Program-made: the position numbers and the translations under genes
Part shown: positions 1-64,000 of the stretch, one piece after another
Position numbering within the stretch: position 1 is the first letter of the stretch
How the letters are laid out: the number at the start of each line of letters is the position of its first letter
Virus record (IMG/VR): IMGVR_UViG_3300029131_000181
Origin: a virus
Length of the DNA: 64,000 bases
Strand: one strand, 5' to 3'
The notes under the pieces: generated by a model
Told to the model about the DNA's origin: nothing
What the model saw: the letters and a program-made list of their open reading frames with translations, nothing else
Database searches by the model: none

Positions 1-441
1 ACTGCTTCGAGACAAAAAGTATTTTTTGGCGATTTCCTTATCAGTCATTCCGGCTTTCGCATCTTCCAACATAGCCGCATTGCGAACTTTCGTGGCAGCA
101 GACTGCTTTTTCTTGTTCTTCTTAATCGTAGCTTGAGCGTATTCAGAAACAGTATAGTAGCACTGCTGATAGGTCACGCCATGCTTCTTTGCGATTTCAG
201 CAACCGTCATCCCGGCTTTCGCATCTTGAATCATAGCTTCGTCGAGAGGTGCTCTTTTTGCTTTCTTTGCAAGATTCTTTTCTTTTGCTAGGTCTCTCAC
301 CATGGCATAGCAATAAGAGCTTGAAAAATACGTTTCCTTGGCGATTTCCTTGACAGTTTTGCCAGAAAGATACATTTCCCGGACTTTTTCTCGGTCTTCT
401 TTGACCTGCTGCTTCGCAACATCTTTCTTTGATGCAGCCAT
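1..441 (-). CDS. multi-HTH repeat DNA-binding protein (3' end beyond window edge)
   Basis: ATG at 441 read by eye. Absent from the ORF track because no stop lies in the window. Translation MAASKKDVAKQQ..GKTVKEIAKETYFSSSYCYAMV..GMTVAEIAKKHGVTYQQCYYTV..GMTDKEIAKKYFLS shows repeated HTH-like units. Paralog of the next two genes. Confidence 0.6.
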   Translation of the reverse strand, partial: MAASKKDVAKQQVKEDREKVREMYLSGKTVKEIAKETYFSSSYCYAMVRDLAKEKNLAKKAKRAPLDEAMIQDAKAGMTVAEIAKKHGVTYQQCYYTVSEYAQATIKKNKKKQSAATKVRNAAMLEDAKAGMTDKEIAKKYFLSRSS

Positions 442-445
442 GCAA

Positions 446-964
446 TTATTCCTCACTTTGACAACTTTTACTTTTCCCTGGGCCTGGACTATACCGCTTC
501 ATGGCGCGATATACGCTTCCCTTTTTGAGCCCGTATTCTTCCGCAAGCTCTTTGACAGAAACGCCGTTTTTGTATTTCCTGACCATCTCGGCGTTTCTTT
601 TCTTGCCAGTCTCGATACGGTTTTGGCTGTGGATTTGTCGGCCATTCTTTCCGTGTGCATGAAGAATCCGATAAAAGAGCGTTCCACTGATGCCGTATTT
701 TTCCTGAAGCTCCGGAGATTTTGCGCCCATCTCATATTCATGAATCATCTGGGTTTGCCAGGCTTTCTTCTTTGCTTTTCTCTGCCGGGCCTGTTCTTCG
801 TAAAAGTCCTTCAGACTATATCGGACAGTAGAAACACAAATTTGATACTTTTCGGCCAGCTGTTCCTGGGACATACCGTTCTTGGCATCCTCCAGCATCT
901 TTTCATTTCGCGCCCTGACTTTGTCATGAGTTAGACACACGTGGGTAATCTTGTTAATCGGCAT
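446..964 (-). CDS. multi-HTH repeat DNA-binding protein
   Basis: 172-aa ORF with RBS AAGGAG 10 nt upstream. Three ~50-aa units such as MSQEQLAEKYQICVSTVRYSL, SPELQEKYGISGTLFYRIL and VSVKELAEEYGLKKGSVYRAM resemble resolvase/sigma-region-4 type HTH. Confidence 0.75.
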   Translation of the reverse strand: MPINKITHVCLTHDKVRARNEKMLEDAKNGMSQEQLAEKYQICVSTVRYSLKDFYEEQARQRKAKKKAWQTQMIHEYEMGAKSPELQEKYGISGTLFYRILHAHGKNGRQIHSQNRIETGKKRNAEMVRKYKNGVSVKELAEEYGLKKGSVYRAMKRYSPGPGKSKSCQSEE

Positions 965-1481
965 TTTCGCTATTCTCCTTAGCTCTGGCTTTTACGTTAT
1001 ACTGGTAAATCCCATTTTGATGAAGGATAAGATAACCTAGTGAAGGGCTGATATTTACCTCCCTGCTCAACTCGATAATCGATTTTCGAGGATTTTTCTT
1101 GTAAGCATCAAGAAAAGTTTGGTTCCGCATCTTTTTCTCTTTTTTGAGAGCTGTTTCAATATGATTGTATTTTTGGCTTTCGTACTCTCCGCTCGAATGC
1201 AAGATTGCATAAATACGCTGCATGGAAATGCCGTACATCTTGCCCAATTCTCTGGCCGTCATACCGCCTTTATACTGTTTAACAATTTGCTCATTTCGAG
1301 TGGTAAGTCTCTTCCTCTTTTTTTCAAAATAACGAGGCGGCTCCTGCGTACCTTTTAGAATCTTGTAGCACATCGTTTCTGAAAGATTATAGTCCCTCGC
1401 GATTTCTAAAATCGGCTTTCCATTTTTGTAATCTTCGATGATGCTTTTATTGCGGTTCATGCGTTCTTCTTTGTTTGACAT
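954..1481 (-). CDS. multi-HTH repeat DNA-binding protein
   Basis: ORF 954-1619 trimmed to the ATG at 1481 (GGAGG just upstream), giving MSNKEERMNRNKSIIEDYKNGKPILEIARDYNLSETMCYKIL... Same repeated HTH architecture. Confidence 0.7.
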   Translation of the reverse strand: MSNKEERMNRNKSIIEDYKNGKPILEIARDYNLSETMCYKILKGTQEPPRYFEKKRKRLTTRNEQIVKQYKGGMTARELGKMYGISMQRIYAILHSSGEYESQKYNHIETALKKEKKMRNQTFLDAYKKNPRKSIIELSREVNISPSLGYLILHQNGIYQYNVKARAKENSENAD

Positions 1482-1593
1482 AAAGCCTCCGATAAAAAGA
1501 AAGAGCAGGTTCAAAACTGAGCCCGCCCTAGCCTTTCGGTCGGATTTTGCCCGACCAACGATGTTTTTTGATGCCTTTCGTTCTATATTTTGT

Positions 1594-1621
1594 ATTATAT
1601 GCAATTCGCACAGATGCACAA
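1594..1621 (-). promoter_or_regulatory. motif-class promoter, copy 1
   Basis: Minus strand TTGTGC-ATCTGTGCGAATTGCA-TATAAT (16-nt spacer, GTGCGAA core). Upstream of gene start 1481. Confidence 0.6.
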
Positions 1622-1719
1622 TGTTTTTCTTTCTGGTAATTTATGGTAAGTGTTGTGCAAAAAAATAAGACCACCACCCTTTTTGGGGCAGTGGTCTTGA
1701 TTGCTATTGCTTTTGAAAA

Positions 1720-2169
1720 TCAATCCAGTAGTTTTCCGGCCTTGTATGAGTGGTACAAATAGCTCGGATTACAATAGTAAGTTGCAGTATTAAAATCTGA
1801 GATGTCATCGCTAATGAACGAGGAAAATACATCAATTACATCCTGGACACTAGGAGTGCTAGTACAGTCAAAGATGATGCGCTGGTACACTTTTCCGATA
1901 TCTGTATAAGATGGAACCTTGTAATGGCAGTTAGACACCGTATCATACGTTCCTTCCGGCACAGGAAAAAGCTCACAAATTTCATCGGCAGATTGCTCAA
2001 AGCTCTGGCAGTGAAACACATCCGCTGAGTCGAGAATTGCCTTGACTCCGTTTGTGCCAAGAGCAGAAACCACATCCTTGCGATGATTCCTCGTAACGCG
2101 GCCGATATATTCAATCAGGCTGCAGGTATAAAAGACATCGTTTTTGCTGTAGGTTGCAGTTTCAGTCAT
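1720..2169 (-). CDS. hypothetical protein, translationally coupled partner of the DUF3990-like gene
   Basis: 149-aa ORF whose start overlaps the upstream stop (ATGA at 2166-2169). No motif recognised. Confidence 0.65.
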   Translation of the reverse strand: MTETATYSKNDVFYTCSLIEYIGRVTRNHRKDVVSALGTNGVKAILDSADVFHCQSFEQSADEICELFPVPEGTYDTVSNCHYKVPSYTDIGKVYQRIIFDCTSTPSVQDVIDVFSSFISDDISDFNTATYYCNPSYLYHSYKAGKLLD

Positions 2170-2618
2170 ACTTCAATCGCCTCCTTAAAAGAGAGACATT
2201 TCAAAGCGACTTCCGTGTGAAAGCTGATTTGATGCGTGGGATGCTTGAATTTTGCCAACGCCCAAAAAGCTTCACGGCTAATATCACCGCTTAGAAAGTC
2301 GTTGACGTAGTTCCAAATGGTGTCATCCGCCATGGGTCCTTCCACAATATCATAGTCATGATGTTTGCCCGAACGACATATAGCAATAAAATCAAGCCAC
2401 TCATCACTCATTTCGGGGAATTTCTTAATATTTAGCATAGGAGATTCTGTATATTCAAACACGTTGACAATACCACGAGACCTGCCTTTTTTTGACCAGC
2501 GAGCGGCTTGTTCGTAGTTGCTAGTGCAATAGAATCCCCATGAAAAATCTTTGGCGTACCTTGTTTTTCTGACCTCAGGGTTGCGGACTATTACATCGCT
2601 GCCATGATACAGAACCAT
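2166..2618 (-). CDS. DUF3990-like protein, possible H-Y-E ADP-ribosyltransferase-type fold
   Basis: ORF trimmed to MVLYHGSDVIVRNPE. The N-terminal LYHGS, the FYCTSNYEQA tyrosine segment and VFEYTE fit the DUF3990 signature and an H-Y-E ART pattern. Called from memory, not searched. Confidence 0.6.
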   Translation of the reverse strand: MVLYHGSDVIVRNPEVRKTRYAKDFSWGFYCTSNYEQAARWSKKGRSRGIVNVFEYTESPMLNIKKFPEMSDEWLDFIAICRSGKHHDYDIVEGPMADDTIWNYVNDFLSGDISREAFWALAKFKHPTHQISFHTEVALKCLSFKEAIEV

Positions 2619-2739
2619 TATTATCACTTCCTTGCATATATTATACTTGTTTTTATGTGTTAACACAATCATTTCGTATGATTTTGGTTCCTACGCTTTT
2701 TGCTGAAAGAACCCGAATCAAAGTTTCGTTCTAGGAGTA

Positions 2740-4173
2740 TCAGCTGTTCGATTCACCCGGCAGCCACTGCTGAGGATAAGCGCGAAGCAGATTTTTCGGT
2801 ACGCAGTCATTCAGAGCGGAATTCTCAGCAAGAGCCATATCAATGATGTAGTAATCATTGCCGTTGCGCATTACATCGACGCTCCACTGCCCTGTCAACT
2901 CAATGCGAGGAATAACCTTCTTCAGCTCAGCCAGAACAGTTTGAACGCTTTCGTGGTAACGCTGGTTCAGAATGTCTTCATGCATCTTGTAGACAACATA
3001 ATCATGGCGTTCCTGTGGGCTGCTGACTTTTTTGAATTCGTTCTTCATAACATCGCTGCGCCAATAAGGACTTGCGCCAAGGATTTCCTTTGTATCAAAA
3101 TCCACAAACACGCGATATTCAGTGTGCAGCGGCAAACCGTTGTAGATGGTGGGGTTATTTTCTTTGTCCTTGATGTATTCTCTGACGACCCACTCGTTCG
3201 TGGTGTTCGCGCCGTAGAAGCAGCGATTGTTCAGAGGGGATGCCATCGAGCATGTCAGATGATTCAAAAACAAGAAATACTCGCCCATCTCATTGATTTC
3301 CTTCGGGTTATGGATATGAGCGTTGCGGAATTCGTATTTGGAAGAATACGTGCCCGTTTTGATAAAATAGTCTTCGTATCCATCAAGATGGAAGACTTTC
3401 TGGCAATAACGGTTCACGATTTCCTTTGTAACGGGATTCAACGTCTCGAAACCAAGGCGGGTAAGCTGCAGCATGGTGATAGGTACGCGAAGAATTTTTG
3501 TGTCCGGAACCTTGAAAAATGCGCTGCCGTACAATCCCTCTACCAGAGGAGGAAACCAGAAGCCCATAGAGTTGGGGTTCATCTCAAGCATCTGATAAGT
3601 GAAGTCATCAAGGTCGAGGATGTCAAGACCTTGACGGAACATGTTGTAGTAGAACATTTTTGTGCTGTCGTTCTTTGCATTCTTGTAGCCTGCGTAGTTT
3701 TGAAGCAATTCCTTGTACGACGGCTCAGAAATGTCAATCTTCATCAACTTTCCGGTGAGCTGCGGACGGAGTTCTTCGGGGTAGCGTTTCAACTCCTCGT
3801 TTGTAACCTCTGTCATAAAGTCGCGGTTGGCAGAGTATGTCACATAATAGCCACCGCGTTCCGCGTTGTAGATGTACAGACGCGTTTCAAGCACCAGTTC
3901 TGTGACGATGCGGTCAATGAGCGAATTGAGTTCCGGTGGGAAGTAGACCTTTTTGTCGAGAATTGCTTTGACTGTAGCTGTATCCCACTGGAGCATATTT
4001 TCATGCAGCTCTCCGCTTTCAAGAACCTGTGTCTTATAGACCTCATCAAAGGTTTTGAGGGCATCAGGGTCAGTTTTGAGCATTGCTGCAAGCTCCTCAT
4101 AAGAAAACGGCTTATCTTTCTTATCGGTTAAGATGGCGCTGATTTGTTCAAACATGTCTTTTGTTTCAGTCAT
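2740..4173 (-). CDS. ATP-grasp-fold protein (R2K/CDC123-like clade candidate)
   Basis: 477-aa ORF with RBS AAAAGGAG. Motifs HTEYRVFVDFDTKEILG and QWSVDVMRNGNDYYIIDMALAENS are typical of ATP-grasp C-terminal halves. Confidence 0.6.
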   Translation of the reverse strand: MTETKDMFEQISAILTDKKDKPFSYEELAAMLKTDPDALKTFDEVYKTQVLESGELHENMLQWDTATVKAILDKKVYFPPELNSLIDRIVTELVLETRLYIYNAERGGYYVTYSANRDFMTEVTNEELKRYPEELRPQLTGKLMKIDISEPSYKELLQNYAGYKNAKNDSTKMFYYNMFRQGLDILDLDDFTYQMLEMNPNSMGFWFPPLVEGLYGSAFFKVPDTKILRVPITMLQLTRLGFETLNPVTKEIVNRYCQKVFHLDGYEDYFIKTGTYSSKYEFRNAHIHNPKEINEMGEYFLFLNHLTCSMASPLNNRCFYGANTTNEWVVREYIKDKENNPTIYNGLPLHTEYRVFVDFDTKEILGASPYWRSDVMKNEFKKVSSPQERHDYVVYKMHEDILNQRYHESVQTVLAELKKVIPRIELTGQWSVDVMRNGNDYYIIDMALAENSALNDCVPKNLLRAYPQQWLPGESNS

Positions 4174-4243
4174 TTGTGGTCTCCTTTTCTAAAAAAGCCA
4201 CCGTTTCTGTAGGAAAACAGTGGCAATGTATAAGTGATATGGT

Positions 4244-4984
4244 TTAGCTTGCAATGTACAACTCGCTGTTGGAAATGTTTTCCAGCCAGTTTTTGTTCAT
4301 TACATTACCAAAACGATATTTCTTCTGCGACTTGTAGGACCAATCGCAGCCGGAAACGACATCACCGATGGCGTTCAAGTACAGCTCGCCGCTGTAAAAG
4401 TCGATATCGCCGGTTTTGTTGAATTCGTATTCGAGCTTGTCTACATGAGGTTCACGCTTCTTATAGATATTCGAATCGAGATTCTTAGCACGCCCTTCGT
4501 TCAGTAAATAAGCCAGATGGAAGTCCGTTACCTTATCGTTACGGTTATATTTCAAGCCACTAAGGATACTTTCACTTTCATATGGGATTGCTTCGTGGAA
4601 GTTATCACTGCTGATGCAAAGACCGCACATATAGTCATCTTTTTCATCGCAGTAGGCCCACCACTCCAGACTCGCCATAGCAAGGTCAGCCATCTTATCG
4701 ACAGCTTTTCCGTTAGCGACCATGTAAAAGCTTCCAACGGCGATACCGCGCTCTTTGACAGCTTTCAAGGTGTATCGAATTGCCGGTATATTCAGAGAGA
4801 TTTCCCCACCGGTAAAGGTAAGAGAGCTGATATAAGCTCCCTTCTCAAAGTTGTCGAGAAAAGCATCGATGTACTTCTCCTGAATATCGATGCTTTCGGC
4901 ATCTCCGCGCAGGCAGTGCGCACAGCACATATTGCATCGGCGCGTAACTTCTATGAATACGTTGTTTGCGCTATAAATACGCAT
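4244..4984 (-). CDS. radical SAM enzyme
   Basis: 246 aa. VTRRCNMCCAHCLRG contains CX3CX2C, followed by the TFTGGE glycine-rich SAM motif. Confidence 0.85.
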   Translation of the reverse strand: MRIYSANNVFIEVTRRCNMCCAHCLRGDAESIDIQEKYIDAFLDNFEKGAYISSLTFTGGEISLNIPAIRYTLKAVKERGIAVGSFYMVANGKAVDKMADLAMASLEWWAYCDEKDDYMCGLCISSDNFHEAIPYESESILSGLKYNRNDKVTDFHLAYLLNEGRAKNLDSNIYKKREPHVDKLEYEFNKTGDIDFYSGELYLNAIGDVVSGCDWSYKSQKKYRFGNVMNKNWLENISNSELYIAS

Positions 4985-5002
4985 TTTTTCATGCCCTTTC
5001 TG

Positions 5003-5329
5003 TTATTCTTCCTCGCAATCCTCGTAGTCGTCCATGAAGTTCTCGTTGCGGTCGACGACAACATTCACATCCGGCGGAGCGATTTTAGTCAGACCATAGT
5101 TCAAGAAGAACGAGCCGGGAATGTCATCGACATCGCCCCAGTTCCAGCAACCACAGTTGATTTCCAGCTGTCGTTTGCCTTCATCCGTCTTGAGATAGTC
5201 CTTGACAGCACTGCGCAGGACCGTTTCGGGGTCACGGATTTGCTCCGGATTGTAGCTAAACTGAATCAGTGTGCATTCCGTTGCGGATAAGCCAATGACC
5301 TCATTGGCGACGATAGTGAATACTTCCAC
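5003..5329 (-). CDS. hypothetical acidic protein
   Basis: 108-aa ORF with GTG start and GGAGGG RBS. Acidic C-terminus DDYEDCEEE. Confidence 0.6.
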   Translation of the reverse strand: MEVFTIVANEVIGLSATECTLIQFSYNPEQIRDPETVLRSAVKDYLKTDEGKRQLEINCGCWNWGDVDDIPGSFFLNYGLTKIAPPDVNVVVDRNENFMDDYEDCEEE

Positions 5330-5345
5330 CGTAAGTTCCCTCCCC

Positions 5346-5672
5346 TCACGCGTTGACGATACCGCCGTGCTTGGCCAGAACCGCGTCTACGGTTTCTACG
5401 GGCACATACCCGTAGACCGTAGCCAGCGGTGCCTCGTCGTCTTCAGCAAACGGCAGAAACTCTTCGACCTCCTCAGACAAGTAGCTGAGTTCGACCTTAG
5501 AGTAATTGCCGTCCGACAGGTCTTCGTTCGGTATGCAGTAGTGCATGCCACTTGCCTGAATCGACAGGGTGAAGCCGTCTGCACAAACTGCTTCCGGACG
5601 AAGTGCAGCAGTACCAAAGATGGTCTTGCTGAAGGTTTTGCGGAGAAATTCGTTGGTATTGAAAATAGCCAT
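5346..5672 (-). CDS. hypothetical protein
   Basis: 108-aa ORF with RBS AAAGGGAG. Confidence 0.6.
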   Translation of the reverse strand: MAIFNTNEFLRKTFSKTIFGTAALRPEAVCADGFTLSIQASGMHYCIPNEDLSDGNYSKVELSYLSEEVEEFLPFAEDDEAPLATVYGYVPVETVDAVLAKHGGIVNA

Positions 5673-5707
5673 AGTAATATGCTCCCTTTCTGTGTGTGAG
5701 ATGTTTC

Positions 5708-6448
5708 TTAGATGTACTTTTCCCAGAAGCGCTCGAACTCTTCGTCCGGCATCTGGGCTTCGGTTTCATCCATCACGCGGTCGTAAGTATCGCTGGAAAT
5801 GTCGGTCCCGACAAAATCAGCAACAGCCTCATGTCCGCGCTTCTGGATGGCATCCTTCAGGATAGCCCAACGACATTCGTGAATGGCATCATCCAGCGTT
5901 TTGTTGCCATCAGGCTGCCAATACTCGCCTGTCTGCTGAATTCTATAAAGCTCATCCAGCGCATCATCAACATTGTTTTCGAGAAGAATATCGTCAATAA
6001 AATTGATAGGATAATCCTTGCCGTTGATTTTCACTTCTGCATAACTGAACGAGTCATCATTATCGGGGCTTGCGCAGCATTCGACAGCAAAAACTTCATG
6101 GGTTTTGCGGTTGGCTTTGCATGGCAGATTGAACATTGCACCGGAATCAAAGCAGGACTCAATGCAGGCATTGACCACATCGCTTACGGGAGACTCTGCA
6201 GCCTCCTGATATTCCGGCATGTGCCAGATGTCGATGCTTGCCTTGTTGGTATCCTCAATGTTGCGGACCTTCAAGACACGGACACCCTTCTTCTCCATGT
6301 GAATGACGGCACGGCACAGGTCCACACGGATTTCGTGTGAATCCATAATGGTGCCACGGTCATCCTTAGGTAGGAAGATTTCGATAACTTTGTTGATATC
6401 GGGGGTTTCGGCGACGAAATAGACTTTGTCATCGTGAATTTTGAACAT
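5708..6448 (-). CDS. hypothetical protein
   Basis: ORF 5708-6472 trimmed to MFKIHDD (AAGGAG 9 nt upstream). Acidic, no motif recognised. Confidence 0.65.
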   Translation of the reverse strand: MFKIHDDKVYFVAETPDINKVIEIFLPKDDRGTIMDSHEIRVDLCRAVIHMEKKGVRVLKVRNIEDTNKASIDIWHMPEYQEAAESPVSDVVNACIESCFDSGAMFNLPCKANRKTHEVFAVECCASPDNDDSFSYAEVKINGKDYPINFIDDILLENNVDDALDELYRIQQTGEYWQPDGNKTLDDAIHECRWAILKDAIQKRGHEAVADFVGTDISSDTYDRVMDETEAQMPDEEFERFWEKYI

Positions 6449-6473
6449 TGCATTACGCTCCTTCTTGTTCATA

Positions 6474-6514
6474 CAAAAAGGGCGGGCTCCCTAAAAACAG
6501 GAAGTCCGCCCTTT
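6474..6514 (-). terminator. leader hairpin + U-run between promoter and RBS
   Basis: Minus strand AAGGGCGG-loop-CCCGCCCTTTTTGT, immediately before the AAGGAG RBS of gene 6448. Confidence 0.6.
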
Positions 6515-6585
6515 AAGCGAAATTGTGAATGTACGAAAGGCATAAAACCCTTTCGATATAGAATGTTATCTATCGTACAATTTTT

Positions 6586-6613
6586 ATTGTAGTCGGTTCG
6601 CACAGCTTGTCGA
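6586..6613 (-). promoter_or_regulatory. motif-class promoter, copy 2
   Basis: TCGACA-AGCTGTGCGAACCGAC-TACAAT on the minus strand. Confidence 0.55.
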
Positions 6614-6631
6614 GTAAATCAGGTGCAATTT

Positions 6632-7792
6632 TTATGGTTTGCAAATCCCACACGCCGAATACCCTTCCTGGATGAGCTCATCGCGGGGCCCCATATAGTC
6701 GATTCGATTCTTTTGACTCATCGATTCGACTGCAGAGCAATCGGGTTTGTGAAACTTCATAGTGCTCGTGTTCAGAACGTATGTCTCGTCTATGACAAGT
6801 GAAGCTTTGTCCTGTTCATCCTTGGAATCTGCAGCACTACCGGCTTCAATCCGATTTTCATCATGATATTCACCGGAAGTGAAACTTACCTCTTTGCCAT
6901 CCGAGGTGCAGTAAATATCACCCAGCAGGTCTGTGCGATAAACCTCGACACCTTTGTTTTGCAACTTGTCGAGTGTTTCCTGATGTGGATGACCGTAACT
7001 GTTCCCTGTGCCACAAGAAATCACAGCATATGTTGGATTTACCGCATCCAGAAAAGCCTCTGAGGTAGATGTACTTGAGCCATGATGCCCTACTTTCAGA
7101 ACTGTTGACTGAATGTCTTGTCCCGATGCAAGTATCACGTTTTCCGCTTCCTGTTCCGCATCTCCGGTAAAGAGGAACGAGGTGTCTCCATAGACAATAC
7201 GCAAAACAATCGAAGTATTGTTCGTGTCATCGGGAACAGAATTAACACCAACTATCGTGAATTCTGCTTTCCCTAGAGTATAAGTGTCTCCCACATCCGG
7301 TATCGTGATGCCTCCGCCTTTCTGTTCCGCGTGGCTTGCAAAGTCCCGAAATGCTTTGCTGTCGTATTCTGTCACAGGGCATAGAGTCATGTCCGCAGTG
7401 ACGGCCTCAAAGGCACCGGACAAGCCGCCGATGTGGTCTTCGTGCGCGTGAGTCCCAACGACATAATCCAGGTGCCCATCGGTTTCACGCTGCATAACAG
7501 AATATAAGAGGTTAGAATCATCGACATTACCGCCATCAATAAGCATTGAGTGGCCGTCGCAGGTGATAAGGGCGGAATCCGCCTGCCCTACGTCTATAAA
7601 GTGAATGGTAAAGCTGCCGTCCACCGAACCGCCAGCCGTCTGTTCACTGCTTGCAGTGCTTTCTGAGACGACCCCGGTGCTGGATGGACTTTCCGATATT
7701 ATCGGATTCTGACCGCAGCCGGTGAAGCTGAGTGCAAGGAGCGTAGCGATGATTGCCGCCGTGCTCCGGAATAGATTGTTTTTGAGTTTCAT
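6632..7792 (-). CDS. MBL-fold metallo-hydrolase lipoprotein (ComEC C-terminal-domain-like)
   Basis: Lipobox LALSFTGCGQ. HFIDVGQADSALI..GTHAHEDHIGG..GHHGS metallo-beta-lactamase motifs. C-terminal Cys/His cluster HKPDCSAV..CGICKP. Confidence 0.9.
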   Translation of the reverse strand: MKLKNNLFRSTAAIIATLLALSFTGCGQNPIISESPSSTGVVSESTASSEQTAGGSVDGSFTIHFIDVGQADSALITCDGHSMLIDGGNVDDSNLLYSVMQRETDGHLDYVVGTHAHEDHIGGLSGAFEAVTADMTLCPVTEYDSKAFRDFASHAEQKGGGITIPDVGDTYTLGKAEFTIVGVNSVPDDTNNTSIVLRIVYGDTSFLFTGDAEQEAENVILASGQDIQSTVLKVGHHGSSTSTSEAFLDAVNPTYAVISCGTGNSYGHPHQETLDKLQNKGVEVYRTDLLGDIYCTSDGKEVSFTSGEYHDENRIEAGSAADSKDEQDKASLVIDETYVLNTSTMKFHKPDCSAVESMSQKNRIDYMGPRDELIQEGYSACGICKP

Positions 7793-7809
7793 ACTTTTTC
7801 TCCTTTCAA

Positions 7810-7850
7810 CAAAAAAAGCGGACCTACCCCGCTATGGGATAAGTCCGCTT
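7810..7850 (-). terminator. leader hairpin + U-run between promoter and RBS
   Basis: Minus strand AAGCGGAC-loop-GTCCGCTTTTTTTGTTGAAAGGAG, followed by ATG 7792. Confidence 0.65.
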
Positions 7851-7901
7851 AAAATACAGATTGTGAATCCTACTGATTTTTAGTATCTGTTCACATTTTA
7901 T

Positions 7902-7929
7902 ATTGTACGGCGTTCGTATATTTTGGCAA
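7902..7929 (-). promoter_or_regulatory. motif-class promoter, copy 3 (degenerate core)
   Basis: TTGCCA-AAATATACGAACGCCG-TACAAT. Confidence 0.45.
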
Positions 7930-7932
7930 GCG

Positions 7933-8145
7933 CTATTTTTCCCCAAACTTGATGTCGATATATACAATCTCAAAGCACAGTGCAGCGCTCAAGGCAAATC
8001 CGAGAACGATATACGACGGGTGAGTTAAGGACCAGCCAGGATTCGCTAGATACCCATGCCAATATCTAATGTTAAGTACAAAAATAAACACCGGCAGAAT
8101 TAGATACCAGATGCTTTCCAGCACAATTTTGATGTCTTTTCGCAT
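7933..8145 (-). CDS. small membrane protein
   Basis: 70 aa with two hydrophobic segments. Confidence 0.5.
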   Translation of the reverse strand: MRKDIKIVLESIWYLILPVFIFVLNIRYWHGYLANPGWSLTHPSYIVLGFALSAALCFEIVYIDIKFGEK

Positions 8146-8146
8146 T

Positions 8147-8263
8147 TCACTCGCCTCGAAATTCGAGCGGAATCATGGTCCGGCGCTTTTGGCTTTCTGA
8201 ATACCAGATAACGCCAAATCCGACCAGGATAGCGAAAATGATGATTTTCAAAAGCTTCTTCAT
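8147..8263 (-). CDS. 38-aa single-pass membrane peptide
   Basis: Below the ORF-track cutoff, read by eye: MKKLLKIIIFAILVGFGVIWYSESQKRRTMIPLEFRGE. RBS AAAAGGAG. The stop abuts the next start. Confidence 0.45.
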   Translation of the reverse strand: MKKLLKIIIFAILVGFGVIWYSESQKRRTMIPLEFRGE

Positions 8264-8440
8264 TTATTTCTCCTTTTATGCTGCGGATGCAAAGATGTCA
8301 CCGCAAGGGCAGTTATAAAACATTTTATACCGACTTGTCACGGCCGATATATCCCAATTCTTAATATCTCTCTCCTTTTTTAGAAAATTTTTATCGCTGC
8401 GAATATCTTTATGGCATCGTGATATTCGCAGAATAATTGT

Positions 8441-9106
8441 TTATGCTTTGCTCATTTTTGTCAGTCGCTTAGCAACTGACATGATGAGCCATTTCTGGGT
8501 TTTCTCCGAGAGTTGGCGGGGCTTGCATTCGATTTTCTTGCGAATCCCGCAGGTATTTTCGCCGTTGTAATATAGCAGAACTCCTATACCATCAGGAATC
8601 TCATCTTTGACTTTCTTGTATAGTGCTAACGGCATCGCATAGTAGTTACAGTGCCCCACAAAGTTGTGGCCATGGTCAGAGTGAAAGTCACTCACGGAAA
8701 CCTTAATTTCCACGCAGGTGACGACGGTGTCGATGGTGTATGTATGTTTCGTTTTGTACAGCCTGCAGAACCGTTCCGTACAAGGTTCGTTTCGAAAATT
8801 CCAGTCAGAGATATCTTTGGGGCATGATACCTCCTGCGTCCACTGCCGGACGGACGGCATAACTAAGTCTCTGTCCTCATCCCTGTACATTGAGAGTTTG
8901 CAGGTCCCACATTTTGTTTCTGATGTGAAGCACTCTTGAACCCGAACGAAGTCAACAAGGCCGGATTTTATCGAGCCACACTCGACAGGTACTTCCAGAG
9001 CGTCGAAGCCTTGACGGAACGAATCAACCCGGTATCCACCATAGTTGGCAGGATGCCAAACCTTTAGCGCTGATTCGATTTTTTGAGTCAGAAGAGTTTT
9101 TGCCAT
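8441..9106 (-). CDS. PD-(D/E)XK nuclease-fold protein (MmcB-like) with Cys-rich insert
   Basis: Trimmed to MAKTLLTQK (GGAG RBS). GLVDFVRV...VTCVEIKVSVSDF fits a D...E-x-K motif. Confidence 0.5.
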   Translation of the reverse strand: MAKTLLTQKIESALKVWHPANYGGYRVDSFRQGFDALEVPVECGSIKSGLVDFVRVQECFTSETKCGTCKLSMYRDEDRDLVMPSVRQWTQEVSCPKDISDWNFRNEPCTERFCRLYKTKHTYTIDTVVTCVEIKVSVSDFHSDHGHNFVGHCNYYAMPLALYKKVKDEIPDGIGVLLYYNGENTCGIRKKIECKPRQLSEKTQKWLIMSVAKRLTKMSKA

Positions 9107-9120
9107 GGCTGCTCCAATCC

Positions 9121-9414
9121 TCATCGAATGATTTCGTGCGCAATAACGTCGGATTCCGTACAAAAGATATCGCTGTAATCGGCCTCATCATTGCCCGCAC
9201 AGACCTCATGCTGATATGGTGCCGTGCCCTTGCGTTCAATTTCAATGCGCCAGATACCGTTCGTATAGCGCACTACCAAAATCGTGTCATCATCCAAGAA
9301 CAGCCGGACTCCCTTGACATCGAAGCAACCAATTTCATCGACTCCATAGTTGGAATTTTCCAGGTAGACAAGGTCGTCACTGGACCCATAAATTTTGACC
9401 ACGTTGCACCTCAC
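9121..9414 (-). CDS. hypothetical protein
   Basis: 97-aa ORF with a GTG start overlapping the upstream stop (GTGA). Confidence 0.5.
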   Translation of the reverse strand: MRCNVVKIYGSSDDLVYLENSNYGVDEIGCFDVKGVRLFLDDDTILVVRYTNGIWRIEIERKGTAPYQHEVCAGNDEADYSDIFCTESDVIAHEIIR

Positions 9415-9686
9415 ACCGTTTTCTGTTCGCTGGTGACAATGCGCGGGATGAATAGAAATTCAGTTTTTCTTGTTTCAGCGTTGGTTCTCCGAATGACCGT
9501 GCCATCCCGAACGATTTTCACGCCATCCTTATTGATGACAGGCTTTTCTTTGCCGACGAAGTTCATCAGTTCCAGCTCTTCAACAGTGTAGTTATCCCGG
9601 TGCAGCCATTCCGTGAGCTCACCGTCATCGTCGAAAACCGGGACAGCCTCGCTCCCCAGCGTGCTCCTTGCTTCAAACTTATTCAT
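9411..9686 (-). CDS. hypothetical protein
   Basis: Trimmed to MNKFEARSTLG, AAGGAG RBS. Confidence 0.55.
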   Translation of the reverse strand: MNKFEARSTLGSEAVPVFDDDGELTEWLHRDNYTVEELELMNFVGKEKPVINKDGVKIVRDGTVIRRTNAETRKTEFLFIPRIVTSEQKTV

Positions 9687-9792
9687 AGTTTTTGTCTCCT
9701 TGCAACATTTTTTATGCGATTTATCGGAATTTTTGTGGCTATATCTTAGTTTTGCAACATCCATACAGCTGCAAAGACTCAAGTTGATGGCA

Positions 9793-10659
9793 TTACCCAG
9801 CTTTCTTGGTTTTCTTGGTTTCGGGCTTTACGATACCGCCGTTGGCATCGTAGACATTGTATGGGAAGTCACCGTTATTGACGCGCTTAGCAACGCGCTG
9901 CCCGGTGGCAGTCTTATAATACTGGTTCAGTCGGTTTGCAGTACGGAAAAAGGCAAACCTTGCATACTGTGTGCCGCGCTTGACACGGTTTTCGCGCAGC
10001 AGTTCGTCCCGCAGCGTGATAGCATAATGTTCGGCTTCATTGTTGGTGAACCCCGAATAGAACACGTCCATGAACTTCTCGATATAAATAGCGGGAACAT
10101 CGTTCATGGCAGCCACAATGATGGCCGCTGTTGTACCTGCGGAATTGAGTCCCGGCAGCGTAGCCTTCTTGATGCACTTGGTGGCGGATTCGATTTGCGT
10201 GCGGTATTTCATCAGCCATTCGCTCAAAGCTTCCTCGTGACTGAGGTTCGAGCCTGCGAACACGCGGCCGATGAGGTTTGCTGCGGAGAGAATCGTATTG
10301 TTCGTCCAGCTCATATCGTACTCGGACATCTGCACACGGTTCGCCATGGAGCGGATGTTTCCGGAATCGATGTGCTGAGACTTGGCGGCATTAAAGGTCA
10401 CGTTCATACGCACGGTCACACCGGACTCGACGATAGCGAGCAGCCGATGCTGTCCGTCAACCAGCGTGCCATCGGTGGCGATGGCAATACCCTGATGCGT
10501 AGTATCCCAATGTCCTTCTCTCATGTCCTTCGCCATCTTTTTGACTTTGGCGACGTTCACGTTCCGATTGTTATCGTTCCTCTCAAGCCATTTTGCTGCC
10601 TGTTCGGGCGAGATTTCGTAGCCATCCCGCGTTCTCTGATTGAAATTATAGCGTCCCAT
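9793..10659 (-). CDS. ParB-like nuclease-domain protein
   Basis: MGRYNFNQR..NRNVNVAKVKKMAKDMREGHW..LVDGQHRLLAI is the ParB/sulfiredoxin-type N-terminal domain signature. Confidence 0.8.
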   Translation of the reverse strand: MGRYNFNQRTRDGYEISPEQAAKWLERNDNNRNVNVAKVKKMAKDMREGHWDTTHQGIAIATDGTLVDGQHRLLAIVESGVTVRMNVTFNAAKSQHIDSGNIRSMANRVQMSEYDMSWTNNTILSAANLIGRVFAGSNLSHEEALSEWLMKYRTQIESATKCIKKATLPGLNSAGTTAAIIVAAMNDVPAIYIEKFMDVFYSGFTNNEAEHYAITLRDELLRENRVKRGTQYARFAFFRTANRLNQYYKTATGQRVAKRVNNGDFPYNVYDANGGIVKPETKKTKKAG

Positions 10660-10702
10660 TTGTGATTCCTTTCTGCCCAAGTAGGCGTGTGTTTGATATT
10701 TG

Positions 10703-11017
10703 TTATTGATATTCAGAAAAATTCCCTGATTTGTGATTATATTCGTGTTGGTCGAGTTGGCGTGGCTGCATCGAAACAGTGCGCAACGTTCTGAGTCTGT
10801 GCATAACGCCTCCTCTCACCAGCGGCGATAAGGTATCCCTGCCGCTGAGGTTATGAGTCCTAGCTCTGTCGTCTGAATCAGCCAGAATCGCCAGCAACTC
10901 ATCGAGGATGCCGATATAGTTGTCGTCATTGATATACTGGATGGTGTTAATCATGGCCGTTTTCAGTGCATTGATAGGTTCTCCGCGCATCGAGCCGGAA
11001 GTATCGACAACGAACAA
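10703..11017 (-). pseudogene. vWA gene fragment
   Basis: Bases 10907-11015 are ~90% identical to 44101-44209 inside the intact vWA gene and encode FVVDTSGSMRGEPINALKTAMINTIQYINDDNYIGI. The rest of the ORF is unrelated. Confidence 0.75.
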
Positions 11018-11026
11018 AGCTATTTC

Positions 11027-11800
11027 TTAGTCTGTGCGGGTGTATCCGTGGTCAGCTAACCATTTATGTACTTCATTCGTGACGTCCAATGTATCGATGG
11101 AATAGCTGTTAACTCCCAGTTTGCCATTGGAAAGATTCATGCCGATATTATAAATGAGCTTGTGGCCTTTCATTTTGCCGATGGTCGTTGTGCTTCCTGC
11201 GGCGAATGTTTTGACTCCGACGCCGAGTTCCGAGTTATTCTCGTAGTCCAGCTCTTTGTAAGTAAAATTGTCTTGTACAAGAATCAGTTTTTTGAAAATC
11301 TGATGACTCTGCAAGATGCCATTATAAATGGAAAGGCAGTTTTGCCAATCGGCTTCAAAATCAATCCAGTTCCCGAATGTGGAAGCTGTCAATGGAGCAT
11401 TAGGACTCTGGTTGATAGCCGCTGCCTCTTGAAGCAGCAGTTTCTTAGGTGTTTTGTATTCCGCTACCGGATAGTTAATTTCGCCCTTGCACAGTATTTT
11501 CGCAAATGCTTTGACGGCAAGCTTACCAAAGATAACGCAGAAGCATCCGCAGAAACCAAAAAATGCGCCAAGCAGATAGAATACAAGTGTTGCTGTATGG
11601 ATGCTTTCGGGGTCGTATCTCTGCGCTGATGCCTCCGAAATAGCAAGGCCAATTGGAATCAGCAGCAAGATAATGCCGAAAATTATAAAGGCGATTCCCA
11701 TTGTTACCCACATCTGACCCGTACCTGCCGGGGTCGCATATTTCAGTGCTCTTTTCCGTTCTTTCTCAGACGGAATCATCTTATCCTTTTTGGCTGCCAT
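11027..11800 (-). CDS. membrane protein
   Basis: 257 aa with RBS AAAAGGAGGAGG. Two or three TM segments in the N-terminal third. Confidence 0.7.
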   Translation of the reverse strand: MAAKKDKMIPSEKERKRALKYATPAGTGQMWVTMGIAFIIFGIILLLIPIGLAISEASAQRYDPESIHTATLVFYLLGAFFGFCGCFCVIFGKLAVKAFAKILCKGEINYPVAEYKTPKKLLLQEAAAINQSPNAPLTASTFGNWIDFEADWQNCLSIYNGILQSHQIFKKLILVQDNFTYKELDYENNSELGVGVKTFAAGSTTTIGKMKGHKLIYNIGMNLSNGKLGVNSYSIDTLDVTNEVHKWLADHGYTRTD

Positions 11801-11847
11801 GATTTCCTCCTCCTTTTAATCGTGAAATCTGTTGTTGATTTTCTGAA

Positions 11848-14568
11848 TCAGCCAAAGCTGAGCTGCTCTGAGTCAGTTGAAAAGAAAGCTGCCTTTTTCT
11901 TTGCCTGCTCTTTTGCACTCTTACTCATCGGTTTCTTCGTGCCGTCCAGATGATGCTTGCTCTTGTACGAATACCCTTTCCAGGCAGCCTGATAGGAAAG
12001 GTAGCCATATCCGTTAGCGTTGTCCAGGACCTTATCGGTAGCCGTCTCGACCACAACATAACGGGGCTGGTTGGGCTTTGAGAGCTCATCGCTTTTCACG
12101 ACACGGTAGCTCTTTTTCTCATCTACACCGTACTTGGAGAACGGCAATGCGGATTCCTTTTGGGGTTTGGCTTTTGCCTTGGTATTTTCGGTATTTCCTT
12201 CGACGGAATCCACCAGTTCAGAGTCAAAGAACGCCTCATCAAGCGGTACATTGGAGCTGTTCTGCTTCTTTGCTTCTTCGATTTTCTGATACATGGCATC
12301 TTCGACACGGCGCATCTTCCAGACCTTGATGAGGACCTTTTCCGGGAACGTGATGGTCAGTCCCTTTTCCGCCAGCATCTTTCGGACAGCAGGCGTAGCG
12401 AAAGACTTGTATTTTGCATACGGTCCTTCTTTGTGCTGCTCGATTTCATGGCTTACCTGAGTCATGTATTCCTCAAACGCCTTGTTCTGGTCGAGCCAGA
12501 AATCGACTTCGGAATAAGGAGAATCATGGTCCACGGTTTTTTGAAGTTCGCAACTCTTCGCATAAGCAAGACAAGCGTCTTTCACATCGGCAAAACCAAG
12601 CCCAAAATTATCGTTCAGAGTGTTTCGGCGTGCTCCATCCATCACGAAATAACGGCTTCCTTGCTTGATGATGGCGATACCATCTCCGGAAGTGATAGTG
12701 GTGGACTCTTCCGCATATCCGTCGTCAGTCCAGCGGTCGATAATCGATGCCGTATCCTGTACAAAGCCTTTTCGGCAGGTGTAATAATCCGCGCCGTTGT
12801 AAGCTCGTTTCGTGATGCACTTGAGGATTGCGTCAATCAGAGCGTCCTTATCCTTGATTTTTACGCTGTACATCAGGTTACTTTTCACGTTCCAGACAAC
12901 GCCATATGGAAGTCCCAGCGCAATCATAGAACACGCACACTGCAGAAAATGCTTGTGTGCCAGACTGCTGATGAACTTGATGCAGTAGACGGTGTTGTTC
13001 TTTACGACATCCGCAAGGCCCGAGGCATAAATCACTTTATGGTCATTAGTATGGATGTCGATATCTCCGCGTGCCTGAACATACTCATCGGGAGTGAACA
13101 CGGTGCCAAGCCGCATACTGAGCGACATTTTGGCTTTTGCGCTCACAAAAGGAGGCTTGACCTGTTTTACATACCGGCACTGATTCGTTTCAAGCGCCGT
13201 GAGCAGCAGAACCTTATCCTCGACCGTTGCGCCTTTCTTGATTTTCAAATACTGCATGTCCTTGTGTAGGTCCATGTAATAAGCGAGTGCGTCATCGATA
13301 TCATAGGAATTAAAGAAGCCTGCCTGCATGTAGATACTGATACAGGGGGACAAATCAATCATGGCATCCGCTGCCTGCACATCGATGGTCGTATTGTCGT
13401 TGTGCTCAATCGGTGTGACTTCCAGCAGCTTATAGCAAGCATCAACATCTTCGATGAATTTGTGGTCGAACATCTCGGAGAACGAAAACGGATGCCGGAA
13501 CACGCAATTCATTCCAGTCGGAGTCATCAGGGATTTATCGCTCAACGGATGGTCATAGTTCACGAAGATAATCCGCTGCTTTCCTCGGCTTGCTGCGACA
13601 CAAAACAGATTCCGAAGAATCTCATATCGTGACATCGGCTTGCTTGTGCGGGACGACCAGTATTCTTCAGTGAAATCGAACACGACACAGATAGGGCGCT
13701 CCATACCTTTACTGCCGTCAAATGTTGTGAAGATACCAACATCTGAGGAAGGTGCTACCGCCTTATCCCCGTCATTGTCCGCGATACTTGCATAGACGTG
13801 ATGCTTGTCATAGAGGTTTCCGGGGCGATTTTCCAGGTCATTGAGCACCTTTGTCATAGCTCCGATTCGAGCGCCCAGACACAAAACATCTTTCGGATTT
13901 TGTTTATTCAGAAACTCCGTCACCTCATCGACTGACATCTGTTCCACGATGCAGGAACCATTTACGCCGTTGATGGTCTTGCCCCAGATATTGCCGAGTC
14001 GTTCTGCCAAGTCATGAGAAATACGGAAGCATTTCGTGAAAACCACCTGTTCATGGCGGCCGAGAAAATCCTGCATGAACTCCCAGACATCCAGCGCTGT
14101 ATCATCGTAGATTTTCTGCTTCATATCGCCCACTGCGACGATTTGAAGGCCCGGATTCTGAGAACGGATATATTTGAGCAGTTCTGCAATCTCGTCATTG
14201 ATATCCTGATACTCGTCAATGATAAGAGTATCAATTGGCGGAATCGGAATTTTCTTTTCCAATACCATGGCAAGCTGTTCACCCTGCCCGCAATTCCGGA
14301 TTCCCTTTTTGTTCAGCAGCAGGCTTGCAAATCCATGATAGTTCTGAACCAAGACATTATGATTTTTGATTTTGTCTTTGGCGTCAAGTTTGAGTAATCG
14401 GTTATAGGTCAAGTACAGGATACGCCGTTCTGGAGGGTACGCATCACAGAGCACGTTGATGGTCGATGTTTTTCCGCTGCCAATGCAGGCATCACATAAT
14501 ACGTTTTTGCCCGACAATGCCAAATGTACGAATTCCTGTTGTTCGCTTGACAAGTTGTTCAGTGTCAT
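11848..14568 (-). CDS. UvrD/Rep-type SF1 helicase with long C-terminal extension
   Basis: Walker A CIGSGKTST and IIDEYQDIN motif. The ORF track starts at TTG 14574, but ATG 14568 is preferred. No good RBS remains because of the adjacent tnpB insertion. Confidence 0.85.
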   Translation of the reverse strand: MTLNNLSSEQQEFVHLALSGKNVLCDACIGSGKTSTINVLCDAYPPERRILYLTYNRLLKLDAKDKIKNHNVLVQNYHGFASLLLNKKGIRNCGQGEQLAMVLEKKIPIPPIDTLIIDEYQDINDEIAELLKYIRSQNPGLQIVAVGDMKQKIYDDTALDVWEFMQDFLGRHEQVVFTKCFRISHDLAERLGNIWGKTINGVNGSCIVEQMSVDEVTEFLNKQNPKDVLCLGARIGAMTKVLNDLENRPGNLYDKHHVYASIADNDGDKAVAPSSDVGIFTTFDGSKGMERPICVVFDFTEEYWSSRTSKPMSRYEILRNLFCVAASRGKQRIIFVNYDHPLSDKSLMTPTGMNCVFRHPFSFSEMFDHKFIEDVDACYKLLEVTPIEHNDNTTIDVQAADAMIDLSPCISIYMQAGFFNSYDIDDALAYYMDLHKDMQYLKIKKGATVEDKVLLLTALETNQCRYVKQVKPPFVSAKAKMSLSMRLGTVFTPDEYVQARGDIDIHTNDHKVIYASGLADVVKNNTVYCIKFISSLAHKHFLQCACSMIALGLPYGVVWNVKSNLMYSVKIKDKDALIDAILKCITKRAYNGADYYTCRKGFVQDTASIIDRWTDDGYAEESTTITSGDGIAIIKQGSRYFVMDGARRNTLNDNFGLGFADVKDACLAYAKSCELQKTVDHDSPYSEVDFWLDQNKAFEEYMTQVSHEIEQHKEGPYAKYKSFATPAVRKMLAEKGLTITFPEKVLIKVWKMRRVEDAMYQKIEEAKKQNSSNVPLDEAFFDSELVDSVEGNTENTKAKAKPQKESALPFSKYGVDEKKSYRVVKSDELSKPNQPRYVVVETATDKVLDNANGYGYLSYQAAWKGYSYKSKHHLDGTKKPMSKSAKEQAKKKAAFFSTDSEQLSFG

Positions 14569-14577
14569 AGCCAAATT

Positions 14578-14760
14578 CGGACTTCCAACTTTTCACGGGT
14601 TGCCCCGTTACTCAGTATGGATTTCTGCTTCATAGAGCGAGCTTACCGCAAGCCGCAGCTCTTGATAGAGGCTCGCTCTCCACAGACTTTAAGATTCGGT
14701 CGTCCTGACCGTACTGTTCGCCTGTGGTTATGAGGCGGCTGGCGTAGCCAGCATGTCCAT
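14578..14760 (-). ncRNA. TnpB omega RNA / right-end region (extent approximate)
   Basis: GC-rich nested hairpins overlapping and following the tnpB 3' end (GAGAGCGAGCC...GGCTCGCTCTA, CGGGGCAACCCG). By analogy to characterised TnpB loci. Confidence 0.5.
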
Positions 14761-15837
14761 TCCTTTCTTTAGAATGTTTTCTGCTGCATTTTTATCCCTA
14801 TCGTGTGATGTGTTACATTTCGGACAGACCCAATGCCGAACATTGAGGTTTTTTACCTCTTTGTTTTGGTAGCCGCAGCAAGAGCAGGTCTGGCTGCTTG
14901 GATAGAAGGTTGGTATTTTTACAACTACTCTTCCTGCCCAACTGGATTTATAATCAAGTTGTCGGAAGAACTCTCCCCAAGAAACATCGGAAATACTTTT
15001 AGCAAGGTTATGATTGCGAACCATACCATTTACATTGAGGTCTTCTACACAGATGATTTGGTTTTCTTTCACCAGTGTAGATGACAACTTGTGTAGGGCA
15101 TCTTTTCGCTTATTGGTCACTTTTTCGTGGCAGCAAGCCACCTTGATACGTTGCTTCTCCCAGTTGGCAGAACCTTTCTTTTTGCGTGACAGCTTTTTCT
15201 GCTCACGCTTTAGTTTAGCTTCCGCTTTCTGAAGATATTTATTGTTTGGATATTCTTTTCCATTGCTGTCAACAGCAAAAGATTTGATGCCAACATCTAA
15301 ACCGATGACGGTATCTTTAACCGGAAGCGGCATTACTTCTACTTTGCAAAGAATACTTACATAGTATTTGCCGCTTGCTGAGCGACGGATTGTTGCCTTA
15401 CAGATGCGTCCCTCAATGTTGCGACTCTTACGATAACGCATCTTCCCAAGTGTCGGAAGCTGAATGTACTTATCGTCAACTTTAATGCTTTTTGCTTTTG
15501 TAGTTGTATAGCTTTCTTCTCCCCGTTTTCGTTTGAATTGGGGGAACCCTTTACCGTCTTCGAAAAAGCCTTTATAGGCATTATTTAACTGACGACAGCT
15601 ATATTTGAGTGCTTGACTATCTACTTCAGCAAGCCAAGGAAGATAAGTTTTCATCTGAGGAAGCAGATTTTGTGTATCAATATAGCTCATACTTTCACCG
15701 CGCCGTTGATAAGCTTTTATACGCCTATCTAGCATAGAGTTATATACAAAACGGCAGCAGCCGAGCGTTTTATTGATTTTGACTTTCTGTTCTTCTGTTG
15801 GCTCTAGCCGAAATTTATAGCCTTTATGTACTTTCAA
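14728..15837 (-). CDS. tnpB: TnpB (OrfB) RNA-guided nuclease
   Basis: [18 protein letters not shown]-terminus, RuvC motifs ([26 protein letters not shown]) and zinc ribbon CSCCG..CPKCN. TTG start with AGGAGG RBS. Confidence 0.95.
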
Positions 15838-15921
15838 AGTGGCTCACCTCCTTTATGGACTTTTGTGCTCATGAGTTATTCAGACCCCCCGGAAAAAGTT
15901 GAATAGCCCCAAATTCTCCTT

Positions 15922-15969
15922 AACAAACAAAATGCCCCGGCAGCATCCAATTCAGAAGCCGCCAGGGCA
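15922..15969 (-). terminator. leader hairpin + U-run downstream of promoter copy 4
   Basis: Minus strand TGCCCTGGCGGC-loop-GCTGCCGGGGCATTTTGTTTGTTAAGGAG. Two G:U pairs are valid only in the minus-strand RNA. Confidence 0.55.
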
Positions 15970-15991
15970 CAATTCTTATCTTATTAGGGTT

Positions 15992-16019
15992 ATTATATCT
16001 GATTCGCACAGATGTGCAA
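15992..16019 (-). promoter_or_regulatory. motif-class promoter, copy 4
   Basis: TTGCAC-ATCTGTGCGAATCAGA-TATAAT. Now separated from the helicase gene by the tnpB element. Confidence 0.6.
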
Positions 16020-16078
16020 GCTTTATTTTACTATGTTTCATCTTGCTTCTGGGCAAAAAAAGAACGCCCACCAGCAAT

Positions 16079-16549
16079 TTACAGCTTCCAAATCTCGACA
16101 TTTACATTCCAGGCTTTAGCCGCATCGCTGATGATGTCCAGAACCGTGTTCCAATCGCCTCCGGCAAGGCCGCAGCCTAAACCATATGGCAGCCGGATAG
16201 TTACGTCCTGATTATTTCGAGCGCAGTCTCTAAAAAACGAGAACAGCGCAGTCGCCAATGCAGCATAATTCGTCTGTCTTTCACCACGGCCATAGCCATT
16301 TTGGCCGAACAGGTTCACGATGTACAGCTTCGGTTCTACCAGAACCTCCTGGTAAGTACCGAGCTTGTTGCCGTTGTTTCCATAGCAAAACTCCAGATAG
16401 CGCTGATATACCACCGGCCATTGGATGCAAATTTGCATGGCAAGTCCAGCTCCCATCACGCCTTTGCAATTTACTTGCTGGCAAATGTAAGTTGGCTTAC
16501 TCGCAGAAAGTCGTGAAAAAATATTGCCATCAACAAAATTTATGCTCAT
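16079..16549 (-). CDS. macro-domain protein (ADP-ribose binding/hydrolase)
   Basis: Trimmed to MSINFVDGNIF. QQVNCKGVMGAGLAMQI and GLGCGLAGGDW are macro-domain signatures. Confidence 0.85.
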   Translation of the reverse strand: MSINFVDGNIFSRLSASKPTYICQQVNCKGVMGAGLAMQICIQWPVVYQRYLEFCYGNNGNKLGTYQEVLVEPKLYIVNLFGQNGYGRGERQTNYAALATALFSFFRDCARNNQDVTIRLPYGLGCGLAGGDWNTVLDIISDAAKAWNVNVEIWKL

Positions 16550-16550
16550 C

Positions 16551-16958
16551 TCACTTACCACCTTTTCCAAATTTCGAGGCATTTCCCGGATAAATCGCAT
16601 AGCCCGTGCGATAATCAACGCTATCGTCTCGGTATACGAGCTCTACATTCGACATGCTGGTATAAAAGACTTTATCACGATAACGGCTATCGTTGATTTC
16701 AAACTTGATGTTTTGCCCGTTGTCCACGATTTCGTAGCTTACAAGAGCAGATACAGTCCAGATGTTATCATAGCGAAAATGAATGTAATTGTATTCCGGT
16801 TCCGTATCAGCGCTTTCCGGTGTAGCCAGCATCTGACTCGGAATGTCTTCGAGTTCAGACATTGTGGTACTTGTCACAGTGCTGATTGCGTCCTCACAGC
16901 CAGCCAAAGGTAGAGCCAGGCAGCACAGCACCAAAGCAGTTCCAATAAATTTTTTCAT
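16551..16958 (-). CDS. small lipoprotein
   Basis: MKKFIGTALVLCCLALPLAGCED lipobox. RBS GACGGAGAAAT. Confidence 0.75.
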   Translation of the reverse strand: MKKFIGTALVLCCLALPLAGCEDAISTVTSTTMSELEDIPSQMLATPESADTEPEYNYIHFRYDNIWTVSALVSYEIVDNGQNIKFEINDSRYRDKVFYTSMSNVELVYRDDSVDYRTGYAIYPGNASKFGKGGK

Positions 16959-16981
16959 AGTTATTTCTCCGTCTGATTTTT

Positions 16982-17009
16982 ATTGTACGCAGTTCGCACA
17001 AAAGAAAAA
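16982..17009 (-). promoter_or_regulatory. motif-class promoter, copy 5 (weak -35)
   Basis: TTTTTC-TTTTGTGCGAACTGCG-TACAAT. The -35 overlaps the U-run of terminator 17000-17041. Confidence 0.5.
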
Positions 17010-17041
17010 GCTACCCAACAGCCATAAGGCCACTGAGCAGC
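17000..17041 (-). terminator. terminator of short transcript
   Basis: Minus strand GCTGCTCAGTGG-loop-CTGTTGGGTAGCTTTTTCTTTT. G:U pairs occur only on the minus-strand RNA. Confidence 0.55.
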
Positions 17042-17087
17042 TTAGTGTGAATTCTATTGTGTGCATAGTATCTTTCGTACAAATTCG

Positions 17088-17115
17088 ATGGTATGAGATT
17101 CGCACGCCGGGTCAA
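17088..17115 (-). promoter_or_regulatory. motif-class promoter, copy 6
   Basis: TTGACC-CGGCGTGCGAATCTCA-TACCAT. Confidence 0.5.
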
Positions 17116-17283
17116 GACACATCGGCAGCTACGCATCCTGGCACCTACGGTTCCAACGGCAAAAAGCGCAGCTACGCAACAAATAAGCAAAAAGAAAAAG
17201 CCGCCCACCCGGTCAGGGGTGAACGGCAGGAAACGCTATCTATGTAAAAAAACGACTGAGTTCGTCAGAGGTCTTGTAATCTA

Positions 17284-18807
17284 TCAGGCAGCCATCTTCG
17301 CTGCGGTTTTGCCCTTCGGACCCTTCTTCCGTGCATTGGCTTCAAGCTCCTTCTTGTTGGTATCATACCAAACCTCGAACTCCTTGAAGTTGTTCAACGC
17401 CCAAATCTCAGGAGAAGCCTTGCGACCGTAAGTTTCTTCCAACAGGTGGATAACTTTGCGGCCAACTTCTTCCATGATTTCGGCATCGTATTTGCCGCCA
17501 CCGCAGTAAAACCCTTCAGGCATAATAATGTCGTATTTAGGGTCAAGAACTTCAAGCCCCGGCTCCAAAACGCGAATGCCTTTGTAGCCAGCTTTGCGTA
17601 CAGCTTCAAATTTGAAGCGGTCCTTTTCGGCAGCATCTGCGTGCGGATATTTTCCATTATACTCATAAATGAGTCTCTGGATATGGTCCACGAAGTCTAA
17701 TCCCAAAAGACTATTTTCGCCCAAGATGTTTCGAACATCAAAGAAGGGGTTGGCAATTCCGTTTTCACCGGCAAATGCCAACATGGGACGTGTGTAAAAC
17801 CACTCCGGCTTGGAAATGGCATTGATTCTTCGCATTTTGCAGTCGTAGCATCCAGTAAGACCGTTGTTCACAGAACGAACAATATTGTTAATTGCAGCTT
17901 CGAATTCTTGCCCGCAATCACGGCATTTGAAGAAGGCTTTTTTGTTGCTTTGAACAGTTACTTCTGAAGCAGAAAGCTTGTTTTTACTACTCCACATGGA
18001 GGCTGCTTTCGGACATTGCGACGCAAGGTCATTGATGCCGGGAACAACCCTCCGACCTACGCAAACTAGGCATCCAGTGTTGCCGTTTTTTACAGCACAA
18101 ACAACATCTCCAATTATGGCTTTGAACTCTTGCCCACAATCCGGGCACACAAAGAAAGCTTTTTTCCCGCTTTTAGCTGTGACTTCTGAAGCGGAAAGCT
18201 TATTTTTATTACTCCACATAGCGGCTGCTTCTGGGCACTGTGACGCAAGGTCATTGATGCCAGGGGCAACTCTTAGTCCTCTGCAAACAGGGCAACCTGT
18301 GTTTCCGTTACTTACAGAATAGACAACGTGTTCGATTTTGGCTTCAAATTCTTCCCCGCAGTCCGGGCATACGAATATCGCCTTTTTGTTGCATTTGACA
18401 GCAATTTCCGAGGCAGACTTTTTGTTTTTGTTACTCCACATAGCTGCAATTTCCGGGTATTTCGACGCAAGGTCGTTGATGCCGGGGATAATCTTTCTTC
18501 CTGCGCAAACAGAGCAACCCGTGAATCCCTTGTCTACAGAACGAACAACATTAAAGATTCTGCTTTCAAATTCCTGCCCGCAATCAGGACACACAAAAGT
18601 GAGTTTTTTATTGCTTCCAGTAGTAACTTCAAAGGCAAGTTTCTTATCTTTTTCGCTCAGCATTGCAGCTACTTTTGGGCAAGCAACAGCAAGGCAATTT
18701 TTCTTAACCACTTCATACGGCATCTCAATGCCAAGAGCCGGAATAGGAGCGCAAGAAGCGCAGTTGCAAGAGTTAGCGTGCATCATAATTTTCATGTTAG
18801 TATTCAT
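17284..18807 (-). CDS. zinc-ribbon repeat protein with C-terminal Vsr/DUF559-like domain
   Basis: Trimmed to MNTNMKIMMH (AAAGGAG RBS). Four 74-aa repeats of the form PGINDLAS..P..AAMWS.KNK.SASEV......FF.CPDCGQEF......V......GNTGC.VC. C-terminal LDFVDH..IYEYNG..H resembles the Vsr-like nuclease core. Confidence 0.75.
   Translation of the reverse strand: MNTNMKIMMHANSCNCASCAPIPALGIEMPYEVVKKNCLAVACPKVAAMLSEKDKKLAFEVTTGSNKKLTFVCPDCGQEFESRIFNVVRSVDKGFTGCSVCAGRKIIPGINDLASKYPEIAAMWSNKNKKSASEIAVKCNKKAIFVCPDCGEEFEAKIEHVVYSVSNGNTGCPVCRGLRVAPGINDLASQCPEAAAMWSNKNKLSASEVTAKSGKKAFFVCPDCGQEFKAIIGDVVCAVKNGNTGCLVCVGRRVVPGINDLASQCPKAASMWSSKNKLSASEVTVQSNKKAFFKCRDCGQEFEAAINNIVRSVNNGLTGCYDCKMRRINAISKPEWFYTRPMLAFAGENGIANPFFDVRNILGENSLLGLDFVDHIQRLIYEYNGKYPHADAAEKDRFKFEAVRKAGYKGIRVLEPGLEVLDPKYDIIMPEGFYCGGGKYDAEIMEEVGRKVIHLLEETYGRKASPEIWALNNFKEFEVWYDTNKKELEANARKKGPKGKTAAKMAA
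17790..18681 (-). repeat. 4 x 222-bp in-frame tandem repeat inside the CDS
   Basis: ACTCCACA landmark recurs at 17989, 18211 and 18433 (period 222). Limits approximate. Confidence 0.8.
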
Positions 18808-18927
18808 GATAGATTTCTCCTTTGTTATCAATAAAAATAAAAAAGCAGCCACCCTTCCCTCTTTTGAGGGCAAAAGCGACTGCTTTACGTTCAATGGGTA
18901 TTGAGTTGTTATTCATGAAGAATTGCT

Positions 18928-19113
18928 TCACTCGTCCAGCATAACCTGCAAACGGGCGTTGAATTCCTTCATGTCGGCGCTTTCCTCGGCTGCAGCAAGG
19001 ACACGCGGATAAATTTCCGGATTCATGCTCTTCAGCATGTTCAGAGTAGAAAGAAGCAGAGGGTTGGTGATAGTCATAGTAAGCATCTCCTTGTTATTCA
19101 TAGTAATGTTCAA
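18928..19113 (-). CDS. hypothetical small protein
   Basis: 61-aa ORF whose stop-proximal region is followed by the next gene. The upstream gene overlaps by 4 nt. Confidence 0.45.
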   Translation of the reverse strand: MNITMNNKEMLTMTITNPLLLSTLNMLKSMNPEIYPRVLAAAEESADMKEFNARLQVMLDE

Positions 19114-19952
19114 ACGTTGGTATTCGTGCGATGGCCTTTCAGCGTGCCCTTGTTGAACTGTGTCAAACGGGCGTGCTTCAGAACAAATCCGTCTTCGAAT
19201 TGAACGTCAACGGCGTTTGTGCTGATGATGCGAATGATGGTTGCTTTCGAGCCATCATTCATGGTCTTGGTCATAGGTCCGCTATACTCGACCTTAAAAT
19301 CGAAAGGAAGCGGCTTATGCTTGGTGCAGCAGGGACAAGAAGAACTGCCGTTATTGATGCAGTGGACAAGAGAATTCACGTGAGTGACGTATTCTTCTCC
19401 GCAATCCGGGCATACAATGACGACCTTCTTGCAGCTATTGGCACTTACTTCACGCGGGGAGAAAGCGTTTTTGCTGCTCCACATTTTTGCCACGGCAGGA
19501 GATGTGGTTGCCAAGTCATTGGTTCCGGGAACGACTTTCATGCCACGGCATACGGGGCAAGTGAAGGTTCCATTCTCGATGTCTTTGACCAAAGAGATGA
19601 TTTTTGTTGTGTACTCTGCATGACAATCAGGGCATACAACAATCACCTTTTCGGGACTGTCACAGCGAACTTCGTCGGGATGAATCGTGTTTTTAGGACT
19701 CCACATAGCTGCAATTTTGGGATACTTGGTAGCCAAATCATTGACTCCGGGAACAAGCTTTTCGCTATGGGTTTCTTCGGCTTTGAATGCCGTAGTTACC
19801 TTACGGTTTTTGACCGTTTTGAATCGGCAGACAGGGCAGGCAGTTACGCCACGCTGCTTAGCTCTAACAAGGTTTGCCTCGTAGGTTGTGTATTTGCAAC
19901 CGCAATCGGGGCAGATGGTGATGACTTTTTCGTTCATGTTAATGTTATTCAT
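19110..19952 (-). CDS. zinc-ribbon repeat protein (paralog of 17284-18807)
   Basis: Trimmed to MNNINMNEKVITICPDCG. Three CPDC..CPVC treble-clef-like units with VPG.NDLAT linkers. Weak RBS. Confidence 0.65.
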   Translation of the reverse strand: MNNINMNEKVITICPDCGCKYTTYEANLVRAKQRGVTACPVCRFKTVKNRKVTTAFKAEETHSEKLVPGVNDLATKYPKIAAMWSPKNTIHPDEVRCDSPEKVIVVCPDCHAEYTTKIISLVKDIENGTFTCPVCRGMKVVPGTNDLATTSPAVAKMWSSKNAFSPREVSANSCKKVVIVCPDCGEEYVTHVNSLVHCINNGSSSCPCCTKHKPLPFDFKVEYSGPMTKTMNDGSKATIIRIISTNAVDVQFEDGFVLKHARLTQFNKGTLKGHRTNTNV

Positions 19953-20008
19953 GATAGTTCCGGGTGCTGCTCTTGATGCAATCTCCACAGCGGGTCGGTC
20001 GCTTCTGC

Positions 20009-20044
20009 AAAACAAAAAGGACAACCTCAAAATGAGGCTGTCCT
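20009..20044 (-). terminator. leader hairpin + U-run between promoter copy 7 and gene
   Basis: Minus strand AGGACAGCC-loop-GGTTGTCCTTTTTGTTTT. Confidence 0.6.
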
Positions 20045-20100
20045 TGCAAAAGCGGAATGTTAAAAATAAATTGGTAAGTGGTATCTTTGATACAACATCT

Positions 20101-20128
20101 ATCATAGCCATCTCGCACACATTGTCAA
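20101..20128 (-). promoter_or_regulatory. motif-class promoter, copy 7
   Basis: TTGACA-ATGTGTGCGAGATGGC-TATGAT. Confidence 0.55.
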
Positions 20129-20129
20129 A

Positions 20130-20169
20130 CAAAAAAAGACCCTGCCCGCATTTTGCTGCGAGCAGGGTT
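20130..20169 (-). terminator. rho-independent terminator
   Basis: Minus strand AACCCTGCTCGCAGCAAAATGCGGGCAGGGTCTTTTTTT, after gene 20189-20509. Confidence 0.75.
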
Positions 20170-20188
20170 TGCTTTTGCACTGTTGTGC

Positions 20189-20509
20189 TTAGCCTTCAAG
20201 GTCGAAGGTGTAGCTGTCTTCTTTCATTGCAACAAGGCCCTTAAACGTCTGGCACTCGGCGTCGTCCAGGAATGCCTTGATGGTCAGGCTGGTATCCTCG
20301 TTATCCAGCCATTCGGGACGCATACGGACAACGAGGTCGTGCAGCTCTCCGACGACATAGGCCATCAGGTCCTGGTCGCCCAGGGCCTCACCAATTGCTT
20401 CATCATCGTATTCGACAGGGAAGCTGATGGAAGCGGCGAGGCCGTCGAGTTCGTCAAAATCTTTGGGACGGATTACAGTGGCTTCAAGTTTCAGAATGCT
20501 AGTGCTCAT
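20189..20509 (-). CDS. hypothetical acidic protein
   Basis: 106 aa, RBS AAAAGGAG. Confidence 0.65.
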   Translation of the reverse strand: MSTSILKLEATVIRPKDFDELDGLAASISFPVEYDDEAIGEALGDQDLMAYVVGELHDLVVRMRPEWLDNEDTSLTIKAFLDDAECQTFKGLVAMKEDSYTFDLEG

Positions 20510-20557
20510 GGTAAAATCTCCTTTTTGTGTGTTGTGGTTTGTCTTTCAACATTTTTA

Positions 20558-20585
20558 ATTGTACGCAATTCGCACGCTGTAGCAA
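20558..20585 (-). promoter_or_regulatory. motif-class promoter, copy 8
   Basis: TTGCTA-CAGCGTGCGAATTGCG-TACAAT, about 45 nt upstream of ATG 20509. Confidence 0.65.
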
Positions 20586-20639
20586 TACAAAATTTCTTAT
20601 ATTGGGTTCGCAATTTCTTGTATTTGCCTTGGGATTCTG

Positions 20640-20720
20640 CACAAATCAAGACCTATGAAAGGGTGAAATCCTACACAAATCAAGACCTTAACACACCCCA
20701 AAAACAACACAAATCAAGGA
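20640..20720. repeat. three direct repeats CACAAATCAAG(A/G)(C/A) spaced 34 bp
   Basis: Copies start at 20640, 20674 and 20708 (the third is shorter). Located just upstream of promoter copy 8. Confidence 0.7.
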
Positions 20721-20776
20721 TTTTGCTTCACCAATTCTTGCCGCCGTGTACACCGCACACCAGGCAAAACGCCTCA

Positions 20777-21070
20777 TCAATGCTCCTGCAGTTCATCGAC
20801 CTGAATCCGCGTGGGCCCATGAGCATGTTCCCGCACAAAATATAGGTTTCGCTCATGCCCCGGCCGCTGATACTTATGGTGTTCCCAAAGACATGAACGG
20901 TTGAGCCATCTCGACACATGGCAAACATTATATACGTCTCGCTTTCTGTTTTTGTTTCTTATCATTCTAGGCAAATCGCATAATGAGTCAATTTCAGACA
21001 TTCTGGAATAAGCATCCATTAGGCAGCGTTCCCTTTTGAGGTTGTTGGCTACATAATAACCACGTGGCAT
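20777..21070 (-). CDS. hypothetical protein (doubtful)
   Basis: The ATG directly follows the stop of the upstream gene. Atypical R/H/C-rich composition. Overlaps an alternative 66-aa ORF (20728-20928). Confidence 0.3.
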   Translation of the reverse strand: MPRGYYVANNLKRERCLMDAYSRMSEIDSLCDLPRMIRNKNRKRDVYNVCHVSRWLNRSCLWEHHKYQRPGHERNLYFVREHAHGPTRIQVDELQEH

Positions 21071-21886
21071 TTATTCTTCCGCACTAATCATCAGCCCATG
21101 AATGTAGTTTTTTGAATGGCTTTTCCCACTTTTTAACGCTTTTACATCAATAATAGCAGCTCTATAAATAGGCTGTTTCAACCTTCTAAAGCCATCGGAC
21201 AATTTGTCGTAATATTTATATGGTGCGTACCAAATCATGTAATCTGCATCACTATTTTTTATGATGCTTTGAAATTTTATATCATGTGCATAGAAGTGGA
21301 GCTGTGACGGAGAGACATAATTGATTTGACCTTTTTCAGGGATAATATAAGTTTGACCGGCGAAAAGTTGCGTATATGCAGTGGATTCGTCATAAACAAA
21401 AAATATAGTTTTGAAGTTTTCATGGTTTTGTTGGTAAAGTGGAATTTTGTTATTGTGACTCGAAACAACTCGCTCAAAGGAATCAAAATACCACTTGAAT
21501 TGATGGTCCTCCATTGTAGGCAAGTCCGTAACAGCGTTTATTACGACATCTTGTGTTTCGCTTGTAATGACGCCAGCATTTTTGAATTTTCTATACACTT
21601 GACTTTCTTTTTCTGCTTTTGGATTATATAATTTGCCTTTTTTCCCTTTCCTCGTATTATCCTCTATCTTCATAACATCCATCATAAGGCCATATTTATC
21701 CGAGTAAAAATCCGGTGGTGGTGCATTATGTGCAGAGGTATCTATCCATTCATTCCAGAAGTTTTTGCTTTGAATGATGGAACGCAGTTCCGCTTCTTCT
21801 TTTGTATTACATAATAAGCAAATTTCTTTTGTTGGCTCTGTTTGAAATTTACGAATTAACTGTTTTTCTGATTCAATCATAACCAT
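21071..21886 (-). CDS. hypothetical protein, AT-rich cargo gene
   Basis: Trimmed to MVMIESEKQ (AGAGGG RBS). Visibly AT-richer than its neighbours. PPPDFYSDKYGLMMDVMKIED could be a nuclease-type motif but is unproven. Confidence 0.65.
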   Translation of the reverse strand: MVMIESEKQLIRKFQTEPTKEICLLCNTKEEAELRSIIQSKNFWNEWIDTSAHNAPPPDFYSDKYGLMMDVMKIEDNTRKGKKGKLYNPKAEKESQVYRKFKNAGVITSETQDVVINAVTDLPTMEDHQFKWYFDSFERVVSSHNNKIPLYQQNHENFKTIFFVYDESTAYTQLFAGQTYIIPEKGQINYVSPSQLHFYAHDIKFQSIIKNSDADYMIWYAPYKYYDKLSDGFRRLKQPIYRAAIIDVKALKSGKSHSKNYIHGLMISAEE

Positions 21887-21904
21887 CGCCCTCTTTCTGC
21901 GAAA

Positions 21905-22018
21905 CAAAAAGCTTCCCACCGCAGTCAGTGTGATACTGATTACGATGGAGGATTAAACCTTTTGTGATAGTCTTATTATACCACGCTTCGTGAATTACTC
22001 GAATTACTCAAGGCCAAT
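21905..22018 (-). repeat. promoter + leader-hairpin cassette, copy A
   Basis: ~80% identical to 23285-23393. Contains TGGTATAAT (-10 at 21975-21980) and hairpin 21912-21951. Confidence 0.7.
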
Positions 22019-22052
22019 CTTAGTACACCCCTCCTTCAGGTGGGGTAGTTGA

Positions 22053-22080
22053 CTTGTATGAGGTTCGCATAATCGGTTAA
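22053..22080 (-). promoter_or_regulatory. motif-class promoter, copy 9 (degenerate)
   Basis: TTAACC-GATTATGCGAACCTCA-TACAAG. Confidence 0.3.
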
Positions 22081-22130
22081 CCGTCATACCTCATGAATCC
22101 GACCAGACCGGACTTTAAATTTCTTTGTAA

Positions 22131-22165
22131 ACAAAAAATAGTCCGCACAGAACTGAATCTGTACG
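22131..22165 (-). terminator. rho-independent terminator
   Basis: Minus strand CCGTACAGATTCAGTTCTGTGCGGACTATTTTTTG, after gene 22174-22638. Confidence 0.65.
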
Positions 22166-22173
22166 GGCTCGTA

Positions 22174-22638
22174 TTAGTCATGAGGATGTTCGTGGCATGG
22201 TTCAGGCGGCATACCATGCGGGTCAGGCTCTTGGAAGTGACCATGGTCCCCGATGATTTCCGAAGTACGGATACCGTTCGCTTTCCGGCAAGCCTCAATG
22301 GTTTTAGAAAGCACTTCCTTGACATCGCGCGGGTTCTTGATACGACGGATATCGATTTCCGGTGTCATAGCATCCGTGGAGCAGAGATGGATGCTGCCAA
22401 CACGGCACAGACGCTCATAGAAGTTCTGCTTGAATGCGATGTCCCGGACGCGGTACAGCTGAATCTCGTCCTCGCGCAAATTGAAGCAGCCACGCTGGAT
22501 GATGAGTTTGGTCTCGGTCAGGGTGTACTTCGTAAAGGATAGCGGCAGAGAAAAAATGGTGTGGCGTTTTCGGTCGGTCCAGAGAATTTTCTCCTTGTCC
22601 AAGTCGATGCCGAACTCGCCGTTTTTGAGGGTGGACAT
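22174..22638 (-). CDS. bacterial PH-domain (bPH_2/DUF304-like) protein
   Basis: 154 aa. The pattern KYTLTETKLIIQRGCFNLREDEIQLYRVRDIAFKQNFYERLCRVGSIHL resembles YdbS/YdbT-type PH domains. His/Pro-rich tail. Confidence 0.5.
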   Translation of the reverse strand: MSTLKNGEFGIDLDKEKILWTDRKRHTIFSLPLSFTKYTLTETKLIIQRGCFNLREDEIQLYRVRDIAFKQNFYERLCRVGSIHLCSTDAMTPEIDIRRIKNPRDVKEVLSKTIEACRKANGIRTSEIIGDHGHFQEPDPHGMPPEPCHEHPHD

Positions 22639-22730
22639 GGTATGGTTCCTTTCGTTATGTGATTGGTTTTGGTTATTGGTATTCTGCTTGATGGTGTGTG
22701 GAATGATGTTATAGTCTTTATATTGAGTAT

Positions 22731-22759
22731 ATTATACCATGCTGTGATGATTTTAGCAA
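22731..22759 (-). promoter_or_regulatory. consensus extended -10 promoter
   Basis: Minus strand TTGCTA-N17-TATAAT with TGG immediately upstream of the -10. Confidence 0.65.
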
Positions 22760-22815
22760 TTCCATTTAAAGTGTTAGTACGCAAACAAAGCCCGGTTCAC
22801 TATTGGTCTCCAATA

Positions 22816-23265
22816 TCAACCATTTTCTAGGTTCCCTGTGCTCTTGTTTGTTGCGGAAAGGACGTATTCTTTGCCGTATAGTGTTACCCAAAAATTGTTA
22901 CAACTACCATTAAAATAGCCACGATTTTTCAAGTCTTCGAAACGTAGGCGCGCTTTTCTTGTCGCTTCTTTTTGGTTTGCGTTGTTTTCTCGGTCTTTGT
23001 ATCCATTTCCCGTCATAAAAAGCATTCGCAATTCAGAGTTGTTATCAATCACTATAGGAACACTATCTTGACCATTTGCGAGTTCTAGTGCCTTTTTCAA
23101 TATTGTAATAGATTCCTTGCCATCAATCTTGGAAAGCCATTCTTCAGCGTCCTTAGTAGTCACTGTCACTTTTTCATTTCTCATAACAGCTTTTTTTCGC
23201 TTATTATGGTAATAAGTATAAATGTGCTGTGCCACAATTTTCTTGTCGTCATTTTCGCTTTTCAT
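22816..23265 (-). CDS. hypothetical protein, AT-rich cargo gene
   Basis: 149 aa, RBS AAGGAGG. Confidence 0.65.
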   Translation of the reverse strand: MKSENDDKKIVAQHIYTYYHNKRKKAVMRNEKVTVTTKDAEEWLSKIDGKESITILKKALELANGQDSVPIVIDNNSELRMLFMTGNGYKDRENNANQKEATRKARLRFEDLKNRGYFNGSCNNFWVTLYGKEYVLSATNKSTGNLENG

Positions 23266-23284
23266 ACAGAATCCTCCTTAAAAT

Positions 23285-23393
23285 AAACAGCCTCCCACCG
23301 CAGTCAGCATACTACTGATTACGATGGGAGGCTCAAAACCTTTTGTGATGGTTCTATTATATCACGCCTTGCGAAAAACTCAAGGCAAATTTC
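23285..23393 (-). repeat. promoter + leader-hairpin cassette, copy B
   Basis: TTGAGT-N16-TATAAT with a TGA extension (-10 at 23356-23361). An 18-bp imperfect hairpin at 23291-23331 is followed by CTGTTTATTTT and the RBS. Confidence 0.7.
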
Positions 23394-23399
23394 AATAAC

Positions 23400-23789
23400 T
23401 CAGTCAATATCTAAGTTACCAAAATCATCTGCAGGAGGCTCGTTGTACCAGTCATACTCCTCTGCTTTTTCATCATCCAAATCGTCATCAAAGAAGTCGT
23501 CATCAGTGACGGGAATGTCTTCCCTGATGTCCTGCTGTGGCACGAACGTGGCAGCGGTAGCGGTATAGTCGCCGTCTTCGAGCACAATCTGCACGGTTGC
23601 GATATCCCCTACTTTGGGGACAGAACCGTTCTGAACGGATGCATCGGGGTTACGCTGGACATCCACCTCGACATCGAGCGCCGGGATGAAGACCACGATG
23701 GTCTTGTGGGTGACGGTAGTCACGGTTCCGGAGTAAGCGGCTTCGTTTTCGTGAATGTCCTGGCGGACGGTTTTCTTAGTATTAAACAT
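23400..23789 (-). CDS. hypothetical protein with beta-rich N-terminal half and highly acidic tail
   Basis: 129 aa, RBS GAGG. Tail DDDFFDDDLDDEKAEEYDWYNEPPADDFGNLDID. A possible OB-fold/SSB-like organisation is speculative. Confidence 0.65.
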   Translation of the reverse strand: MFNTKKTVRQDIHENEAAYSGTVTTVTHKTIVVFIPALDVEVDVQRNPDASVQNGSVPKVGDIATVQIVLEDGDYTATAATFVPQQDIREDIPVTDDDFFDDDLDDEKAEEYDWYNEPPADDFGNLDID

Positions 23790-23799
23790 TAACTTCTAC

Positions 23800-24200
23800 C
23801 TCGCTGATTTTGTATGCTTCATCGTGGACCTCCCCACCTAAACCTTTCGGCTATAGTTGGGGCTTCTCCGTGGGTTGTAACCCCACGGTAAGTCTCTGCG
23901 TAACCCGAAGGTAGAGATACGACCCGAACTTAGCTAACAATGCCTGACGGCATTGGTCGCCACATAGGGGTTAGTCTCCCGCAAAGTTCTCGCAACACAG
24001 TGTAATCCCAACAGATGGGCCCGGGCTGTTGAGTCGCCACGGGGGGCTCAACAGTGAATGCAACTGTTTAAGGGAGTACAATGTGCATTGGGTTCTACGC
24101 TCAATGTCAGGAACTTTAGCCTTACACTGAGACCATGCCTTCTTTGACATGGGTTTTGTTACCTCGCGGATGAAATACCGGGCACCAATGTTATAATTGG
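23800..24200 (-). ncRNA. candidate large structured RNA or structured 5' leader (class unknown)
   Basis: ~400 nt with no ORF of 60 aa or more in any frame. Nested hairpins at 23832-23862, 23868-23888, 23893-23917, 23939-23954, 24026-24054 and 24132-24153. UUCG and GAAA tetraloops appear only in the minus-strand reading. Confidence 0.45.
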
Positions 24201-24353
24201 GAGCTAGAAAACCCGCAGGCTTTCCTGTGGTATGAACGGCTCCTGTTTTTGAATTTTTTTGTAAAATAACGACCTAGCAGCTTGGCCAACGGTATAGAAT
24301 GCATGTATAATATATGTATGAAATGATACTACATAACTGTCGGAGGAATCTTT

Positions 24354-24758
24354 ATGGCATTGCCCGGTATGCTTGAGCTTACGAAGGAACAAACGCAACG
24401 GCTTGTGAATATCATCGAGGATAAGCAAGGTTGTATTTGCAACGTATCTAATAGTATGCGCACAGTCTGGATTACTTCTGATGACGGTGAAAATGAACTT
24501 AGGGTTTCATTTCTTTGTAATTTTGCTTTGGTTATTTCACGTGTTAGGTTTTCTATAAAGCGTCATGGTACAATGTCTCTGTTGCTCGATGCGTTGAAAG
24601 AAATTTGCGAAGACTATGGTGTGCATCGTATCGTTATGCAATCTGTACTAACTCGTGAAATGGAAGTCTTTTGTCATAAAGCTGGGTTTCGAGCAGACCC
24701 GAACGCAACAATGGAGGTTGATGGGATTCTTACAGGGGATTATAAATTGGATTTTTGA
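24354..24758 (+). CDS. small GNAT-like acetyltransferase (tentative)
   Basis: 134 aa with GGAGG RBS 8 nt upstream and TATAAT at 24306-24311. KRHGTMSLLLDALKEICEDYGVHRIVMQS resembles GNAT motif A. Confidence 0.5.
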   Translation: MALPGMLELTKEQTQRLVNIIEDKQGCICNVSNSMRTVWITSDDGENELRVSFLCNFALVISRVRFSIKRHGTMSLLLDALKEICEDYGVHRIVMQSVLTREMEVFCHKAGFRADPNATMEVDGILTGDYKLDF

Positions 24759-24844
24759 AAAAATACGACATTTGTATTCCCATCTGTGCCGGTGAACATA
24801 CCGAACATGAAATAGCGATATTTTTTCATGATATGCTCCCACCA

Positions 24845-25981
24845 TTACATATCCGACTTCGCCGCATTACACTTCTTGCACAGCATCTGCAGATTGTCAT
24901 CAGTGGTATGTCCGCCCTTGCTCCAAGGAATGATGTGGTCGCCTTCCATATCCTCAAAGGCGTACTCGGTGTTGATGCCATTTGCAACGCACAAGGGGCA
25001 CTTGTGACCCTGCCGCTCATAGGCGCGGAGTTTCTGCGACTCAGTAAATGCACGAAGGGACAGATGCTTTTCGTCGCGCCAAGTGCGGTCAGAGAGGATG
25101 AACGGGACAATGCCTGCCTTCTTGGTCACGTCATCATCCAGCACGAGTTTCTTGATATCAGCGTCCAGAGCGTTGCTATTATACTGCTTTGCATGGTACT
25201 TGTTGTAGAGTAGTCCCCATGCCTGTGTATCCGTAATTCCCTTCCGCTTGGTCGGGAACAACATTTTAGCCCAGTTGATTACAGACTGGAAGTAAAGCCA
25301 GAGGTCATTGGCGTCCTCGTCATGCTGGTGAATCGCCATGTACATCTGCCCGGATTCCAGACCATCACGGTCAGCAATCCACGCCAGTGCCTTTTCCAGC
25401 AACTCCTGCCGAATCGGGTTACCTTTCAGGTATCCGTCAGCCATCTTCGCAGCAACACAGTTGCGTTTCGAGAAGTAGTTCTTGGCATCGGCCAGCCACG
25501 GTCCTGTATAAGTAGCGTTCAGCAGCTCCTGCGGAGTCAACACCTCACCGGCGATGTTGATGCGCTTGAACCATTCCAGTTTCTCGGCTTCGGAGCCTTC
25601 ACAGATATTCACGGTCAACTCGTAGTCCAGAATTTTCTGTTTTTCCTCATCTGTCAAGTTCTGGAAGAACTTGTCGTTGCCGTTGATTTTGACGGGGAAA
25701 TCCTTGTTGACATACTGTGCAATGGAAATTGTCCGCTGTTGTCCATCGAGAACCTCGTAGGTATCTGGACCGGTCTTGGACCAGTACATGAGGTTCAACG
25801 GGAATCCGTTCATTACCGAATCAATGACGGCTGCACGCTGTTTATCGGAGAAGCAAAAATTTCTTTGGTAGCTTGGCCTAATCGTGAGGCGATTGTTGTA
25901 CCCATATACGCCACTGTCTCCGTCATCCGAATAGTTCTCTACAAGGTCGGATACCTTGATTTTGGTTTCTGTGATTTTCAT
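24845..25981 (-). CDS. DUF262 (GmrSD N-terminal-like) + HNH endonuclease fusion
   Basis: IRPSYQRNF..EVLDGQQRTISI is the DUF262 hallmark. C-terminal HKCPLC..GDHIIPWSKGGHTTDDNLQMLCKKCNAAK is an HNH motif. ATGA overlap with the upstream gene. Confidence 0.85.
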   Translation of the reverse strand: MKITETKIKVSDLVENYSDDGDSGVYGYNNRLTIRPSYQRNFCFSDKQRAAVIDSVMNGFPLNLMYWSKTGPDTYEVLDGQQRTISIAQYVNKDFPVKINGNDKFFQNLTDEEKQKILDYELTVNICEGSEAEKLEWFKRINIAGEVLTPQELLNATYTGPWLADAKNYFSKRNCVAAKMADGYLKGNPIRQELLEKALAWIADRDGLESGQMYMAIHQHDEDANDLWLYFQSVINWAKMLFPTKRKGITDTQAWGLLYNKYHAKQYNSNALDADIKKLVLDDDVTKKAGIVPFILSDRTWRDEKHLSLRAFTESQKLRAYERQGHKCPLCVANGINTEYAFEDMEGDHIIPWSKGGHTTDDNLQMLCKKCNAAKSDM

Positions 25982-26862
25982 AACAATTTCCTTTCTCTGC
26001 CCACAATGTTAATATCGTCAGCACTTTTTATAATTGCTTTTATTATATTCTGCGTCAACTCATATTTAGAAATTACATGCTTTTTGGCAGATGCATAAGA
26101 AGCGGCATTCAGACGCATCACATCCTTTTCTTTCGCATTGCGAATCAATCTATTCTCCTTTTGCAACGAAGAGTTGCTGCCGCATGATGTAACGCAGTAA
26201 ATTTTTGGCGACAATATTGTGATAACCATATGATTTGATAAACTATATTCTGTGCCTGTGTTATTCAAACAGCCTGTACCCAGCACAAGCCCTATATCCG
26301 GAAGTAAAATGGCGCTATTGTTTGCTTTATAGATAACGGTTCCTGAACTGTAATATCCAATTTTTACTTTATAGTAGTTCCACTCATTATCAGATAACTT
26401 TGGATGGTTCCCCGTCTGTATAAATTTCATGAAATTGCAAAATGCTTCTTCTGTATCGAACAGTTTTTTTATTTCGTCTATATACGATGGTAGCCTGAAC
26501 AGCATACGCAAGGCATACTCTCCAAGCCAATGCGCAGATTCTTCGGATATTCTATTTTCCGAATTCAAATAAGTTGTTTTATCAATTTCATTAAGAATTT
26601 CGTTCAACTTTTTCGCATCAGAATTCTCAATATCATTGCTCAGGAGTCCTTTTTCAATCTTCCCACGATAGCATTCGTTCCATTTTTTGAGCTCTGGATA
26701 TTCATATAAATTGTTTTCCGCTGCAATACCTTTTACATTTGCCCCTACATGTATAATTTTTCCAGTTTCCTTGTTATATACAAAAAAATTTCCGTCTTTT
26801 CCAGCGAATTTTTTCAGTCGGTATTTTGGCAAATAATGTTGATTTTCATTTTGTACCTTCAT
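25978..26862 (-). CDS. DUF4238-like protein
   Basis: Trimmed to MKVQNENQHYLPKYRLKKFA (AAAGGAGG RBS). The N-terminal HYLPK..LK.F signature is recalled from DUF4238. AT-rich. Confidence 0.6.
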   Translation of the reverse strand: MKVQNENQHYLPKYRLKKFAGKDGNFFVYNKETGKIIHVGANVKGIAAENNLYEYPELKKWNECYRGKIEKGLLSNDIENSDAKKLNEILNEIDKTTYLNSENRISEESAHWLGEYALRMLFRLPSYIDEIKKLFDTEEAFCNFMKFIQTGNHPKLSDNEWNYYKVKIGYYSSGTVIYKANNSAILLPDIGLVLGTGCLNNTGTEYSLSNHMVITILSPKIYCVTSCGSNSSLQKENRLIRNAKEKDVMRLNAASYASAKKHVISKYELTQNIIKAIIKSADDINIVGRERKLL

Positions 26863-27910
26863 CGCCTTGCTTCCTCCTTTTTCTGATAAAAATTCTCTGA
26901 TAAACTGCAGAAAGCTGCACGCCATCAGGGCTTACCGAAAAGTCGCTCCTTCCTCTTTTAACAACTTTTGGTGACATCTTATCTCTTAATGCACCAGAGC
27001 CGGAGATTGTTACGCCATCCGCCTTGAAGAACTTAAAGCCAAGGCTTGTATAATCTTTATCGGCTCTGCAAGGCGTATCATCGAACATGGAACCACCAAC
27101 AATCTCAAACTGCTCCGGATTATACTTATCCAAAAAAGTGATAGGCACGCCCATAACGCCTTCATAGTCCACCGGAATATTCGCAACCCTATCCACATTG
27201 ATGGCCATGTAGTTATCATAGCGGGGGTAGCGCTCTTCCACGTCCGGCAGAGGGTTTCCGTCATCGTCATAGTACCGCTGCCAGAGAATCAGTTTCTCGT
27301 GGCGCTTCTGGATGTCGAGGTTAGTAAACCATCTTGTTAGACCGTTGATTTTCTTTGTTATTCCATTGGGGGTATCAAACTCGGATGGTGAGCTATAACC
27401 AATCCACACTTTGTTTTCTTTCAGAAGTGGAAAAAACTCTTTGTATGTAATGGCGTTCTTATTCCCGATAATCAGGAACTTTTTGCCGTGCTGCATCAGT
27501 GTGCCAACATACTCACGGAATAAGCTGAATGGCGGATTGGTCACCACGATATCACTTTCATCCAGCAAGTCAAGGCATTCCTTGCTCCGGAAATCGCCGT
27601 TGCCTTCCAGCAGGGTTTTTACACCGACTTCCACATCATTATCATCTCCGCCCTCGTACTCCATCTTGTAGGTTGGTTCGGTGTGGTCATAGTGCGTAGA
27701 AATCAGCTTCTTTAAGCCAAGTTCTGCAAAGTTCAGGTGAAAATACCGCCAGAAAGCGGACCATGTCGGGTCGTCACAGTTGCAGAATACAACCTTGCCT
27801 GCGAAATGCTTCTTGTAGTGCCGCAATTCCTCTGCGACATCCTCGATTCTGGTGTAGAACTCATCATTCTTCGCGTCCTTCGCCTTATGAAGGTTATCGT
27901 TCTTTGCCAT
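26846..27910 (-). CDS. N6-adenine DNA methyltransferase (EcoRI-methylase-like family)
   Basis: Trimmed to MAKNDNLHKAKDAKNDEFYTR..VVFCNCDDP..LGLKKLI. Catalytic VVTNPPFS. Confidence 0.85.
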   Translation of the reverse strand: MAKNDNLHKAKDAKNDEFYTRIEDVAEELRHYKKHFAGKVVFCNCDDPTWSAFWRYFHLNFAELGLKKLISTHYDHTEPTYKMEYEGGDDNDVEVGVKTLLEGNGDFRSKECLDLLDESDIVVTNPPFSLFREYVGTLMQHGKKFLIIGNKNAITYKEFFPLLKENKVWIGYSSPSEFDTPNGITKKINGLTRWFTNLDIQKRHEKLILWQRYYDDDGNPLPDVEERYPRYDNYMAINVDRVANIPVDYEGVMGVPITFLDKYNPEQFEIVGGSMFDDTPCRADKDYTSLGFKFFKADGVTISGSGALRDKMSPKVVKRGRSDFSVSPDGVQLSAVYQRIFIRKRRKQGDEGTK

Positions 27911-27923
27911 GTCTATATCTCCC

Positions 27924-27959
27924 AATAAAAAATCCAGCACCGAATTACTCAGCACTGGA
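27924..27959 (-). terminator. hairpin + U-run directly before the methyltransferase RBS
   Basis: Minus strand TCCAGTGC-loop-GCTGGATTTTTTATTGGGAG. Overlaps the stop of the upstream gene. Confidence 0.5.
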
Positions 27960-29813
27960 TGTATTTTCCGTATTACAATGACCGCATGATGTTTTCTTGT
28001 TTTCTACAAGACTTTGGGTTATCGCAAAGCATTCGTTTCCGCAATCACATTGACATTTCCATCGAGCATGACCGTTTTGGCTTCCTGCTCTCTCAATGAC
28101 CTTTAGCTTACCAAAGTGCATATTAGCTAAATCGTAAGTTCTTCCTTTTTTGACGAACTTATCGCGTGATGGATTTGCTTTCAAAAAGGCATCTGCTTCC
28201 TCTTCTGTCATGCTTTCGTATTCATTGGCAAATAACCAATGATATCCTCCGGCAACTGTACGTAGCTTGTTGCAGCAGTTCAAGATAGGCGAACCGCCGC
28301 TAATCCCGTATTTAAGAGAAGCCTCTTTTGCTGTAGAAAATCTCTCTTTTGTTTCAACGCAAATCACACTCTTGAAGTGTTTTTGTTTATAGCATTCAGG
28401 GCAGTTATGCCCGTATACTCTATCGGCTATTATCATCTTGTAGGAATGACCGTTTTTGCATTTCCACCAGCATTTTTCTGCAGACCCGGATGAGAAATAT
28501 TCGGGCTTCAAATTCTTGTTTTTTTCGTAATCCCATTCAGCAACAATTTCAGGATGTTCTGTAGCAAGGTTGTTCTTTTCGTTCCGTCTTCTTTTGCCTG
28601 TTGTACAAACAGGACATGTTGCGTTTTCTTTTGCTCTGCCATTGATGGGTGCTTCCCATTTATGCCCGCACTTAGAGCAAATCCAATGAACCATTTCTGA
28701 GCTAGATGATGACACCATCATCGGGTCAATGCCTACATTCAGTTCGTAGTCCCATTCTTTCAGGAGTTCCGGATGCCGTCCGCCCATACTTCGTTCAGCT
28801 TTGTAATCTTTGTATTGACGATAGATGTCTTTTGAATCCTTTTGTGTATCAATGTTAGGTTCAGAAACGCCAAGCATCTCTAAGCATTGGCGAATTGCTG
28901 CGTCGAGCGTTGCGTGCCCTCTATTGTTTTCTCTGATGATATTCTCGCTATTACGAATTTCCTGAAGCCCATGCTCGCGAATACGAATTATCCGAATTCC
29001 ATTCTGCTTGCATTTTTCGGACTTTTCTTCGTCATTTTTCACTCTTTTCTCATCAGAATGGTATCGAACACCATCGTATTCTACTGCAGTGCGAATGGAG
29101 GGGATGTAAATGTCCAGCTCTTTTCCAATAACTTTCTTGTTTCCAATAACAGCCTCTGAAAAATACTTTTTTGCATAATACGCTACTGCTTGTTCTTGGA
29201 ACGAGGTCTGTCCTTTATCGATAGTGCTGCATATCGGGCAACTCTTGATACGCTGGATGTAATGATATACGCTTGCCTGCCATTCCGTGCCACAAGCAGA
29301 GCATTTCCACCATACAACAATATTGCTTCCTTGTGTCAGCATACTGACATCTACGTCCTTATTTTTTGCAAAGTCATAGTCTTGCATAGCTTCTGCATTA
29401 TCTACAAGCATTTTCGAAGCTTCGGTAATGTGTTTGCAACAACCGCAAGACTTCACTTTTCCCCGCAGCAAAGAAGAGCGATAAGCAACAAATTCTTTTC
29501 CGCAGCTACACATACAGTTATAACGAATGTTTCTATGCCCCGTGCTTCCAATCGCATCTTCTGCCAAAGAAATAACTTTGATACCGTTGTGTTCTTCGCC
29601 AACCAAATCCTGGTATGTACGTTTACGGTCTTTACCTCGGCAGTCTTTACACTTTAACCCTTTCAAGAGCGCGTCGATACCAATTATCATTGTGTTTCCG
29701 CAGCAGTTACATTTCACCAAATAGGTATCTGCTTTTGAATTAGAGCCGGGGATAGTTTCGAAAACTGTTAAATCTCCGTATGTTTTGCCTGTTCTATTTA
29801 TTTTCGCCGCCAT
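27945..29813 (-). CDS. mosaic zinc-ribbon / Vsr-like endonuclease / NUMOD-like HTH protein (homing-endonuclease-like)
   Basis: 622 aa. CxxC ribbons throughout. KELDIYIPSIRTAVEYDGVRYH is a Vsr/DUF559-type core. HPELLKEWDY..WICSKCGHKW is a DUF4379-like ribbon. FSTAKEASLKYGISGGSPILNCC..GGYHW is a NUMOD/IENR-like HTH. Confidence 0.75.
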   Translation of the reverse strand: MAAKINRTGKTYGDLTVFETIPGSNSKADTYLVKCNCCGNTMIIGIDALLKGLKCKDCRGKDRKRTYQDLVGEEHNGIKVISLAEDAIGSTGHRNIRYNCMCSCGKEFVAYRSSLLRGKVKSCGCCKHITEASKMLVDNAEAMQDYDFAKNKDVDVSMLTQGSNIVVWWKCSACGTEWQASVYHYIQRIKSCPICSTIDKGQTSFQEQAVAYYAKKYFSEAVIGNKKVIGKELDIYIPSIRTAVEYDGVRYHSDEKRVKNDEEKSEKCKQNGIRIIRIREHGLQEIRNSENIIRENNRGHATLDAAIRQCLEMLGVSEPNIDTQKDSKDIYRQYKDYKAERSMGGRHPELLKEWDYELNVGIDPMMVSSSSSEMVHWICSKCGHKWEAPINGRAKENATCPVCTTGKRRRNEKNNLATEHPEIVAEWDYEKNKNLKPEYFSSGSAEKCWWKCKNGHSYKMIIADRVYGHNCPECYKQKHFKSVICVETKERFSTAKEASLKYGISGGSPILNCCNKLRTVAGGYHWLFANEYESMTEEEADAFLKANPSRDKFVKKGRTYDLANMHFGKLKVIERAGSQNGHARWKCQCDCGNECFAITQSLVENKKTSCGHCNTENTSSAE

Positions 29814-29832
29814 ATTGAATTTCCCTCTTTAA

Positions 29833-29868
29833 TAAAAAATCCTATGCAGAATCTCTCTGCATAGGATG
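29833..29868 (-). terminator. hairpin + U-run directly before RBS of gene 29813
   Basis: Minus strand ATCCTATGCAGAGAGATTCTGCATAGGATTTTTTATTAAAGAGGG. Confidence 0.65.
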
Positions 29869-30111
29869 CCTTTTTACTTATTTGAATAAGGCTGTTTATT
29901 TCTTCCGTCTGAATCTATTATGTCACGGGCTGGTCCCCACAAAAAAATGAGCGTTAAATGTGCGGAAACGCACAAAAAACGCACGCACACATTTTTTGAA
30001 TGATGCGTGCGTTTATGATAGCTTTTATTTAATGAAATGAGAGAATATATAGTGGCACTTCAGAGTAGGGCTTTCTGCTTTCCCCTGTACCCTGTCGTTG
30101 ATGGATGCTTT

Positions 30112-30246
30112 TCATTTGCGCCCGCACTTGGTGCAGACCCAGTAAACAGCATTTGTGCCGGAAGCTGTTACCTGCATCGGGTCGATGCGGGTGTTGAGCT
30201 TACGGTTCCAGTTGTCGCGCAGTTCCGGATGAAATTTAGAAAACAC
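30112..30246 (-). pseudogene. orphan single zinc-ribbon repeat fragment
   Basis: Read by eye: ..FSKFHPELRDNWNRKLNTRIDPMQVTASGTNAVYWVCTKCGRK*. Matches the HPEL..W..N...DP......S...V.W.C.KCG unit of the 622-aa protein. No ATG or RBS. Confidence 0.55.
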
Positions 30247-30278
30247 AAAAAGAAGCCGCAGAAACCTATCCTCTGCGG
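30247..30278 (-). terminator. rho-independent terminator just downstream of promoter copy 10
   Basis: Minus strand CCGCAGAGGATAGGTTTCTGCGGCTTCTTTTT. Confidence 0.65.
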
Positions 30279-30304
30279 CTACACTTATTTATCTTATATT
30301 TCCT

Positions 30305-30332
30305 ATCATATCCAATTCGCACGGATGCACAA
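30305..30332 (-). promoter_or_regulatory. motif-class promoter, copy 10
   Basis: TTGTGC-ATCCGTGCGAATTGGA-TATGAT. Confidence 0.5.
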
Positions 30333-30483
30333 GGCAAAATTGTGGCAAAACCGTAGCAAAACAGTGGCAAAGACAAGGTACATGGGACTTGTTCCGTTGC
30401 TGAACAGGAAATGCCAAAAAACAACTGCTTTGCTCAAATATGTCATCTCGTGTATTTTCTTGTCATTTATTGTAAATTCGCGC

Positions 30484-30512
30484 TTGCTTTTTGGTGCGGG
30501 ATGTGCTATTAT
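30484..30512 (+). promoter_or_regulatory. plus-strand promoter of the 466-aa gene
   Basis: TTGCTT-N17-TATTAT, with an overlapping TATAAT 3 nt downstream. Confidence 0.5.
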
Positions 30513-30568
30513 AATTACATAAGATGACAGCATTGTACAGCTAACGACATATTTGAAAGGAGTACACC

Positions 30569-31969
30569 ATGATTTATGTTAACCTCGCCATGCCCGTGAT
30601 TTTCTATAAGCAGCTGCCCGGCATCGCTAAGAAGCTGGATGTGGATGCTGATTTTTTGAAAGGCTTTCTCACCAACGCCAGGTGTTATGTCGAGGATGCC
30701 GGAAAAGGTGAAGTGCTTGAGCTGGACAACTCGGCCGACACGATAACGAAAGTTGTCGCAACCCATGAGAAGCGTTTCTATGGCGCGGAAGCCATTGTGG
30801 AATTCGCCAAGAGCAAAGGCGTGGATATTCCTGCACTGAACCATTTTGAACTTGGTGCAGATATCTCTGCCCATGCAACGGAAGACCAAGTTGCCAACAT
30901 CACTGCATTGGCCGCACGAGTCGAGCGCCTCAATAATCGGTACAAGAGTCTTGCCCGGCTTGAAGCCCCGGACGTCATCCTGATGAACGAAGCAAGGATG
31001 GTGCGTGACGCAGTAGAGCAGCTGGAAGATAACAGCGGTACATACTCCCCGGCTCTTGACCAGAACGGGGTTGCCTATCAATCCTTGAAGGATATTGGGT
31101 ATTCTCTTGTCACCGGTTGGGACAAGTCGGTACTTGAAAAGAACAGCAATAAGGATACGGAGGCCACCTTTCCCAAAGAGCCCGACTTTCAAAGGCTGGC
31201 ATCGCTGGTCAAAAAAGCCATCGGAACCCGCACACAGGGTAAGTTTGCGTTTCAAGCGGGGCTGACTCGTGGATATATCAGTAACCTTGCGAACGGCAAC
31301 GCGAAAGCTCAGCCGACCGAGAATACCATCAAGAAAATTGCAAGCGCAACAGATGCTGTCACGGAGAACGAGCTTCGTATCGCCTGTGGGTATGAGCCCT
31401 TGCCTGACGACGGGAAAGACAAGCTCTCTATGCAGCGTGCAAGCATGTCTGATGACGCATGGCAGAAAGACAACGTGGATGCATTCCTCTCTTTTCTGAA
31501 TGAAACGATTCCAATGTCCACTCCTCTTTCGTCCACTGAAATTCTTCAAGCTCTTTTCAAGGAAAAATACGGTGACAAGAACGACCAGATTCTGCTGGAA
31601 AAGGTCTCTGCCCCCGGCACCTATCGTACGGAAGGTACGGCTGCTAATGTCATTCTACCCATTCGTCTTTGTTGGTTCAGCTTCAAGCGGATGCTGATGC
31701 AGACTCTCTATGTAGGACTTATCGGGCATTACAGCAAAAACGATGAGCTGTACATTACCGGATACATTTCTTCTGTGAAAGAGCTGCATGACGCGGTTCC
31801 GGCGCTGCGAGGCGGCATTGATGCGGCCTATGACGCGAGTCTGCCGGAGGGAATCGACATCATGAAGTTCCCGGTATTTTACACGGCTTCCAATGTTCAG
31901 GAAGCATACAAGCGGGTCCAGCAGAAAATCGTCTCCAAAATTGACGAGTCAGCCGCCGTAAGCTTGTGA
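30569..31969 (+). CDS. XRE-type HTH-containing protein
   Basis: 466 aa with RBS AAAGGAG. Internal TRTQGKFAFQAGLTRGYISNLANGN is HTH_3-like. The 344-aa minus ORF opposite is a shadow. Confidence 0.75.
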   Translation: MIYVNLAMPVIFYKQLPGIAKKLDVDADFLKGFLTNARCYVEDAGKGEVLELDNSADTITKVVATHEKRFYGAEAIVEFAKSKGVDIPALNHFELGADISAHATEDQVANITALAARVERLNNRYKSLARLEAPDVILMNEARMVRDAVEQLEDNSGTYSPALDQNGVAYQSLKDIGYSLVTGWDKSVLEKNSNKDTEATFPKEPDFQRLASLVKKAIGTRTQGKFAFQAGLTRGYISNLANGNAKAQPTENTIKKIASATDAVTENELRIACGYEPLPDDGKDKLSMQRASMSDDAWQKDNVDAFLSFLNETIPMSTPLSSTEILQALFKEKYGDKNDQILLEKVSAPGTYRTEGTAANVILPIRLCWFSFKRMLMQTLYVGLIGHYSKNDELYITGYISSVKELHDAVPALRGGIDAAYDASLPEGIDIMKFPVFYTASNVQEAYKRVQQKIVSKIDESAAVSL

Positions 31970-32042
31970 CTTCAGTCATGAGTTAGGCGACTTTTCTCTT
32001 GATTTGTAATCTCACATATGGTATAATAATTATGGTGATATT

Positions 32043-32462
32043 ATGCAAATGTTCGTCAATAATAACCTGTCATATGGTAGAGGTTATGTTTACAATATTC
32101 AATATCATATTGTGTGGTGTACAAAGTACAGAAAACCAGTTTTGATAAACGAAACAGAACAATCGCTAAAAGAGTCTCTGCAGCAGACCGCCGAAACCAT
32201 AAAAATCAATATTGTAGAAATGGAATGCATGCCTGACCATATTCACCTGTTGGTGGAGTGTTCACCGCAGCATTTTATCCCGGATATGATAAAAGTGCTT
32301 AAAGGCAACAGTGCAAGAGCTATTTTTATCGCCAATCCGGACTTGAAGAAGCAACTTTGGGGCGGGCATCTTTGGAACCCAAGCTACTTTATTGCAACCG
32401 TCAGTGATAACACGCGCAAACAAGTACAAGAATACATTGCATCTCAAAAAATAAGAAACTGA
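32043..32462 (+). CDS. tnpA: IS200/IS605 Y1 (HUH) transposase TnpA
   Basis: YNIQYHIVWCTKYRKPVL, the PDHIHLLV HUH motif and C-terminal YIASQ tyrosine. Confidence 0.95.
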   Translation: MQMFVNNNLSYGRGYVYNIQYHIVWCTKYRKPVLINETEQSLKESLQQTAETIKINIVEMECMPDHIHLLVECSPQHFIPDMIKVLKGNSARAIFIANPDLKKQLWGGHLWNPSYFIATVSDNTRKQVQEYIASQKIRN

Positions 32463-32480
32463 TGAAAGGGGGGCTTCGCA

Positions 32481-33812
32481 GTGAAAATCACTTCCAGCTA
32501 TGCTGTGGAAATCAAAAAGCAGAAAATGTTCGACAATACTATAAAGATTTATCGCGAAGCCGTTTCTTTCTTGATTGGTTGTTTTAACAAAGAATGGGAT
32601 TCTATTCAAAAAGTAGAGGGTGCCAAATCTCGAAAGAGTTTTGCCGAGAAGTTAATTCATACTACAAAATACAGCACTGCTAAATATGATTTCGATGCCA
32701 AGTTTTATAAGTTCCCTAGTTACCTGCGCAGAGCGGCTATTCAAGCAGCACTCGGCTCTGTAAGCAGCTACTACAGTAGCCATAAGAACTGGGAAGCAAA
32801 CGGCAAGGTTGACAGGGAGCCAAAACTTCAATGCGATAGATTTTGCTTCCCGGCTTTTTATAAGACCGTTATGTATGAGGAAAGCAACAAACCAAACCAG
32901 TGCTATCTGAAGCTGTATAAAAACAATGACTGGGTTTGGGTTCCTATCGCAATGCGTGCCACCGATGTCAAATACATCACGAAATACTGGTCACATTGCG
33001 AAAAGAGTGCTCCTGCACTCGAAAAGAAGTACGGGAAGTATTTCCTACGCTTTGCCTTCGAGGAAGAGGTAAAACTCTCCGAAACTGAAATTCAAGACAG
33101 GCGTATCTGCGCTGTAGACCTTGGTCTCAATACTGACGCCGTGTGCAGCATCATGACTGCCGATGGAACTGTCCTTGCAAGAAAATTTATCAATTTTGCA
33201 AGTGAAAAAGACCATCTGTATCATGTGCTCAACCGTATTAAGCGTAAGCAAAGAGAACATGGACCTAAGAGTGCTGCTGCTATGTGGCGTTACGCCAAAG
33301 CCTTGAATAACGATATAGCGAAAAAGGTTGCTGCTGCGATTACTGAATTTGCTGTGCTTTATTCTGTAGATGTGATTGTTTTTGAACATTTGTCATTTAC
33401 AGGCAAAAAGCACGGTGGCAGTAAGGCACAGAAGCTGTCGATGTGGAAGCGTAATTCCATACAGGATTATGTGGAACACAAGGCGCACCGCTGCGGTATC
33501 CGGATTTCGCGTATCTGTGCTTGGGGGACAAGCAAACTCGCCTTTGATGGCAGTGGTGCTCTCAAGCGTGATGAAACCAATCGTGCCCTTGCAACGTTTG
33601 CAAGCGGCAAACAATACAACTGCGACCTAAGTGCGAGCTACAATATTGGCGCTCGCTACTTTGTCAGAGAGTTGCTAAAACCCTTGCCAGCGATGGTAAG
33701 GTCTCAGCTTTCGGCTAATGTTCCGGATGTTGAGCGTAGAATCCAAGTTACACTTGCCACGCTTAAAGTTCTGTATCCTGAGCTTAAAAAACTCAGTACA
33801 CAGGCAGCGTAA
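32481..33812 (+). CDS. tnpB: TnpB-like RuvC nuclease lacking the zinc-finger cysteines
   Basis: 443 aa with GTG start. RuvC triad candidates are CAVDLGLNTD, VIVFEHL and NCDLSASYNIGARYF. The usual CxxC..CxxC segment is replaced by WGTSKLAFDGSGALKRDETNRALATFASGKQY. Confidence 0.8.
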   Translation: MKITSSYAVEIKKQKMFDNTIKIYREAVSFLIGCFNKEWDSIQKVEGAKSRKSFAEKLIHTTKYSTAKYDFDAKFYKFPSYLRRAAIQAALGSVSSYYSSHKNWEANGKVDREPKLQCDRFCFPAFYKTVMYEESNKPNQCYLKLYKNNDWVWVPIAMRATDVKYITKYWSHCEKSAPALEKKYGKYFLRFAFEEEVKLSETEIQDRRICAVDLGLNTDAVCSIMTADGTVLARKFINFASEKDHLYHVLNRIKRKQREHGPKSAAAMWRYAKALNNDIAKKVAAAITEFAVLYSVDVIVFEHLSFTGKKHGGSKAQKLSMWKRNSIQDYVEHKAHRCGIRISRICAWGTSKLAFDGSGALKRDETNRALATFASGKQYNCDLSASYNIGARYFVRELLKPLPAMVRSQLSANVPDVERRIQVTLATLKVLYPELKKLSTQAA

Positions 33813-33985
33813 GATGTACAGATGCTAACTGAGTTATTAGTTTTCTTGCGGTGATGGCTCCCGTCTGGACGCCTGAGCTGAGGGATTACCGTATCTTTCG
33901 TTAGAACGCCGCTACCCATAAAAGGAGCGGGAAGCCCGCGACTTTAGTCGTGGGAGGATTCACTGTAAGGCTTCCGTTATCGCTT
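33813..33985 (+). ncRNA. TnpB omega RNA / right-end region (extent approximate)
   Basis: GC-rich hairpins, for example GGGAAGCCCGCGACTTTAGTCGTGGGAGG, immediately 3' of tnpB. Confidence 0.45.
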
Positions 33986-33990
33986 ATGCG

Positions 33991-34260
33991 ATGAACAATG
34001 AGACGGTTCTCTGTGCAGGACAGGACATCTTTGACGGGATGCTGGGCAGCAAAGAAACCGATGCAGAAAATTGCTCTTGCGTTTCTGTCTCTGACAAAGA
34101 GTTTGCCCGTCTGCATTCCAAGTTTGGCCTCAAGAAAGAGGACGTTCTGGAAGCTATCAAGGCATACGCGCAGGAGCTCGGTCTGGAGTACGGCCCCGTC
34201 AACTATTTCATGATGTGTGACCCGAAATACGCAAATGACCTTGGCGAAGTTGTTCAGTGA
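33991..34260 (+). CDS. hypothetical protein (possibly 5'-truncated by the IS)
   Basis: 89-aa ORF with ordinary composition but no RBS. The frame stays open into the IS right end. Confidence 0.4.
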   Translation: MNNETVLCAGQDIFDGMLGSKETDAENCSCVSVSDKEFARLHSKFGLKKEDVLEAIKAYAQELGLEYGPVNYFMMCDPKYANDLGEVVQ

Positions 34261-34314
34261 GTTGTTCTGAATGCGGCAAGGTGATTCGCTGCCATAATGG
34301 ATGAGGTGTTTCCT

Positions 34315-34749
34315 ATGACACAAACCGATACCAATACCCGTATTACCGGCCTTGGCTTTTACTTGGATGAAATCGAAAAGCCGATATTTTGCATTTTTCT
34401 TGAGAATCATCGTCAGACTATAGATGCCATGAGCGCATCTGCTTCTGTTCGTGCATTTCTTGACCGTATATGTCTCGATAACGGCCGCATTAACTACGAT
34501 GAGGCGGATAGGCTTTTGGCGAAAGATGAGGATTGTGCTTTGCTCGGTAAATGTCTTGCCTCCGCCCTTAATCACGAATTTGGAGAAGAGTTGCTCTCCT
34601 GCCACTATAGCAGCTCAACTGATATTAACCGTCCGTGCCTTATCCTTTTACCTGAAAAAGTCAAGGATGAACCGGCCATAGCATGTGTGCAAAAGGCAGC
34701 AAATGAGCTGCTCGTCGATTTCGAGCATGTGTGCCACGACACCCACTAA
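34315..34749 (+). CDS. hypothetical protein
   Basis: Trimmed to MTQTDTNTRITG (GAGGT RBS). Followed by the bidirectional terminator. Confidence 0.55.
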   Translation: MTQTDTNTRITGLGFYLDEIEKPIFCIFLENHRQTIDAMSASASVRAFLDRICLDNGRINYDEADRLLAKDEDCALLGKCLASALNHEFGEELLSCHYSSSTDINRPCLILLPEKVKDEPAIACVQKAANELLVDFEHVCHDTH

Positions 34750-34751
34750 AC

Positions 34752-34796
34752 AAAAAAAGAAGGCTGCTACCCGTGATGGGCGGCAGCCTTTTGTCT
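34752..34796. terminator. bidirectional rho-independent terminator
   Basis: AAAAAAAGAAGGCTGCTACCCGTGATGGGCGGCAGCCTTTTGT between convergent genes. Confidence 0.8.
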
Positions 34797-34821
34797 TAAA
34801 AAAGGAAATGACTCGCAAATA

Positions 34822-35274
34822 TTATTTACTCGTTTGTTTTTTTAGCTTGTCCCTCGTTTCCATCAGAATAATCCCAAGCCGGTTCTGACCCGGGATGTTC
34901 CGGCATTTCGGGCAATGGCAGTTTCCCCAGTAGTTATCGTGCCAACTGGTGGTATCTTCCTCGATTGGCTGCGTTCCCGTTTCGAGGAGACGCTGCTTGA
35001 GGTCTTTATTCTGTTCGAATTTAGCCATCACCACGCGGCGCATTACATCGTCCCGGGTTTCGTCCCAGTTGGCAGGGAAAGCCACATGACGGCCAAAATG
35101 CTTAGCCGTTGCCGGAGGCATGTCTGAAAATTGTTTGCGCTCTTCCAGCGGAACCTTGTGGCTCTGAAACGCTGCTTCGGCATTCTTGTAACGAATCCCA
35201 TTCATCACAAATTCGCAAGAATAATAGTTACTCATAAACCAGTAGCGAGGGGTATCTTTTCTAAATCGAATCAT
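34822..35274 (-). CDS. NADAR (YbiA/DUF1768) family protein
   Basis: RYWFMSNYYSCEFVMNGIRYKNAEAAFQSHK and WDETRDDVMRRVVMAKFEQNKDLKQRLLETG are NADAR signatures. Confidence 0.85.
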   Translation of the reverse strand: MIRFRKDTPRYWFMSNYYSCEFVMNGIRYKNAEAAFQSHKVPLEERKQFSDMPPATAKHFGRHVAFPANWDETRDDVMRRVVMAKFEQNKDLKQRLLETGTQPIEEDTTSWHDNYWGNCHCPKCRNIPGQNRLGIILMETRDKLKKQTSK

Positions 35275-35295
35275 ACGAATCTCCTATTCTCTATC

Positions 35296-35850
35296 TCATG
35301 CGGCGGTTTTATTGCCGCTGTTCTTTTTCTCTACTGCTGTACTCAAAAGACCATCAAACAACTCAACTGCCGTAGACACAAACAGCTGGCTCTGAACCGA
35401 GATTTTTCCCGGCTCCGGAGTCTGCTCTTTCATGTGCGCAGCAGCATTATAAATTGCCGCCAAAACCCCATGCTTCATCAAAACCACTTCTCTGATATCG
35501 GGACTTTCAGCGGCAAGGAAGCTGGCGAGGTTGTAGGCCCGCCCAAGCATCAGCTCATCGTACAGCGGAGCGTTGTGCTGGACCATGGTAGTGTAAACAG
35601 CAGGTTGTTCTCCGAAAGTGCTGAATCGGATGCCTCGGAATCCAGAATTCAGCTCATACAAAAGCGCGAGGCGTTCGGTTAGAAATACTGCCGTCTCAGC
35701 AGTCTTCTTTGCCGTTTTATCAGATAACGGAGCGGCATTGTTCTGCTGTGCCGCGTGCAGAATTTTTTTGGCTAAAAGCCGTTTCGCGTATTCCTGCACA
35801 TCGTGGTCAAGCTCATAGTAAATGTGGCTTGCCGTCTTGTTTGTACGCAT
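35296..35850 (-). CDS. hypothetical protein
   Basis: 184 aa, RBS AGGAGG. Confidence 0.65.
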   Translation of the reverse strand: MRTNKTASHIYYELDHDVQEYAKRLLAKKILHAAQQNNAAPLSDKTAKKTAETAVFLTERLALLYELNSGFRGIRFSTFGEQPAVYTTMVQHNAPLYDELMLGRAYNLASFLAAESPDIREVVLMKHGVLAAIYNAAAHMKEQTPEPGKISVQSQLFVSTAVELFDGLLSTAVEKKNSGNKTAA

Positions 35851-35854
35851 CTTG

Positions 35855-38050
35855 TTACCTCCTGGTTCTTGCCGCCTTCTGTTGTTCGACCCACGCTTCG
35901 GCTTCCTCTACTGTGGCATACACTGCCGTCTCACCGCGCCGGGCAATCTGCTTTCGGGCATTCTGAGCTGCCTGCTCACTCTTGTAAGTTTCATAGCCAA
36001 TGTAGGACCCATCCCATCGGGCAAGGCAGCAATAATATTCGTGGCTCTTAGCGGGAGCTGTCGGGACAAAGGGAGGAGGTACTGCGGGTGTTGCCTGAGT
36101 CGGCTGTGCGGCAGGAATCGGTGTTCCAGTCTTTCTGGCAATTAGATTCTGCTTTTCTGCCATCCAGGCATCAGCTTCCTTCGTATAATAGAAGTACTTT
36201 GCTTCGCAAGTATTGAACAGTGAATAATACAGATTCAACATTTCTTTTTCACTGTTGCAGACCTTCTTGCGAGCCAAATTGTAGCTTGCATCGTAGTAGC
36301 AGCAGATGAAAGCATCCCCACGCGGTGCTTTCTTCGTCTCGTCTTCCTTGTAGTCTGGATACAGCTTGGCGAGGTCTTCTGCCGTATTCTTTTCCGGGTC
36401 CAGCGTGGATGCGTCGAACCCATTCGGAAGTTTCCAGTCATGAGAACTGATGATGTCCAAAAAGCTGCTTGCATAGCGCAATGTCCAGCGCCCAACATGG
36501 ACGAACCCAAAACTTTCAAGACACCGAATCTGTTTCGGGGTAGCCATTCCGCTGGCTCTGCGAGCAATGAGTCGTTTGAGAATTGCAGCGGCAAGGCCCT
36601 GAGATTTGATGGCATCCCCTTTTACGCCGTAGCACGAAATACTATCGATGATGTCATCGGAAGGCTCCTGCCTCTCACTCTCAAACATCGGCTGATAATC
36701 GTTGAGTTCCGGCGCTTCGATGCTGAAAATGTACTGCAGCGGGTCAACCAATCCTCTCGGCTTTTGACGCTGTGCCTTGAGCTTGCGCTGAATCGTATCC
36801 TGCTTTTCGAGTTCACACAGTGCTTTCCGCTTTTCCTCGTCCAGCTCAGTCTGTGCTTCCTCGATTGCCTCAATCAGCCCCAATTCAGGACTCCCGAAAT
36901 TCTCCTGGCTATTCGAACCGGTGAGTGCCGCATCCGCCAGCATATCGGTGGTCTTTTGTGCCACTTCTTGGTCTTCACAGAAAATATCAGCAGGATGGCA
37001 AAGACTATGTTTCTTTGTCAGCCACAGGAAATCCAGCACGAGAAGATTCTTTTTCCCTTCACACAGACGTGTTCCGCGTCCCACAATCTGCGCATACAGG
37101 CTGCGGCTCCTGGTAGGACGCAGGCAAATGATGCAGTCAACGGTCGGGCAATCCCAGCCTTCCGTCAGAAGCATCGCGTTCGTGAGCGCCTTGTACTCGC
37201 CGTTGTCGAATCCTTTCAGAACGTCCTCGCGGTCCGCAGACGCGCCATTGACTTCTGCAGTCTTGAAGTTCCGCTTATTGAGGATATTGCACAGTCTTTT
37301 GCTGATTCGTACCAGAGGCGTAAAGATAACGGTCTTTCGGTTCTGGCATTCTCGTACAATGGCATCCGCAATCGTGTCCAGATACAGGTCAAGAACATTG
37401 CCGAGGTCCTGAGCACTGAAATCACCGGCGTTGATATGGACTTTGCTGATATCCACCTTGACAGGAATCGTCTTCGTGTTGATTTTGCAGAGATAACCTT
37501 CCCGAATTGCATCCGGAAGCTTATATTCAAATGCAAGACTATCAAAGATATCAGATAGGGATTTCATGTCGCTTCGGTCGGGTGTTGCGGTCACGCCCAA
37601 CACTTTGGCATCGATGAAATGCTCGAGAATTCCCTTGTAAGTTTTGGTTGCCGTGTGATGCGCTTCATCAATGATGATAGTCCCGAAATAATCACGCGGA
37701 TACTTCATTAACCGATTCTGCTTAGAGAGAGTCTGTACACTGGCAACCACGACCATCTTATCGGAATCGAGCGCCGAGCTTTGTGCTTTCTCTAACGCGG
37801 TCTCTAGCCCCGTCACCATCTTGAGCTTGTCGCTTGCCTGCTGTAAAAGCTCTTCCCGGTGCGCAAGAATCAAAACGTGTTCGCCCTTTGCCACCTGGTC
37901 GTTCACGATGCTTGCAAACACAATAGTTTTGCCGGTTCCGGTCGGCATCACAACCAGCGTTTTCTTATTCCCGGCATCCCACTCCCTGTGAATCGCTGCA
38001 GCAGCTTCCTGTTGGTAGGGCCGGGAGTCAATCTTCTTTGTCATTGTCAT
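35855..38050 (-). CDS. SF2 DEAD/DEAH-box helicase (type III restriction Res-like core) with C-terminal extension
   Basis: SRPYQQEA (Q motif), MPTGTGKT (motif I), IIIDEAHH (motif II), GVTATP (motif III). Confidence 0.9.
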   Translation of the reverse strand: MTMTKKIDSRPYQQEAAAAIHREWDAGNKKTLVVMPTGTGKTIVFASIVNDQVAKGEHVLILAHREELLQQASDKLKMVTGLETALEKAQSSALDSDKMVVVASVQTLSKQNRLMKYPRDYFGTIIIDEAHHTATKTYKGILEHFIDAKVLGVTATPDRSDMKSLSDIFDSLAFEYKLPDAIREGYLCKINTKTIPVKVDISKVHINAGDFSAQDLGNVLDLYLDTIADAIVRECQNRKTVIFTPLVRISKRLCNILNKRNFKTAEVNGASADREDVLKGFDNGEYKALTNAMLLTEGWDCPTVDCIICLRPTRSRSLYAQIVGRGTRLCEGKKNLLVLDFLWLTKKHSLCHPADIFCEDQEVAQKTTDMLADAALTGSNSQENFGSPELGLIEAIEEAQTELDEEKRKALCELEKQDTIQRKLKAQRQKPRGLVDPLQYIFSIEAPELNDYQPMFESERQEPSDDIIDSISCYGVKGDAIKSQGLAAAILKRLIARRASGMATPKQIRCLESFGFVHVGRWTLRYASSFLDIISSHDWKLPNGFDASTLDPEKNTAEDLAKLYPDYKEDETKKAPRGDAFICCYYDASYNLARKKVCNSEKEMLNLYYSLFNTCEAKYFYYTKEADAWMAEKQNLIARKTGTPIPAAQPTQATPAVPPPFVPTAPAKSHEYYCCLARWDGSYIGYETYKSEQAAQNARKQIARRGETAVYATVEEAEAWVEQQKAARTRR

Positions 38051-38059
38051 ATTTCACCT

Positions 38060-38093
38060 AAAAAAACAAGCAGGCCCGAAATGAGCCTGCCTT
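38060..38093 (-). terminator. hairpin + U-run directly before the helicase RBS
   Basis: Minus strand AAGGCAGGCTCATTTCGGGCCTGCTTGTTTTTTTAGGTG. Confidence 0.7.
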
Positions 38094-38106
38094 ACATTTT
38101 CCCAAT

Positions 38107-38307
38107 TTAGTTCATTGCCCGCTGCATCACAAATATGATGCCGGTTGCCAAAACCATAACGCCAATGTCTCTGACAACGGTTCCGACCCGTTTATCATTG
38201 GTAATGTCCTGATTCCATTCAAATCCCCAACCAATCATAGCGACACCAACCACAATCAAAATAACACCAACAATCGTTAAGCTCTCTTCTGATAAACCGT
38301 ACATCAT
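38107..38307 (-). CDS. small membrane protein
   Basis: ORF trimmed to MMYGLSEESLTIVGVILIVVGVAMIGWG (GGAAAGGAAA RBS). Two TM segments. Confidence 0.6.
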   Translation of the reverse strand: MMYGLSEESLTIVGVILIVVGVAMIGWGFEWNQDITNDKRVGTVVRDIGVMVLATGIIFVMQRAMN

Positions 38308-38322
38308 GCATTTCCTTTCCGC

Positions 38323-38358
38323 AAACAAAAAGCCCCGCACAAGCAATTCATGCGGGGC
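38323..38358 (-). terminator. leader hairpin + U-run between promoter copy 11 and RBS
   Basis: Minus strand GCCCCGCATGAATTGCTTGTGCGGGGCTTTTTGTTT. Confidence 0.7.
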
Positions 38359-38391
38359 AGCGATTCGATATACTTCTACTTTATATTTGCT

Positions 38392-38419
38392 ATTGTACGC
38401 AATTCGCACAGATTAGCAA
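38392..38419 (-). promoter_or_regulatory. motif-class promoter, copy 11 (consensus-like)
   Basis: TTGCTA-ATCTGTGCGAATTGCG-TACAAT. Confidence 0.65.
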
Positions 38420-38429
38420 TAGAAAATTA

Positions 38430-38469
38430 CAAAAAATTCCCGCATGAGCGCTATCACTCACGCGGGAAA
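38430..38469 (-). terminator. rho-independent terminator of gene 38477-39085
   Basis: Minus strand TTCCCGCGTGAGTGATAGCGCTCATGCGGGAATTTTTTGT. Confidence 0.75.
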
Positions 38470-38476
38470 ATGCTGC

Positions 38477-39085
38477 TTAGTACTCGGTGCAGAGAACCGT
38501 CAAAAGGCTGGAGAAGTAGTACATTGCGATGGTCGTGATTTTCACAGCATCGCTTCCCTGCCCGTTTGCAAGGCGTGTAAAAGTTCCGCCGTTCTTGAGT
38601 CGGGTCATGGTCAGGTACATGAGCATATAGGTGTTCACATAGACGTCTGTATATCGCTGACCGTCGTCCTCGTAGCGCTGCGGGATACATTCCTGACTCA
38701 ACATTTCAATGAGCTGATACCAGGATTTCAGGAACAGCGGGCTCTTCGGCTCATTCAGAGCATTCTGAGCCTGCTTCTGGTATTCCTTCAAAGTCTCCTC
38801 TTTCAGAGGCATAAACTCAACGTTCGCAAACTTATCGCGGTTGTAGTAGAGCCACAGCGTAGCGTTGGACAGGTCCATGCAGATACCGGCGAGCTTCTCC
38901 GCCTTTTCGTCTTCCAGCTGAGTCACCGGAACGCTCGGGTCATCGATTTCGGCATCTTCGGAAGTCATGTCCACAATCCGGTAGCTGTTCTCCTCTGCCC
39001 GAATTTCAGAACTGACGAAGCGCTTGAAATCGTCAACGAGAGTCCGATAAGCTTCGAGCTGAGCATTTTCTTTCTGTTCACTCAT
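38477..39085 (-). CDS. hypothetical protein
   Basis: 202 aa, RBS TAGGAG. Confidence 0.65.
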   Translation of the reverse strand: MSEQKENAQLEAYRTLVDDFKRFVSSEIRAEENSYRIVDMTSEDAEIDDPSVPVTQLEDEKAEKLAGICMDLSNATLWLYYNRDKFANVEFMPLKEETLKEYQKQAQNALNEPKSPLFLKSWYQLIEMLSQECIPQRYEDDGQRYTDVYVNTYMLMYLTMTRLKNGGTFTRLANGQGSDAVKITTIAMYYFSSLLTVLCTEY

Positions 39086-39124
39086 GTTTATATCTCCTAT
39101 TCGTTCTATCTTGGATTTTTATTT

Positions 39125-39152
39125 ATTGTATGCGTATCGCACGTTTTTGCAA
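39125..39152 (-). promoter_or_regulatory. motif-class promoter, copy 12
   Basis: TTGCAA-AAACGTGCGATACGCA-TACAAT. Confidence 0.55.
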
Positions 39153-39290
39153 GAGTTCTGGCCCTAAGCACATTTTTGGCAGTTTGTCAATGGCCGCAGA
39201 ATATCAAAGTGCTGTTAAAGTTCAGGCGGAAAAACGTTCTGGAACCAACAAACCCGGGCTCCCGCCTCTTGCATTTGTTTACCGCCTTTT

Positions 39291-39998
39291 TCAGCCTGTG
39301 TTCTGGCTGTTCTTCTTGACATCGGCTGCAACCTTCAAGCGGCGTATGTACTCTTCCAGTTCCTCCAGCGTATAGGTCTCTTCCATCTCAATCGGATTCT
39401 TAGCGTCTTTGGGCAGGTAGCTTTTCGTGCAGACGAATTCAGGAGTTGTCACGGGACAATCCAGAACCGTTTCATCGTACAGTTCCTTCTCAATGTTGCG
39501 GTAGAGAAAGAACGGGATATGCCGTCCGCAATCGTCATCCGATTCCGTCCATTCCGGGAGTTCCTGAATCTCGCGGCCATATGTTTCATACAATACCGTG
39601 TTTGCCCGAGCATTGCCAAGCAGGGTATTGTACAGCTTGAAGTTTTCCCTCACTTCACGGCGAAAGAACTTCGGGAGCGAGAACTCCTCGAATTCCAGCT
39701 TCGTATCAGAACGTAGATAGTAGCGGTACTGCGCCTCGACCGGCATGAATTCAGTCGTGTTGTTCAGTTCTTTCAAAGCGTTGAGTCGTTCACTCGTTTT
39801 TTTGACATTATGCCTTGCATAGCACAGATACGCTGAAACCAGAATCATCAGAAGAAGAGCTGCAAGGATAATGACAATGAGCCATTCCTCGCCTTCCATA
39901 TGCGGCAGGTGTTTCAGAATACTATCCTGGATAGCATAAGGAAGGTCATCGAACCATTCATAGAACCCAATCGGGTCCTGATAAGTATGGGGAGCCAT
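39291..39998 (-). CDS. single-pass membrane protein
   Basis: 235 aa. TM segment WLIVIILAALLLMILVSAYLCYA. Confidence 0.65.
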   Translation of the reverse strand: MAPHTYQDPIGFYEWFDDLPYAIQDSILKHLPHMEGEEWLIVIILAALLLMILVSAYLCYARHNVKKTSERLNALKELNNTTEFMPVEAQYRYYLRSDTKLEFEEFSLPKFFRREVRENFKLYNTLLGNARANTVLYETYGREIQELPEWTESDDDCGRHIPFFLYRNIEKELYDETVLDCPVTTPEFVCTKSYLPKDAKNPIEMEETYTLEELEEYIRRLKVAADVKKNSQNTG

Positions 39999-40016
39999 GA
40001 TTCACCCTCACCGCCA

Positions 40017-40904
40017 TCAGTAAATAAACTTGCATTCCCGGCGTTCCCGGCCATTGCCGCACCAGTAATGCCGCCAGCGGGGAGTTTTGCCTTCCCCATT
40101 CTTTTTGTATTCTTTGGCCGCATTCTCACCAACGGTATATGTCTTGACGTTGATTCGCTGTGCCTTTCCCTGAAACACGAATACCGGGCGGTCACGCTTT
40201 TTGGAAGTTTCCAAGCAGACATCAGGGTTCTTGCTGGCAAGATAGTTGGCGCACAGGATTGCCAGCCGGACATAAGGTGTGCCGCCGTCAAAGACCGAAG
40301 GGACTGCTTCCATCACAGCCGGTACGCTGATACCATTTACTTGCCGCTGCCCTGCTGCCTTTTCCAGGTATTCTTTCGTGCTCCGAGTTGCTTCCGTCAA
40401 ACTCTGATTTTCCTTGGCCCAGGCAGGCAGAGTCAGGAACGTGAAATCATCGTGGCTGCCCTTAGTGGGGCCGACAAGAACGATACCGAAAGCTGTGGTT
40501 TTCTCTTTTTCGTCGAATTCCACATGCACGAACATACCGTTGTAGTCGTAGCTGTCATACACCGGGATAAAGAAATCACGAACCGGGAGTCGCTGCAGGA
40601 TATCCTGATGAATTGCCACGTCATCCGTATCCATCAGCATTTTCTGAAACTCGTAGTCAAAATCATAGACCGTCTTCGTCTGATTCCAGCAGCCAATGGT
40701 AAAGCAGGGAAAAATCTGCGCAGCCAAAACACGCTCAAAACCCGGCGTGTTCATTCTCTGCGCCGCTGTCATGCAGCACAGCATCGCGGACTTGTTGTAT
40801 TCTTCCAGCGTTTTTCCACACGGGTCACTGAATCCAAAATGGTTTCGGGTTTGTTTGGTAACGGCATTCGCCGTCAATGCGATTCTCAGCTGTTCATTGG
40901 TCAT
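40017..40904 (-). CDS. hypothetical protein
   Basis: 295 aa. ATGA overlap with the upstream gene. Confidence 0.65.
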   Translation of the reverse strand: MTNEQLRIALTANAVTKQTRNHFGFSDPCGKTLEEYNKSAMLCCMTAAQRMNTPGFERVLAAQIFPCFTIGCWNQTKTVYDFDYEFQKMLMDTDDVAIHQDILQRLPVRDFFIPVYDSYDYNGMFVHVEFDEKEKTTAFGIVLVGPTKGSHDDFTFLTLPAWAKENQSLTEATRSTKEYLEKAAGQRQVNGISVPAVMEAVPSVFDGGTPYVRLAILCANYLASKNPDVCLETSKKRDRPVFVFQGKAQRINVKTYTVGENAAKEYKKNGEGKTPRWRHYWCGNGRERRECKFIY

Positions 40905-41500
40905 TTGTTATCCTCCAAATTATTTTTGATTTTTGCCATATGCAAACAGCGCTGGACCATCCCAATGGTGAATTTGCGAGTCGTCAGTACTGTCATGAGC
41001 TTGCCTTCATTACCCTTGATAGTTCGTTCCAAAATGTTCCAGGATTCGCTTTCGGGCTTGACATTGGTATATAAGTCCAGCGGAACATACAGCCACGCGA
41101 TTTCACTGTCCTGCATCACGGCATAGGATTGTAGGATTTTATCAATTGCCTCCACGCCGACCTTCCAGCTGGTGATTATGGTCCGGCTGATATCGTATAC
41201 AATCAGGTGCGGTGCTTCATTTGCTTCCGTATCAACTTCAATGACATGAGCAATATACGGTTTCCCGTCCACCAGCTTATACCGATAAATGATGGACGGG
41301 ATTTTCTCTCGAATCAATCTGTCATGTTCAAGCGCCAAGTCCGCGTACTCGCCCGTTGCATCAATGATGATGACTCGTCCCTGACAGGTCCTCAGTGTCG
41401 CTCTAATTTGCTTGCGGCACCAGGCAGAGCTGCTCTCTTTGTACTCCGTCGAGACAAGAAAGAAATTCCTGCCCGGTGTGATAATGGGTTCATAGCTCAT
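40901..41500 (-). CDS. hypothetical protein
   Basis: 199 aa, RBS AGAGGA. Confidence 0.65.
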   Translation of the reverse strand: MSYEPIITPGRNFFLVSTEYKESSSAWCRKQIRATLRTCQGRVIIIDATGEYADLALEHDRLIREKIPSIIYRYKLVDGKPYIAHVIEVDTEANEAPHLIVYDISRTIITSWKVGVEAIDKILQSYAVMQDSEIAWLYVPLDLYTNVKPESESWNILERTIKGNEGKLMTVLTTRKFTIGMVQRCLHMAKIKNNLEDNK

Positions 41501-41539
41501 TGTTTATCCTCTGTAGCTTTTGTAATTCATTCACTTTTA

Positions 41540-41567
41540 ATTGTCTGCAATTCGCACAGTTTCGCAA
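41540..41567 (-). promoter_or_regulatory. motif-class promoter, copy 13
   Basis: TTGCGA-AACTGTGCGAATTGCA-GACAAT. Confidence 0.6.
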
Positions 41568-41600
41568 CATGATATTGTCTGTGAATACCAGTTATCGGAG

Positions 41601-42239
41601 TCATAGTCCTTTGACAAAATTCGGGTCGTAGTGGGACAGGACTTCCTCGTTCAAGCTGTATTCGCAGTTGATAGTCGTTGCGTCATCCACATACATGCCT
41701 CGGTTTGCGTAGTATATTCCATCAATATAAATGGCGAACATGACGGACGGCATCAGTGCCTTTTCATTCACTGCGTAAATCAGGTATTCATCCAGATTAT
41801 CCTTGACCACCGCGCTCTTATTGATTTGGGCGATTTGCTGTCCGCCAAGAAATACAGGGCAGCATACTCCTTCTTTTCCAAAACCAATTTTGTAGCTCTG
41901 GTATTCCTCGCCATACAGCTGCATGGCGATAGAATTGTATCCTTGGAGGAATCCGGTTTTTGTATGGATGACGGAAATCTCGCCTACCCTGCGGTTGTTC
42001 TCACAGATAGCAAAAGGGTGTCTCAGAATATCTTTCGTGTTGATGCCGCGCATGTACGCCCTTGCGTCAGCAGCTGGCATGTATTGCAGCAGGAACTTGG
42101 AATCATTCAGCCGGATGCCATAACCTTGCCGCAGCACTTTCGGAATATAGTGTGCCTGCCCGATAACGGCCTTGCCTTTCACGATATCGAAGGTGAACTC
42201 ATATCCTTTCGATTTGGTTTGCTTCACAATCCATTGCAA
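41601..42239 (-). CDS. hypothetical protein
   Basis: 212 aa. TTG start 10 nt after GGAGG. Confidence 0.6.
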   Translation of the reverse strand: MQWIVKQTKSKGYEFTFDIVKGKAVIGQAHYIPKVLRQGYGIRLNDSKFLLQYMPAADARAYMRGINTKDILRHPFAICENNRRVGEISVIHTKTGFLQGYNSIAMQLYGEEYQSYKIGFGKEGVCCPVFLGGQQIAQINKSAVVKDNLDEYLIYAVNEKALMPSVMFAIYIDGIYYANRGMYVDDATTINCEYSLNEEVLSHYDPNFVKGL

Positions 42240-42667
42240 AACTCAATCGCCTCCTTTTGCCTTCTCACTCGCTGGATAACCTTGTAAATACCAGGAACCG
42301 AGAGCTGATATTTTTCGGATAGTTTCTGCACCGGCACGCCGCTCTCGTATTCTCGAAAGATATTCTCATTGCGCGGTCTTTGTCTAATTTTGATGCGCTC
42401 ATTTCTACGGTTTTCAGTCAGGCCCGCATCGTTGGCAACCATGCTGCAATATCCTTCTGCCACGTTGAATTTTGCAATCATTTCCTTGAGAGGGACACTG
42501 GCTTTGTACGCAGCAAGAATTTCGGCCTTTCTAGCATCCTCTACCTGCGCCAACTGAATTCTGGCCTCCTGTTTCGCGTCGTCTAACGCTCGATAGCATG
42601 TACGGACGCTCAACCTGTATTTTGCGGCAAGCTCCTCAATGGAATAGCCGTTGCCGTAGTCTTTCAT
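42224..42667 (-). CDS. multi-HTH repeat DNA-binding protein (fourth paralog)
   Basis: YSIEELAAKYRLSVRTCYRAL and VPVQKLSEKYQLSVPGIYKVI are the same unit type as genes 1-1481. The start is uncertain: ATG 42667 has no RBS, and an AAGGAG lies at about 42735. Confidence 0.6.
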   Translation of the reverse strand: MKDYGNGYSIEELAAKYRLSVRTCYRALDDAKQEARIQLAQVEDARKAEILAAYKASVPLKEMIAKFNVAEGYCSMVANDAGLTENRRNERIKIRQRPRNENIFREYESGVPVQKLSEKYQLSVPGIYKVIQRVRRQKEAIEFCNGL

Positions 42668-42750
42668 GATATTGCAATTTCGCTCAATCAACTTTTTGCT
42701 TGCAAATTTTGAGATGGTACTCAACTCCTTTGCTTTACGCTTTATTTCTG

Positions 42751-42778
42751 ATTGTCTGCAATTCGCACAAATGGGCAA
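42751..42778 (-). promoter_or_regulatory. motif-class promoter, copy 14
   Basis: TTGCCC-ATTTGTGCGAATTGCA-GACAAT. Confidence 0.55.
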
Positions 42779-42789
42779 CTATTTTTGCG

Positions 42790-42822
42790 AAATAAGAAGG
42801 CAGGCTCCGAAAAGAACCTGCC
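42790..42822 (-). terminator. rho-independent terminator
   Basis: Minus strand GGCAGGTTCTTTTCGGAGCCTGCCTTCTTATTT. Confidence 0.7.
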
Positions 42823-42829
42823 ATGCATA

Positions 42830-43175
42830 TTAGAGGTTAAAGATGCCCAGCCAGCGCCGAAACTTGATGCCGAACAATTCCTGTGCCTGCTCGTAGTTCA
42901 TGATAAGCTGGTTGCCGCCAGAAATCAACACTATGCCGTCCGGCGTATAAGCCGTTTCCGTAAGCTTTATTGACGGCCTTTTTGAGCTCCTCTTGAAACT
43001 CCTGCTCTTCCATTTCGTTCTTTCTGAATGCTTCCGCAAACGCCTTGTACAAGTCATAGGTCTCTTTGTCGGGGTTAAATGGTGCGGTTCTGTAGTATTC
43101 TGTTACGAACCACTTTTTGCCATCGATGCTGGTCAGATAAAATCTTGTATTCGGAATCGGAATGCTTCCCATCAT
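42830..43175 (-). pseudogene. frameshifted gene (or +1 recoding)
   Basis: The N-terminal part is in one frame (MMGSIPIPNTRFYLTSIDGKKWFVTEYY..EELKKAV). A protein-like C-terminus appears only in the +1 frame (..TETAYTPDGIVLISGGNQLIMNYEQAQELFGIKFRRWLGIFNL*). Confidence 0.5.
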
Positions 43176-43180
43176 GTCAA

Positions 43181-43570
43181 TCACCATCCTCCACGACCAA
43201 GGCGAACCCACTCGGTTTTCGTGGTGTGCGAAGTATGATGAGCATATACTTCATATTGCAGCTTGCGCTCATACTCTGCTCTTGACGCTTGTTCTTCCTT
43301 CAGCTCCTTGACTGTGGCGAGCAGCTTATCTTCTCGACCTTCCGCTTCACCCTTGGCAAAAGCTGCTTTTTCGGCTTCTTCGATGCGCTGGTATCTGCTC
43401 TTTCGCTCTTTCTCGATGTAGAGTAACCCGTTGGCTACTGCATCAAGGAACGCTTGCATCTCAGATTCCGGGATAGGTTCTTGGCTTTCTCTGCTTTTGG
43501 ATATACAGCAAAAGCCCTCATCGTCGTAATGGATGAAATAGGGTGAGTTCGGAACCTGTTGTACTCGCAT
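43181..43570 (-). CDS. hypothetical coiled-coil protein
   Basis: 129 aa with RBS GGAAGGAAG. Charged helical middle region. Confidence 0.6.
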   Translation of the reverse strand: MRVQQVPNSPYFIHYDDEGFCCISKSRESQEPIPESEMQAFLDAVANGLLYIEKERKSRYQRIEEAEKAAFAKGEAEGREDKLLATVKELKEEQASRAEYERKLQYEVYAHHTSHTTKTEWVRLGRGGW

Positions 43571-43689
43571 AGGGCACTTCTTCCTTCCGTCTCAAAGACA
43601 ATTTGCCGGGACTGTCTCCCGTTGCCCGCTGCTCGCCGCGTGGAGGCTGTCTTTTGGAGCAGCTGCGCGGACAAAACCGCGCTTTTGAG

Positions 43690-45384
43690 TTACATCTCTG
43701 CGTTAAACAGGTTGCGGAGCTTGTAGGTGATATCCTCGCTGTTGCCGACGATAGCTGCCGCTTCGTTGATGGAAGCGAGCTCCGAAAGACTATCCGCTGC
43801 GTAGTTGTAGCTGATGGTGTAAATGGGGATATCCATACCGGCAATGATGTTCTTCGTATCGGAGAAGCCATATCCGGTATTGTTGTCACCGTCCGTGAGC
43901 ACAAAGATGATGGGCGTGCAATTCCCACCCAGTTCCTGAGATTTCTGGTAGATGCGGTCCATAGCAACGCAAAGACCGTTGTACATTGCGGTGCTGCCGT
44001 TCGCATCGAGGGAGTTCACGGCACCCTTATACAGAGTTTTCTGGGTCAGAGAGAACTGGTTAATGGGCAGGTATTCCCTGACATCTGAATCAAAGCCAAT
44101 GATGCCGATATAGTTGTCGTCATTGATATACTGGATGGTGTTTATCATCGCGGTTTTCAGGGCATTCAGGGGTTCGCCGCGCATCGAGCCGGAAGTATCG
44201 ACAACGAACTCTGCCACAATAGGAATGCCTGAGTCCTTCTCTTCTTTCCAGACACTCTGAGCCTGTGCGATGGTGTTGCCATCGTATGCCTTGCCTGTAT
44301 AAGCATAGTCGTCAAGACCATTGAATCCGTCCTTGGTCGCCTCTGCCTGGTTCTGAGCGCAGAAGGAAACGAAGGCAGCAATAACTTCCTTCTTCTCCGC
44401 AGAGACATTCCCGATGGAATACAGAGGATTATCGTGCCGTACACCGAACGGGATGAACTCGTAGTTGCGCTGTAAGGTCGGGTCATTCTGATAAGACTGA
44501 TACTCCATGACAACGCCGTCCACGATGCCCTTGTCTGCCGACTGGACCATCTGCTGGGTCGTGAAGGATACGAGAGGGACGTTCGCTTGAAATTTCTGGA
44601 AATTCTCAACAGCAGCCGTATCGACAATCGTATCGCTGCCGCTGCTCGCAAGAGCCTCAAGCAGAAAATTAAGACCCGTAGCACTTGTGTAGGGGTTCGA
44701 GTATCCCATCATGAGTTTGCCATCGATGGTTGCGTTCAGAACGGAAGAAACAGACGCTTCACCGTATTCAGAGCGAAGCATATCCCCTGTCTTCTTTGAT
44801 ACGAGAATACCCGCCACATTGCCGACCAGACGGTCAGCCTCAACGGTCAATTCTACGCCCTCGTTCTTCACCAGCTCGCCAAAGAGCGTATTTGAGGGGG
44901 TATAGCACTCGGGCTGATACTTTCCCGTCGAGATGTACTCAGCCGCCGTACCGGACGGAATGGAGCGCAGGGAGACACTCATAGTCTTGTCTCCGGAAGT
45001 CTTGTTGTGCTGGGCGTTGAACTTCTTTGCCATTTCGGTCAGGAAAGAATCTGAGCCGGACTCTGCTGCTTTCTCGCCAGAGGAAAAGATTTCGATGTTC
45101 ACATCTCCGTTTCCTACGACCACGAATGGGTAGGAGGATTCAATGTCGGGCAGTTCATCCTTTGCATCAAGGAATTCAGAGACATCCAGCTGCTGAGGAT
45201 TGACCTTGACCTCCTGCACGCCGATGCGCTTCATCTTGCTGCTCAAGTTGGCATATGCCTGCTCGGACGTCATTGTACTAATGCTGACGTTTGAGTCCCT
45301 CATCACCGTCATCGAAAATACTCCGAGAACAACGCCTACCACAGCAATGGTTGCAACCACAGGGAAAATGTTCTTTTTTGTCAC
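43690..45384 (-). CDS. membrane-anchored vWA-domain protein
   Basis: GTG start after AAAGGAG. N-terminal TM IFPVVATIAVVGVVLGVF. C-terminal MIDAS VVDTSGSMRGEP..TAMYNGL..LTDGDNN. Confidence 0.85.
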   Translation of the reverse strand: MTKKNIFPVVATIAVVGVVLGVFSMTVMRDSNVSISTMTSEQAYANLSSKMKRIGVQEVKVNPQQLDVSEFLDAKDELPDIESSYPFVVVGNGDVNIEIFSSGEKAAESGSDSFLTEMAKKFNAQHNKTSGDKTMSVSLRSIPSGTAAEYISTGKYQPECYTPSNTLFGELVKNEGVELTVEADRLVGNVAGILVSKKTGDMLRSEYGEASVSSVLNATIDGKLMMGYSNPYTSATGLNFLLEALASSGSDTIVDTAAVENFQKFQANVPLVSFTTQQMVQSADKGIVDGVVMEYQSYQNDPTLQRNYEFIPFGVRHDNPLYSIGNVSAEKKEVIAAFVSFCAQNQAEATKDGFNGLDDYAYTGKAYDGNTIAQAQSVWKEEKDSGIPIVAEFVVDTSGSMRGEPLNALKTAMINTIQYINDDNYIGIIGFDSDVREYLPINQFSLTQKTLYKGAVNSLDANGSTAMYNGLCVAMDRIYQKSQELGGNCTPIIFVLTDGDNNTGYGFSDTKNIIAGMDIPIYTISYNYAADSLSELASINEAAAIVGNSEDITYKLRNLFNAEM

Positions 45385-45385
45385 G

Positions 45386-46189
45386 TTAAATTTCTCCTTT
45401 CAAGTTGTTATATCGTTTCATAGCCTCACGACTGATATCTTCATCCTGTTCAATATCCTGCGTCGTCTTGTTAATGACAGCATCGAGCTTTGACATTGCG
45501 AGCACAACCTCTGTATCCCACGGATTCTGGGCAGAACGTTGGTTCAGAGCGTATGCTAAAGAATCCAATCGGAGGATTAAGCGCTCATTGTCATGAACTA
45601 CCTTATCCACGGTACTTACGATACCATTGTAGATTTCTTTCTTTTTCTGCGCTTCTTCTTTGTTTCCAAACGAGATAGAGCCTTGACAGAAAGCCTTGTA
45701 TTCCGTTTCATCAAACATTGAAGCCGAGCGAATCGCGTCATCCAGTCGGTCATAGAAGATACGTTCTGCGGATTCCAATAACGTTAGGCACTTGGCTTGT
45801 TCCCCGGATGTCTTGCTATCCTGGGTCATGCTGTAGGCAACGGCCATTTTTTGCCCGAAGCGCCGTACCTGATACAGCATTTGGTCAGCCTGCTCTGAGA
45901 AGACGCTTTTTGTCTTTACTGCCGTTTGAATTTTGTTGGTATACAGCTCTTCTTTGCTTGTAGGCCGTTCAGATGCAGCAGAAGCCGCAGCTTTCTGCTT
46001 TTTGAGAAAATTGCGATATGCAATGTAGGCGCAGAGCAGCAGGAACAGGACTGGCGTGCCATATTTCGCAAGGAGGATAAGGAACAGCGATGTTCCGTGC
46101 ATGTATTCGATAGTGTAATAGGTGCTGATATAGGTTTCGACCATGTAGACTATAGCCGCTGCTATGATAATCAAACTCACGCCGAGCAT
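45386..46189 (-). CDS. membrane protein with helical cytoplasmic domain
   Basis: Trimmed to MLGVSLIIIAAAIVYMV (GGAGAGG RBS). Two N-terminal TM segments. The stop abuts the vWA start. Confidence 0.65.
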   Translation of the reverse strand: MLGVSLIIIAAAIVYMVETYISTYYTIEYMHGTSLFLILLAKYGTPVLFLLLCAYIAYRNFLKKQKAAASAASERPTSKEELYTNKIQTAVKTKSVFSEQADQMLYQVRRFGQKMAVAYSMTQDSKTSGEQAKCLTLLESAERIFYDRLDDAIRSASMFDETEYKAFCQGSISFGNKEEAQKKKEIYNGIVSTVDKVVHDNERLILRLDSLAYALNQRSAQNPWDTEVVLAMSKLDAVINKTTQDIEQDEDISREAMKRYNNLKGEI

Positions 46190-46259
46190 TAACTTCACCT
46201 CTCCGGTTTTACTCTATTTGCTATCAAGAGGGCTTGATACGAAGTATCTTTTGCTTCTA

Positions 46260-46287
46260 ATTATCTTCGATTCGCACGATTCAGCAA
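46260..46287 (-). promoter_or_regulatory. motif-class promoter, copy 15
   Basis: TTGCTG-AATCGTGCGAATCGAA-GATAAT. Confidence 0.55.
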
Positions 46288-46409
46288 CAAAGCCTTAACA
46301 TGCAAAAAAGACAGTCACCCTAATTGGATGGCTACCATGAACTTTTCGTTTGCGTCACAACAGAAAAAAGGATGGCTCTTTCGAGTCACCCTCTTTTTAT
46401 TCGTTGTCT

Positions 46410-48053
46410 TTAATCTTTGGCCTTTTTGTCTTTCATGATAGCCTTCTCTTCTTCGGTCACATCCGGTCGAAAATGAGTGACTTCCTCACCGTTGAGACTC
46501 TTCTCATGAATTAGATAGCCGCCTTCTACGCGTTCCATAGCATTGACACCTCCTTCCTTTTCACTATTCACAGGCTGTTCGCCTTGATTCATGATGTTGA
46601 TGTTGCGGTCGGTCTTTGCCTGGATGCTGTTGGCACGGACAATTTCGCCCATGTCGATTCCGGTCGCTTCTTTCACCGTCTGCATGGTTTGAGCCATCAG
46701 GATAGGAACGTTCCCGGAAACGCCGGATACGCCGGAGGCGTCACCGCCAATGATAGAAACCTTATCAATGCTGGACAAAGGCTGAGCCACGCTTTTGGCA
46801 ATGTCAGGAAGAACCTTGATGAGCATTTCAGCCACAGCCGCATCGTTATACTGCTTATATGCCTCTGCTTTCTGTTTCATGGCTTCCGCTTCAGCCAAGC
46901 CTTTCTGACGAATCGCTTCAGCTTCTGCCTTACCGACAAGTTCAATGCCTTCTGCTTCCTGCTGCTTGGAGAACTTCTGTGCCTCAGCTGCACGTTCCGC
47001 CTCATATTTCTTGGCTTCTGCCTCTTTCTGGCGGCGGTACAGGTCAGCATCTGCCTGTTTGCGGACTTCCGCATCCAGTTTGCGCTGCTGGACCTCGGCT
47101 TCCTGTGCGGCAAGGTCTACCATTTTCTTCTGCTTGGCGATTTCAGCATCCGCTTCCGCTTCTTTGATTTCTTTGGCGCGGAGATTCATCTGAATCTGAC
47201 CGGCAGCATCTGCGTCAGCCGCAGCTTTATCAGCTTCAGCTTTCAGCTTTGCCTTGGCGAGCTGCAATTCATTGTTGCGTTTTGCAATCGCAGTCTGCGC
47301 TTCAACTTCCTTGGCATTTGCAGCCATCTCAGCATCGGCCTTCGCGCAGGCTACATCACGGGCAGCCTGAGCACGGGCAATTTCAGCCTGTTTTTTCACA
47401 AGCTCTTCCTGTTCAATGCCGATAGCCTCAATGACGCCGTGGTTGTGGCCCTGAACATCCACCGCATCCCTGATATCCTGGACGTTAAAAGTCACGACCT
47501 CAAGTCCCATCTTAGCAAGGTCGGGGCGAGCATTCTCGATAACGCTCACAGCCATCTGCTTGCGGTTCGTCAGAATTTGGTCGACGGTCATGTCAGAGAC
47601 AATCTCACGCAAATTGCCCTGCAGAACGTCATTAACTTTCTCATTGATGCCCTGCTCGTTCATGCCCAGAAAGTTCGAGATGGCTGCCTGTTGGCGGGAC
47701 ATGATGTACGCCTTGGCGTCTTTCAGACCGGATGCCTTCACTTCTTCATCCAGAACGGTAGAGTTTTCGCTGTAGACTTGAATCGTGACAACAGAGTCAA
47801 TCCAGAGACTTACGCCGTTCTTCGTCTTAACACCTGTTTCAGGAGTTTTGACGTCAATTTTCAGAAGGCGCATATTTAGCCGGTCAGCCCGCTGAAGAAC
47901 GGGCAGAACAAATGTACCTTTTCCGCAAACTACTTTAGGCTTAGACAGACCAAAGCCGGTCACAACGATAGCCTCCGTGGGCGGAGCTTTCTTGTAGCAG
48001 AGAAATCCAAAGAGAATAATCAGGGCTGCCACAATCGCAATCACATATACCAT
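46410..48053 (-). CDS. flotillin-like SPFH/band-7 protein
   Basis: N-terminal TM, SPFH core (VVTGFG..VLPVLQRADRLNMRLLKIDV) and a long Ala/Glu/Lys-rich coiled-coil repeat region. Confidence 0.9.
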   Translation of the reverse strand: MVYVIAIVAALIILFGFLCYKKAPPTEAIVVTGFGLSKPKVVCGKGTFVLPVLQRADRLNMRLLKIDVKTPETGVKTKNGVSLWIDSVVTIQVYSENSTVLDEEVKASGLKDAKAYIMSRQQAAISNFLGMNEQGINEKVNDVLQGNLREIVSDMTVDQILTNRKQMAVSVIENARPDLAKMGLEVVTFNVQDIRDAVDVQGHNHGVIEAIGIEQEELVKKQAEIARAQAARDVACAKADAEMAANAKEVEAQTAIAKRNNELQLAKAKLKAEADKAAADADAAGQIQMNLRAKEIKEAEADAEIAKQKKMVDLAAQEAEVQQRKLDAEVRKQADADLYRRQKEAEAKKYEAERAAEAQKFSKQQEAEGIELVGKAEAEAIRQKGLAEAEAMKQKAEAYKQYNDAAVAEMLIKVLPDIAKSVAQPLSSIDKVSIIGGDASGVSGVSGNVPILMAQTMQTVKEATGIDMGEIVRANSIQAKTDRNINIMNQGEQPVNSEKEGGVNAMERVEGGYLIHEKSLNGEEVTHFRPDVTEEEKAIMKDKKAKD

Positions 48054-48146
48054 AATTTTTGTTTCTCCACATTCAGTTTTTTAGCTGCTAAGATTCTCAT
48101 CCCTACTGCATCGGTATCGCCCCATCTCACAATCGCTCTGTCTTTA

Positions 48147-48174
48147 ATTGTCTGCAATTCGCACGATTCCGCAA
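48147..48174 (-). promoter_or_regulatory. motif-class promoter, copy 16
   Basis: TTGCGG-AATCGTGCGAATTGCA-GACAAT, upstream of the flotillin gene. Confidence 0.6.
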
Positions 48175-48210
48175 TAAACAAAACCCACAGGTGAGAGAAT
48201 GACCTGTGGG
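48173..48210 (-). terminator. rho-independent terminator of mini-transcript
   Basis: Minus strand CCCACAGGTCATTCTCTCACCTGTGGGTTTTGTTTATT. Confidence 0.75.
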
Positions 48211-48307
48211 CTTCGAAAAGAGGTAATTATGCGCAAGCAGACACGGCATCGATTCGTGGCGACCAACTACAATCACTACAAATGTCTCTTGCCGTTTCTC
48301 TTGTACA
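48178..48307 (-). ncRNA. candidate sRNA (promoter copy 17 to terminator)
   Basis: ~125-nt unit bounded by a motif promoter and a strong terminator. No RBS-preceded ORF. Confidence 0.4.
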
Positions 48308-48313
48308 ATTCTT

Positions 48314-48341
48314 ATTGTACGAAGTTCGCACAGCAGCGCAA
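48314..48341 (-). promoter_or_regulatory. motif-class promoter, copy 17
   Basis: TTGCGC-TGCTGTGCGAACTTCG-TACAAT. Confidence 0.55.
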
Positions 48342-48374
48342 GAGCAAATTTGCTTGGTTCCAAATATTTTCAAG

Positions 48375-48415
48375 TTGCAAAATTAGCTAACTTTGTGTAT
48401 AATATAATTAGCTAA
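48375..48415 (+). promoter_or_regulatory. toxin-antitoxin promoter with two palindromic operators
   Basis: TTGCAA-N17-TATAAT (48375-48403). The TTAGCTAA palindrome occurs at 48383-48390 and 48408-48415. Confidence 0.65.
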
Positions 48416-48430
48416 AAGGAGGTGTCAGTT

Positions 48431-48673
48431 ATGATTACTGCTACTGCAACCGCAACTGAAATGCAGAATAATTTTGGAAGATACTTGAATCTCGTTATGT
48501 CTGGTCAGGAAATAATCGTAACAAAAAACGGCCGTGAAGTGGGTCGTTTCATTCCCAAAGATGCTGCCGTTTCCTATCTCACAGATTCCCTCACCGGCAT
48601 CCTTAAAGGAAATTACAACCTTGACGAAGTGAAAGAGGAAAGGCTGAGAGAAAAGTATGACCTTACTGATTGA
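48431..48673 (+). CDS. Phd/YefM-type antitoxin
   Basis: ATG 8 nt after GGAGG. MITATATATEMQNNFGRYLNLVMSGQEIIVTKNGREVGRFIP is the typical Phd/YefM N-terminus. Overlaps the toxin start. Confidence 0.8.
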   Translation: MITATATATEMQNNFGRYLNLVMSGQEIIVTKNGREVGRFIPKDAAVSYLTDSLTGILKGNYNLDEVKEERLREKYDLTD

Positions 48674-49064
48674 CGCTAACATCGTATTGGATGTATTGCA
48701 AAACCGAGAAAACTTTGTGAAGGAATCCGCGATGATATGGAAGCTATGCGAAACAGAGCAAGCAAAAGGCTATATTTCCACGCTATCCTTCGCAAATATT
48801 ATGTATATTCTCCGAAAAGAACTCACTTCCGATAAAATCGAAGAAGTATATCACAAACTGTGTTTGATTTTTGAATTTGCTGATTTCAGTTCTTCTATTC
48901 TTTCAAAAGCTGTTGAAATGAACTGGAAGGATTTTGAAGATGCAGTTCAAAGTGCTACTGCAGAACAAATTCATGCCGATTATATTATTACAAGAAACGT
49001 TCGTGATTTCACAAGAAGCAAAGTAGTCGCATTTACTCCGACAGAACTTCTAATGAGAATCTGA
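48657..49064 (+). CDS. PIN-domain (VapC-like) toxin
   Basis: LLIDANIVLD, DFEDAVQ and ITRNVRDF provide the PIN acidic residues. Confidence 0.85.
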   Translation: MTLLIDANIVLDVLQNRENFVKESAMIWKLCETEQAKGYISTLSFANIMYILRKELTSDKIEEVYHKLCLIFEFADFSSSILSKAVEMNWKDFEDAVQSATAEQIHADYIITRNVRDFTRSKVVAFTPTELLMRI

Positions 49065-49236
49065 CGTTCGAGCCTCACGCGACCCCCTTAGAAAGTGTTG
49101 CGTATCCGGACGCGCAGGTCGTTAACGCCAACACATTGCAAAAGTAAAGCATTCATGAACGATTTTGCGATTTAGCCCTGTAATCACCAAAATATGGTAT
49201 AATGCATTTGTAAAGAAATGTAGAAAGAAAAGAATT

Positions 49237-50634
49237 ATGACAATCGGAGATATCCTGATACAAATAAATCAAGCAAATCTCGACACGATGCTTCCCCTTA
49301 CAGCAGTGAAAACAAGCGCAGATATCGAACGGTACTACAAAGAAGGCTACAGTGTCGGCATAACGGCCGACGAATTTGCTAAGAAGTATCCGAGGCTTCC
49401 TGTCGCCAGAATCTATGCTACGCACAATATGCTTGCTCCTCTTTATTATTGCGAGCTCGATAGCACGACCGTTCCCATTGTTCTCTCTCTGAACATTTAC
49501 GGGGACAAGCGTCTGGCTGTGAACGGCGAATCGGACGAAAAGTTTCAGCAGAGAGTTCTGGATATGGCCGAGAAAATCTCATCGGGAAACGCCCCCTTCA
49601 TTCGCAGCTACCTCTTTTCCCTGGAAAACAGCCTTCGTGTGTCTGTTCTTTCCAGGTACATTGAGTTGTCTAACCCTGACGAGGACCTGTACTCACTCTT
49701 TCTGGACCTTTATCGTACCAGCGACTTTGGCTTCTCTGCTCTCAAGGAGGATGACCTCCAAAAAGTCTTTGCCGAAAAATCTCAGAAACAAAAGCAGGAT
49801 ACTATAAAGAGGCTATCCAGCCTGCCGGATACCGTGACTGTTTATCGTGGGGAAGGCAGCAAGTCTACTACATACAAAAAGTCCTTTTCCTGGACCACGA
49901 GCTACAAGGCAGCCTGTTTCTTCGCCTGCCGCATTCCGAGTCTCGAGAACAGCAGAATCATCACTGCCCATATCAACAAAAGTGATATTATCGAGTATTT
50001 TCCGGACGATGAGGAAAAAGAGGTCCTTGTCCCCACGGCTGCCGTAAAAGATGTAAAGGTCGATGTGCTTCTCGGTATCAACGCTCTGACAGACGAAATC
50101 CAGGCGTTCTACCCTCTCTACCAGCACTACCGGAGCCGCATTTCCACTCTGTATGATGCTTATGGCCGGGCTAATGATGAGGAGCACGACGCCGAGCATA
50201 CGCTGCGAGTTCTCTTTGATGCGCTGCTTTTGGTTCAGGTTCAGGGCATTGCCTTAACAAGAAAAGAATCCCACCAGCTATGTGATGCGATTCTTTACCA
50301 TGATATTGGGCGGACAAACGATGATGTCGATGACAGCCACGGAGCAAAGTCTAGGGACATTTATTATGACACAGTCTCCGACTGCAATCCGGCAACTGCT
50401 TTCCTCATCGAGTATCATTGCTTGGATGACCGCAAGGCTCTTGCAGACCTCAAAACATCCAATATTCGAAACAAAGAACGGGTGTGGCTGCTATATACGA
50501 TTCTCAAGGATGCAGATGCTTTAGACCGTGTGCGGTTCGGGATGCGGGCCGTGGACCCTAAGTATTTCCGCAACGAGATAACCCACAAACTACTGCCCAC
50601 TGCGCAGAGCTGTGTAGGGCAGCTGAAACTATGA
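49237..50634 (+). CDS. R-S-E ADP-ribosyltransferase fused to an HD-domain phosphohydrolase
   Basis: TVYRGEG (R), FSWTTS (S-T-S) and EEKEVLVP (E-x-E). C-terminal HDAEH..LYHDIGR..DD..HG is an HD motif. TGGTATAAT at 49195-49203. Confidence 0.75.
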   Translation: MTIGDILIQINQANLDTMLPLTAVKTSADIERYYKEGYSVGITADEFAKKYPRLPVARIYATHNMLAPLYYCELDSTTVPIVLSLNIYGDKRLAVNGESDEKFQQRVLDMAEKISSGNAPFIRSYLFSLENSLRVSVLSRYIELSNPDEDLYSLFLDLYRTSDFGFSALKEDDLQKVFAEKSQKQKQDTIKRLSSLPDTVTVYRGEGSKSTTYKKSFSWTTSYKAACFFACRIPSLENSRIITAHINKSDIIEYFPDDEEKEVLVPTAAVKDVKVDVLLGINALTDEIQAFYPLYQHYRSRISTLYDAYGRANDEEHDAEHTLRVLFDALLLVQVQGIALTRKESHQLCDAILYHDIGRTNDDVDDSHGAKSRDIYYDTVSDCNPATAFLIEYHCLDDRKALADLKTSNIRNKERVWLLYTILKDADALDRVRFGMRAVDPKYFRNEITHKLLPTAQSCVGQLKL

Positions 50635-50644
50635 GGAGGATACT

Positions 50645-52174
50645 GTGCAGAACGAAAATGGTGTTTTGGCAGTGCAGGAAGATTTCGGTAATGCCTTAGT
50701 CGATAAATACGCACCGGTATGGGATAAGAAGTATCGGAGCAAAGGCGAGTCTATCTGGGTATTTCAGAGAAGAACCCTGTCCAGCGCTTGCCAGGTTGCG
50801 ACGACATTGCATGACATAGATTTTGGGAAAGCATCTACTTTCCTCTTTCACCTGGCCCGTGGAGCTGAGGAGTGCAAACCCATCATTGATGCCGTCAGCT
50901 CTCAGGTAGAGCTTGCCATGGCAAACCCCGACAAGTTCATTAAAGGCTATCATCAGTTTTTGCAGGGGCTCACAAAGCCCATCAAGAAGAATAAGGACTA
51001 TGCTCTGTATTTCAAGGCTATTGCTTATGCGCAGGAATGTGTTTATTCAGGATTATCCATTGACGGAGTTATGGAACGTAATGATTCTGTCCTGTACGCG
51101 GTAATCGATATGCTGATGCAGGGGAGCGAATACCTCAAGCCTCAGGAATTCGATATTGTGAACAACATTGTCGGTATCTCAACTGAGAACGAGCCAATCA
51201 TCATCCGGGACCCCTATCCCCTCGCCGATGTTCCTGTCTATTATAGTGATGCTCTTTTCAACAATCGGCCATACGACAAATGTGAATCTCAGATTTCTGA
51301 AGACAGACGCTTGGATATGGTCTTTTCGTACTATAAGCGTTATGGTTATGAGGACGTTGCCGACTTCGACAGCATCAACAACCTCGCTTTGCTCTCACAT
51401 CTGTATACGAACACAGTCCTTTCGATGGCTACCTATGTGAACGAGTATACCGTGGACATGCTGCCGGACAAGCCGCTGATTGAGAATACTCCGAACATGT
51501 GGTCCTGGTGGCCAAAGCCCATCTCACCAAAATATACGACAGAGTTTCTGAAAGATACGCTGCACCATCGCCGCAGAACTCTTCCCGCCAACGGTGCATT
51601 GTTTCAGTTTGATGCCTGCCAACTGATACAGGAAATTAAGCTGAAAGAGACTTGCCGCGACAACGAGATTGTGTGTCTGTATAAAATCGTAACCAAGTTC
51701 GGTGACCTGGCCGGATACTATAACACAAGCACCGAGTGGTTTTATATTTTGACTGACCGAGCTCAATTTCCAGAGCTGGTTGACAGCGTCACGAATCTGA
51801 TTCTCTGGCTGTACACTTCTCTCGTCTGTGATTTGCCGGATGTCCTGCCCACTGATGCGTCGTTCCGGTCTTCGTTTGTGACACACGCGGATACTCCATT
51901 CGGGATTCGTTGTCTGATGATTGGCGGCAAGCCCCGCGATTATCGCAAGAAAGACAATGAAGACGATGAGCCGCTGCGAGTGTTCGACAAGTCCAAGTAT
52001 GATGCTTCGTCCAAGAACATCAATGGTTTTATTCGTCGCCTGCCTGCCGGGCAGAAAGCGAGTGAACGTGCTACCATGATAGCTGAAAGCTATGGCTATG
52101 AGCTGAAGAGTGATGAAACCTATGTAACGCCGTTCGTTAGAAGGCAGTGGCTGAAAAAGAAAACTGAAGAATAA
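50645..52174 (+). CDS. hypothetical 509-aa protein
   Basis: GTG start after GAGGAGG, 10 nt after the ART-HD stop. No motif recognised. Confidence 0.65.
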   Translation: MQNENGVLAVQEDFGNALVDKYAPVWDKKYRSKGESIWVFQRRTLSSACQVATTLHDIDFGKASTFLFHLARGAEECKPIIDAVSSQVELAMANPDKFIKGYHQFLQGLTKPIKKNKDYALYFKAIAYAQECVYSGLSIDGVMERNDSVLYAVIDMLMQGSEYLKPQEFDIVNNIVGISTENEPIIIRDPYPLADVPVYYSDALFNNRPYDKCESQISEDRRLDMVFSYYKRYGYEDVADFDSINNLALLSHLYTNTVLSMATYVNEYTVDMLPDKPLIENTPNMWSWWPKPISPKYTTEFLKDTLHHRRRTLPANGALFQFDACQLIQEIKLKETCRDNEIVCLYKIVTKFGDLAGYYNTSTEWFYILTDRAQFPELVDSVTNLILWLYTSLVCDLPDVLPTDASFRSSFVTHADTPFGIRCLMIGGKPRDYRKKDNEDDEPLRVFDKSKYDASSKNINGFIRRLPAGQKASERATMIAESYGYELKSDETYVTPFVRRQWLKKKTEE

Positions 52175-52180
52175 ACACGA

Positions 52181-52216
52181 AAGCGCCCACCGAAGATGGT
52201 GAGCGCTTTAATTTTT
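52181..52216 (+). terminator. rho-independent terminator
   Basis: AAGCGCCCACCGAAGATGGTGAGCGCTTTAATTTTT. Confidence 0.75.
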
Positions 52217-52320
52217 CCGTTCCAGAAAAATTTTCCCAAAAATACTAAAAGTTTTTTGAACTCAGAAAAGTTTTGCTGTTTTCCCAAGATTTTTTTTGGT
52301 TTTGGAAAATTATGCGGCTA

Positions 52321-53000
52321 TCATTGGGGATTCACTATCGGCGTTGCTGTTCTTGCTTGTGGGTCAATGGAATAAGTGGCGTCAATGCATACCGTATTGC
52401 TCCCTGTGTCTTTTCTCACAAAAACTGGCATTACAATTTCTGTGATGGATGTTGGGTCATTGCCATTCTCTGCATAGGTTTCGGCATATTCCTGCCAACG
52501 GATATCCACGTAGGCATTAGAATGTGGTTCCAGCAATGTTGTTCCTCCCGGGGTACACTCAAAGCCATTGATGGAGCCTTTATCCAGAATGACATCGATA
52601 CGGTCGTTGGTTTTGTTTTCGTAGTAGGCTTTTGCCGTATAGCCCATGAAACTATCAGAATAAAATCCGCAAACGACCATGCTGCAGGCATTATTGTCGA
52701 ACAGCACAATATCCGTGGGCTGAATCTCGTGTTTTGGTTCTGTCGCGTTCTCTTCACCTTTCGGATAAATCACAAAGTCATCATCGACAGGGTCATCACG
52801 ATTCGACACATCCCATTCTGCTTCATCATAGACATCGATGTGAAGTTTGACGGTATCGATGTCTTGCGGTTTCACTCCATAGATTTCCAGTCCTGCTTTA
52901 TCCCACGAAACGACCTCGGTGGTTTTCACTCCTGGTCCAATTTCCGGGAACCAACTGGTATCTGCCGGGATTCCATAAAATTTGTGCGTAGGGCACACCG
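52321..53000 (-). pseudogene. lipoprotein gene, C-terminal part (split by the iscB element)
   Basis: Aligns with residues ~175-393 of paralog 55365-56444 (VVYPKGEENATEPKHE.QPTD, GFECTPG/GFECFPE). Confidence 0.85.
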
Positions 53001-53106
53001 TCTACAGTCGTTTGCGACTTAGGCGGTGAGGAATGCGCTAACCAAGATTTGATTTGAGGTAAACTTAGTTAACGCAAATACCCTGCTACTCCTTTCTTTG
53101 AATGAT

Positions 53107-54504
53107 TTAAGATACTTTTTCCCATGCGGGATGTATGGAATCTGCTGCTTTTACAATTTTGAGTTTTTTAAGGCTCGCGGATTTTTGACCGTTTTTTGCG
53201 GGTGCTTTGAATTCTACATTTACGGCACCCTTTTTATTGGTATGAGTGCCATGCACAATGAGAACTTTTCCGTTGAGAGAGACTAAATCACCCGGATTAA
53301 GGTTTACCTTTTTGCGTAATAGAGCGCGATGCCCTGCGTATGTCCTCTTGCCACGATATTTGTGCAGGTTTTCCGAATCCTTTTTATGGCTGCGGCTGAT
53401 TCTACCGTTGAAGAGTTTTTTTCCGGTAGCTATTTCTCCTGTACGAATGTCAATGTAGCGAGAATCATAAAACTTTTCAAGGATGCGATTATTACGCCTT
53501 ACCTTTTCATAATGTTCAAACGTACAGCGGCAGTTTGGATGAAACTCGCCCATTGCATATGCATCATTATTATGACTCTTTTCAAGATGAAGCGCGATAC
53601 GTTTTTCTTTTGTCATTGCGCCATAAGTGACGGTGACAAAATCTTTTCCAAAAGCAGCATAGAGTTCATTGACAATTTGCCACCTAACGGTGTTCATAAA
53701 AGCCGCACCGGAAAGGTCGGCAAACTTTACATTTTCTCCGAAGCCATAAAGCTTACCGCTTTTTTGGTGATTGGCAGGCGTATGGCACTTTTCGCATACC
53801 GTTAGAAGTTCGTCCAGACTGTTGCCGTGACGACCTTTCCAGTAGAACATATGATGCATATGTAAAATCGCACCTTCTGTAGCTTTACGCCCACAAACCT
53901 TACAGACATAGTTATCGCGGTAAAATACCGCTTCCCGCAAGGTTGCCAAGTTGTAGCGGGGACCTTTCTGGTAGTCTACACCTTCCGGTTTTGATTCGCC
54001 TTTCTGGATGGCTTGCAGCAACATTGTGTCGAAAGAACCAACCTCAACCGTTGCATGAGTAATGGGCATTACCGCACAATACATCTTAACAACGTTGACA
54101 TTGAGTTCTTTCTTATGTCTCAAAGATGGAGCAAGCCAACTCTCGCCGCGTTTGCGATTATCGAAACGCGGTTTACGGTAGCGCAGTCTGTTTCTTCGGG
54201 AACGACGCATCTTGCGACAATCATCGTGATGTTCCTTCTCATCCTGTAATGTATCATACTGCGCAGATACATACTCGTGAGATTGACTTTTCACACTGAT
54301 GCCGATGTAGTTGTAGCCAACATCCTCACAGATTTCGATGGGTTGTGTGTTTGTTTTGCTGTCATACAGCAGCTGGATGGTAAAAGGATGATGCTTAACG
54401 ATTTTTGCTTTTCCGTCTTTCAAGAGGCGGCGTACCTTGCCAAGACGGAAGGTAGGCATTAAGCGTTCACCACTGTTGCTGAGAACGCAAACGCAAGTGC
54501 TCAT
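53107..54504 (-). CDS. iscB: IscB RNA-guided nuclease
   Basis: N-terminal PLMP-type motif (GERLMP), RuvC-I (EDVGYNYIGISV), arginine-rich bridge helix (RRSRRNRLRYRKPRFDNR), HNH (CKVCG..HMHH..N..CEKCH), RuvC-II/III (EKSHNNDAYAM) and a C-terminal beta-rich domain. Confidence 0.9.
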   Translation of the reverse strand: MSTCVCVLSNSGERLMPTFRLGKVRRLLKDGKAKIVKHHPFTIQLLYDSKTNTQPIEICEDVGYNYIGISVKSQSHEYVSAQYDTLQDEKEHHDDCRKMRRSRRNRLRYRKPRFDNRKRGESWLAPSLRHKKELNVNVVKMYCAVMPITHATVEVGSFDTMLLQAIQKGESKPEGVDYQKGPRYNLATLREAVFYRDNYVCKVCGRKATEGAILHMHHMFYWKGRHGNSLDELLTVCEKCHTPANHQKSGKLYGFGENVKFADLSGAAFMNTVRWQIVNELYAAFGKDFVTVTYGAMTKEKRIALHLEKSHNNDAYAMGEFHPNCRCTFEHYEKVRRNNRILEKFYDSRYIDIRTGEIATGKKLFNGRISRSHKKDSENLHKYRGKRTYAGHRALLRKKVNLNPGDLVSLNGKVLIVHGTHTNKKGAVNVEFKAPAKNGQKSASLKKLKIVKAADSIHPAWEKVS

Positions 54505-54853
54505 GCAAGATACTCCTTTCGTTAAATAGTAATGAAACTATAAGTCAGGGCTTGCGCCCCGTGGTCCACTTCGCCAATGTTATGCACTGTTTTAGCCTTT
54601 CGGCATGGCTTACGCACTTCTCCTACCCTTAGAGATGTTTAACGTAATATGTATCAACGGCTTGCACCATTGACACATACGCTGCCCGCAGAGCCCGACA
54701 CTTGTGGAGCATATCGGGGTGCCTATATTATTAGTACACAACGTAGTTTTCCCCACTGCCGGAGCAATGGGCTTAGGCTAATCAACTGGGCTTACAGGTT
54801 GCCCCGCAAGCCCCGTCTATAACCGGTGAACCGGTTTAGGCGGGGTTGTTGAC
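54505..54853 (-). ncRNA. IscB omega RNA (HEARO-type) upstream of iscB
   Basis: ~350 nt, ORF-free and GC-rich between the left end and the iscB RBS. Multiple stems with GCAA/GAAA loops (GGGGCGCAAGCCC, GCCGAAAGGC). Confidence 0.7.
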
Positions 54854-55220
54854 TCAAGGACGAGCTGCTTGTGATAGCGCAAAGAGTTTTGTCATCCGTT
54901 TTATTTTGGAAATCAACGGTCCAGTAGTAGCCATAGCTGTCATCATAACCCACGTTCTGCAAGATGATGGTACAGGTATCGTTGTCGGCAATCGTCTGTG
55001 GCTGGAAACTCTCATCGAACTGGATGTCGGGTTCAGCCGTTGCATTATCGGCAGCACTACTTGCAGTACTCGTTGAAGAGTCGCTGGTGCTTTCCTCGGG
55101 GGATGCAGCATCAGATGTAGCTGCACTGCTGGCAGCAGTACTGGTAGTGTTAGAGCTGCTACAGGCGGCCAGGGAAAGGGCAAGCAAAGCCGAAAGTGCT
55201 AATGATACAACCTTTTTCAT
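54854..55220 (-). pseudogene. lipoprotein gene, N-terminal part (split by the iscB element)
   Basis: MKKVVSLALSALLALSLAACSSS lipobox. Colinear with the paralog up to ..NKTDDKTL. Confidence 0.85.
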
Positions 55221-55364
55221 GATTTTCTCCTTTTTTCTTTGTATAAGGCTATTATACATCAAAAGCGCTTCGGCATTTTACTTTTCCAGAACGAAACCTT
55301 TATTTACAAAGTTGCAAACGAAGCCTGGGAAAGTTAATAATTTTAATCGCAGGAGGGCGTCAAA

Positions 55365-56444
55365 TTATTCCGATGTTGTCACGGAATTTGTCTGAGGGTT
55401 AATAGTGAAAGTCTCATCTACATAGATGTCCCGAGTGCTGGAATTGTTTATAACGATTGGCATCACCATTTTGGTGACAGAGGTGGGGTCTTTACCGTTG
55501 GCCTCATAAGTATCTAAATAATCGTAATAGTAGATGTCTACATAGGCATTAGTGTGCGCATCAATTCCCATTGTATCTGTTTCAGGGAAGCACTCAAAGC
55601 CATTTATGGAACCTCCACTTCTAAAGGCAAACATGATTTCTTTATCCGTCTTGTTTTCTATGTAAGCTTTGGCCGTATAACCGTGTAGGCCGTTGGGGTC
55701 AAATCCACAAATCATCAGGGCGCAAGCGTCATTGTCGGCCAGTACGAGGTCTGTGGGTTGGGTTTCATGCTTTGGCTCGGTTGCGTTTTCTTCCCCTTTT
55801 GGATAAACCACGAAATCGTCATCAACAAAGTCATGCCGTGGGATAACATCATAATCTAATTCGTTATAGACATCGAGATAAAAACTTACCGTATTGATAT
55901 CCTGCGGATTGATGTTATAAATTTTAAGCCCGGAACTTTCCCAATGATGAATCTCCGTTTCCTCTTGACCAGGTTCAACACTCGTAAGCCAAAGGCTCGC
56001 ACCCACGCCATTCAATGTGCAGTCATCAAACGAGTAACCGAGTTTTTTATCTGATGTCTTATTCTTGAAATAAAGCTTCCAATAATAGCCGTAATCATCA
56101 TCGTAACCAACGCTCTGCAAGATAATGGTGCATTCTTCATTATCAACAAGTGTCTGTGCCTGGAAATCATTATCGTATGTAATTTTGGGTTCGGGGGACG
56201 GCGTAGGTAAATCGCTGCCTGTGCCGTTCCACACCCTTTCATATGTTTTGCCGTCTTCTGTAGTATATGTCTCTCCTACTTTAATCCCGTCAGGGCTGTA
56301 ATCTTGCGTGCTATTGGAAGTGCTATTTGACGAAGCACTTGACTTGGATTCACTTGAGGCTGCAGCAGAACTATCTGCCTTGCCACAGGCAGCCAACGAG
56401 AGGACGAGCAAAGTCGAAAGTGCTAATGATACAACCTTTTTCAT
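55365..56444 (-). CDS. lipoprotein (intact paralog)
   Basis: Trimmed to MKKVVSLALSTLLVLSLAACGK (AAAAGGAG RBS). Ser-rich linker followed by two related beta-rich halves. Confidence 0.8.
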   Translation of the reverse strand: MKKVVSLALSTLLVLSLAACGKADSSAAASSESKSSASSNSTSNSTQDYSPDGIKVGETYTTEDGKTYERVWNGTGSDLPTPSPEPKITYDNDFQAQTLVDNEECTIILQSVGYDDDYGYYWKLYFKNKTSDKKLGYSFDDCTLNGVGASLWLTSVEPGQEETEIHHWESSGLKIYNINPQDINTVSFYLDVYNELDYDVIPRHDFVDDDFVVYPKGEENATEPKHETQPTDLVLADNDACALMICGFDPNGLHGYTAKAYIENKTDKEIMFAFRSGGSINGFECFPETDTMGIDAHTNAYVDIYYYDYLDTYEANGKDPTSVTKMVMPIVINNSSTRDIYVDETFTINPQTNSVTTSE

Positions 56445-56964
56445 AGTGTTCTCCTTTTTTCTGTTTGTCAGAGCCATTATACACCAAAAGCACTTTGACT
56501 TATTTATTTTGGGAATATTTATCGCCAATTTGAGCGGATTGCACAAATAGCAAGAAGAAAATCAGTGCATATATGCTTCGACATTTTCCTTTCCCCTCTG
56601 CATTTTCCAGAACGAAACTTTTAATGCAGGCTTTCCCAAACGAAACTTTTGGGAGTTGTGATTTGAACTTGACAGCATTTGCGGCAGCTGAGATTTTGCT
56701 ATTCGCCTGTTCCGATTGTCTCACCACAGATACGAAGCAGCGCATTTCGCTTTTGTGAGATACATCTCATATTTGGAAAGGCTGCGACAAAATTCTGAGG
56801 TTTCAGCGGCTCGCTTGCGACATTTTTCCAACTTTTTGGGCAGCAAAAAAGCCCTACCAGAATGGTAGAGTCTTTGCATGTTTTCTTTCGGTCATACGAG
56901 TAGGAAGCGTCATTTATCCGATATTCTTTCGCGCAAAAAAATGAACTTGCTTCGAGGTGAAGCG

Positions 56965-57027
56965 TAGCAAGTGCTTAGCAAGTTTTTAGCAAGTTCGTAG
57001 CAAGTATGCAACAAGCTCATGACAAGT
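56965..57027. repeat. 6 x 11-bp phased repeat TAGCAAGTnnn
   Basis: Units start at 56965, 56976, 56987, 56998, 57009 and 57020. The last two are degenerate (CAACAAGC, TGACAAGT). Confidence 0.8.
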
Positions 57028-57111
57028 ACAATGTCTACTTTTCCGTAGCAAAAAGAAAAGCCACCAAACGATTTTACTCGCTTGGCGGCTTAGCTATATT
57101 CCTATACTGTT

Positions 57112-60100
57112 TTATCCAAATAACTCATCCAGCTTTTCGCTCAACGTCCCATCCTTTGCATAAGGCAATGCATCGCACATACGAAAGTTATACTGCTTTC
57201 CGTTATGCTCCTCAGAGAACCCAAGAATATAGTTGGTTGCAATGCGATAAATAATTTCGGACGGAGCCAGACCGTAGACCTGCTTTTCAAAGATGTGTTC
57301 GAGCCGCTCCTTGGAGTTCGGGAACGCAGCTTTCATGCCTTCGCTCTGGTACAGACGCTTCACGATTTCGGTAATGTACAGGCCCGATTTCATGTACAGG
57401 TCAATAAAGGTCTTGTCCGGGTCATTAAAGCATCCGGGATTTTCTTCTTCCAAAAGCGATACCATCTTTGCCACGGTTGCTTTCGGGGTAAAGATTTGGT
57501 TCGTGCGCTGCGGCGGAATGTAGTCGAAGATGTCCTTTTCGTTCGCCGGGTCAAAATAGTTTGCCAGTTCACGCTTTAACCGCAGGAACTCTTTGATGGA
57601 ATCATCAAACACGACTTCATCAAACAGCTTCCCGTCAAAGTGCTTCGTTTCGCCTGTGGCGGTATCCTTGTAATCACCGCCATCGCGCAGGAAACGGAAC
57701 TGCTCCAGCGTGATGCTGGTGACTTCTTGGAAAACTTCATCGGGAACGATTTGGTCGAAGTTGGCAAGAGTGGTATCCTCTGTGCCATAGGCCATCAGAA
57801 ATGACGGTATCGTGCGGGCAAAACCGCGTAGATGGTCGCGGATGGTATCTTCCACATCGTTCTTTTTGCGTTCCTCGATTTGTGTCTCATAGCTGCGGAC
57901 AGTCTCTTTGGCGGCATCTTCCACGAAGCTGCTGACCGTATCATTCAAAGCTGTTTTCAGCTTTTCAGTAGCCTCTGCCTTTTTCTGGTCGAATTCCTGA
58001 TTGATTTTTGCCTGTTCGTGGGGCGCAGCAGCAGCCAACTGCTCATGGCGTTCTTTTTCGATTTGGTTGGTTTCGATACGATAGTCGCCGTAAGTCCGCG
58101 CCACCAAACGGTCCGCATCCTCGCCCAGCTTCTTCTCTACACGCTTGGCATCCGATGCCTTAATTTCCGAGTCATAATTGGAGGTGGCAGCAGCCACGAT
58201 GGGTTTAACAGCCTGCGCCTTGAAAGCCTCCTGCAACGCTTCCAGCGCCTTATCCTTGGGCTGGTTGTCAACGGCGACTTTATCAATAGCCTGCGTGACC
58301 TGCTCGCTGACAGTCTCATAGATTTTATCGCCAAAAATATCATCGGCCAAACCGATAACATAGCCCTCATCTACTTCGACATCGCCGTTTTCATCAACAT
58401 GGACGCGGTCCAAATCTTCTTTCTTGACTTCCTGCTTTTTCGGTTCGTCCACAGGGGTGAACTTTGTAATAATGTTCACAACCGCCTGCGGAGCACCGAA
58501 GATGTTGGAAATGTTCTGGAACAGATAATTGGACATAAATCCGCGATTCACAACTTCTGTGGAGCGAATCTTTCGCGGAATAGAAAGTACCTTTTCGGCA
58601 TCCAGTTCCACCATTTCGCCGTCTTCATCCTCGCCGATGACCGGGAAGAAGTTCAGCAGTTCCTTGATGTGCTTTTTGCGGGTTTCGGTATCACCGCGAC
58701 CATCGGAAGTGCTGGCATACAGGTCGTTCGCGAACTCCTCAAAAATCATAAGAGTTCGCGCAGGGTCGAAGTCGAAGATATAAGCATTCTCCTTGCGGTA
58801 GAACTTGCCTTTGTCGTGGAACAAGCACGGATTCTGCGCACGGAACGCCGCCTGCATATACAGGGATGCACTCTTGATGCTGCTCAGCATCAGCACAGCA
58901 GTCCATTCTGGAATCGTAACGCCCGTGGTGAGCTGTCCGACAGACAGTGTAATTGTCTTGTCGTTCTGGGCGATAGCCTCGGTCACGCTGTCAAACGCTT
59001 TCTTGGCAGAATCATCATCGTTCAATCTACCGTCACCCACTGCCGCGACGACCTTGTAATCCTTGAAAACAGGATGGTTGTTCAGCTTGCGGGCTAGAGC
59101 CTTGGCGCTGTCCACACGGTTCAGCAGCCAAAGCGTATGCTTTAATTCATCGCGTAATTCCGGTGTGGAGAACGGGAACTTAGTCTGTGTAGTCAGCGCA
59201 TCAAGGAACTTGTCCACAGCGCTGTCATGCACAAAGTTTCCGGCCTGATTGACTGCAAAAAACTCATTTAGGTCAAACGCCCATTCTTCTGTCTCGCCGT
59301 TGATTTCAATGCCCTGCTTCAGTTCATCCCGAACGACCTCGGACATCTGATAGGTGAACATATTGAGCTGCGGCAGATTCGCGTAGGGATTCTGCTCGCT
59401 CTGGTCACCCTGCCAATCGCGTTTTTTCTTCTGCTCGTCGGCATAGGTCCAGTTATAGATGGCGTCCTCTTTGAATTTTTCGCTGGCAATGGCCTTAAAC
59501 GGCGTGCCGGACAGATGCAGCGTAAAGTTGCGGTCAATATGGTCGAACGCCACATCCGTCTTGTAGGTATCTACGCCCTCGTGGGCTTCGTCAATAATCA
59601 GAACATCCCAATGAATGTCATTGACTTCTTTCAGCTTTTCAAATTCACCGCCAAAGTAAATGGAGCCTTTGAGGTCCTGCAAGCTGACGAACTCGATGCA
59701 CTTGTAGTCGTCGTTGTTCAGCATATCCAGATACTGATTGCGGCTCACAACAAAAGGCTTCCCCTGCAGGGAGCTGGTATCGCTCACAAACAGATACCCG
59801 GAATCGGGACCGAGGAACTTCTCGTAGTCGGAATACCACGAGTTTGCAATCGCAGGGCGGTTCGTCACGATAAGGACCGTGTCTGCGTCCATCTGTTTGC
59901 AAAGCTCATAGGCCGTAAGTGTTTTGCCGAAGCGCGGCTTTGCGTTCCAGAGGTATTCACCCTTGGTATGCAGGCGGCTGTAATTCAGCGTTTTCTCTAC
60001 CGCATCCTCCTGCTCCTCACGCAGATTATACGGGGTTGCGGCGGTCAGCGATTGCAAAATACCGCGATTCGCACGGAAATCATAGAAGTGGTTGCGGGAA

Positions 60101-60408
60101 ACAGGCCCCGTCACATGGAACCATTCGTTCTTGGGGTCGTTCTCAATGTTCAGCTTGCGCAGATAGCGGTGGAAATCTTTATCGGTAAATGTATCGCCGG
60201 AGCCATCCTCGAATGTAGCATTGCCGCGCCATTCTTCTTTGTATTCCACATCGGCAGTATGGGTCTGCTGGCTCAATCGCTTGTCTACATCCTGCTCGGT
60301 GTAGCCGATTTTCGTCCAACCGTTATGGCGGGCAATCTCAGGAGTGGTATAGGCATAAATCATCGGAACAACGCGGTCCGTTGTTTTGATGACGATTTTA
60401 GTGCTCAT
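57112..60408 (-). CDS. T5orf172/GIY-YIG-like + SF2 helicase + methyltransferase-N-terminal-like fusion protein
   Basis: N-terminal MIYAYTTPEIARHNGWTKIGYTEQDVDKRLSQQ. Helicase motifs PRFGKTLTAYE and LIIDEAHEG. C-terminal NQIFTPKATVAKMVSLL..FIDLYMKSGLYITEI resembles MTase motifs X/I with no NPPY. Confidence 0.8.
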   Translation of the reverse strand: MSTKIVIKTTDRVVPMIYAYTTPEIARHNGWTKIGYTEQDVDKRLSQQTHTADVEYKEEWRGNATFEDGSGDTFTDKDFHRYLRKLNIENDPKNEWFHVTGPVSRNHFYDFRANRGILQSLTAATPYNLREEQEDAVEKTLNYSRLHTKGEYLWNAKPRFGKTLTAYELCKQMDADTVLIVTNRPAIANSWYSDYEKFLGPDSGYLFVSDTSSLQGKPFVVSRNQYLDMLNNDDYKCIEFVSLQDLKGSIYFGGEFEKLKEVNDIHWDVLIIDEAHEGVDTYKTDVAFDHIDRNFTLHLSGTPFKAIASEKFKEDAIYNWTYADEQKKKRDWQGDQSEQNPYANLPQLNMFTYQMSEVVRDELKQGIEINGETEEWAFDLNEFFAVNQAGNFVHDSAVDKFLDALTTQTKFPFSTPELRDELKHTLWLLNRVDSAKALARKLNNHPVFKDYKVVAAVGDGRLNDDDSAKKAFDSVTEAIAQNDKTITLSVGQLTTGVTIPEWTAVLMLSSIKSASLYMQAAFRAQNPCLFHDKGKFYRKENAYIFDFDPARTLMIFEEFANDLYASTSDGRGDTETRKKHIKELLNFFPVIGEDEDGEMVELDAEKVLSIPRKIRSTEVVNRGFMSNYLFQNISNIFGAPQAVVNIITKFTPVDEPKKQEVKKEDLDRVHVDENGDVEVDEGYVIGLADDIFGDKIYETVSEQVTQAIDKVAVDNQPKDKALEALQEAFKAQAVKPIVAAATSNYDSEIKASDAKRVEKKLGEDADRLVARTYGDYRIETNQIEKERHEQLAAAAPHEQAKINQEFDQKKAEATEKLKTALNDTVSSFVEDAAKETVRSYETQIEERKKNDVEDTIRDHLRGFARTIPSFLMAYGTEDTTLANFDQIVPDEVFQEVTSITLEQFRFLRDGGDYKDTATGETKHFDGKLFDEVVFDDSIKEFLRLKRELANYFDPANEKDIFDYIPPQRTNQIFTPKATVAKMVSLLEEENPGCFNDPDKTFIDLYMKSGLYITEIVKRLYQSEGMKAAFPNSKERLEHIFEKQVYGLAPSEIIYRIATNYILGFSEEHNGKQYNFRMCDALPYAKDGTLSEKLDELFG

Positions 60409-60409
60409 A

Positions 60410-61438
60410 TTATGCCATCTCCTTTACATGAGATTCGATGAAGTCGATTTCCTGCTGTGAAAGACCATACTTCTTGTATAGTTGCTGGTCAATGTCGCGG
60501 ATGGAAGCCGACCAGTTAATGTCAGAGTTGGGGGTGAAATCTTGTAAAGGAACATTCTTCCATGCAGAAATCGATGTGTGCTGCGTAACTTTTAATGTCC
60601 CAAGCATTGCACGGCAAAACTTTGTCTTTATATATTTCACAACACGCTCTGCTTCATCAGAAGTTTCAAATCGTCCCATGCTGATGAATGTCTGTGTAAA
60701 TCCTACATTCGGGCCTTCAACATGAGGAGGATAAATTGCTTCACCAAATTTACCAATTCCGGTTGCTTCTGGCATGACCGCTTTGTAGTAATTCAAATTG
60801 GTTTTATTGTCTATATATTCTCGTTTAATGTACTTATAAACACGCGCATTATTTACTCGCCCAAGGATTGACACATATTCGCCATTAGCTGGTTTTTGAG
60901 AGTAGAACACTTCTGGAATAGAATCAAAGACATTGGTTTTTACTTCATATTCATTTCCCTTACTGAGTTTTGCCTTTAGTTGCGGATTTTCGTCATGCAT
61001 CAACTGTGTAAATTTATAAGCCACTGGCGAATACACTATTGTGCTAAAAGCAATAAAATCTTCCGCATGAAGTATCTTTTTTGCAATGCCGTTGAGTTCT
61101 GGTTCCTTAAAAAAGTGCTCTATAGGTCCGAAATCTTTTCGCTTGTCACGATAGGTAACTGCGACACCGCCTTTAATATCTGTGTTCGGGAAAATGCTTG
61201 CACTAAGCGGTCTATAGTACAAGACTTTATAATGTGGGTCAGAAAGCATTTTTCTATTCCACTTTTTATCGGTATCACCAGCATCGAACAAAAAACGTGC
61301 CGGATGAATCATTTCGACTACCGTTGCCACTTCGAAGCCAGATTCCAAGAAATAATTATAAACAGAAGGAGCCTTTGTATTATCACCAATACCCGTATCT
61401 TGATACGGAGGGTTGCCAATTGCATAATCGAACTTCAT
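60410..61438 (-). CDS. Eco57I-type N6-adenine methyltransferase catalytic/C-terminal half
   Basis: Begins MKFDYAIGNPPYQ (motif IV at the extreme N-terminus). Own RBS AAAGGAG 12 nt upstream. Confidence 0.8.
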   Translation of the reverse strand: MKFDYAIGNPPYQDTGIGDNTKAPSVYNYFLESGFEVATVVEMIHPARFLFDAGDTDKKWNRKMLSDPHYKVLYYRPLSASIFPNTDIKGGVAVTYRDKRKDFGPIEHFFKEPELNGIAKKILHAEDFIAFSTIVYSPVAYKFTQLMHDENPQLKAKLSKGNEYEVKTNVFDSIPEVFYSQKPANGEYVSILGRVNNARVYKYIKREYIDNKTNLNYYKAVMPEATGIGKFGEAIYPPHVEGPNVGFTQTFISMGRFETSDEAERVVKYIKTKFCRAMLGTLKVTQHTSISAWKNVPLQDFTPNSDINWSASIRDIDQQLYKKYGLSQQEIDFIESHVKEMA

Positions 61439-61442
61439 ATCG

Positions 61443-62438
61443 TCACTTTTCTCCTTTCATTTGGTTGTAAGAAATTGTCCGCATAGCACGCCAATCACGG
61501 ATTTTACATTCGTATTTCTTATTTTGCTTAGCCGCCTCATCGAACAGTGTTTCCTGTTCAAAATCACTTGCAAACAGGGATAGCTGCTCGTAGTCGTCTG
61601 ATATGTACAGTTCTTTGCCCGGAATCGTCCCTTTTAGGCCGTCCATCTGCCATATGTTCCAGCAGATTACATTGGCAATCTGGTTCAGTTCCTTGGCAGT
61701 CGGCTCCCGCTGCCATCGCTCCTGCATATAGTCCACGAAGGTCATCAGCAGGTTGATACGGGCAACAAGCAGGTTGTCACCCTGATATTCGTAGCCGTAG
61801 GTACTTTCAAAGGCTCGCCGCGTCCATTTCAGCCAGTCAGCCTCATTATTGGTATTCTCGTTTACGACCCGCAGCTTTCTGTCCAGAATCCCAATTCTGT
61901 TTTCAATCGGAAGTTCTTCGCCGGTAGCGGCATCATAGCGGGATACCAAATAAGGGGCCTCGCCGCAGGTGATTTCCAGCCGCCGAGAATCAACATACCG
62001 CTGCCAATCCCGTTCTTTCTCAAAGTAAACAGGCTCTTTCGTTGGCTCCCAGTGTTCACCGTTCAGCGTATTAAATACGTTCTCGCGTCCAAACCAATCG
62101 TCATCGCATTTATTGTTCATATAGCAGACGACCCAAGAGGGCGTAAAGACCTCGGCTTTGGATTTCGTTCTTGCCGCCTGTTCTTCTTCCGCTTTCAAAA
62201 TGCGCGGCTGGATAAGATTGGCATATACCCCGGAAATCAGCTCCGGCGTGATTTGATTATCCTGCCGATAGCCATCGCCGTATCGTTCATAAGTATTTGT
62301 TGCCCAGATTATATTTTCACCTGTCGTCTTATCTTCCAGCAGAAACCGCATTGCCGTTCTGACCGGATAAGAATACAGGTCAATCAGTTTGCCCAGATGT
62401 GCCACCCCCGCGCAGCGCAGGAAGCAGCCAGAACCCAT
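61443..62438 (-). CDS. methyltransferase N-terminal-half-like protein (degenerate motif I)
   Basis: AEVFTPSWVVCYMNN (motif X-like) and LEITCGEAPYLVSRYD in place of the usual D/EPxCGxGxFL. Start uncertain (62438 or 62351). Confidence 0.6.
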   Translation of the reverse strand: MGSGCFLRCAGVAHLGKLIDLYSYPVRTAMRFLLEDKTTGENIIWATNTYERYGDGYRQDNQITPELISGVYANLIQPRILKAEEEQAARTKSKAEVFTPSWVVCYMNNKCDDDWFGRENVFNTLNGEHWEPTKEPVYFEKERDWQRYVDSRRLEITCGEAPYLVSRYDAATGEELPIENRIGILDRKLRVVNENTNNEADWLKWTRRAFESTYGYEYQGDNLLVARINLLMTFVDYMQERWQREPTAKELNQIANVICWNIWQMDGLKGTIPGKELYISDDYEQLSLFASDFEQETLFDEAAKQNKKYECKIRDWRAMRTISYNQMKGEK

Positions 62439-62648
62439 CCTTACGGAGTTCTTCTCCGTAAGGAAAGGGACGTCCCTTTCGCGCTGATTGTTATTTTTGC
62501 AAACGTTTCTTGCTATTTTATATGGCAGCCTTTCTCTTTAAGCTGCATTTCTGTTATTTGATATTTGCTTTTTATTGCTGTGCAGTTTCAAGCAGGTATC
62601 AAGCTCTTCGTTGAGATTGTATCGGCTGTGGTTCTTGAACTTGAAAAT

Positions 62649-62677
62649 ATTATAGCATATAGCACCGTTTCTCTCAA
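62649..62677 (-). promoter_or_regulatory. extended -10 promoter of the methyltransferase/helicase operon
   Basis: Minus strand TTGAGA-N17-TATAAT preceded by TGC. Confidence 0.55.
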
Positions 62678-62695
62678 CGCTTGTTTTATCGGCAC

Positions 62696-63421
62696 TCATC
62701 CGCCTTTAACTGTCTCAAACTCCAAAGTAATGGTATCCACGATACAAAAAGCCTGTGACCCGTATGGGGTTCCATCACGATAAGTAGAAAACGTATCACA
62801 GGAAAGTACTCCGCCTTCCAGATACACTTCTTTGACCGGCGTATGTCCTACCACTTGCAGATATTCGCCGCCGCGATACAAACGTTTTGCATTCTGATTT
62901 GGAGACAGCTGCGGGCGATACCAGATAGGAGAATCTGTTGCCCACATTGTTTCACAGCTCATTTGGTTGATAGCTTTGACAGCCGCGAGAACATTTTTTC
63001 GGTTCTGTGGTGCTACCCGGAGCTGAACAAAGAGATTTGCAAGGCCGCCGTGCATGAAAAGTGTTTTGTCAATTTTGTGGATATATGCAAGCTGACTTTT
63101 CTTTGGCAAGGCATTTGTCAACTTTTTAATTTCTTGACACACGAGTCCTCTCTTTTCCGGATGGAATCCGGTTTCCGGCTCTCCCCAAATGTAGCTCAGG
63201 TCATGGTTCCCGTAGCACCAGAGAGTATCTGGATGTTCCTTGGCAAACGTGATTGCGGTTTCATAGGTCTCCAGATACTGCGCATCATCATGTACCCCGA
63301 AATCATCTGCCAGGTCCATAAGACAGATAGCTTTGTCTGCAATGCCTTTTTTCATGATGGTATTTGCCTGCGCAAACATCCAGGGTTTCAAATGGCAATC
63401 TGGAATGACTAAGACCTTCAT
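62696..63421 (-). CDS. calcineurin-like metallophosphoesterase
   Basis: MKVLVIPDCHLKPW (DxH), LMDLADDFG (GDxxD-like), GNHD and FMHGG motifs. Confidence 0.85.
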   Translation of the reverse strand: MKVLVIPDCHLKPWMFAQANTIMKKGIADKAICLMDLADDFGVHDDAQYLETYETAITFAKEHPDTLWCYGNHDLSYIWGEPETGFHPEKRGLVCQEIKKLTNALPKKSQLAYIHKIDKTLFMHGGLANLFVQLRVAPQNRKNVLAAVKAINQMSCETMWATDSPIWYRPQLSPNQNAKRLYRGGEYLQVVGHTPVKEVYLEGGVLSCDTFSTYRDGTPYGSQAFCIVDTITLEFETVKGG

Positions 63422-63457
63422 GGCTCTTCACCTCTCTTTTTTGTGTTTACTATTTAG

Positions 63458-63485
63458 ATTATATACGATTCGCACCGAACGTCGA
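63458..63485 (-). promoter_or_regulatory. motif-class promoter, copy 18
   Basis: TCGACG-TTCGGTGCGAATCGTA-TATAAT. Confidence 0.55.
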
Positions 63486-63703
63486 GAATTCCGTTCTGGA
63501 GAATCATTGTGTTCGGCCGCCATGGCATCGTGCTGCCGGGCCAAGCTGAGCCACGCCAAATAATGTTGAATCGGAATTCAGTGAAATTGAATTCAACGTT
63601 TTTGAGAATACAAGAAGAGCCCCCGCCAAAGAGCGGAGGCTTGTTTTTGTGCAGCAAAGCTCAAAGTCCTAGGGGTATTTTTCCAAATGCCAGGAAATCT
63701 CCC

Positions 63704-64000
63704 TCATATTTTGTGCGAAGACACTTCCTGTTCGTTCTTCCCAAGTGGCTGAGCCTGAAGCAAGGCGCTCACGTCGAAACTGGAAGCGTTATACACCGTT
63801 ACGCCATGTTCCAGAGCGTATTTTACCGTATATGCTGTGCCTCCAGTATTTCTAGTACAATAAGAGATGCAATAGGCAGAACAATCCACTAAATGCCGGT
63901 CTCTTAAAAGATATACTCCCCTGCTTGGCTCTTTCGCCGCATAGACAATCTTATCCACCTGTTTGTCTATCTTCTTTGCGTGCCGCTGCTGTTCCAAGCT
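63704..64000 (-). CDS. SLOG/DUF1273-like protein (5' end beyond window)
   Basis: The frame is open to the window edge. YCTRNTGGTAYTVKYALEHGVTVYN resembles the C-terminal SLOG (DprA/DUF1273-type) motif. Confidence 0.45.
   Translation of the reverse strand, partial: SLEQQRHAKKIDKQVDKIVYAAKEPSRGVYLLRDRHLVDCSAYCISYCTRNTGGTAYTVKYALEHGVTVYNASSFDVSALLQAQPLGKNEQEVSSHKI

Follow-up and report, generated by a model that had tools for sequence, protein, structure and literature searches.

A putative restriction-modification gene pair in a gut phage record carries a DUF4238 gene in an exchangeable slot

Enzymes that depend on DNA modification, or sense it, are the best-known carriers of the DGQQR domain. 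GmrSD, BrxU and SspE join an N-terminal ParB/Srx-like DUF262 domain to a C-terminal His-Me-finger nuclease. The EcoRI system contains a methylase of Pfam family PF13651, with the catalytic motif NPPF, and a nuclease of the PD-(D/E)XK type. A DUF4238 gene of the P2 hotspot is reported to act against T7 as a single-gene system, Rst_DUF4238 (Rousset et al., 2022; PMC9122126), and the initial annotation of the locus described here was right to cite DUF4238 as a stand-alone anti-phage determinant. Defence genes embedded in multi-gene systems have precedents in Hma, BREX and DISARM as well as in Type I RM (Payne et al., bioRxiv 10.1101/2024.01.29.577857).

The locus lies in a window of 64,000 nucleotides, which is the whole stretch of DNA analysed (IMG/VR virus record IMGVR_UViG_3300029131_000181) and is taken as viral solely from its inclusion in IMG/VR and from PHROG matches. 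It shows three overlapping genes on the minus strand, encoding an EcoRI-family N6-adenine methylase, a DUF4238 protein and a DUF262-HNH nuclease (Table 1). The DUF4238 start codon is preceded by a Shine-Dalgarno sequence, AAAGGAGGAAG; the methylase stop codon TGA (26848-26846) is inside the DUF4238 reading frame, giving an overlap of 17 nt when the junction letters are inspected, and the ATGA at 25981-25978 contains both the stop codon of DUF4238 and the start codon of the nuclease. The initial annotation of the trio as one unit of expression is supported, the genes being tightly packed, on the same strand and translationally coupled, and its domain and motif assignments are also right: Pfam shows EcoRI_methylase in the first protein (3.1e-109), DUF4238 in the second (PF14022, 1.1e-17, 64.8 bits, above the cut-off of 27, residues 7-266) and GmrSD_N/DUF262 (PF03235, 7.8e-20) plus HNH (PF01844, 2.4e-13) in the third, with VVTNPPFSL in the methylase and LDGQQRT in the nuclease. 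The DUF4238 gene is, as had been noticed, AT-richer than its flanks and compositionally foreign, with GC 0.350 and GC3 0.349 versus 0.468 and 0.594 in the methylase core and 0.500 and 0.644 in the nuclease gene. A hairpin with a 13-pair stem and a T tract (27960-27932) is located between the upstream gene and the trio, and only two copies of it are present in the window, the second at 29831-29867. On its outer left side the conserved module is bounded at 27935, 25 nt ahead of the methylase ATG, and in most phage loci similarity begins at 27935 or 27932. A scan for promoters gave no more hits than expected by chance (14 against 14.0), the window contains no tRNA genes, and megablast of positions 23000-31000 gave no match among the INPHARED phages. 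Across public metagenome assemblies, 859 index blocks record these three gene calls with identical proteins, the longest contigs reaching about 290 kb.

Table 1. Coordinates of the features of the locus, numbered from the first letter of the window.
Feature	Coordinates	Strand	Remarks
Methylase ORF call	26846..27955	-	ATG at 27910, giving 354 aa
DUF4238 ORF call	25978..26925	-	ATG at 26862, giving 294 aa
Nuclease ORF call	24845..25981	-	378 aa
Methylase conserved core (aa 1-272)	27095..27910	-	includes NPPF; closed by the FEIVG box GVMGVPITFLDKYNPEQFEIVG (27160-27095)
Methylase C-terminal tail (aa 273-354, type T1)	26846..27094	-	belongs to the exchangeable region
DUF4238 gene, embedded cargo (294 aa)	25978..26862	-	low GC; own Shine-Dalgarno; overlaps both neighbours
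Restriction nuclease (378 aa)	24845..25981	-	ParB/Srx-like DUF262 domain (DGQQR) and zinc-ribbon HNH
Exchangeable cassette (methylase tail and cargo)	25982..27094	-	substituted in relatives, with a sharp breakpoint on either side
Terminator-like hairpin and GGATTTTTTATT	27924..27960	-	where the upstream 622-aa gene ends

The nuclease shows the HNH and zinc residues C328, C331, D348, H349, N363, C368 and N372, and the PADLOC restriction-enzyme model REase_II PDLC03418 matches it from end to end (2.2e-129, residues 1-377 against 1-371 of 372). The catalytic and cysteine columns and DGQQR are invariant among bacteria from four phyla, and the family contains at least 7993 homologues. At the C-terminus Pfam finds only HNH and HNH_5, and no DUF1524. 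No named or characterised member of this family, and no REBASE name or recognition site, was found in the literature, PDB, NCBIfam or cluster names: the sequence search of PDB returned only a generic HNH protein, 4h9d, NCBIfam only Cas9/IscB HNH noise, and the clusters of eight homologues from cultured organisms carry only DUF262, HNH or GmrSD-domain labels; one source annotates a homologue as McrA. A methylase gene is directly upstream on the same strand in 76 of 80 genome loci, belonging to many bacterial phyla and to archaea, and 62 of these 76 loci show abutting or overlapping genes (stop-to-start within -20 to +30 nt); plasmids of Aeromonas, Ligilactobacillus and Macrococcoides contain the same bicistron. 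This strict adjacency with overlapping stop and start argues that the methylase and the nuclease are a cognate pair. The initial annotation had called the pairing of a methylase with a DUF262-HNH protein paradoxical for a type IV enzyme and had suggested, as one option, a modification-blocked restriction system of unusual composition. The pairing is neither a paradox nor unusual: the two-gene arrangement is very common, and the nuclease has a classical HNH without the DUF1524 of GmrSD. What had appeared to be a paradox is a common restriction enzyme family, still labelled "DUF262 domain-containing protein" in public annotation. Since the nuclease has HNH and not DUF1524, is half the size and adjoins its cognate methylase, it is probably modification-blocked rather than modification-dependent. 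Its predicted Type II class is based on the REBASE-derived HMM and on gene linkage: the endonuclease is a separate protein with an intact active site, the methylase has its catalytic motif intact, has a SAM-dependent fold and matches the PADLOC MTase_II model over its full length (1.9e-105), and both genes are linked across unrelated genomes.

The junction between the two genes is filled in all 28 IMG/VR phage contigs with a 90-98% identical nuclease and empty in 62 of the 76 cellular loci. The inserts of the phage loci range from 242 to 1375 nt, with GC of 0.30 to 0.41, and contain at least nine cargo families, unrelated by BLAST clustering and all nested on the same strand. Apart from DUF4238, they include a TIR protein (PF13676, 1.6e-21; PADLOC PDC-S66, 1.3e-40), a CAP12/Pycsar TIR protein (PF10137, 1.6e-22; PDC-S35, 9e-24), a HEPN-containing protein and five uncharacterised families, F2, F3, F5, F6 and F8, with F6 decayed in two loci (L106 and L119). 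The exceptional junctions of cellular genomes contain Phd plus ParE, HTH-Fic (SoFic, 3.8e-31) or DUF6261. The possibility that the middle genes of the relatives are divergent DUF4238 genes was rejected, with no similarity found by alignment, BLAST clustering or Pfam. The left breakpoint of the exchanged region is at 27096-27105, after the FEIVG box of the methylase (27095), and the right one at 25981-25998, at the nuclease start, where similarity resumes in the 28 loci. Locus L116 is 96% identical over positions 31000-27096 and 93% identical over 25982-23000, and differs only in the cassette, which has another tail and a TIR gene. Partial duplications of the box plus tail, which would be recombination footprints, are present in L012, L013 and L121. 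By these comparisons the DUF4238 gene is one of at least nine interchangeable genes, predicted to be of defence type, in a slot of related gut phages.

The DUF4238 protein of the window is a distant and rare member of its family, and its function is a prediction. It shows the conserved QHY-x-P motif, and its subfamily comprises 10 close protein clusters at 78-100% identity, with 18 representatives among 1.84 billion. The AF2 model (pLDDT 82) gave no fold match in PDB, and among viral folds it best matches a protein from the P2-like phage Smp131. PADLOC-DB v2, a library which may hold no DUF4238 model, gave no match up to E=10. Linkage of the trio elsewhere is confined to one narrow DUF4238 lineage: all 10 protein clusters examined keep the three genes in this order, and the linkage is by descent. 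In the sister phages L134-136 the corresponding genomic position carries a DUF4238 gene of 36% identity and the methylase-nuclease pair is absent, and in L004 the gene has a T7-to-T8 frameshift and the methylase and nuclease remain 100% identical. DUF4238 looks dispensable or autonomous from these comparisons, and the earlier view of a third component wedged between methylase and nuclease gives way, as the slot holds unrelated genes beside 90-98% identical nucleases and the sister phages lack the pair.

The methylase tail travels with the cargo. Tail T1 terminates in a conserved Y-x-R-I-x-I strand, at least nine unrelated tail types are found among the 28 phage loci, and the tail is variable throughout the whole methylase family, some members of which show NEPF in place of NPPF. 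Tail and cargo occur in several combinations: T1 with DUF4238 and F5, T2 with F2, TIR and F3, and T4 with F2 and F8. The tail was also considered as a cargo-specific adaptor, and this was rejected because tail types and cargo families are independently shuffled. The nuclease does not co-vary with the tail (95.2% identity within a tail type versus 94.2% between types), which makes it a testable question how a single nuclease can work with nine or more distinct methylase C-termini. If the tail were the recognition domain, its variability beside a nuclease that does not follow it would resemble a Type III-like arrangement, in which the methylase sets the specificity of a generic nuclease subunit; the nuclease, however, lacks the SF2 helicase-type ATPase of a Res subunit, and Pfam shows only the ParB-like DUF262 and HNH domains in it. 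The methylase sequence retrieved nothing from PDB, and its model, built from database homologues, is of low confidence (pLDDT only 66). Because its methylase tail lies in the variable region and relatives show NEPF, the pair may be other than a plain Type II system.

The locus is probably a classical modification-blocked RM bicistron with an independent defence gene as its passenger. The EcoRI-family N6-adenine methylase would mark the element's own DNA and the DUF262-HNH enzyme would cleave unmarked DNA through its HNH site; the ParB-like DGQQR domain, which hints at nucleotide binding, probably binds nucleotide and/or DNA. In a family of large gut phages, or phage-like elements, the methylase/nuclease junction would have become a swap slot, holding one short, low-GC, same-strand gene that is predicted to be co-transcribed and translationally coupled with the pair. 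The passengers may be exchanged by homologous recombination, with the FEIVG box block and the start of the nuclease gene as anchors, and the DUF4238 passenger of the window would most likely be an independent second anti-phage layer, like the DUF4238 of the E. coli P2 hotspot. Against this reading, the tight translational coupling could reflect functional dependence, and the DGQQR domain of the nuclease is one known above all from enzymes that depend on modification or sense it.

A more elaborate and unlikely reading is a programmable two-part system, in which the methylase would direct a specificity-agnostic, ParB-fold (NTP-binding) HNH nuclease, and the tail and nested defence gene would be exchanged together at an integrase-free, "integron"-like cassette site with the restriction genes as flanks. 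The stacked spare tails of L012 and L121 and a (GACA)13.8 repeat within the methylase gene of L121 fit it, and if it were true the repeat could add phase-variable switching of specificity. It is likewise unlikely, and slightly harder to sustain, that the passenger is a guarded effector resembling PrrC, held inactive by the methylase and nuclease proteins and freed when an anti-restriction protein of the invader disables them, which would make an integrated two-layer system. The nested, same-strand and translationally coupled genes, the cargoes, which are typical abortive-infection effectors, the precedent of PrrC in EcoprrI (discussed in 10.1101/2024.01.29.577857) and the hypervariable tail adjoining the cargo, which could be a docking surface, all agree with guarding. 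However, the cargo families are mutually unrelated, several of them are known to work alone (TIR/ThsB-like, SoFic, DUF4238), cargo family and tail type are shuffled independently, the sister phages carry DUF4238 without the pair, and cargo is absent from 62 of the 76 cellular systems. Far less probable is an obligate three-component system, with DUF4238 as a subunit, for example a sensor or regulator tying methylation state to HNH cleavage, or as part of a methylation-sensing toxin/immunity arrangement. The reading frames that overlap on both sides of DUF4238 and the gene order kept in all 10 clusters speak for it, but this order reflects descent, because all instances of the trio are close relatives. 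The comparative data largely refute such a system: nucleases of 90-98% identity are accompanied by at least eight other unrelated middle genes, most genomes have no middle gene, one assembly shows a frameshifted DUF4238 beside an intact pair, and DUF4238 occurs alone in sister phages. Least probable of all is a Type IV, modification-dependent nuclease like GmrSD or BrxU next to an unrelated methylase for phage self-protection or anti-restriction, which the DUF262 domain with DGQQR, several other orphan methylases nearby in phage genomes and the single McrA label would favour, and which the strict adjacency of methylase and then nuclease, stop overlapping start, in 62 of 76 bacterial and archaeal loci, the C-terminal HNH in place of DUF1524 and the full-length match to a Type II model speak against.

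Compared with the described systems, the window nuclease shares with GmrSD, BrxU and SspE the N-terminal ParB/Srx-like DUF262 domain, DGQQR and a C-terminal His-Me-finger nuclease. It differs from them in that this C-terminal domain is a zinc-ribbon HNH (PF01844) and no DUF1524 is joined by a long linker, in its smaller size, and in not being a stand-alone family, with a methylase adjacent in 76 of 80 loci. The window methylase belongs to the same Pfam family as that of EcoRI and has the same catalytic motif, but the nuclease is unrelated, with HNH instead of PD-(D/E)XK, and the gene order is methylase then nuclease. Like PrrC in the EcoprrI Type I RM locus, the cargo genes are of abortive-infection type within an RM operon, but the window cargo lacks an ABC-ATPase or anticodon-nuclease domain and is interchangeable, and its masking by the RM proteins is a hypothesis only. 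The P2/P4 hotspots (PMC9122126) are also phage-borne sites with conserved flanks and alternative anti-phage cargo including DUF4238, and the fold match to Smp131 is a further likeness; here, in contrast, the conserved flanks are themselves a predicted defence system, the carriers are unrelated gut phages, and the DUF4238 protein belongs to a distant, rare subfamily without a PADLOC model match. The pattern is that of the "guilt by embedding" of Payne et al. (10.1101/2024.01.29.577857): additional genes sit within a defence operon and point the same way, the host system is also found without cargo, and the cargo is rich in defence domains, with three of the cargoes here matching the candidate models PDC-S66, PDC-S35 and PDC-S04 of that work. 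By this principle, families F2, F3, F5, F6 and F8 and the divergent DUF4238 are anti-phage candidates. The window differs in that the host is a minimal two-gene, Type II-like bicistron, not surveyed in that work, it is carried by large phage genomes, every phage relative examined has its slot filled, and the breakpoints are base-sharp, with the methylase C-terminal tail included in the exchanged unit. Embedding is thereby extended to phage genomes and to a host as small as can be, a Type II-like operon of just two genes, with exchange borders that are sharp to the base.

The segment 24845-27955 of the window contains three consecutive minus-strand ORFs. As read directly at the junctions, the methylase stop codon (26848-26846) lies 17 nt inside the DUF4238 ORF, whose ATG is preceded by a AAAGGAGGAAG ribosome-binding site, and an ATGA at 25981-25978 is common to the DUF4238 stop and the nuclease start. 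Pfam assigns the first protein to EcoRI_methylase (3.1e-109), the middle one to DUF4238 (1.1e-17, 64.8 bits against a cut-off of 27) and the nuclease to GmrSD_N/DUF262 (7.8e-20) and HNH (2.4e-13), and the NPPF and DGQQR motifs are both there. GC and GC3 are 0.35 and 0.35 in the DUF4238 gene, 0.47 and 0.59 in the methylase core, and 0.50 and 0.64 in the nuclease. On rechecking, all that the initial annotation states at the sequence level was correct. Its observation is confirmed; its interpretation is partly supported. The locus is probably a common restriction-modification pair at which exchangeable single-gene defences dock, the DUF4238 gene being the passenger here.

Features of the window and gene families found at the methylase-nuclease junction (slot) of related loci
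Feature	Position	Strand	Length	Matches and remarks
EcoRI-family methylase ORF	ATG at 27910	-	354 aa	
DUF4238 ORF	ATG at 26862	-	294 aa	
DUF262-HNH nuclease ORF	25981-24845	-	378 aa	
DUF4379 zinc-ribbon/Vsr-like (homing-endonuclease-like) gene	29813-27945	-	622 aa	
DUF4379 paralogue	19110-20180	-		
DUF4379 paralogue	17284-18894	-		
HTH_3 protein	30569-31969	+	466 aa	annotated as 628 aa in other assemblies
IscB-like RRXRR + HNH protein	53107-54504	-		5e-46
IS200/IS605 TnpA + TnpB pair	32043-33812	+		
Further transposase/TnpB-like gene	14728-15837	-		phrog_506, 2.4e-134
Slot family DUF4238				
Slot family F2			185-241 aa	one 493-aa member has a HEPN domain
Slot family F3			222-330 aa	
Slot family TIR			253 aa	PF13676 1.6e-21; PADLOC PDC-S66 1.3e-40, ThsB 8.5e-26
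Slot family F5			250-277 aa	
Slot family F6			338 aa	decayed to 96- and 139-aa fragments in loci L106 and L119
Slot family F8			275-293 aa	
Slot family CAP12/Pycsar-type TIR				PF10137 1.6e-22; PDC-S35 9e-24
Slot family, singleton			191 aa	

The pairing of a methylase with a DUF262-HNH nuclease had been regarded as paradoxical for a type IV enzyme. This paradox dissolves, because modification-blocked systems are marked by just such a conserved bicistron, a methylase gene followed by its cognate nuclease gene. A cellular survey with one genome per species returned 80 loci, spanning Bacillota, Bacteroidota, Pseudomonadota, Spirochaetota, Patescibacteria, Fibrobacterota and archaea. In 76 of them the gene immediately upstream of the nuclease, on the same strand, encodes the methylase; of the remaining four, three are truncated at a contig end. 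Of these 76 loci, 62 have a stop-to-start distance within -20 to +30 nt. An "EcoRI family" methylase gene likewise abuts a "DUF262 domain-containing protein" gene on plasmids from Aeromonas, Ligilactobacillus, Macrococcoides and others. PADLOC Type II models cover both proteins over their full length: REase_II PDLC03418 for the nuclease (2.2e-129, residues 1-377 against 1-371 of 372) and MTase_II for the methylase (1.9e-105). The pair is ordinary and would be modification-blocked.

With at least 7993 database clusters at E < 1e-10, this is a very large nuclease family. Its HNH catalytic residues and four zinc cysteines do not vary in an alignment that spans about 50% identity. GmrSD has DUF1524 as C-terminal domain, whereas the window nuclease has a classical HNH there. 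Literature and PDB sequence searches for this family gave no characterised member, paper or solved structure, and the public names of its homologues are only DUF262, HNH or GmrSD-domain protein. Several phage loci (L104, L108, L116-L118 and L130) have a further HNH gene, shorter than that of the nuclease and some 2-5 kb downstream of it, with products 35-38% identical to nuclease residues 302-377, and locus L015 has a 256-aa HNH gene (6162-6932) directly 3' of the nuclease.

The DUF4238 subfamily of the window is rare: it comprises 10 clusters, which are 78-100% identical, and has 18 representatives in a set of 1.84 billion. The members looked at come from closely related elements and are flanked there by this methylase and this nuclease. 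Nuclease relatives at 74-79% identity show other, unrelated genes in this position. An IMG/VR scan found the nuclease on 35 viral contigs of 9-390 kb, most at 90-98% identity, and DUF4238 in only one of them. In all 28 loci with both flanks readable, the slot measures 242-1375 nt from methylase stop to nuclease start, with a GC of 0.30-0.41, and BLAST clustering places its ORFs, whose starts in the relatives were assigned by a simple rule, in at least nine unrelated families. All the cargo genes have the same strand as the pair and end -4 to +30 nt from the nuclease ATG. The few filled junctions in cellular genomes contain a Phd/ParE toxin-antitoxin, an HTH-Fic gene (SoFic 3.8e-31, PDC-S04 1.2e-33), a DUF6261 protein and two unknown ORFs. 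Families F2, F3, F5, F6 and F8 (L099, L104, L109, L100, L118, L111 and relatives) gave no Pfam or PADLOC assignment, and only their position makes them anti-phage candidates. The slot has many interchangeable passengers, of which the DUF4238 gene is one.

Towards the nuclease, the window and the phage loci become similar again as DNA at 25981-25998, at the start codon of the nuclease gene or within the 17 nt that precede it. Towards the methylase, similarity is lost at 27096-27105 in at least 13 loci, immediately past the codons of the conserved box GVMGVPITFLDKYNPEQFEIVG. Phage locus L116 is 96% identical to the window over 31000-27096 and 93% over 25982-23000. Between these flanks it has another methylase tail and a TIR gene: window 27094-25982 is cleanly replaced as a cassette. 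Loci L012, L013 and L121 contain extra partial box-and-tail copies upstream of the cargo, the footprint that recombination at the box would leave: L012 (1-608) and L013 show a complete methylase end, a second partial box and tail and then DUF4238, and the methylase ORF of L121 (2796-4296) has three successive "GxMGVPIT...FEI" box-and-tail modules. The module is sharply bounded on the outside as well, at 27935, which lies 25 nt upstream of the methylase ATG, and at 24850-24844, at the nuclease stop, in many loci. It follows that the module cannot accommodate a promoter of its own and that it can itself move as a unit, inside a larger variable region of these phages.

The methylase tail extends from residue 273 to a conserved Y-x-R-I-x-I end. 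It is variable across the whole methylase family, with at least nine unrelated types among the 28 phage loci, and tail type and cargo family are shuffled independently of each other. Nuclease sequence does not follow tail type: identity is 95.2% among loci that share a type and 94.2% among loci that differ in it. The C-terminal position in a gamma-class enzyme suggests that the tail may be a target-recognition module; the methylase structure model is poor (pLDDT 66). If the tail has this role, one nuclease would serve methylases of different specificity and might take its own specificity from the methylase. The L121 methylase ORF also contains a (GACA)13.8 tetranucleotide repeat (3821-3875), and this repeat and the stacked modules of L121, L012 and L013 could be signs of phase variation or of a reserve of methylase C-termini. 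The methylases of L116 (3176-4228) and L109 (3198-4244) show NEPF in catalytic motif IV, where the window and all other aligned members have NPPF; the nuclease beside them is intact (92-93% identity).

DUF4238 also occurs without the pair. Sister phages L134-L136 have a 36%-identical DUF4238 gene (5001-5846) at the same position and between the same flanks, three methylase genes and a 438-aa gene upstream and bPH_2 and following genes downstream. Sister phage L137 likewise lacks the pair at this position and has two DUF4238 paralogues (5001-6014 and 7481-8380) next to a DUF3800 gene. It also has a T4SS coupling-protein (TraG/TrwB) gene, which raises the question of whether some elements are conjugative or phage-plasmids. 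In L004, from one metagenome assembly, DUF4238 is frameshifted near codon 26 because a T7 homopolymer has become T8 (7119-8004, equivalent to window position ~26790), with methylase and nuclease 100% identical to those of the window; it may be a real knock-out or an assembly error. The conserved DUF4238 residues are Q8, H9, P12, F19, Y53, E79 and R123, and among viral proteins the best fold match to the window's DUF4238 model comes from the P2-like phage Smp131 (E 7e-8, TM 0.53), a protein that is itself uncharacterised. A DUF4238 protein of an E. coli P2 hotspot alone protects against T7 (PMC9122126).

The element is putatively viral, by IMG/VR membership and PHROG matches. A terminator-like hairpin (27960-27932) lies between the trio and the upstream 622-aa zinc-ribbon and nuclease-like gene, whose stop is only 34 nt from the methylase ATG. 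Near-identical 13-bp-stem hairpins followed by GGATTTTTTATT, at 29831-29867 and 27924-27960 (-), flank this gene, and this 12-mer has only these two copies in the window; the bracketing suggests that the gene inserted into, or duplicated, a terminator. This gene and its two DUF4379 paralogues, which all encode multi-zinc-ribbon proteins, share a 12-kb stretch. Each of the three matches "HNH/homing endonuclease" PHROGs of phages, and their number and position differ among sister phages (e.g., L003). Small mobile nuclease genes are abundant in the window. The divergent HTH_3 gene, upstream of the hotspot, encodes a 65-residue stretch like RNA polymerase beta' (TIGR02386, 1.6e-7), with a score well under the cut-off.

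The classic example of an embedded defence gene is PrrC in EcoprrI. Three of the cargoes match candidate models of an embedding study (bioRxiv 10.1101/2024.01.29.577857). Five points are new here: the host is a minimal two-gene Type II-like operon, a kind outside the survey of that study; large gut phages carry it; no phage relative examined has an empty slot; the breakpoints are sharp to the base; and the exchanged region takes in the methylase C-terminus.

Follow-up and report, generated by a model that had tools for sequence, protein, structure and literature searches.

Three consecutive genes of a very large gut phage-like element encode a flotillin, a protein with two transmembrane (TM) segments (the 2-TM protein) and a membrane-anchored protein with a vWA domain. 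The question is whether these genes make up one system, as was originally proposed for them, or belong to separate units. Our analysis of the whole 64-kb stretch of DNA carrying them (the window) and of related loci suggests that they probably represent two independent accessory units within a variable cargo island of the element, and not a three-gene system. One unit has the flotillin gene only, and the other consists of the 2-TM and vWA genes (hereafter the pair).

All three genes are located in a variable region of the element. Contigs related to it are listed in IMG/VR as viral genomes (UViGs) and reach 389 kb, which agrees with the placement of the genes on a mobile element in the initial annotation, and phage-type genes coding for Mor activators, PhoH, HNH/DUF4379 endonucleases and an AcrVA2-like protein are found nearby. 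Capsid and terminase genes were not found in the 64-kb window, so the term “phage” is based on the IMG/VR entries and these phage-like genes. The accessory island is hypervariable, and it also holds a Phd/PIN toxin-antitoxin pair, restriction-like helicases and methylases, and GmrSD-like, HNH and AcrVA2-like genes. The divergent Phd/PIN pair is the neighbor upstream of the flotillin gene.

Table 1. Features of the flotillin and 2-TM/vWA region, listed in the direction of transcription.
Feature	Coordinates	Strand	Basis
Upstream promoter-motif copy (TTGCGCTGCTGTGCGAACTTCGTACAAT)	48314..48341	-	1 mismatch to motif
Motif promoter directly before the flotillin gene (copy 16 of the initial annotation)	48147..48174	-	0 mismatches
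FloT-type flotillin, 547 aa	46410..48053	-	ORF, Pfam, NCBIfam, human flotillin matches, hydrophobicity
Two weak hairpins resembling terminators, with T-runs, in the gap from the flotillin stop codon to the next promoter	46316..46388	-	Consensus matches only
Motif promoter of the 2-TM/vWA pair	46260..46287	-	Motif match
2-TM protein, 267 aa from ATG 46189	45386..46189	-	ORF, relatives' length, structure model
Predicted signal-anchored extracytoplasmic (vWA) protein, 564 aa	43690..45384	-	Pfam, Foldseek, structure model, alignment
HDV-like ribozyme, predicted to be self-cleaving (Rfam RF02682)	43594..43663	-	Covariance-model match

The ORFs of all three genes were confirmed on the minus strand where the initial annotation had put them (Table 1). 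The 2-TM ORF is open from a GTG at position 46198 (45386-46198, 270 aa), and an ATG behind GGAGAGGTG gives the length seen in its relatives. The vWA gene starts with a GTG one nucleotide after the 2-TM stop codon (TAA c GTG), as had been noted. Transcription signals of this element follow the motif TTGC-N6-GTGCGAAT-N5-ANAAT, of which the window carries 13 copies, all on the minus strand, when up to two mismatches are allowed; 0.06 copies are expected by chance. The two promoters previously recognized, one ahead of the flotillin gene and the other ahead of the pair, are among these copies at exactly the same positions. Downstream of the additional copy at 48314-48341 lies a structured RNA of about 126 nt, which ends in a strong hairpin and a T-tract (about 48213-48174); the fold of 48175-48300 has an energy of -43.4 kcal/mol (z = -3.6). 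The hairpins following the flotillin gene are not above chance expectation. As these terminators are weak, read-through from the flotillin gene into the pair is possible. One related locus (L023) retains the promoter of the pair though the flotillin gene is gone.

Judged from its sequence, the product of the first gene is a member of the SPFH superfamily, flotillin branch. It begins with a hydrophobic segment as its membrane anchor (residues 1-24, mean Kyte-Doolittle value 2.9), followed by an SPFH/Band_7 domain (PF01145, 6e-22, residues 22-230) and an Ala/Glu/Lys-rich coiled coil, within which the Flot domain is recognized (PF15975, 1e-9; 38.8 bits with a cut-off of 27). This is the SPFH protein with a long coiled coil that had been described at this place. 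It matches human flotillin-1/2 at 1e-46 over residues 24-472 (flotillin-1: 8e-47). The N-terminal anchor, the SPFH/Band_7 domain and the Ala/Glu-rich coiled coil with the Flot domain are shared with FloT of B. subtilis (yuaF-floT-yuaI) and with the human flotillin-1/2 cage. However, the flotillin of the window differs from FloT by its location on a phage-like element, by a score under the family cut-off, by the lack of NfeD, by about 75 additional aa at the C-terminus, outside the region matched by known flotillins, and by being dispensable.

The 2-TM protein belongs to an unnamed family of 383 clusters at 50% identity, for which there is no Pfam family. Two hydrophobic segments (residues 1-24 and 33-57) precede an all-helical domain, and the structure model (pLDDT 79.6) has two TM helices and six cytoplasmic helices, in line with the two-TM protein with a helical cytoplasmic domain proposed earlier. 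The predicted topology is N-in; the outer loop would be very short, and the roughly 200 aa that follow the second TM helix would form a helical bundle in the cytoplasm. When specific structural relatives of the domain were sought, the only matches were generic helical bundles. XpaC and TelA, the Ter-type stress proteins, were considered for this architecture, and none of 30 family members matched PF10112 or PF05816. In a set of 60 members, a single one matched PF10112, with a chance-level E of 0.017; the families listed there did not include PF05816.

The last protein has a single hydrophobic segment (residues 4-31), which serves as a TM anchor, and a C-terminal domain (about residues 390-564) containing the vWA domain (PF00092, 7e-16, residues 393-552). 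The metal site DxSxS...T...D is intact, and its MIDAS residues (D396-x-S398-x-S400, T465 and D498) are invariant among 18 aligned relatives, so that a TM-anchored protein with a C-terminal vWA/MIDAS domain was correctly called from the DNA. The anchor appears to be an uncleaved TM segment, not a lipobox. In the structure model (pLDDT 85.5, pTM 0.83), residues from about 40 to 385 adopt the two-lobed fold of class-II periplasmic binding proteins. Foldseek matched this N-terminal domain to 2qry, 7w3w, 4r73 and 4kd5 (TbpA, FbpA, AfuA and a ModA-like protein) with E values of 1e-9 to 4e-8 and target-normalized TM-scores of about 0.6. PF13531 (SBP_bac_11) is recorded on relatives with 46-62% identity; the protein of the window itself gave no Pfam match to it at E ≤ 0.1. 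The stretch R140-x3-S144-G-T146 is invariant in the relatives and may resemble the phosphate-binding loop of PstS. In this protein, a MIDAS vWA domain is fused to a class-II periplasmic-binding-protein domain, and both are predicted to be extracytoplasmic.

Several known proteins share parts of this architecture. The C-terminal domain finds fold matches in ITIH1, alpha2delta-1, CLCA1 and CMG2, and the alpha2delta subunits of voltage-gated Ca2+ channels, ITIH and CLCA1 provide its best matches in sequence and fold together. With alpha2delta, the analogy is a membrane-tethered extracytoplasmic MIDAS vWA domain with a small-ligand module beside a multi-TM partner. However, a class-II periplasmic binding protein here takes the place of dCache as the ligand module, a 2-TM helical-bundle protein replaces the channel as the partner, and the context is bacterial and phage. 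Class-II binding proteins such as TbpA, FbpA, AfuA and ModA (SBP_bac_11) share the fold of the N-terminal domain; they are not fused to vWA, whereas the window protein is so fused, is TM-anchored rather than lipobox-bearing and has no linked ABC genes. BatA/BatB and the MoxR-vWA systems resemble the pair in having a membrane-anchored vWA protein in a small operon, and BatB (3ibs) is matched weakly at the sequence level (E 0.04). However, in the window protein the vWA domain is joined to a binding-protein domain and is predicted to face the exterior of the cell, and genes for a MoxR AAA+ ATPase, DUF58 or TPR proteins were found neither in the window nor in the related loci with annotated neighbors.

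Neighborhood conservation, the check that had been proposed for a three-gene operon, spoke against it: the three genes do not stay together as a unit, an outcome that the initial annotation had itself named as refuting. The 2-TM gene accompanies the vWA gene as its neighbor in every one of the 41 IMG/VR loci (L018-L058; in two of them a lipoprotein gene is inserted between the two), in the ENA/Logan loci (L001-L017) and in 18 of the 18 informative chromosomal loci (Oscillospiraceae, Ruminococcus, Clostridia and Lachnospiraceae MAGs). Alignment showed that the proteins encoded upstream of vWA in the relatives are homologous to the 2-TM protein of the window. The two genes are separated by 1-5 nt in the phage copies, and by up to about 60 nt, with a ribosome-binding site, in the chromosomal ones. 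The flotillin gene adjoins the pair in 7 of the 41 IMG/VR loci, all of the closest clade; it is absent within 10 kb of the pair in the other 34, and none was found within 6-10 kb of the chromosomal pairs. The tight coupling of genes two and three was therefore upheld, whereas the flotillin as a third member was not. Within the closest clade, flotillin and pair have been lost independently: one locus carries the pair only (L023), another the flotillin only (L085), three have a truncated flotillin and no pair (L100-L102), and in L001 the flotillin gene next to the pair has a nonsense codon. Other genomes of the lineage have the flotillin gene 14 kb or about 180 kb away from the pair. The flotillin is dispensable within its own lineage. 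Taken with the separate promoters, these data make it quite improbable that the three genes form one stress-response or defense system in which a flotillin microdomain hosts a 2-TM/vWA complex, even though they are adjacent on the same strand in the window, in its 7 close IMG/VR relatives and in L001. PADLOC-DB 2.0 also gave no match at E ≤ 0.1 for any of the three proteins, so that the earlier hint of defense gained nothing from this search. On the other hand, flotillin homologues of 87-89% identity co-reside with the pair on two more distant huge genomes, and a different, 286-aa Band_7 protein is encoded two genes upstream of the pair in L005-L008. As flotillin and pair thus occur together in two or more further genomes of the lineage, they may be linked functionally without being adjacent. 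That the locus is an ordinary floT operon of a host chromosome, an option raised in the initial annotation, is almost certainly wrong: the flotillin alignment spans the NCBIfam FloT model from one end to the other (NF058507, positions 5-473 of 477), but the protein scores 269 bits with an equivalog cut-off of 700, no NfeD (YuaF-type) partner gene was matched among the neighbors scanned in the window, and the locus and its relatives are on IMG/VR viral contigs with phage-motif promoters.

Two further explanations concern the pair. It might serve, with or without the flotillin, in superinfection exclusion or anti-phage defense, acting at the membrane to mask a receptor or to block DNA entry, for instance. 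Membrane proteins encoded by accessory genes are a typical means by which phages bring about exclusion, the phage can do without the pair, and the surrounding island holds toxin-antitoxin, restriction-like and similar genes. However, we regard this as unlikely, as PADLOC recognized none of the proteins and the chromosomal copies mostly do not lie in recognizable defense islands; their neighbors all differ and are mostly housekeeping genes (e.g., for peptide deformylase, citrate synthase, enolase, hydrogenase and thioredoxin). Moreover, the pair is strongly conserved (the vWA protein is 88-99% identical across phage clades), as would be expected of a physiological function more than of a gene in an arms race. 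Alternatively, the vWA gene could be an auxiliary metabolic gene for nutrient capture, comparable to cyanophage PstS, with its product delivering an anion or metal to an ABC importer of the host. The fold shared with Fe3+, thiamin, sugar-phosphate and molybdate binding proteins, the PF13531 records on relatives and the invariant R140-x3-S144-G-T146 stretch would all fit, but a MIDAS vWA fusion and an obligate 2-TM partner are foreign to uptake binding proteins, and an ABC permease or ATPase gene adjoins the pair in none of the contexts examined. This explanation is thus highly improbable.

We return to the reading of two independent accessory units. It builds on what the analysis showed of gene structure, domains, folds, promoters, the ribozyme match and the conservation pattern, whereas the topology, the formation of a complex, the class of ligand and the part played in infection are interpretation. 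The first would be a single-gene unit for a FloT-type flotillin, with phage-motif promoters driving its transcription and weak terminators behind it. If it behaves like its bacterial and human counterparts, the flotillin would assemble into oligomers at the inner side of the host membrane and act there as a scaffold. The second would be a translationally coupled two-gene cassette under its own phage-motif promoter, most likely captured by the phage lineage from Clostridia, in whose chromosomes (Oscillospiraceae, Ruminococcus, Lachnospiraceae) the two genes are conserved as a pair. Its first gene would provide a 2-TM protein with most of its mass in the cytoplasmic helical bundle, and its second gene a signal-anchored protein displaying the binding-protein and MIDAS vWA domains on the outer face of the membrane. 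With low confidence, we infer that the two proteins associate through their three TM helices into one complex, whose outer head might take up a small anionic or metal ligand in the binding-protein cleft and an acidic partner at the MIDAS. The cytoplasmic bundle might then anchor the bound state or relay it inward; a kinase or other output domain linked to the pair, as a target of such a relay, was not found in the loci. The phage may thus express, again a low-confidence suggestion, a host-like envelope module during infection as non-essential cargo. Our best guess is that the pair is a ligand-binding envelope complex. A bolder version, which we consider rather doubtful, is that it represents an undescribed two-protein transmembrane device of gut Clostridia for ligand sensing or surface exclusion, captured by huge phages to reprogram or shield the envelope of the infected cell, and that its expression is bounded on one side by a phage-specific promoter and on the other by an HDV-like ribozyme that punctuates mRNA instead of processing tRNA.

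This ribozyme, which the initial annotation did not include, begins 27 nt past the vWA stop codon and ends 24 nt before the next ORF (43181-43570). It scores 60.4 bits with RF02682 (gathering score 44) and covers positions 1-74 of the 74 of the model. HDV-like ribozymes have been documented in Faecalibacterium prausnitzii (PMC6765202) and in gut phages (PMC10879173), and those of phages that are not associated with tRNAs were left unexplained (PMC10879173). The element in the window, being above the gathering score, resembles the ribozymes of F. prausnitzii, located upstream of glmM, and the theta ribozymes of gut phages. However, the published phage ribozymes are mostly associated with tRNAs, whereas this one sits between protein-coding genes, and ARAGORN detected no tRNA anywhere in the window. 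By its position, the ribozyme is predicted to mark the 3' end of the mRNA of the pair and the 5' end of the downstream mRNA, and, by cleaving itself at its 5' end, it would separate the cassette from the next gene in the transcript. The same HDV-like ribozyme is present in L005 (57.2 bits), and its core is found behind vWA in 26 or more related loci.

The initial annotation read three minus-strand genes, encoding a flotillin, a protein with two transmembrane (TM) segments (2-TM protein) and a vWA-domain protein, as one operon. The open reading frames (see Table), the motif promoters ahead of the flotillin gene and ahead of the 2-TM gene, and the single nucleotide between the last two genes (TAA c GTG) were all found as described. 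However, the three genes do not form a conserved unit, which is the outcome that the annotation itself had named as refuting its reading. When the window proteins were compared by tblastn with all fetched loci, the 2-TM and vWA genes were adjacent in 41 of 41 IMG/VR loci, in the ENA/Logan loci (L001-L017) and in all 18 informative loci of GTDB genomes (MAGs of Oscillospiraceae, Ruminococcus, “Clostridia” and Lachnospiraceae sampled from rumen, rabbit and deer gut); these two genes are a robust cassette. Of the 41 IMG/VR loci, only 7 have the flotillin gene next to this pair, and these belong without exception to the closest clade (2-TM proteins at least 97% identical). Even within that clade, the flotillin gene and the pair vary independently: one locus (L023) has kept the pair with its promoter but lacks the flotillin gene; another (L085) has kept the flotillin gene but lacks the pair; and three more (L100-L102) carry a truncated flotillin gene and no pair. 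The truncation in L100 coincides with an inserted HNH-like endonuclease gene resembling the RRXRR/HNH gene of the window, and the flotillin gene of L001 contains a TGC-to-TGA nonsense codon at position 236. The phage-borne flotillin is plainly dispensable. The locus consists of two separate cargo units in a hypervariable island, which is bordered by the conserved p489/p509 genes on one side and a Mor gene on the other, and we hold this architecture to be very probable.

Coordinates of the features at and around the locus (window positions)
Feature	Position	Strand	Remarks
Flotillin gene	46410-48053	-	547-aa ORF, Band_7 and Flot matches
2-TM protein gene	45386-46198	-	ORF; start probably ATG at 46189
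vWA protein gene	43690-45384	-	564-aa ORF, vWA domain match
Motif promoter, flotillin gene	48147-48174	-	
Motif promoter, 2-TM/vWA pair	46260-46287	-	
Motif promoter, structured RNA	48314-48341	-	
Motif copies (examples)	1594, 15992, 20558, 38392, 41540, 42751, 46260, 48147, 63458	-	
HDV-like ribozyme	43594-43663	-	RF02682, “HDV ribozyme from F. prausnitzii”

The cassette formed by the pair originates from Clostridia chromosomes. The chromosomal loci all have different neighbours, most of them housekeeping genes (Fur, peptide deformylase and citrate synthase; cellulase-dockerin and Hen1/Pnkp; enolase and hydrogenase; thioredoxin, a CDF transporter and MatE), and tblastn of the loci revealed no flotillin gene within 6-10 kb of the chromosomal pairs. 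The proteins encoded upstream of the chromosomal vWA genes are 16-28% identical to the window 2-TM protein, have two sequence motifs in common with it (Q-x3-F-x2-K and N-x2-L-x4-D-x-L) and are its true homologues. An unnamed membrane cassette of two genes can be defined that is widespread among Clostridia of gut and rumen; it has been captured by, and is highly conserved in, a lineage of very large phage-like elements of the gut. Our literature search returned nothing on this gene pair. The cassette is also mosaic: in the clade whose 2-TM protein shows only 72% identity to that of the window, the vWA protein is 94-96% identical, and 2-TM proteins at 79-98% identity go with vWA proteins at 88-91%, which implies recombination inside the cassette or at its edge. 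Two huge UViGs (L030 and L032, positions 10807-11841) carry a gene for a 344-aa lipoprotein (lipobox LLTGC) between the 2-TM and vWA genes, a third envelope protein added to the cassette.

The promoter motif, TTGC-N6-GTGCGAAT-N5-ANAAT, occurs 13 times in the window with at most two mismatches, always on the minus strand, against an expectation of 0.06. The copy serving the flotillin gene lies about 90 nt 5' of its start codon, and the pair's own copy is kept in every locus of the closest clade, the flotillin-less one included. In clades with 2-TM proteins 72-81% identical, the pair sits directly 3' of other genes (e.g., PhoH or CxxC/HNH-like genes) and has no motif promoter. Read-through from the flotillin gene into the pair is possible, because the two weak hairpin plus T-run elements found 3' of the flotillin stop codon are no more numerous than expected by chance. 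The GTGCGAAT block is conserved inside the spacer of this element-specific motif, suggesting that an element-encoded transcription factor or sigma factor reads it. Several genes for Mor-like activators are present in the window (42224-42778, 954-1619 and a weaker match at about 494-910). On the minus strand at 48175-48341, the upstream motif promoter drives a roughly 126-nt structured RNA (-43.4 kcal/mol, z = -3.6), which closes with a strong hairpin and T-tract just 5' of the flotillin promoter, sits opposite the divergent Phd/PIN toxin-antitoxin genes, and may be a small RNA or a leader.

As to the proteins themselves, the descriptions in the initial annotation held in all three cases. Gene 1 matches Band_7 (6e-22) and Flot (1e-9) in Pfam and, over residues 24-472, human flotillin-1/2 (about 1e-46); it has a hydrophobic anchor at its N-terminus, and the NCBIfam FloT model covers it end to end, at 269 bits versus a cut-off of 700. 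It adds a new member, carried by a phage, to a known family. In a tblastn search against phages it gave nothing above matches of about 35% identity, and a literature search yielded nothing on phage flotillins. By analogy with FloT, it would act as a non-essential scaffold or stabiliser of the host membrane. In the close relative L001, a HEARO RNA, an RNA tied to HNH endonuclease/IscB genes, lies just 5' of the flotillin gene (7837-8097; 91 bits, gathering score 83).

The translation of gene 2 most likely begins at the ATG noted in the Table, which is preceded by GGAGAGGTG and gives a product of 267 aa, the typical length among relatives. The 270-aa version of the ORF gave no match in an exact look-up because the relatives start at the ATG. 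Its hydrophobic segments (residues 1-24 and 33-57) and otherwise helical sequence agree with the proposed two-TM helical protein. In the structural model (pLDDT 79.6, exceeding 90 over the greater part of the soluble region), a five-residue loop connects two TM helices, after which six cytoplasmic helices are predicted. Searches of Pfam, NCBIfam, PHROGs and PDB sequences gave no consistent or usable match. Among 1.84 billion representatives, a profile of the family recovered 383 clusters (50% identity). This partner is one unnamed family that lacks a Pfam entry. An XpaC/TelA-like protein was considered, as the architecture likewise combines two TM segments with a helical domain, and was rejected when a single member matched PF10112 at the chance level (E 0.017).

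The product of gene 3 has a single hydrophobic segment (residues 4-31) at its N-terminus and a vWA domain (residues 393-552) with an intact and invariant MIDAS site, as expected of a TM-anchored vWA/MIDAS protein. Because the segment, about 25 residues long, follows KK and there is no lipobox, the sequence suggests a signal anchor with both domains outside the cell. The AlphaFold model is confident except for the TM segment (pLDDT 85.5, pTM 0.83), and Foldseek against the PDB resolved it into two domains. Residues ~40-385 form a class-II periplasmic binding protein domain, with matches to the thiamin-binding TbpA (2qry), the ferric-binding FbpA (7w3w), a ModA-like protein (4kd5) and the sugar-phosphate binders AfuA (4r73) and VcA0625, at E values of 1e-9 to 4e-8 and target-normalised TM-scores of about 0.6. 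The C-terminal part is a MIDAS vWA domain of the extracellular type (matching ITIH1, alpha2delta-1, CLCA1 and CMG2), for which the ITIH, alpha2delta and CLCA1 proteins were also the best matches by sequence. PF13531 (SBP_bac_11), a class-II binding-protein family, is precomputed on relatives 46-62% identical to this product; on the window protein itself, no match to it reached E 0.1 in Pfam. The numerous invariant positions of the binding-protein domain include R140-x3-S144-G-T146, which may resemble the oxyanion loop of PstS. Identity is 88-99% among phage clades and 57-62% to the nearest non-phage relatives found. No viral protein in BFVD has the full architecture, every match being to the vWA domain alone, and tblastn against phages gave no match. 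Elsewhere in the window (10904-11023, minus strand), residues 390-429 of the vWA protein, in the MIDAS region, recur at 90% identity in a fragment of 40 codons; as DNA, this is a 109-nt repeat that is 93% identical. The fragment directly follows a different, unrelated ORF for a 257-aa protein with apparent TM segments (11027-11800, minus strand), and could be left over from a second cassette or be the scar of a recombination.

As the 2-TM protein is predicted to have almost nothing outside the membrane and the vWA protein almost nothing inside, the two could cooperate only via their three TM helices. These helices would then couple an outer ligand-binding head to a bundle of cytoplasmic helices with an anchoring or relaying role, and expression of this host-like envelope module by the phage would be that of a non-essential cargo. 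Alpha2delta offers the closest working analogy, with an extracellular MIDAS vWA domain and a small-ligand module tethered beside a multi-TM partner. We put forward this specific model of the complex and its ligand only tentatively, and it is somewhat unlikely to be right as drawn. The binding-protein/vWA plus 2-TM cassette itself is an uncharacterised conserved pair, made of known domain types and one unnamed family.

A role of the pair in superinfection exclusion or defence would fit the island context; however, it agrees poorly with the mostly housekeeping chromosomal neighbourhoods, and PADLOC, one of the checks proposed, matched none of the three proteins to a named system, so that we consider such a role unlikely. 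A true three-part system is a good deal less probable. At least two further genomes of the lineage contain both a flotillin gene and the pair, so that a loose functional link is conceivable; these flotillins are 87-89% identical and lie 14 kb from the pair in UViG 181067 (389 kb) and about 180 kb from it in UViG 3300023499_000220 (346 kb). Against a three-part system stand the rarity of direct adjacency and the independent losses in the closest clade. That the vWA gene is a PstS-like uptake gene is slightly less credible still, as no transporter is linked to it, and a host floT operon, excluded by both context and scores, can be practically dismissed. The speculative three-gene “system” thus gives way to a sharper, testable picture of two separate cargo units with a corrected annotation. 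Current views are not overturned; rather, concrete targets are provided for studying envelope alteration and transcript processing in huge phages.

The RF02682 ribozyme scores 60.4 bits (gathering score 44) over the full model. It lies 27 nt 3' of the vWA stop codon and ends 24 nt before the next ORF (43181-43570). In at least 26 related loci its core recurs about 46 nt past the stop codon of the vWA gene, and in L005 the gathering score is exceeded as well. The chromosomal pairs lack a ribozyme of this kind. In L085, from which the pair is deleted, the ribozyme follows the flotillin gene and still precedes the homologue of the next ORF; it is therefore part of the downstream gene, at its 5' end. 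Ribozymes of the HDV-like class cut at their own 5' edge. The predicted cleavage would free the pair mRNA just past its stop codon and leave the downstream mRNA with a structured 5'-OH end. The F. prausnitzii HDV-like ribozyme lies upstream of glmM (PMC6765202), and the phage HDV-like “theta” ribozymes are mainly tRNA-linked (PMC10879173), whereas that of the window sits between protein-coding genes with no tRNA neighbour. No tRNA genes were found in the 64-kb window. This is a known ribozyme class in a context that the literature on HDV-like ribozymes of phages has left unexplained.

Relatives of the 2-TM gene occur on 46 IMG/VR viral contigs (the longest being 389, 346, 247 and 222 kb), and near-identical vWA genes on ENA/Logan contigs of up to 372 kb. 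Phage-type genes of the window and its relatives include those for Mor-type activators, PhoH/PIN_4, many DUF4379/HNH endonucleases, TnpB, AcrVA2-like and RRXRR/HNH proteins, helicases and the Phd/PIN toxin-antitoxin pair. The designation “huge phage” rests on the IMG/VR listing and these phage-like genes, because no capsid, portal or terminase gene was found among about 30 scanned ORFs of the window. Neither GenBank phages nor PLSDB plasmids contain similar DNA, as judged by megablast of the region.

Chimeric gene calls, in which fragments of the pair are fused to T5orf172, ResIII, NgoFVII or DUF4379 domains, point to frequent endonuclease insertions in the island. Three tandem 222-nt repeats, 69-76% identical, lie within a gene for a DUF4379 treble-clef zinc finger, and related units occur in the gene next to it (17848-18513 and 19391-19761, minus strand), forming a repeat-built endonuclease-like gene family (17284-18894, 19110-20180 and 27945-29813). 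Downstream of the Mor gene, a 295-aa ORF (40017-40904, minus strand) had no Pfam match at E ≤ 0.01; its counterpart in relatives (e.g., L001, 14419-15306) carries a precomputed match to PF26125, AcrVA2-like (anti-CRISPR). Finally, a 91-nt direct repeat, 84% identical (55157-55247 and 56381-56471), spans the start and the signal-peptide-like N-terminus in each of two adjacent ORFs on the minus strand, which look like paralogous genes for secreted proteins or lipoproteins.

Follow-up and report, generated by a model that had tools for sequence, protein, structure and literature searches.

Recurrent promoter-leader-terminator units as candidate antitermination gates in a large phage-like element of the human gut

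The 6S RNA of phage lambda is about 194 nt long and has its pause element at +1 to +6. Loading sites of Q and AlpA have a binding element in the spacer from -35 to -10, then, in the initially transcribed region, a -10-like element that induces a sigma-dependent pause, and further downstream an intrinsic terminator (PMC9371919). The units described here, from a 64-kb stretch of viral DNA (the window), share with the lambdoid PR'-QBE-tR' regions (lambda Q, 21Q and 82Q) and with Pseudomonas AlpA a sigma-70-type promoter whose spacer holds a conserved element, a -10-like repeat within the first few bases of the transcript and, shortly downstream, an intrinsic terminator. They would also share a short terminated RNA as the default product and further downstream terminators for a modified polymerase. 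The known systems have one or a few such sites, whereas we find at least nine in 64 kb, and there are probably dozens per genome. Also unlike in those systems, the spacer box is common to promoters without terminators, many leaders contain a conserved RNA domain, and the host is probably a Firmicute, judging solely by a ribozyme family that takes its name from Faecalibacterium. A Pfam scan of about 50 proteins of the window, which holds about a quarter of the genome, detected no protein like Q, AlpA or NusG.

Structured RNA immediately after a promoter, terminators in and behind the leader that have to be bypassed, and a mobile-element setting are likewise features of lambda N/nut, the HK022 put RNA (PMC9378689), ConAn of Gram-positive conjugative elements (PMC8191782) and LoaP leaders (PMC12691694). 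Unlike these, the leaders studied here are multi-copy, with many paralogues per genome before unrelated genes; they have no sequence or Rfam similarity to those systems, and several families are terminator-only in structure. As discrete promoter-to-terminator units of about 80-130 nt that combine a stem-loop, a single-stranded stretch and a terminator, ours also resemble lambda OOP, P22 sar and plasmid countertranscripts. Each of those RNAs is complementary to a particular target gene as its antisense, whereas here there is no convergent transcription and such a unit normally lies on the sense strand as the leader of the gene to which it is fused.

Common in the human gut, the phage-like element to which the window belongs is large (140-390 kb), and its flotillin protein is indexed in 591 blocks of an assembly collection; BLAST of the 46.0-50.7 kb region against INPHARED (phage) and PLSDB (plasmid) gave no match. 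A sequence-only reading had flagged two stacks, at 48.3 kb ahead of the flotillin gene and at 17 kb ahead of a lipoprotein gene, in each of which a promoter, a short RNA lacking an ORF and a terminator precede a second promoter. All parts of the 48.3-kb stack were found on the minus strand within a few bases of where that reading had placed them, the 17-kb stack was recovered as well, and at both loci the terminator U-run overlaps the -35 of the next promoter, as had been described for 48.3 kb (Table 1). The short RNAs, of 80-135 nt, contain no conserved ORF. The only long frame, in the 48.3-kb RNA, begins at a GVG codon that the L003-type variant has lost; it lacks a Shine-Dalgarno sequence and continues through the terminator.

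Table 1. Positions of the promoter-leader-terminator units and associated features in the window
Feature	Position	Strand	Evidence or detail
Upstream class B motif promoter, 48.3-kb stack	48314..48341	-	sequence, motif enrichment, conservation in relatives
-35 TTGCGC of this promoter	48336-48341	-	sequence
Spacer box GTGCGAA of this promoter	48325-48331	-	sequence
-10 TACAAT of this promoter	48314-48319	-	sequence
Initial-transcribed box TTGTACAAG, 48.3-kb unit	48300..48308	-	box-terminator coupling across families
-10-like hexamer TACAAG inside this box	48300-48305	-	
Long imperfect 5' hairpin of 48.3-kb RNA	48231..48306	-	folding
Unpaired linker AUAAUUACCUCUUUUCG with anti-SD-like CCUCUU, 48.3-kb RNA	48214..48230	-	predicted fold
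Intrinsic terminator, 48.3-kb unit	48173..48215	-	stem AAGCCCACAGGU / ACCUGUGGGUUU, 9-nt loop, U-run UUUUGUUUAUU
Downstream class A motif promoter, 48.3-kb stack	48147..48174	-	no initial-transcribed box, no proximal terminator
Flotillin/SPFH gene	46410..48053	-	Pfam Band_7 and Flot
Class B promoter, 17-kb stack	17088..17115	-	TTGACC, GTGCGAA in spacer, -10 TACCAT
Short leader RNA and terminator, 17-kb stack	17000..17082	-	5' box UUGUACGAAAGAUAC, linker AUUCACAC
Terminator of 17-kb leader	about 17000-17043 (hairpin about 17009-17043, U-run 17000-17009)	-	
Class A promoter ahead of lipoprotein gene	16982..17009	-	-35 position occupied by terminator U-run
Lipoprotein gene	16551-16958	-	
Class B unit ahead of Mor-like HTH gene 954-1481	1488..1621	-	
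Canonical GUACGA leader unit	6470..6613	-	promoter, three-way-junction leader, terminator, then RBS and gene 5708-6472; fold z = -5.5; nhmmer E = 3.7e-19; covariance model E = 1.8e-7
Class B unit, promoter variant ATACGAA, box TGTG (exception to TGTA)	7808..7929	-	terminator touches RBS of metallo-beta-lactamase-fold gene 6632-7792; 3' half matches family profile, E = 1.7e-7
Class B unit, TnpB element between unit and helicase gene	15924..16019	-	
Diverged class B unit	20010..20128	-	TTGACA, GTGCGAG, TATGAT, box TGTA, then terminator
Class B unit, then decayed DUF4379 gene fragment	30236..30332	-	
Class B unit, terminator touching RBS of 66-aa gene	38324..38419	-	

The upstream promoter of the 48.3-kb stack has a 16-nt spacer, TGCT-GTGCGAA-CTTCG, and a Y-R preference, seen at nt 7-8 of the two promoter classes alike, points to G48306 as the start site. 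The short RNA of about 135 nt has a predicted folding energy of -49.4 kcal/mol (z = -4.4). The apical part of its long hairpin is not conserved, with an 11-nt deletion in L008 and five uncompensated substitutions in the L003 type; the linker CCUCUU is present in all four diverged versions of the leader (V1-V4). The CCUCUUU of this linker resembles boxA. The terminator stem comprises 12-14 bp with a core dG of -18 kcal/mol, and a simple terminator scanner with a loop limit of 8 overlooks it because of its 9-nt loop. An alternative helix pairing with the terminator 5' arm was sought in this unit and not found. The -35 of the second promoter, TTGCGG, begins within the U-run, and this class A promoter leads into an 85-nt 5'UTR and flotillin. 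We rejected an antisense promoter based on the inverted -10 (ATTGTA, which is TACAAT on the opposite strand), as it has no -35 at usable spacing, and a CRISPR-repeat mimic (RNA anti-CRISPR) based on the direct repeat TTGTAGT x2, as it shows no hairpin like that of a CRISPR repeat and L008 does without one copy. The suggested link to the adjoining Phd/PIN toxin-antitoxin promoter did not survive comparison, since most relatives have other DNA upstream of the unit, with TnpB as the nearest upstream gene in L136 and L138.

The recurring promoter motif, TTGC-N6-GTGCGAA-N6-TAcAAT, is not a chance occurrence: GTGCGAAnTnnnnACAAT with at most two mismatches has 15 matches in the window, all on the minus strand, where 2.3 are expected and the maximum in 100 shuffles was 7. 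Motif promoters contain -35 and -10 elements of the sigma-70 type in silico, and the -35 TTGC occurs in 99 of 148 distinct copies across related contigs. As the conserved GTGCGAA spacer box is also present in class A promoters, which lack terminators, it does not by itself mark loading sites. Promoters that bear a terminator have a fixed -10-like box (T-R-T-A, TAnnnT) 7-14 nt past the -10. In a promoter set chosen by the promoter motif only, all families with a terminator (16/16) have TA at nt 9-10 after the -10, compared with 1/26 of those without one (Fisher p = 1e-10), although the 16 families are related by ancestry and the coupling could partly reflect descent. The fuller TAnnnT was found in 11/16 versus 0/26 (p = 1e-6); its final T is absent in both flagged units (TACAAG at 48.3 kb, TACGAA at 17 kb). 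This 5' box (UUGUACAAGAGAAAC versus UUGUACGAAAGAUAC) is common to the two short RNAs, which had been described as sharing no obvious sequence.

The arrangement of promoter, short RNA and terminator, previously noted at two sites, occurs at least nine times in the window, with the terminator 50-135 nt downstream of the promoter. Only in the two flagged units does a second promoter follow the terminator; the remaining seven of nine leave no room for a promoter before the RBS or next gene remnant. Where a TnpB element separates the 15924..16019 unit from the helicase gene in the window, the orthologous leader in L101 directly precedes that gene, and a similar leader that clusters separately does so in L106/L107. 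The terminators combine long, GC-rich stems with good U-runs, at dG -16 to -32 kcal/mol. Strong terminators without a promoter also touch an RBS inside operons headed by class B promoters, at 18841 (507-aa protein), at 4195 (477-aa protein) and at 38066, where a second terminator (about 38062-38100) downstream of the 38324..38419 unit precedes a 731-aa helicase gene. Three terminators that close class A operons (46365, 38435, 20137) each have a new promoter behind them. At 23287 and 29837, terminator-before-RBS leaders lie behind non-motif promoters, the former without the box.

The unit at 6.5 kb is a canonical member of a large leader family outside Rfam, which we named the GUACGA leader and of which we found more than 130 distinct copies. 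Its conserved 5' domain consists of helix P1 (UUGUACGA/UCGUACAA), helix P2, a variable helix P3 and a linker, AAUUCACAAUU. In an alignment of 83 distinct sequences, fitted to a covariance model with a hand-given structure, 94% of cells in this three-way junction are paired and double changes occur at 4/4 P3 pairs; covariation is limited to this one helix, as P1 and P2 are nearly invariant. RNAalifold on a MAFFT alignment of 38 members, in which the variable hairpins misalign, recovered only the terminator. The linker UYYGC can pair with GCRGA in the terminator 5' arm, consistently across 88 copies and as a weak helix, and the one combination that cannot pair was seen only 2 times where about 15 would be expected, a correlation that may be phylogenetic. 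In related viral contigs, an RBS and start codon lie within 70 nt of the terminator in 96 of 124 distinct copies and within 150 nt in eight more (total 104/124). A promoter follows the terminator in only 10/124, of which eight are orthologues of the 17-kb locus.

By its match to the nhmmer family profile (E = 2.5e-8), the 17-kb RNA is a truncated member of this family; its predicted fold has -24.2 kcal/mol (z = -2.9), and the stack is retained in the orthologues of L096, L101, L198, L246, L030 and L031. The same profile did not detect the 48.3-kb unit (E > 10), which has only the 5' box in common with the family, and the covariance model of the junction (R1) matched only the 6.5-kb unit in the window, with both flagged units absent. 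Rfam 15 at gathering threshold returned only an HDV-like ribozyme for the whole window, at another site, and at the two flagged loci matches with E up to 10 were at chance level (P37, CRISPR-DR, trpB, ctRNA). Scanning genome contigs with the 14-nt core TGTACGATAGATANC gave chance matches, and the family HMM matched 0/120 among the loci listed. In L009/L010, whose flotillin is 89-90% identical, a leader and terminator homologous to the 48.3-kb unit run into the flotillin RBS, with no credible second promoter between them and the gene. The flotillin-type leaders V2-V4 display A(A/G)CCUCUU in a hairpin loop on a stem with compensatory changes. A viral scan with TTGTACAAGNGNAANNNGG for further such leaders gave mostly chance matches and none beyond V1-V4.

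With a probability of about one in two, we read the flagged units as gates that act in cis and are passed by antitermination, most like the loading promoters of lambda Q and AlpA. Sequence and comparison establish the architecture and how often it recurs, that box and terminator go together, and that terminators are fused directly to an RBS; pausing, factor loading and read-through at the gates we infer. Each gate would consist of the element's own sigma-70-like promoter with GTGCGAA in its spacer, the fixed -10-like repeat (T-R-T-A, in most cases TAnnnT) around +2 to +7, a short leader, and a strong intrinsic terminator just ahead of the gene. By default, RNA polymerase would halt at the terminator and free a leader of 55-135 nt, the proposed mini-transcript being a by-product much like the short RNA from the late promoter of lambda, and gene expression from gated promoters would require read-through. 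The likeliest route is that a factor loads onto polymerase at the promoter-proximal box and confers terminator resistance, as with lambda Q, 21Q, 82Q and AlpA; the modified polymerase would likewise get past those terminators deeper in the operon that have no promoter of their own behind them. Because an ordinary motif promoter directly follows the gate at both flagged loci, the flotillin and lipoprotein genes would receive ungated class A transcription plus a gated contribution.

Several observations support the gate reading. Units fused to an RBS can only be leaders, so that their terminator must be read through, and seven of the nine window units have no space for an intervening promoter, while most GUACGA copies (104/124) lie close to an RBS and few have a second promoter. 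The box is coupled to the terminator, the leader in L009/L010 runs into the flotillin RBS, terminators without promoters touch RBSs within class B-headed operons, and every part of a Q/AlpA loading site as published has its counterpart here (PMC9371919). Against this reading, we count the lack of a Q-, AlpA- or NusG-like protein among the window proteins scanned (weak evidence from a quarter of the genome), the GTGCGAA box in class A promoters, the shared ancestry of the families that show the coupling, the TGTG box of one unit, the two leaders behind non-motif promoters, and the conserved GUACGA junction, which a purely DNA-loaded mechanism does not need.

That junction would find a use if a protein or ligand bound the nascent leader and overrode the terminator, as in N/nut, LicT/RAT, ConAn or a riboswitch. 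The conserved GUACGA 5' domain with its P3 double changes, the possible pairing of linker and terminator with its depleted mismatches, and the compensatory stem changes beneath the V2-V4 loop all speak for such RNA-level control. We nevertheless consider it unlikely, as several class B families of only about 55 nt have no structure besides the terminator and still retain the box, and as both flagged RNAs fail the three-way-junction model. Moreover, near-invariance of P1 and P2 provides no covariation evidence in a model-fitted alignment, the linker-terminator correlation may reflect phylogeny, and the candidate antiterminator helix has only 5-6 bp to set against a terminator stem of 12-14 bp. 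It is equally doubtful that the leaders alone suffice in the style of HK022 put RNA; in either form, the 5' box would be conserved as RNA. The earlier proposal of sRNA genes is correct in part; in that reading the units would encode trans-acting RNAs that regulate mRNAs of the phage or the host, the CU-rich linker masking ribosome-binding sites, for instance. Because each unit has its own promoter, its own strong terminator and no conserved ORF, it should release a discrete short RNA; the downstream gene has a separate promoter and does not need that RNA as a leader. In addition, the unpaired CCUCUU persists in the four diverged versions, and pairing of the linker is predicted to be stronger at 69 start regions (median -10.1 kcal/mol) than inside genes (median -7.6 kcal/mol; p = 9e-7), a preference equalled by only 4% of shuffled seeds. 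Independence from the downstream gene did not hold: the same architecture and 5' box form an RBS-fused leader in the great majority of copies, and the second promoter is missing in L009/L010. Since, further, the apical half of the 48.3-kb RNA tolerates deletion and uncompensated substitutions with no visible structural constraint, and the toxin-antitoxin link is not conserved, we regard sRNA genes as somewhat less likely still. Nor does the 17-kb RNA contain a seed of this kind; the linker shows only generic anti-SD complementarity, without a conserved target specific to it, and there is no Rfam match.

The units might also need no factor, with leaky terminators acting as constitutive dampers or insulators that fix low expression and block read-in, and the short RNAs as waste. 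The genome is tightly packed and co-oriented with terminators adjoining promoters throughout, and the leaders at 23287 and 29837 would suit this explanation, but it accounts neither for the near-invariant box that accompanies terminators nor for the conserved leader domain, and the terminator energies predict efficient termination ahead of large genes such as helicases; we think it improbable. Least probable, and in our view only a slight chance, is that cassette shuffling placed a promoter and gene behind a leader-terminator that had lost its own gene, leaving the upstream unit functionless. The decayed fragment behind the 30236..30332 unit, the TnpB element that splits the 15924..16019 unit from its gene, the likeness of the terminator-promoter junction to ordinary operon borders, and drift in the apical part of the 48.3-kb RNA are all compatible with such remnants. 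Both stacks, however, are intact including the promoter across many relatives, among them the diverged L198 and L246 at the lipoprotein locus, and in L009/L010 flotillin has no visible source of transcription other than the flotillin-type leader.

Returning to antitermination gates, the Pfam scan of the window proteins turned up only three Mor/HTH-repeat proteins, encoded at 954-1481, 446-964 and 42224-42778, and solved-structure searches with two Mor-like proteins gave nothing relevant. A wider reading, which we offer tentatively and hold to be possible rather than probable as a whole, is that in a widespread group of large gut phage-like elements dozens of Q/AlpA-style loading promoters per genome form a regulon, with the -10-like repeat (+2 to +7) as the mark of each and a terminator touching the RBS at its end. 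In this combined reading, the previously undescribed GUACGA leader, present at many of these sites, may be the RNA half of a bipartite antiterminator, and the whole would be the first example, beyond the lambdoid phages of Proteobacteria, of a Q-like antitermination programme acting genome-wide at many sites.

The GUACGA leaders constitute a new and abundant leader RNA family absent from Rfam, and the flagged loci are a warning for annotation, in that a promoter-to-terminator mini-unit in a phage genome is not automatically an sRNA gene. If the gate reading is true, Q/AlpA-type control would extend to many sites per genome and to a new host group, and the 4-6-nt box would offer a testable handle, as its mutation should abolish read-through. 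The element would then time or condition much of its accessory and anti-defence gene expression by read-through and not by promoter choice.

In the intergenic region between the flotillin gene and the divergent Phd gene, we found every part of the stack that the sequence-only reading had described. A motif promoter, a short RNA of ~135 nt, a terminator and a second motif promoter lie in this order on the minus strand, and the -35 of the second promoter does begin within the terminator's U-run, as proposed. Our consensus scanner missed this terminator only because its loop limit was 8. The entire short RNA has a predicted fold of -49.4 kcal/mol (z = -4.4). The view that it lacks an ORF held when the locus was compared with its variants, among which no conserved ORF was found; the sole long frame passes through the terminator, and its GUG start is GCG in the variant typified by L003, a related viral contig. 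The identical order of parts was present ahead of the lipoprotein gene at 17 kb.

Positions and strands of the features discussed
Feature	Position	Strand	Description
Intergenic region	48053 to 48422		between flotillin start and divergent Phd gene; holds 48.3-kb stack
Upstream promoter	48341-48314	-	TTGCGC, 16-nt spacer TGCT-GTGCGAA-CTTCG including GTGCGAA box, TACAAT
Long imperfect hairpin	48306-48231	-	48.3-kb RNA, by folding
Direct repeat	48262-48280	-	TTGTAGT-GA-TTGTAGT, apical part of 48.3-kb RNA
Unpaired linker	48230-48214	-	AUAAUUACCUCUUUUCG, 48.3-kb RNA
Strong terminator	48215-48173	-	GC-rich 12-14 bp stem, 9-nt loop, UUUUGUUUAUU
Second promoter	48174-48147	-	TTGCGG, spacer with GTGCGAA, GACAAT
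Flotillin 5'UTR		-	85 nt; GGAG RBS, then flotillin gene
17-kb promoter	17115-17088	-	followed by RNA of ~80 nt
17-kb terminator	~17043-17000	-	
17-kb second promoter	17009-16982	-	class A, then lipoprotein gene
Additional unit	7929-7808		slightly different promoter
Additional unit	20128-20010		slightly different promoter
Non-motif leaders	23287-23395, 29837-29935	-	terminator touches RBS; promoters without GTGCGAA motif
Internal terminator	38062-38100 (38066)	-	touches RBS of 731-aa helicase, no promoter between
Internal terminator	18841-18890	-	touches RBS of 507-aa DUF4379 protein, no promoter between
Internal terminator	4195-4225	-	touches RBS of 477-aa protein, no promoter between
DUF4379 fragment	30080-30236	-	decayed zinc-ribbon gene piece (...WVCTKCGRK*) behind class-B unit 30305
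HDV-like ribozyme	43594-43663	-	Rfam HDV-F-prausnitzii, 60.4 bits (gathering score 44)
IscB-like protein (RRXRR + HNH) and TnpB-type genes	53107-54504, 14728-15837, 32481-33812	-, -, +	14728-15837 is TnpB
Mor/HTH-repeat paralogues	954-1481, 446-964, 42224-42778	-	Mor family, repeated HTH_23/HTH_28 matches

With ≤2 mismatches allowed, the promoter motif GTGCGAAnTnnnnACAAT has 15 matches in the window (2.3 expected; at most 7 among 100 shuffles), all on the minus strand and all upstream of a minus-strand gene, with TTGC 10 nt upstream. We conclude that the motif is genuine and particular to this element. The window groups with IMG/VR viral contigs 140-390 kb long and with contigs of 200-250 kb from gut metagenomes; related DNA retrieved using the motif, ~1.15 Mb in all, holds 148 distinct promoter copies, 99 of them with TTGC at -35. 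The surrounding genes are of accessory, defence and anti-defence type (helicases, restriction and methylase genes, GmrSD, AcrVA2-like, NADAR and DUF4379 proteins, toxin-antitoxin genes, TnpB and IscB). A frequent -10 sequence of the window's motif promoters is GCATACAAT or GCATAGAAT. We take these -10 regions to resemble the CATACA-T -10 of sporulation sigma factors (sigma-E/K type), and because of this likeness a phage-encoded or alternative sigma factor may act at motif promoters. The promoter at 16982-17009, which belongs to class A (motif promoters without an initial-transcribed box and proximal terminator; class B has both), retains the GTGCGAA box and TACAAT and has no TTGC -35, the terminator U-run occupying that position. 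This promoter suggests that the spacer box might replace a -35, in which case such promoters would be activator- or appropriator-dependent.

The two flagged stacks represent the rarer form of a unit that is far commoner overall. Of the 15 motif promoters, seven have a hairpin and U-run 50-135 nt downstream and, with two more units whose promoters differ slightly, the 64 kb contain at least nine promoter-leader-terminator units. Only at 48.3 and 17.1 kb does a second motif promoter follow the terminator; at units 1594, 6586, 7929 and 38392 (named by window position) the U-run leads directly into an RBS and start codon, and the promoter families of related contigs gave the same picture. At unit 15992 a TnpB gene is inserted between the class-B leader-terminator and a helicase gene; in contig L101 the orthologous leader directly abuts that helicase gene, as does a similar leader in L106/L107. 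At unit 30305 a decayed gene fragment follows, which is evidence for cassette turnover. Two further leaders, 23287 and 29837, lie behind non-motif promoters, so the placement of a terminator before an RBS is broader in this genome than the motif class; the TRTA box described below was not found in the 23287 leader, the one of the two inspected.

To compare the transcribed sides of all promoters, we aligned them after selection by promoter motif only. In the terminator-bearing class, nt 7-10 after the -10 are T (88%), R, T (96%) and A (98%), with R following at nt 12 and, in many cases, T at nt 14, whereas the class without a proximal terminator shows no preference at nt 9-10. Counted per sequence family, with families related by descent, TA at nt 9-10 occurred in 16/16 families with a proximal terminator and 1/26 without (Fisher p 1e-10), and TAnnnT at nt 9-14 in 11/16 and 0/26 (Fisher p 1e-6). 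One window unit, with TGTG in the box, is an exception. As both promoter classes have pyrimidine-purine at nt 7-8, we place the start site at nt 8, which puts the box, a hexamer resembling a -10, at +2 to +7. Previously thought to share no obvious sequence, the two flagged RNAs have this 5' box in common (UUGUACAAGAGAAAC and UUGUACGAAAGAUAC).

A pattern of -10, N6 and TGTACGAnnGATA matched >115 viral-contig stretches, with a maximum of six copies per 11 kb, and defines a leader RNA family, here called GUACGA, that is not in Rfam. Its 133 distinct copies, of which 124 carry a terminator, usually 90-110 nt from the -10, share a 5' box UUGUACGAUAGAUAMC, two variable hairpins, UCGUACAAUUCACAAUUYYGC and a terminator AGGCRGACUYMCC...GG..CYGCCUUUUU that shows covariation. 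A covariance model built on the 5' domain, a three-way junction (P1 UUGUACGA/UCGUACAA, P2 and P3), found 130 matches, 83 of them distinct; in an alignment fitted to this model, paired cells reached 94.4%, compared with 13-44% with partners slid, and P3 had both-sided changes at 4/4 pairs, while P1 and P2 are near-invariant and thus uninformative either way. The linker UYYGC is able to pair with GCRGA, the 5' arm of the terminator, and the single combination that does not pair is depleted (2 observed vs ~15 expected, in counts that ignore phylogeny); this helix is possibly a weak antiterminator. An RBS and start codon lie ≤70 nt downstream in 96 of the 124 terminator-bearing copies and at 70-150 nt in 8; another 10 fell outside the automatic criteria, and the eight inspected mostly have RBS-like sequence and a start codon near the terminator. 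A promoter follows the terminator in the remaining 10, of which 8 are orthologues of the 17-kb locus. The sequence profile places the 17-kb RNA itself in the family, as a truncated member (nhmmer E = 2.5e-8; canonical 6.5-kb unit, E = 3.7e-19), and a covariance model search found no three-way junction in it. The 17-kb member of the flagged pair thus comes from a leader family that is both new and abundant.

The 48.3-kb RNA matched neither the GUACGA sequence profile nor the covariance model, and has only the 5' box and architecture in common with that family. It forms its own small family of four versions, V1 (the window's) to V4. V2-V4 share a closing helix of 10-12 bp, UUGUACAAGCGG/CCGCUUGUAC, and an inner hairpin with compensatory stem changes that exposes A(A/G)CCUCUU in its loop; the CCUCUU of V1 is located in the unpaired linker. 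In V2 (contigs L009/L010, flotillin 89-90% identical), 58 nt with no credible promoter separate the leader and terminator from the flotillin RBS; judged from this layout, flotillin would depend on read-through in these contigs. The apical half of V1 is unconstrained: L008 lacks 11 nt corresponding to one TTGTAGT copy of the direct repeat, the L003-type variant has five clustered apical substitutions, none compensatory, and fold z-scores in this analysis are only -1 to -2.8. The back-to-back Phd/PIN pair is present in the window and is not conserved as a neighbour, most relatives having other DNA upstream of the unit and L136 and L138 having TnpB as the nearest upstream gene. In L001 (3683-3943, plus strand) and L003, whose flotillins are 100% and 98% identical, a HEARO / IscB omega-RNA (RF02033, 91 bits) that is absent from the window is inserted in the flotillin 5'UTR between class-A promoter and RBS.

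Q/AlpA loading sites contain a binding element between the -35 and -10, a sigma-dependent pause signal in the form of a -10-like element within the initially transcribed region, and a downstream intrinsic terminator that is bypassed by the loaded polymerase (PMC9371919). Parts of the window units match this anatomy, which is why we read the units as gates. In such a gate, the short RNA would be the default product and read-through would be permitted by a factor that loads close to the promoter; at both flagged loci, the plain promoter behind the gate would add ungated transcription. The default product of the lambda late promoter is likewise a short terminated RNA. The proposal that the flagged units are trans-acting sRNA genes retains some support, as these units are autonomous and the 48.3-kb linker resembles an anti-SD mimic: across 69 start regions its median pairing energy is -10.1 kcal/mol, vs -7.6 in gene interiors (p = 9e-7), a result matched by only 4% of shuffled seeds. 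However, this complementarity is generic and points to no specific target that is conserved, it has no counterpart in the 17-kb RNA, and most units are leaders fused to an RBS. The units are best described, on their sequence features, as promoter-leader-terminator gates that form an element-wide class. They may work like Q/AlpA-type sites; that they belong to this type is unproven, as the search for a factor among ~50 window proteins yielded no Q/AlpA/NusG-like protein and only the three Mor/HTH-repeat proteins, and the presence of the GTGCGAA box in both promoter classes counts against a gate of that type. The three Mor/HTH-repeat proteins, two of which are encoded directly behind class-B unit 1594, are candidates for binding the promoter box.

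The three internal terminators are strong and all lie within class-B-headed operons, whereas a new promoter comes after each of three terminators at the ends of class-A operons (46260 after 46365, 38392 after 38435 and 20118 after 20137). Processive antitermination from class-B starts would predict this distribution (3 vs 3, a small sample). The HDV-like self-cleaving ribozyme lies between the vWA gene stop and the next gene's RBS, directly after a hairpin without a U-run, and is predicted to cleave the transcript of the flotillin-vWA operon. The window contains no tRNA genes. A further point against a plain Q/AlpA-type gate is the GUACGA family's conserved RNA domain, which suggests a component acting at the RNA level, like those of N/nut, ConAn or put. 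The coupling of the initial-transcribed box to the terminator offers a sharp experimental test.
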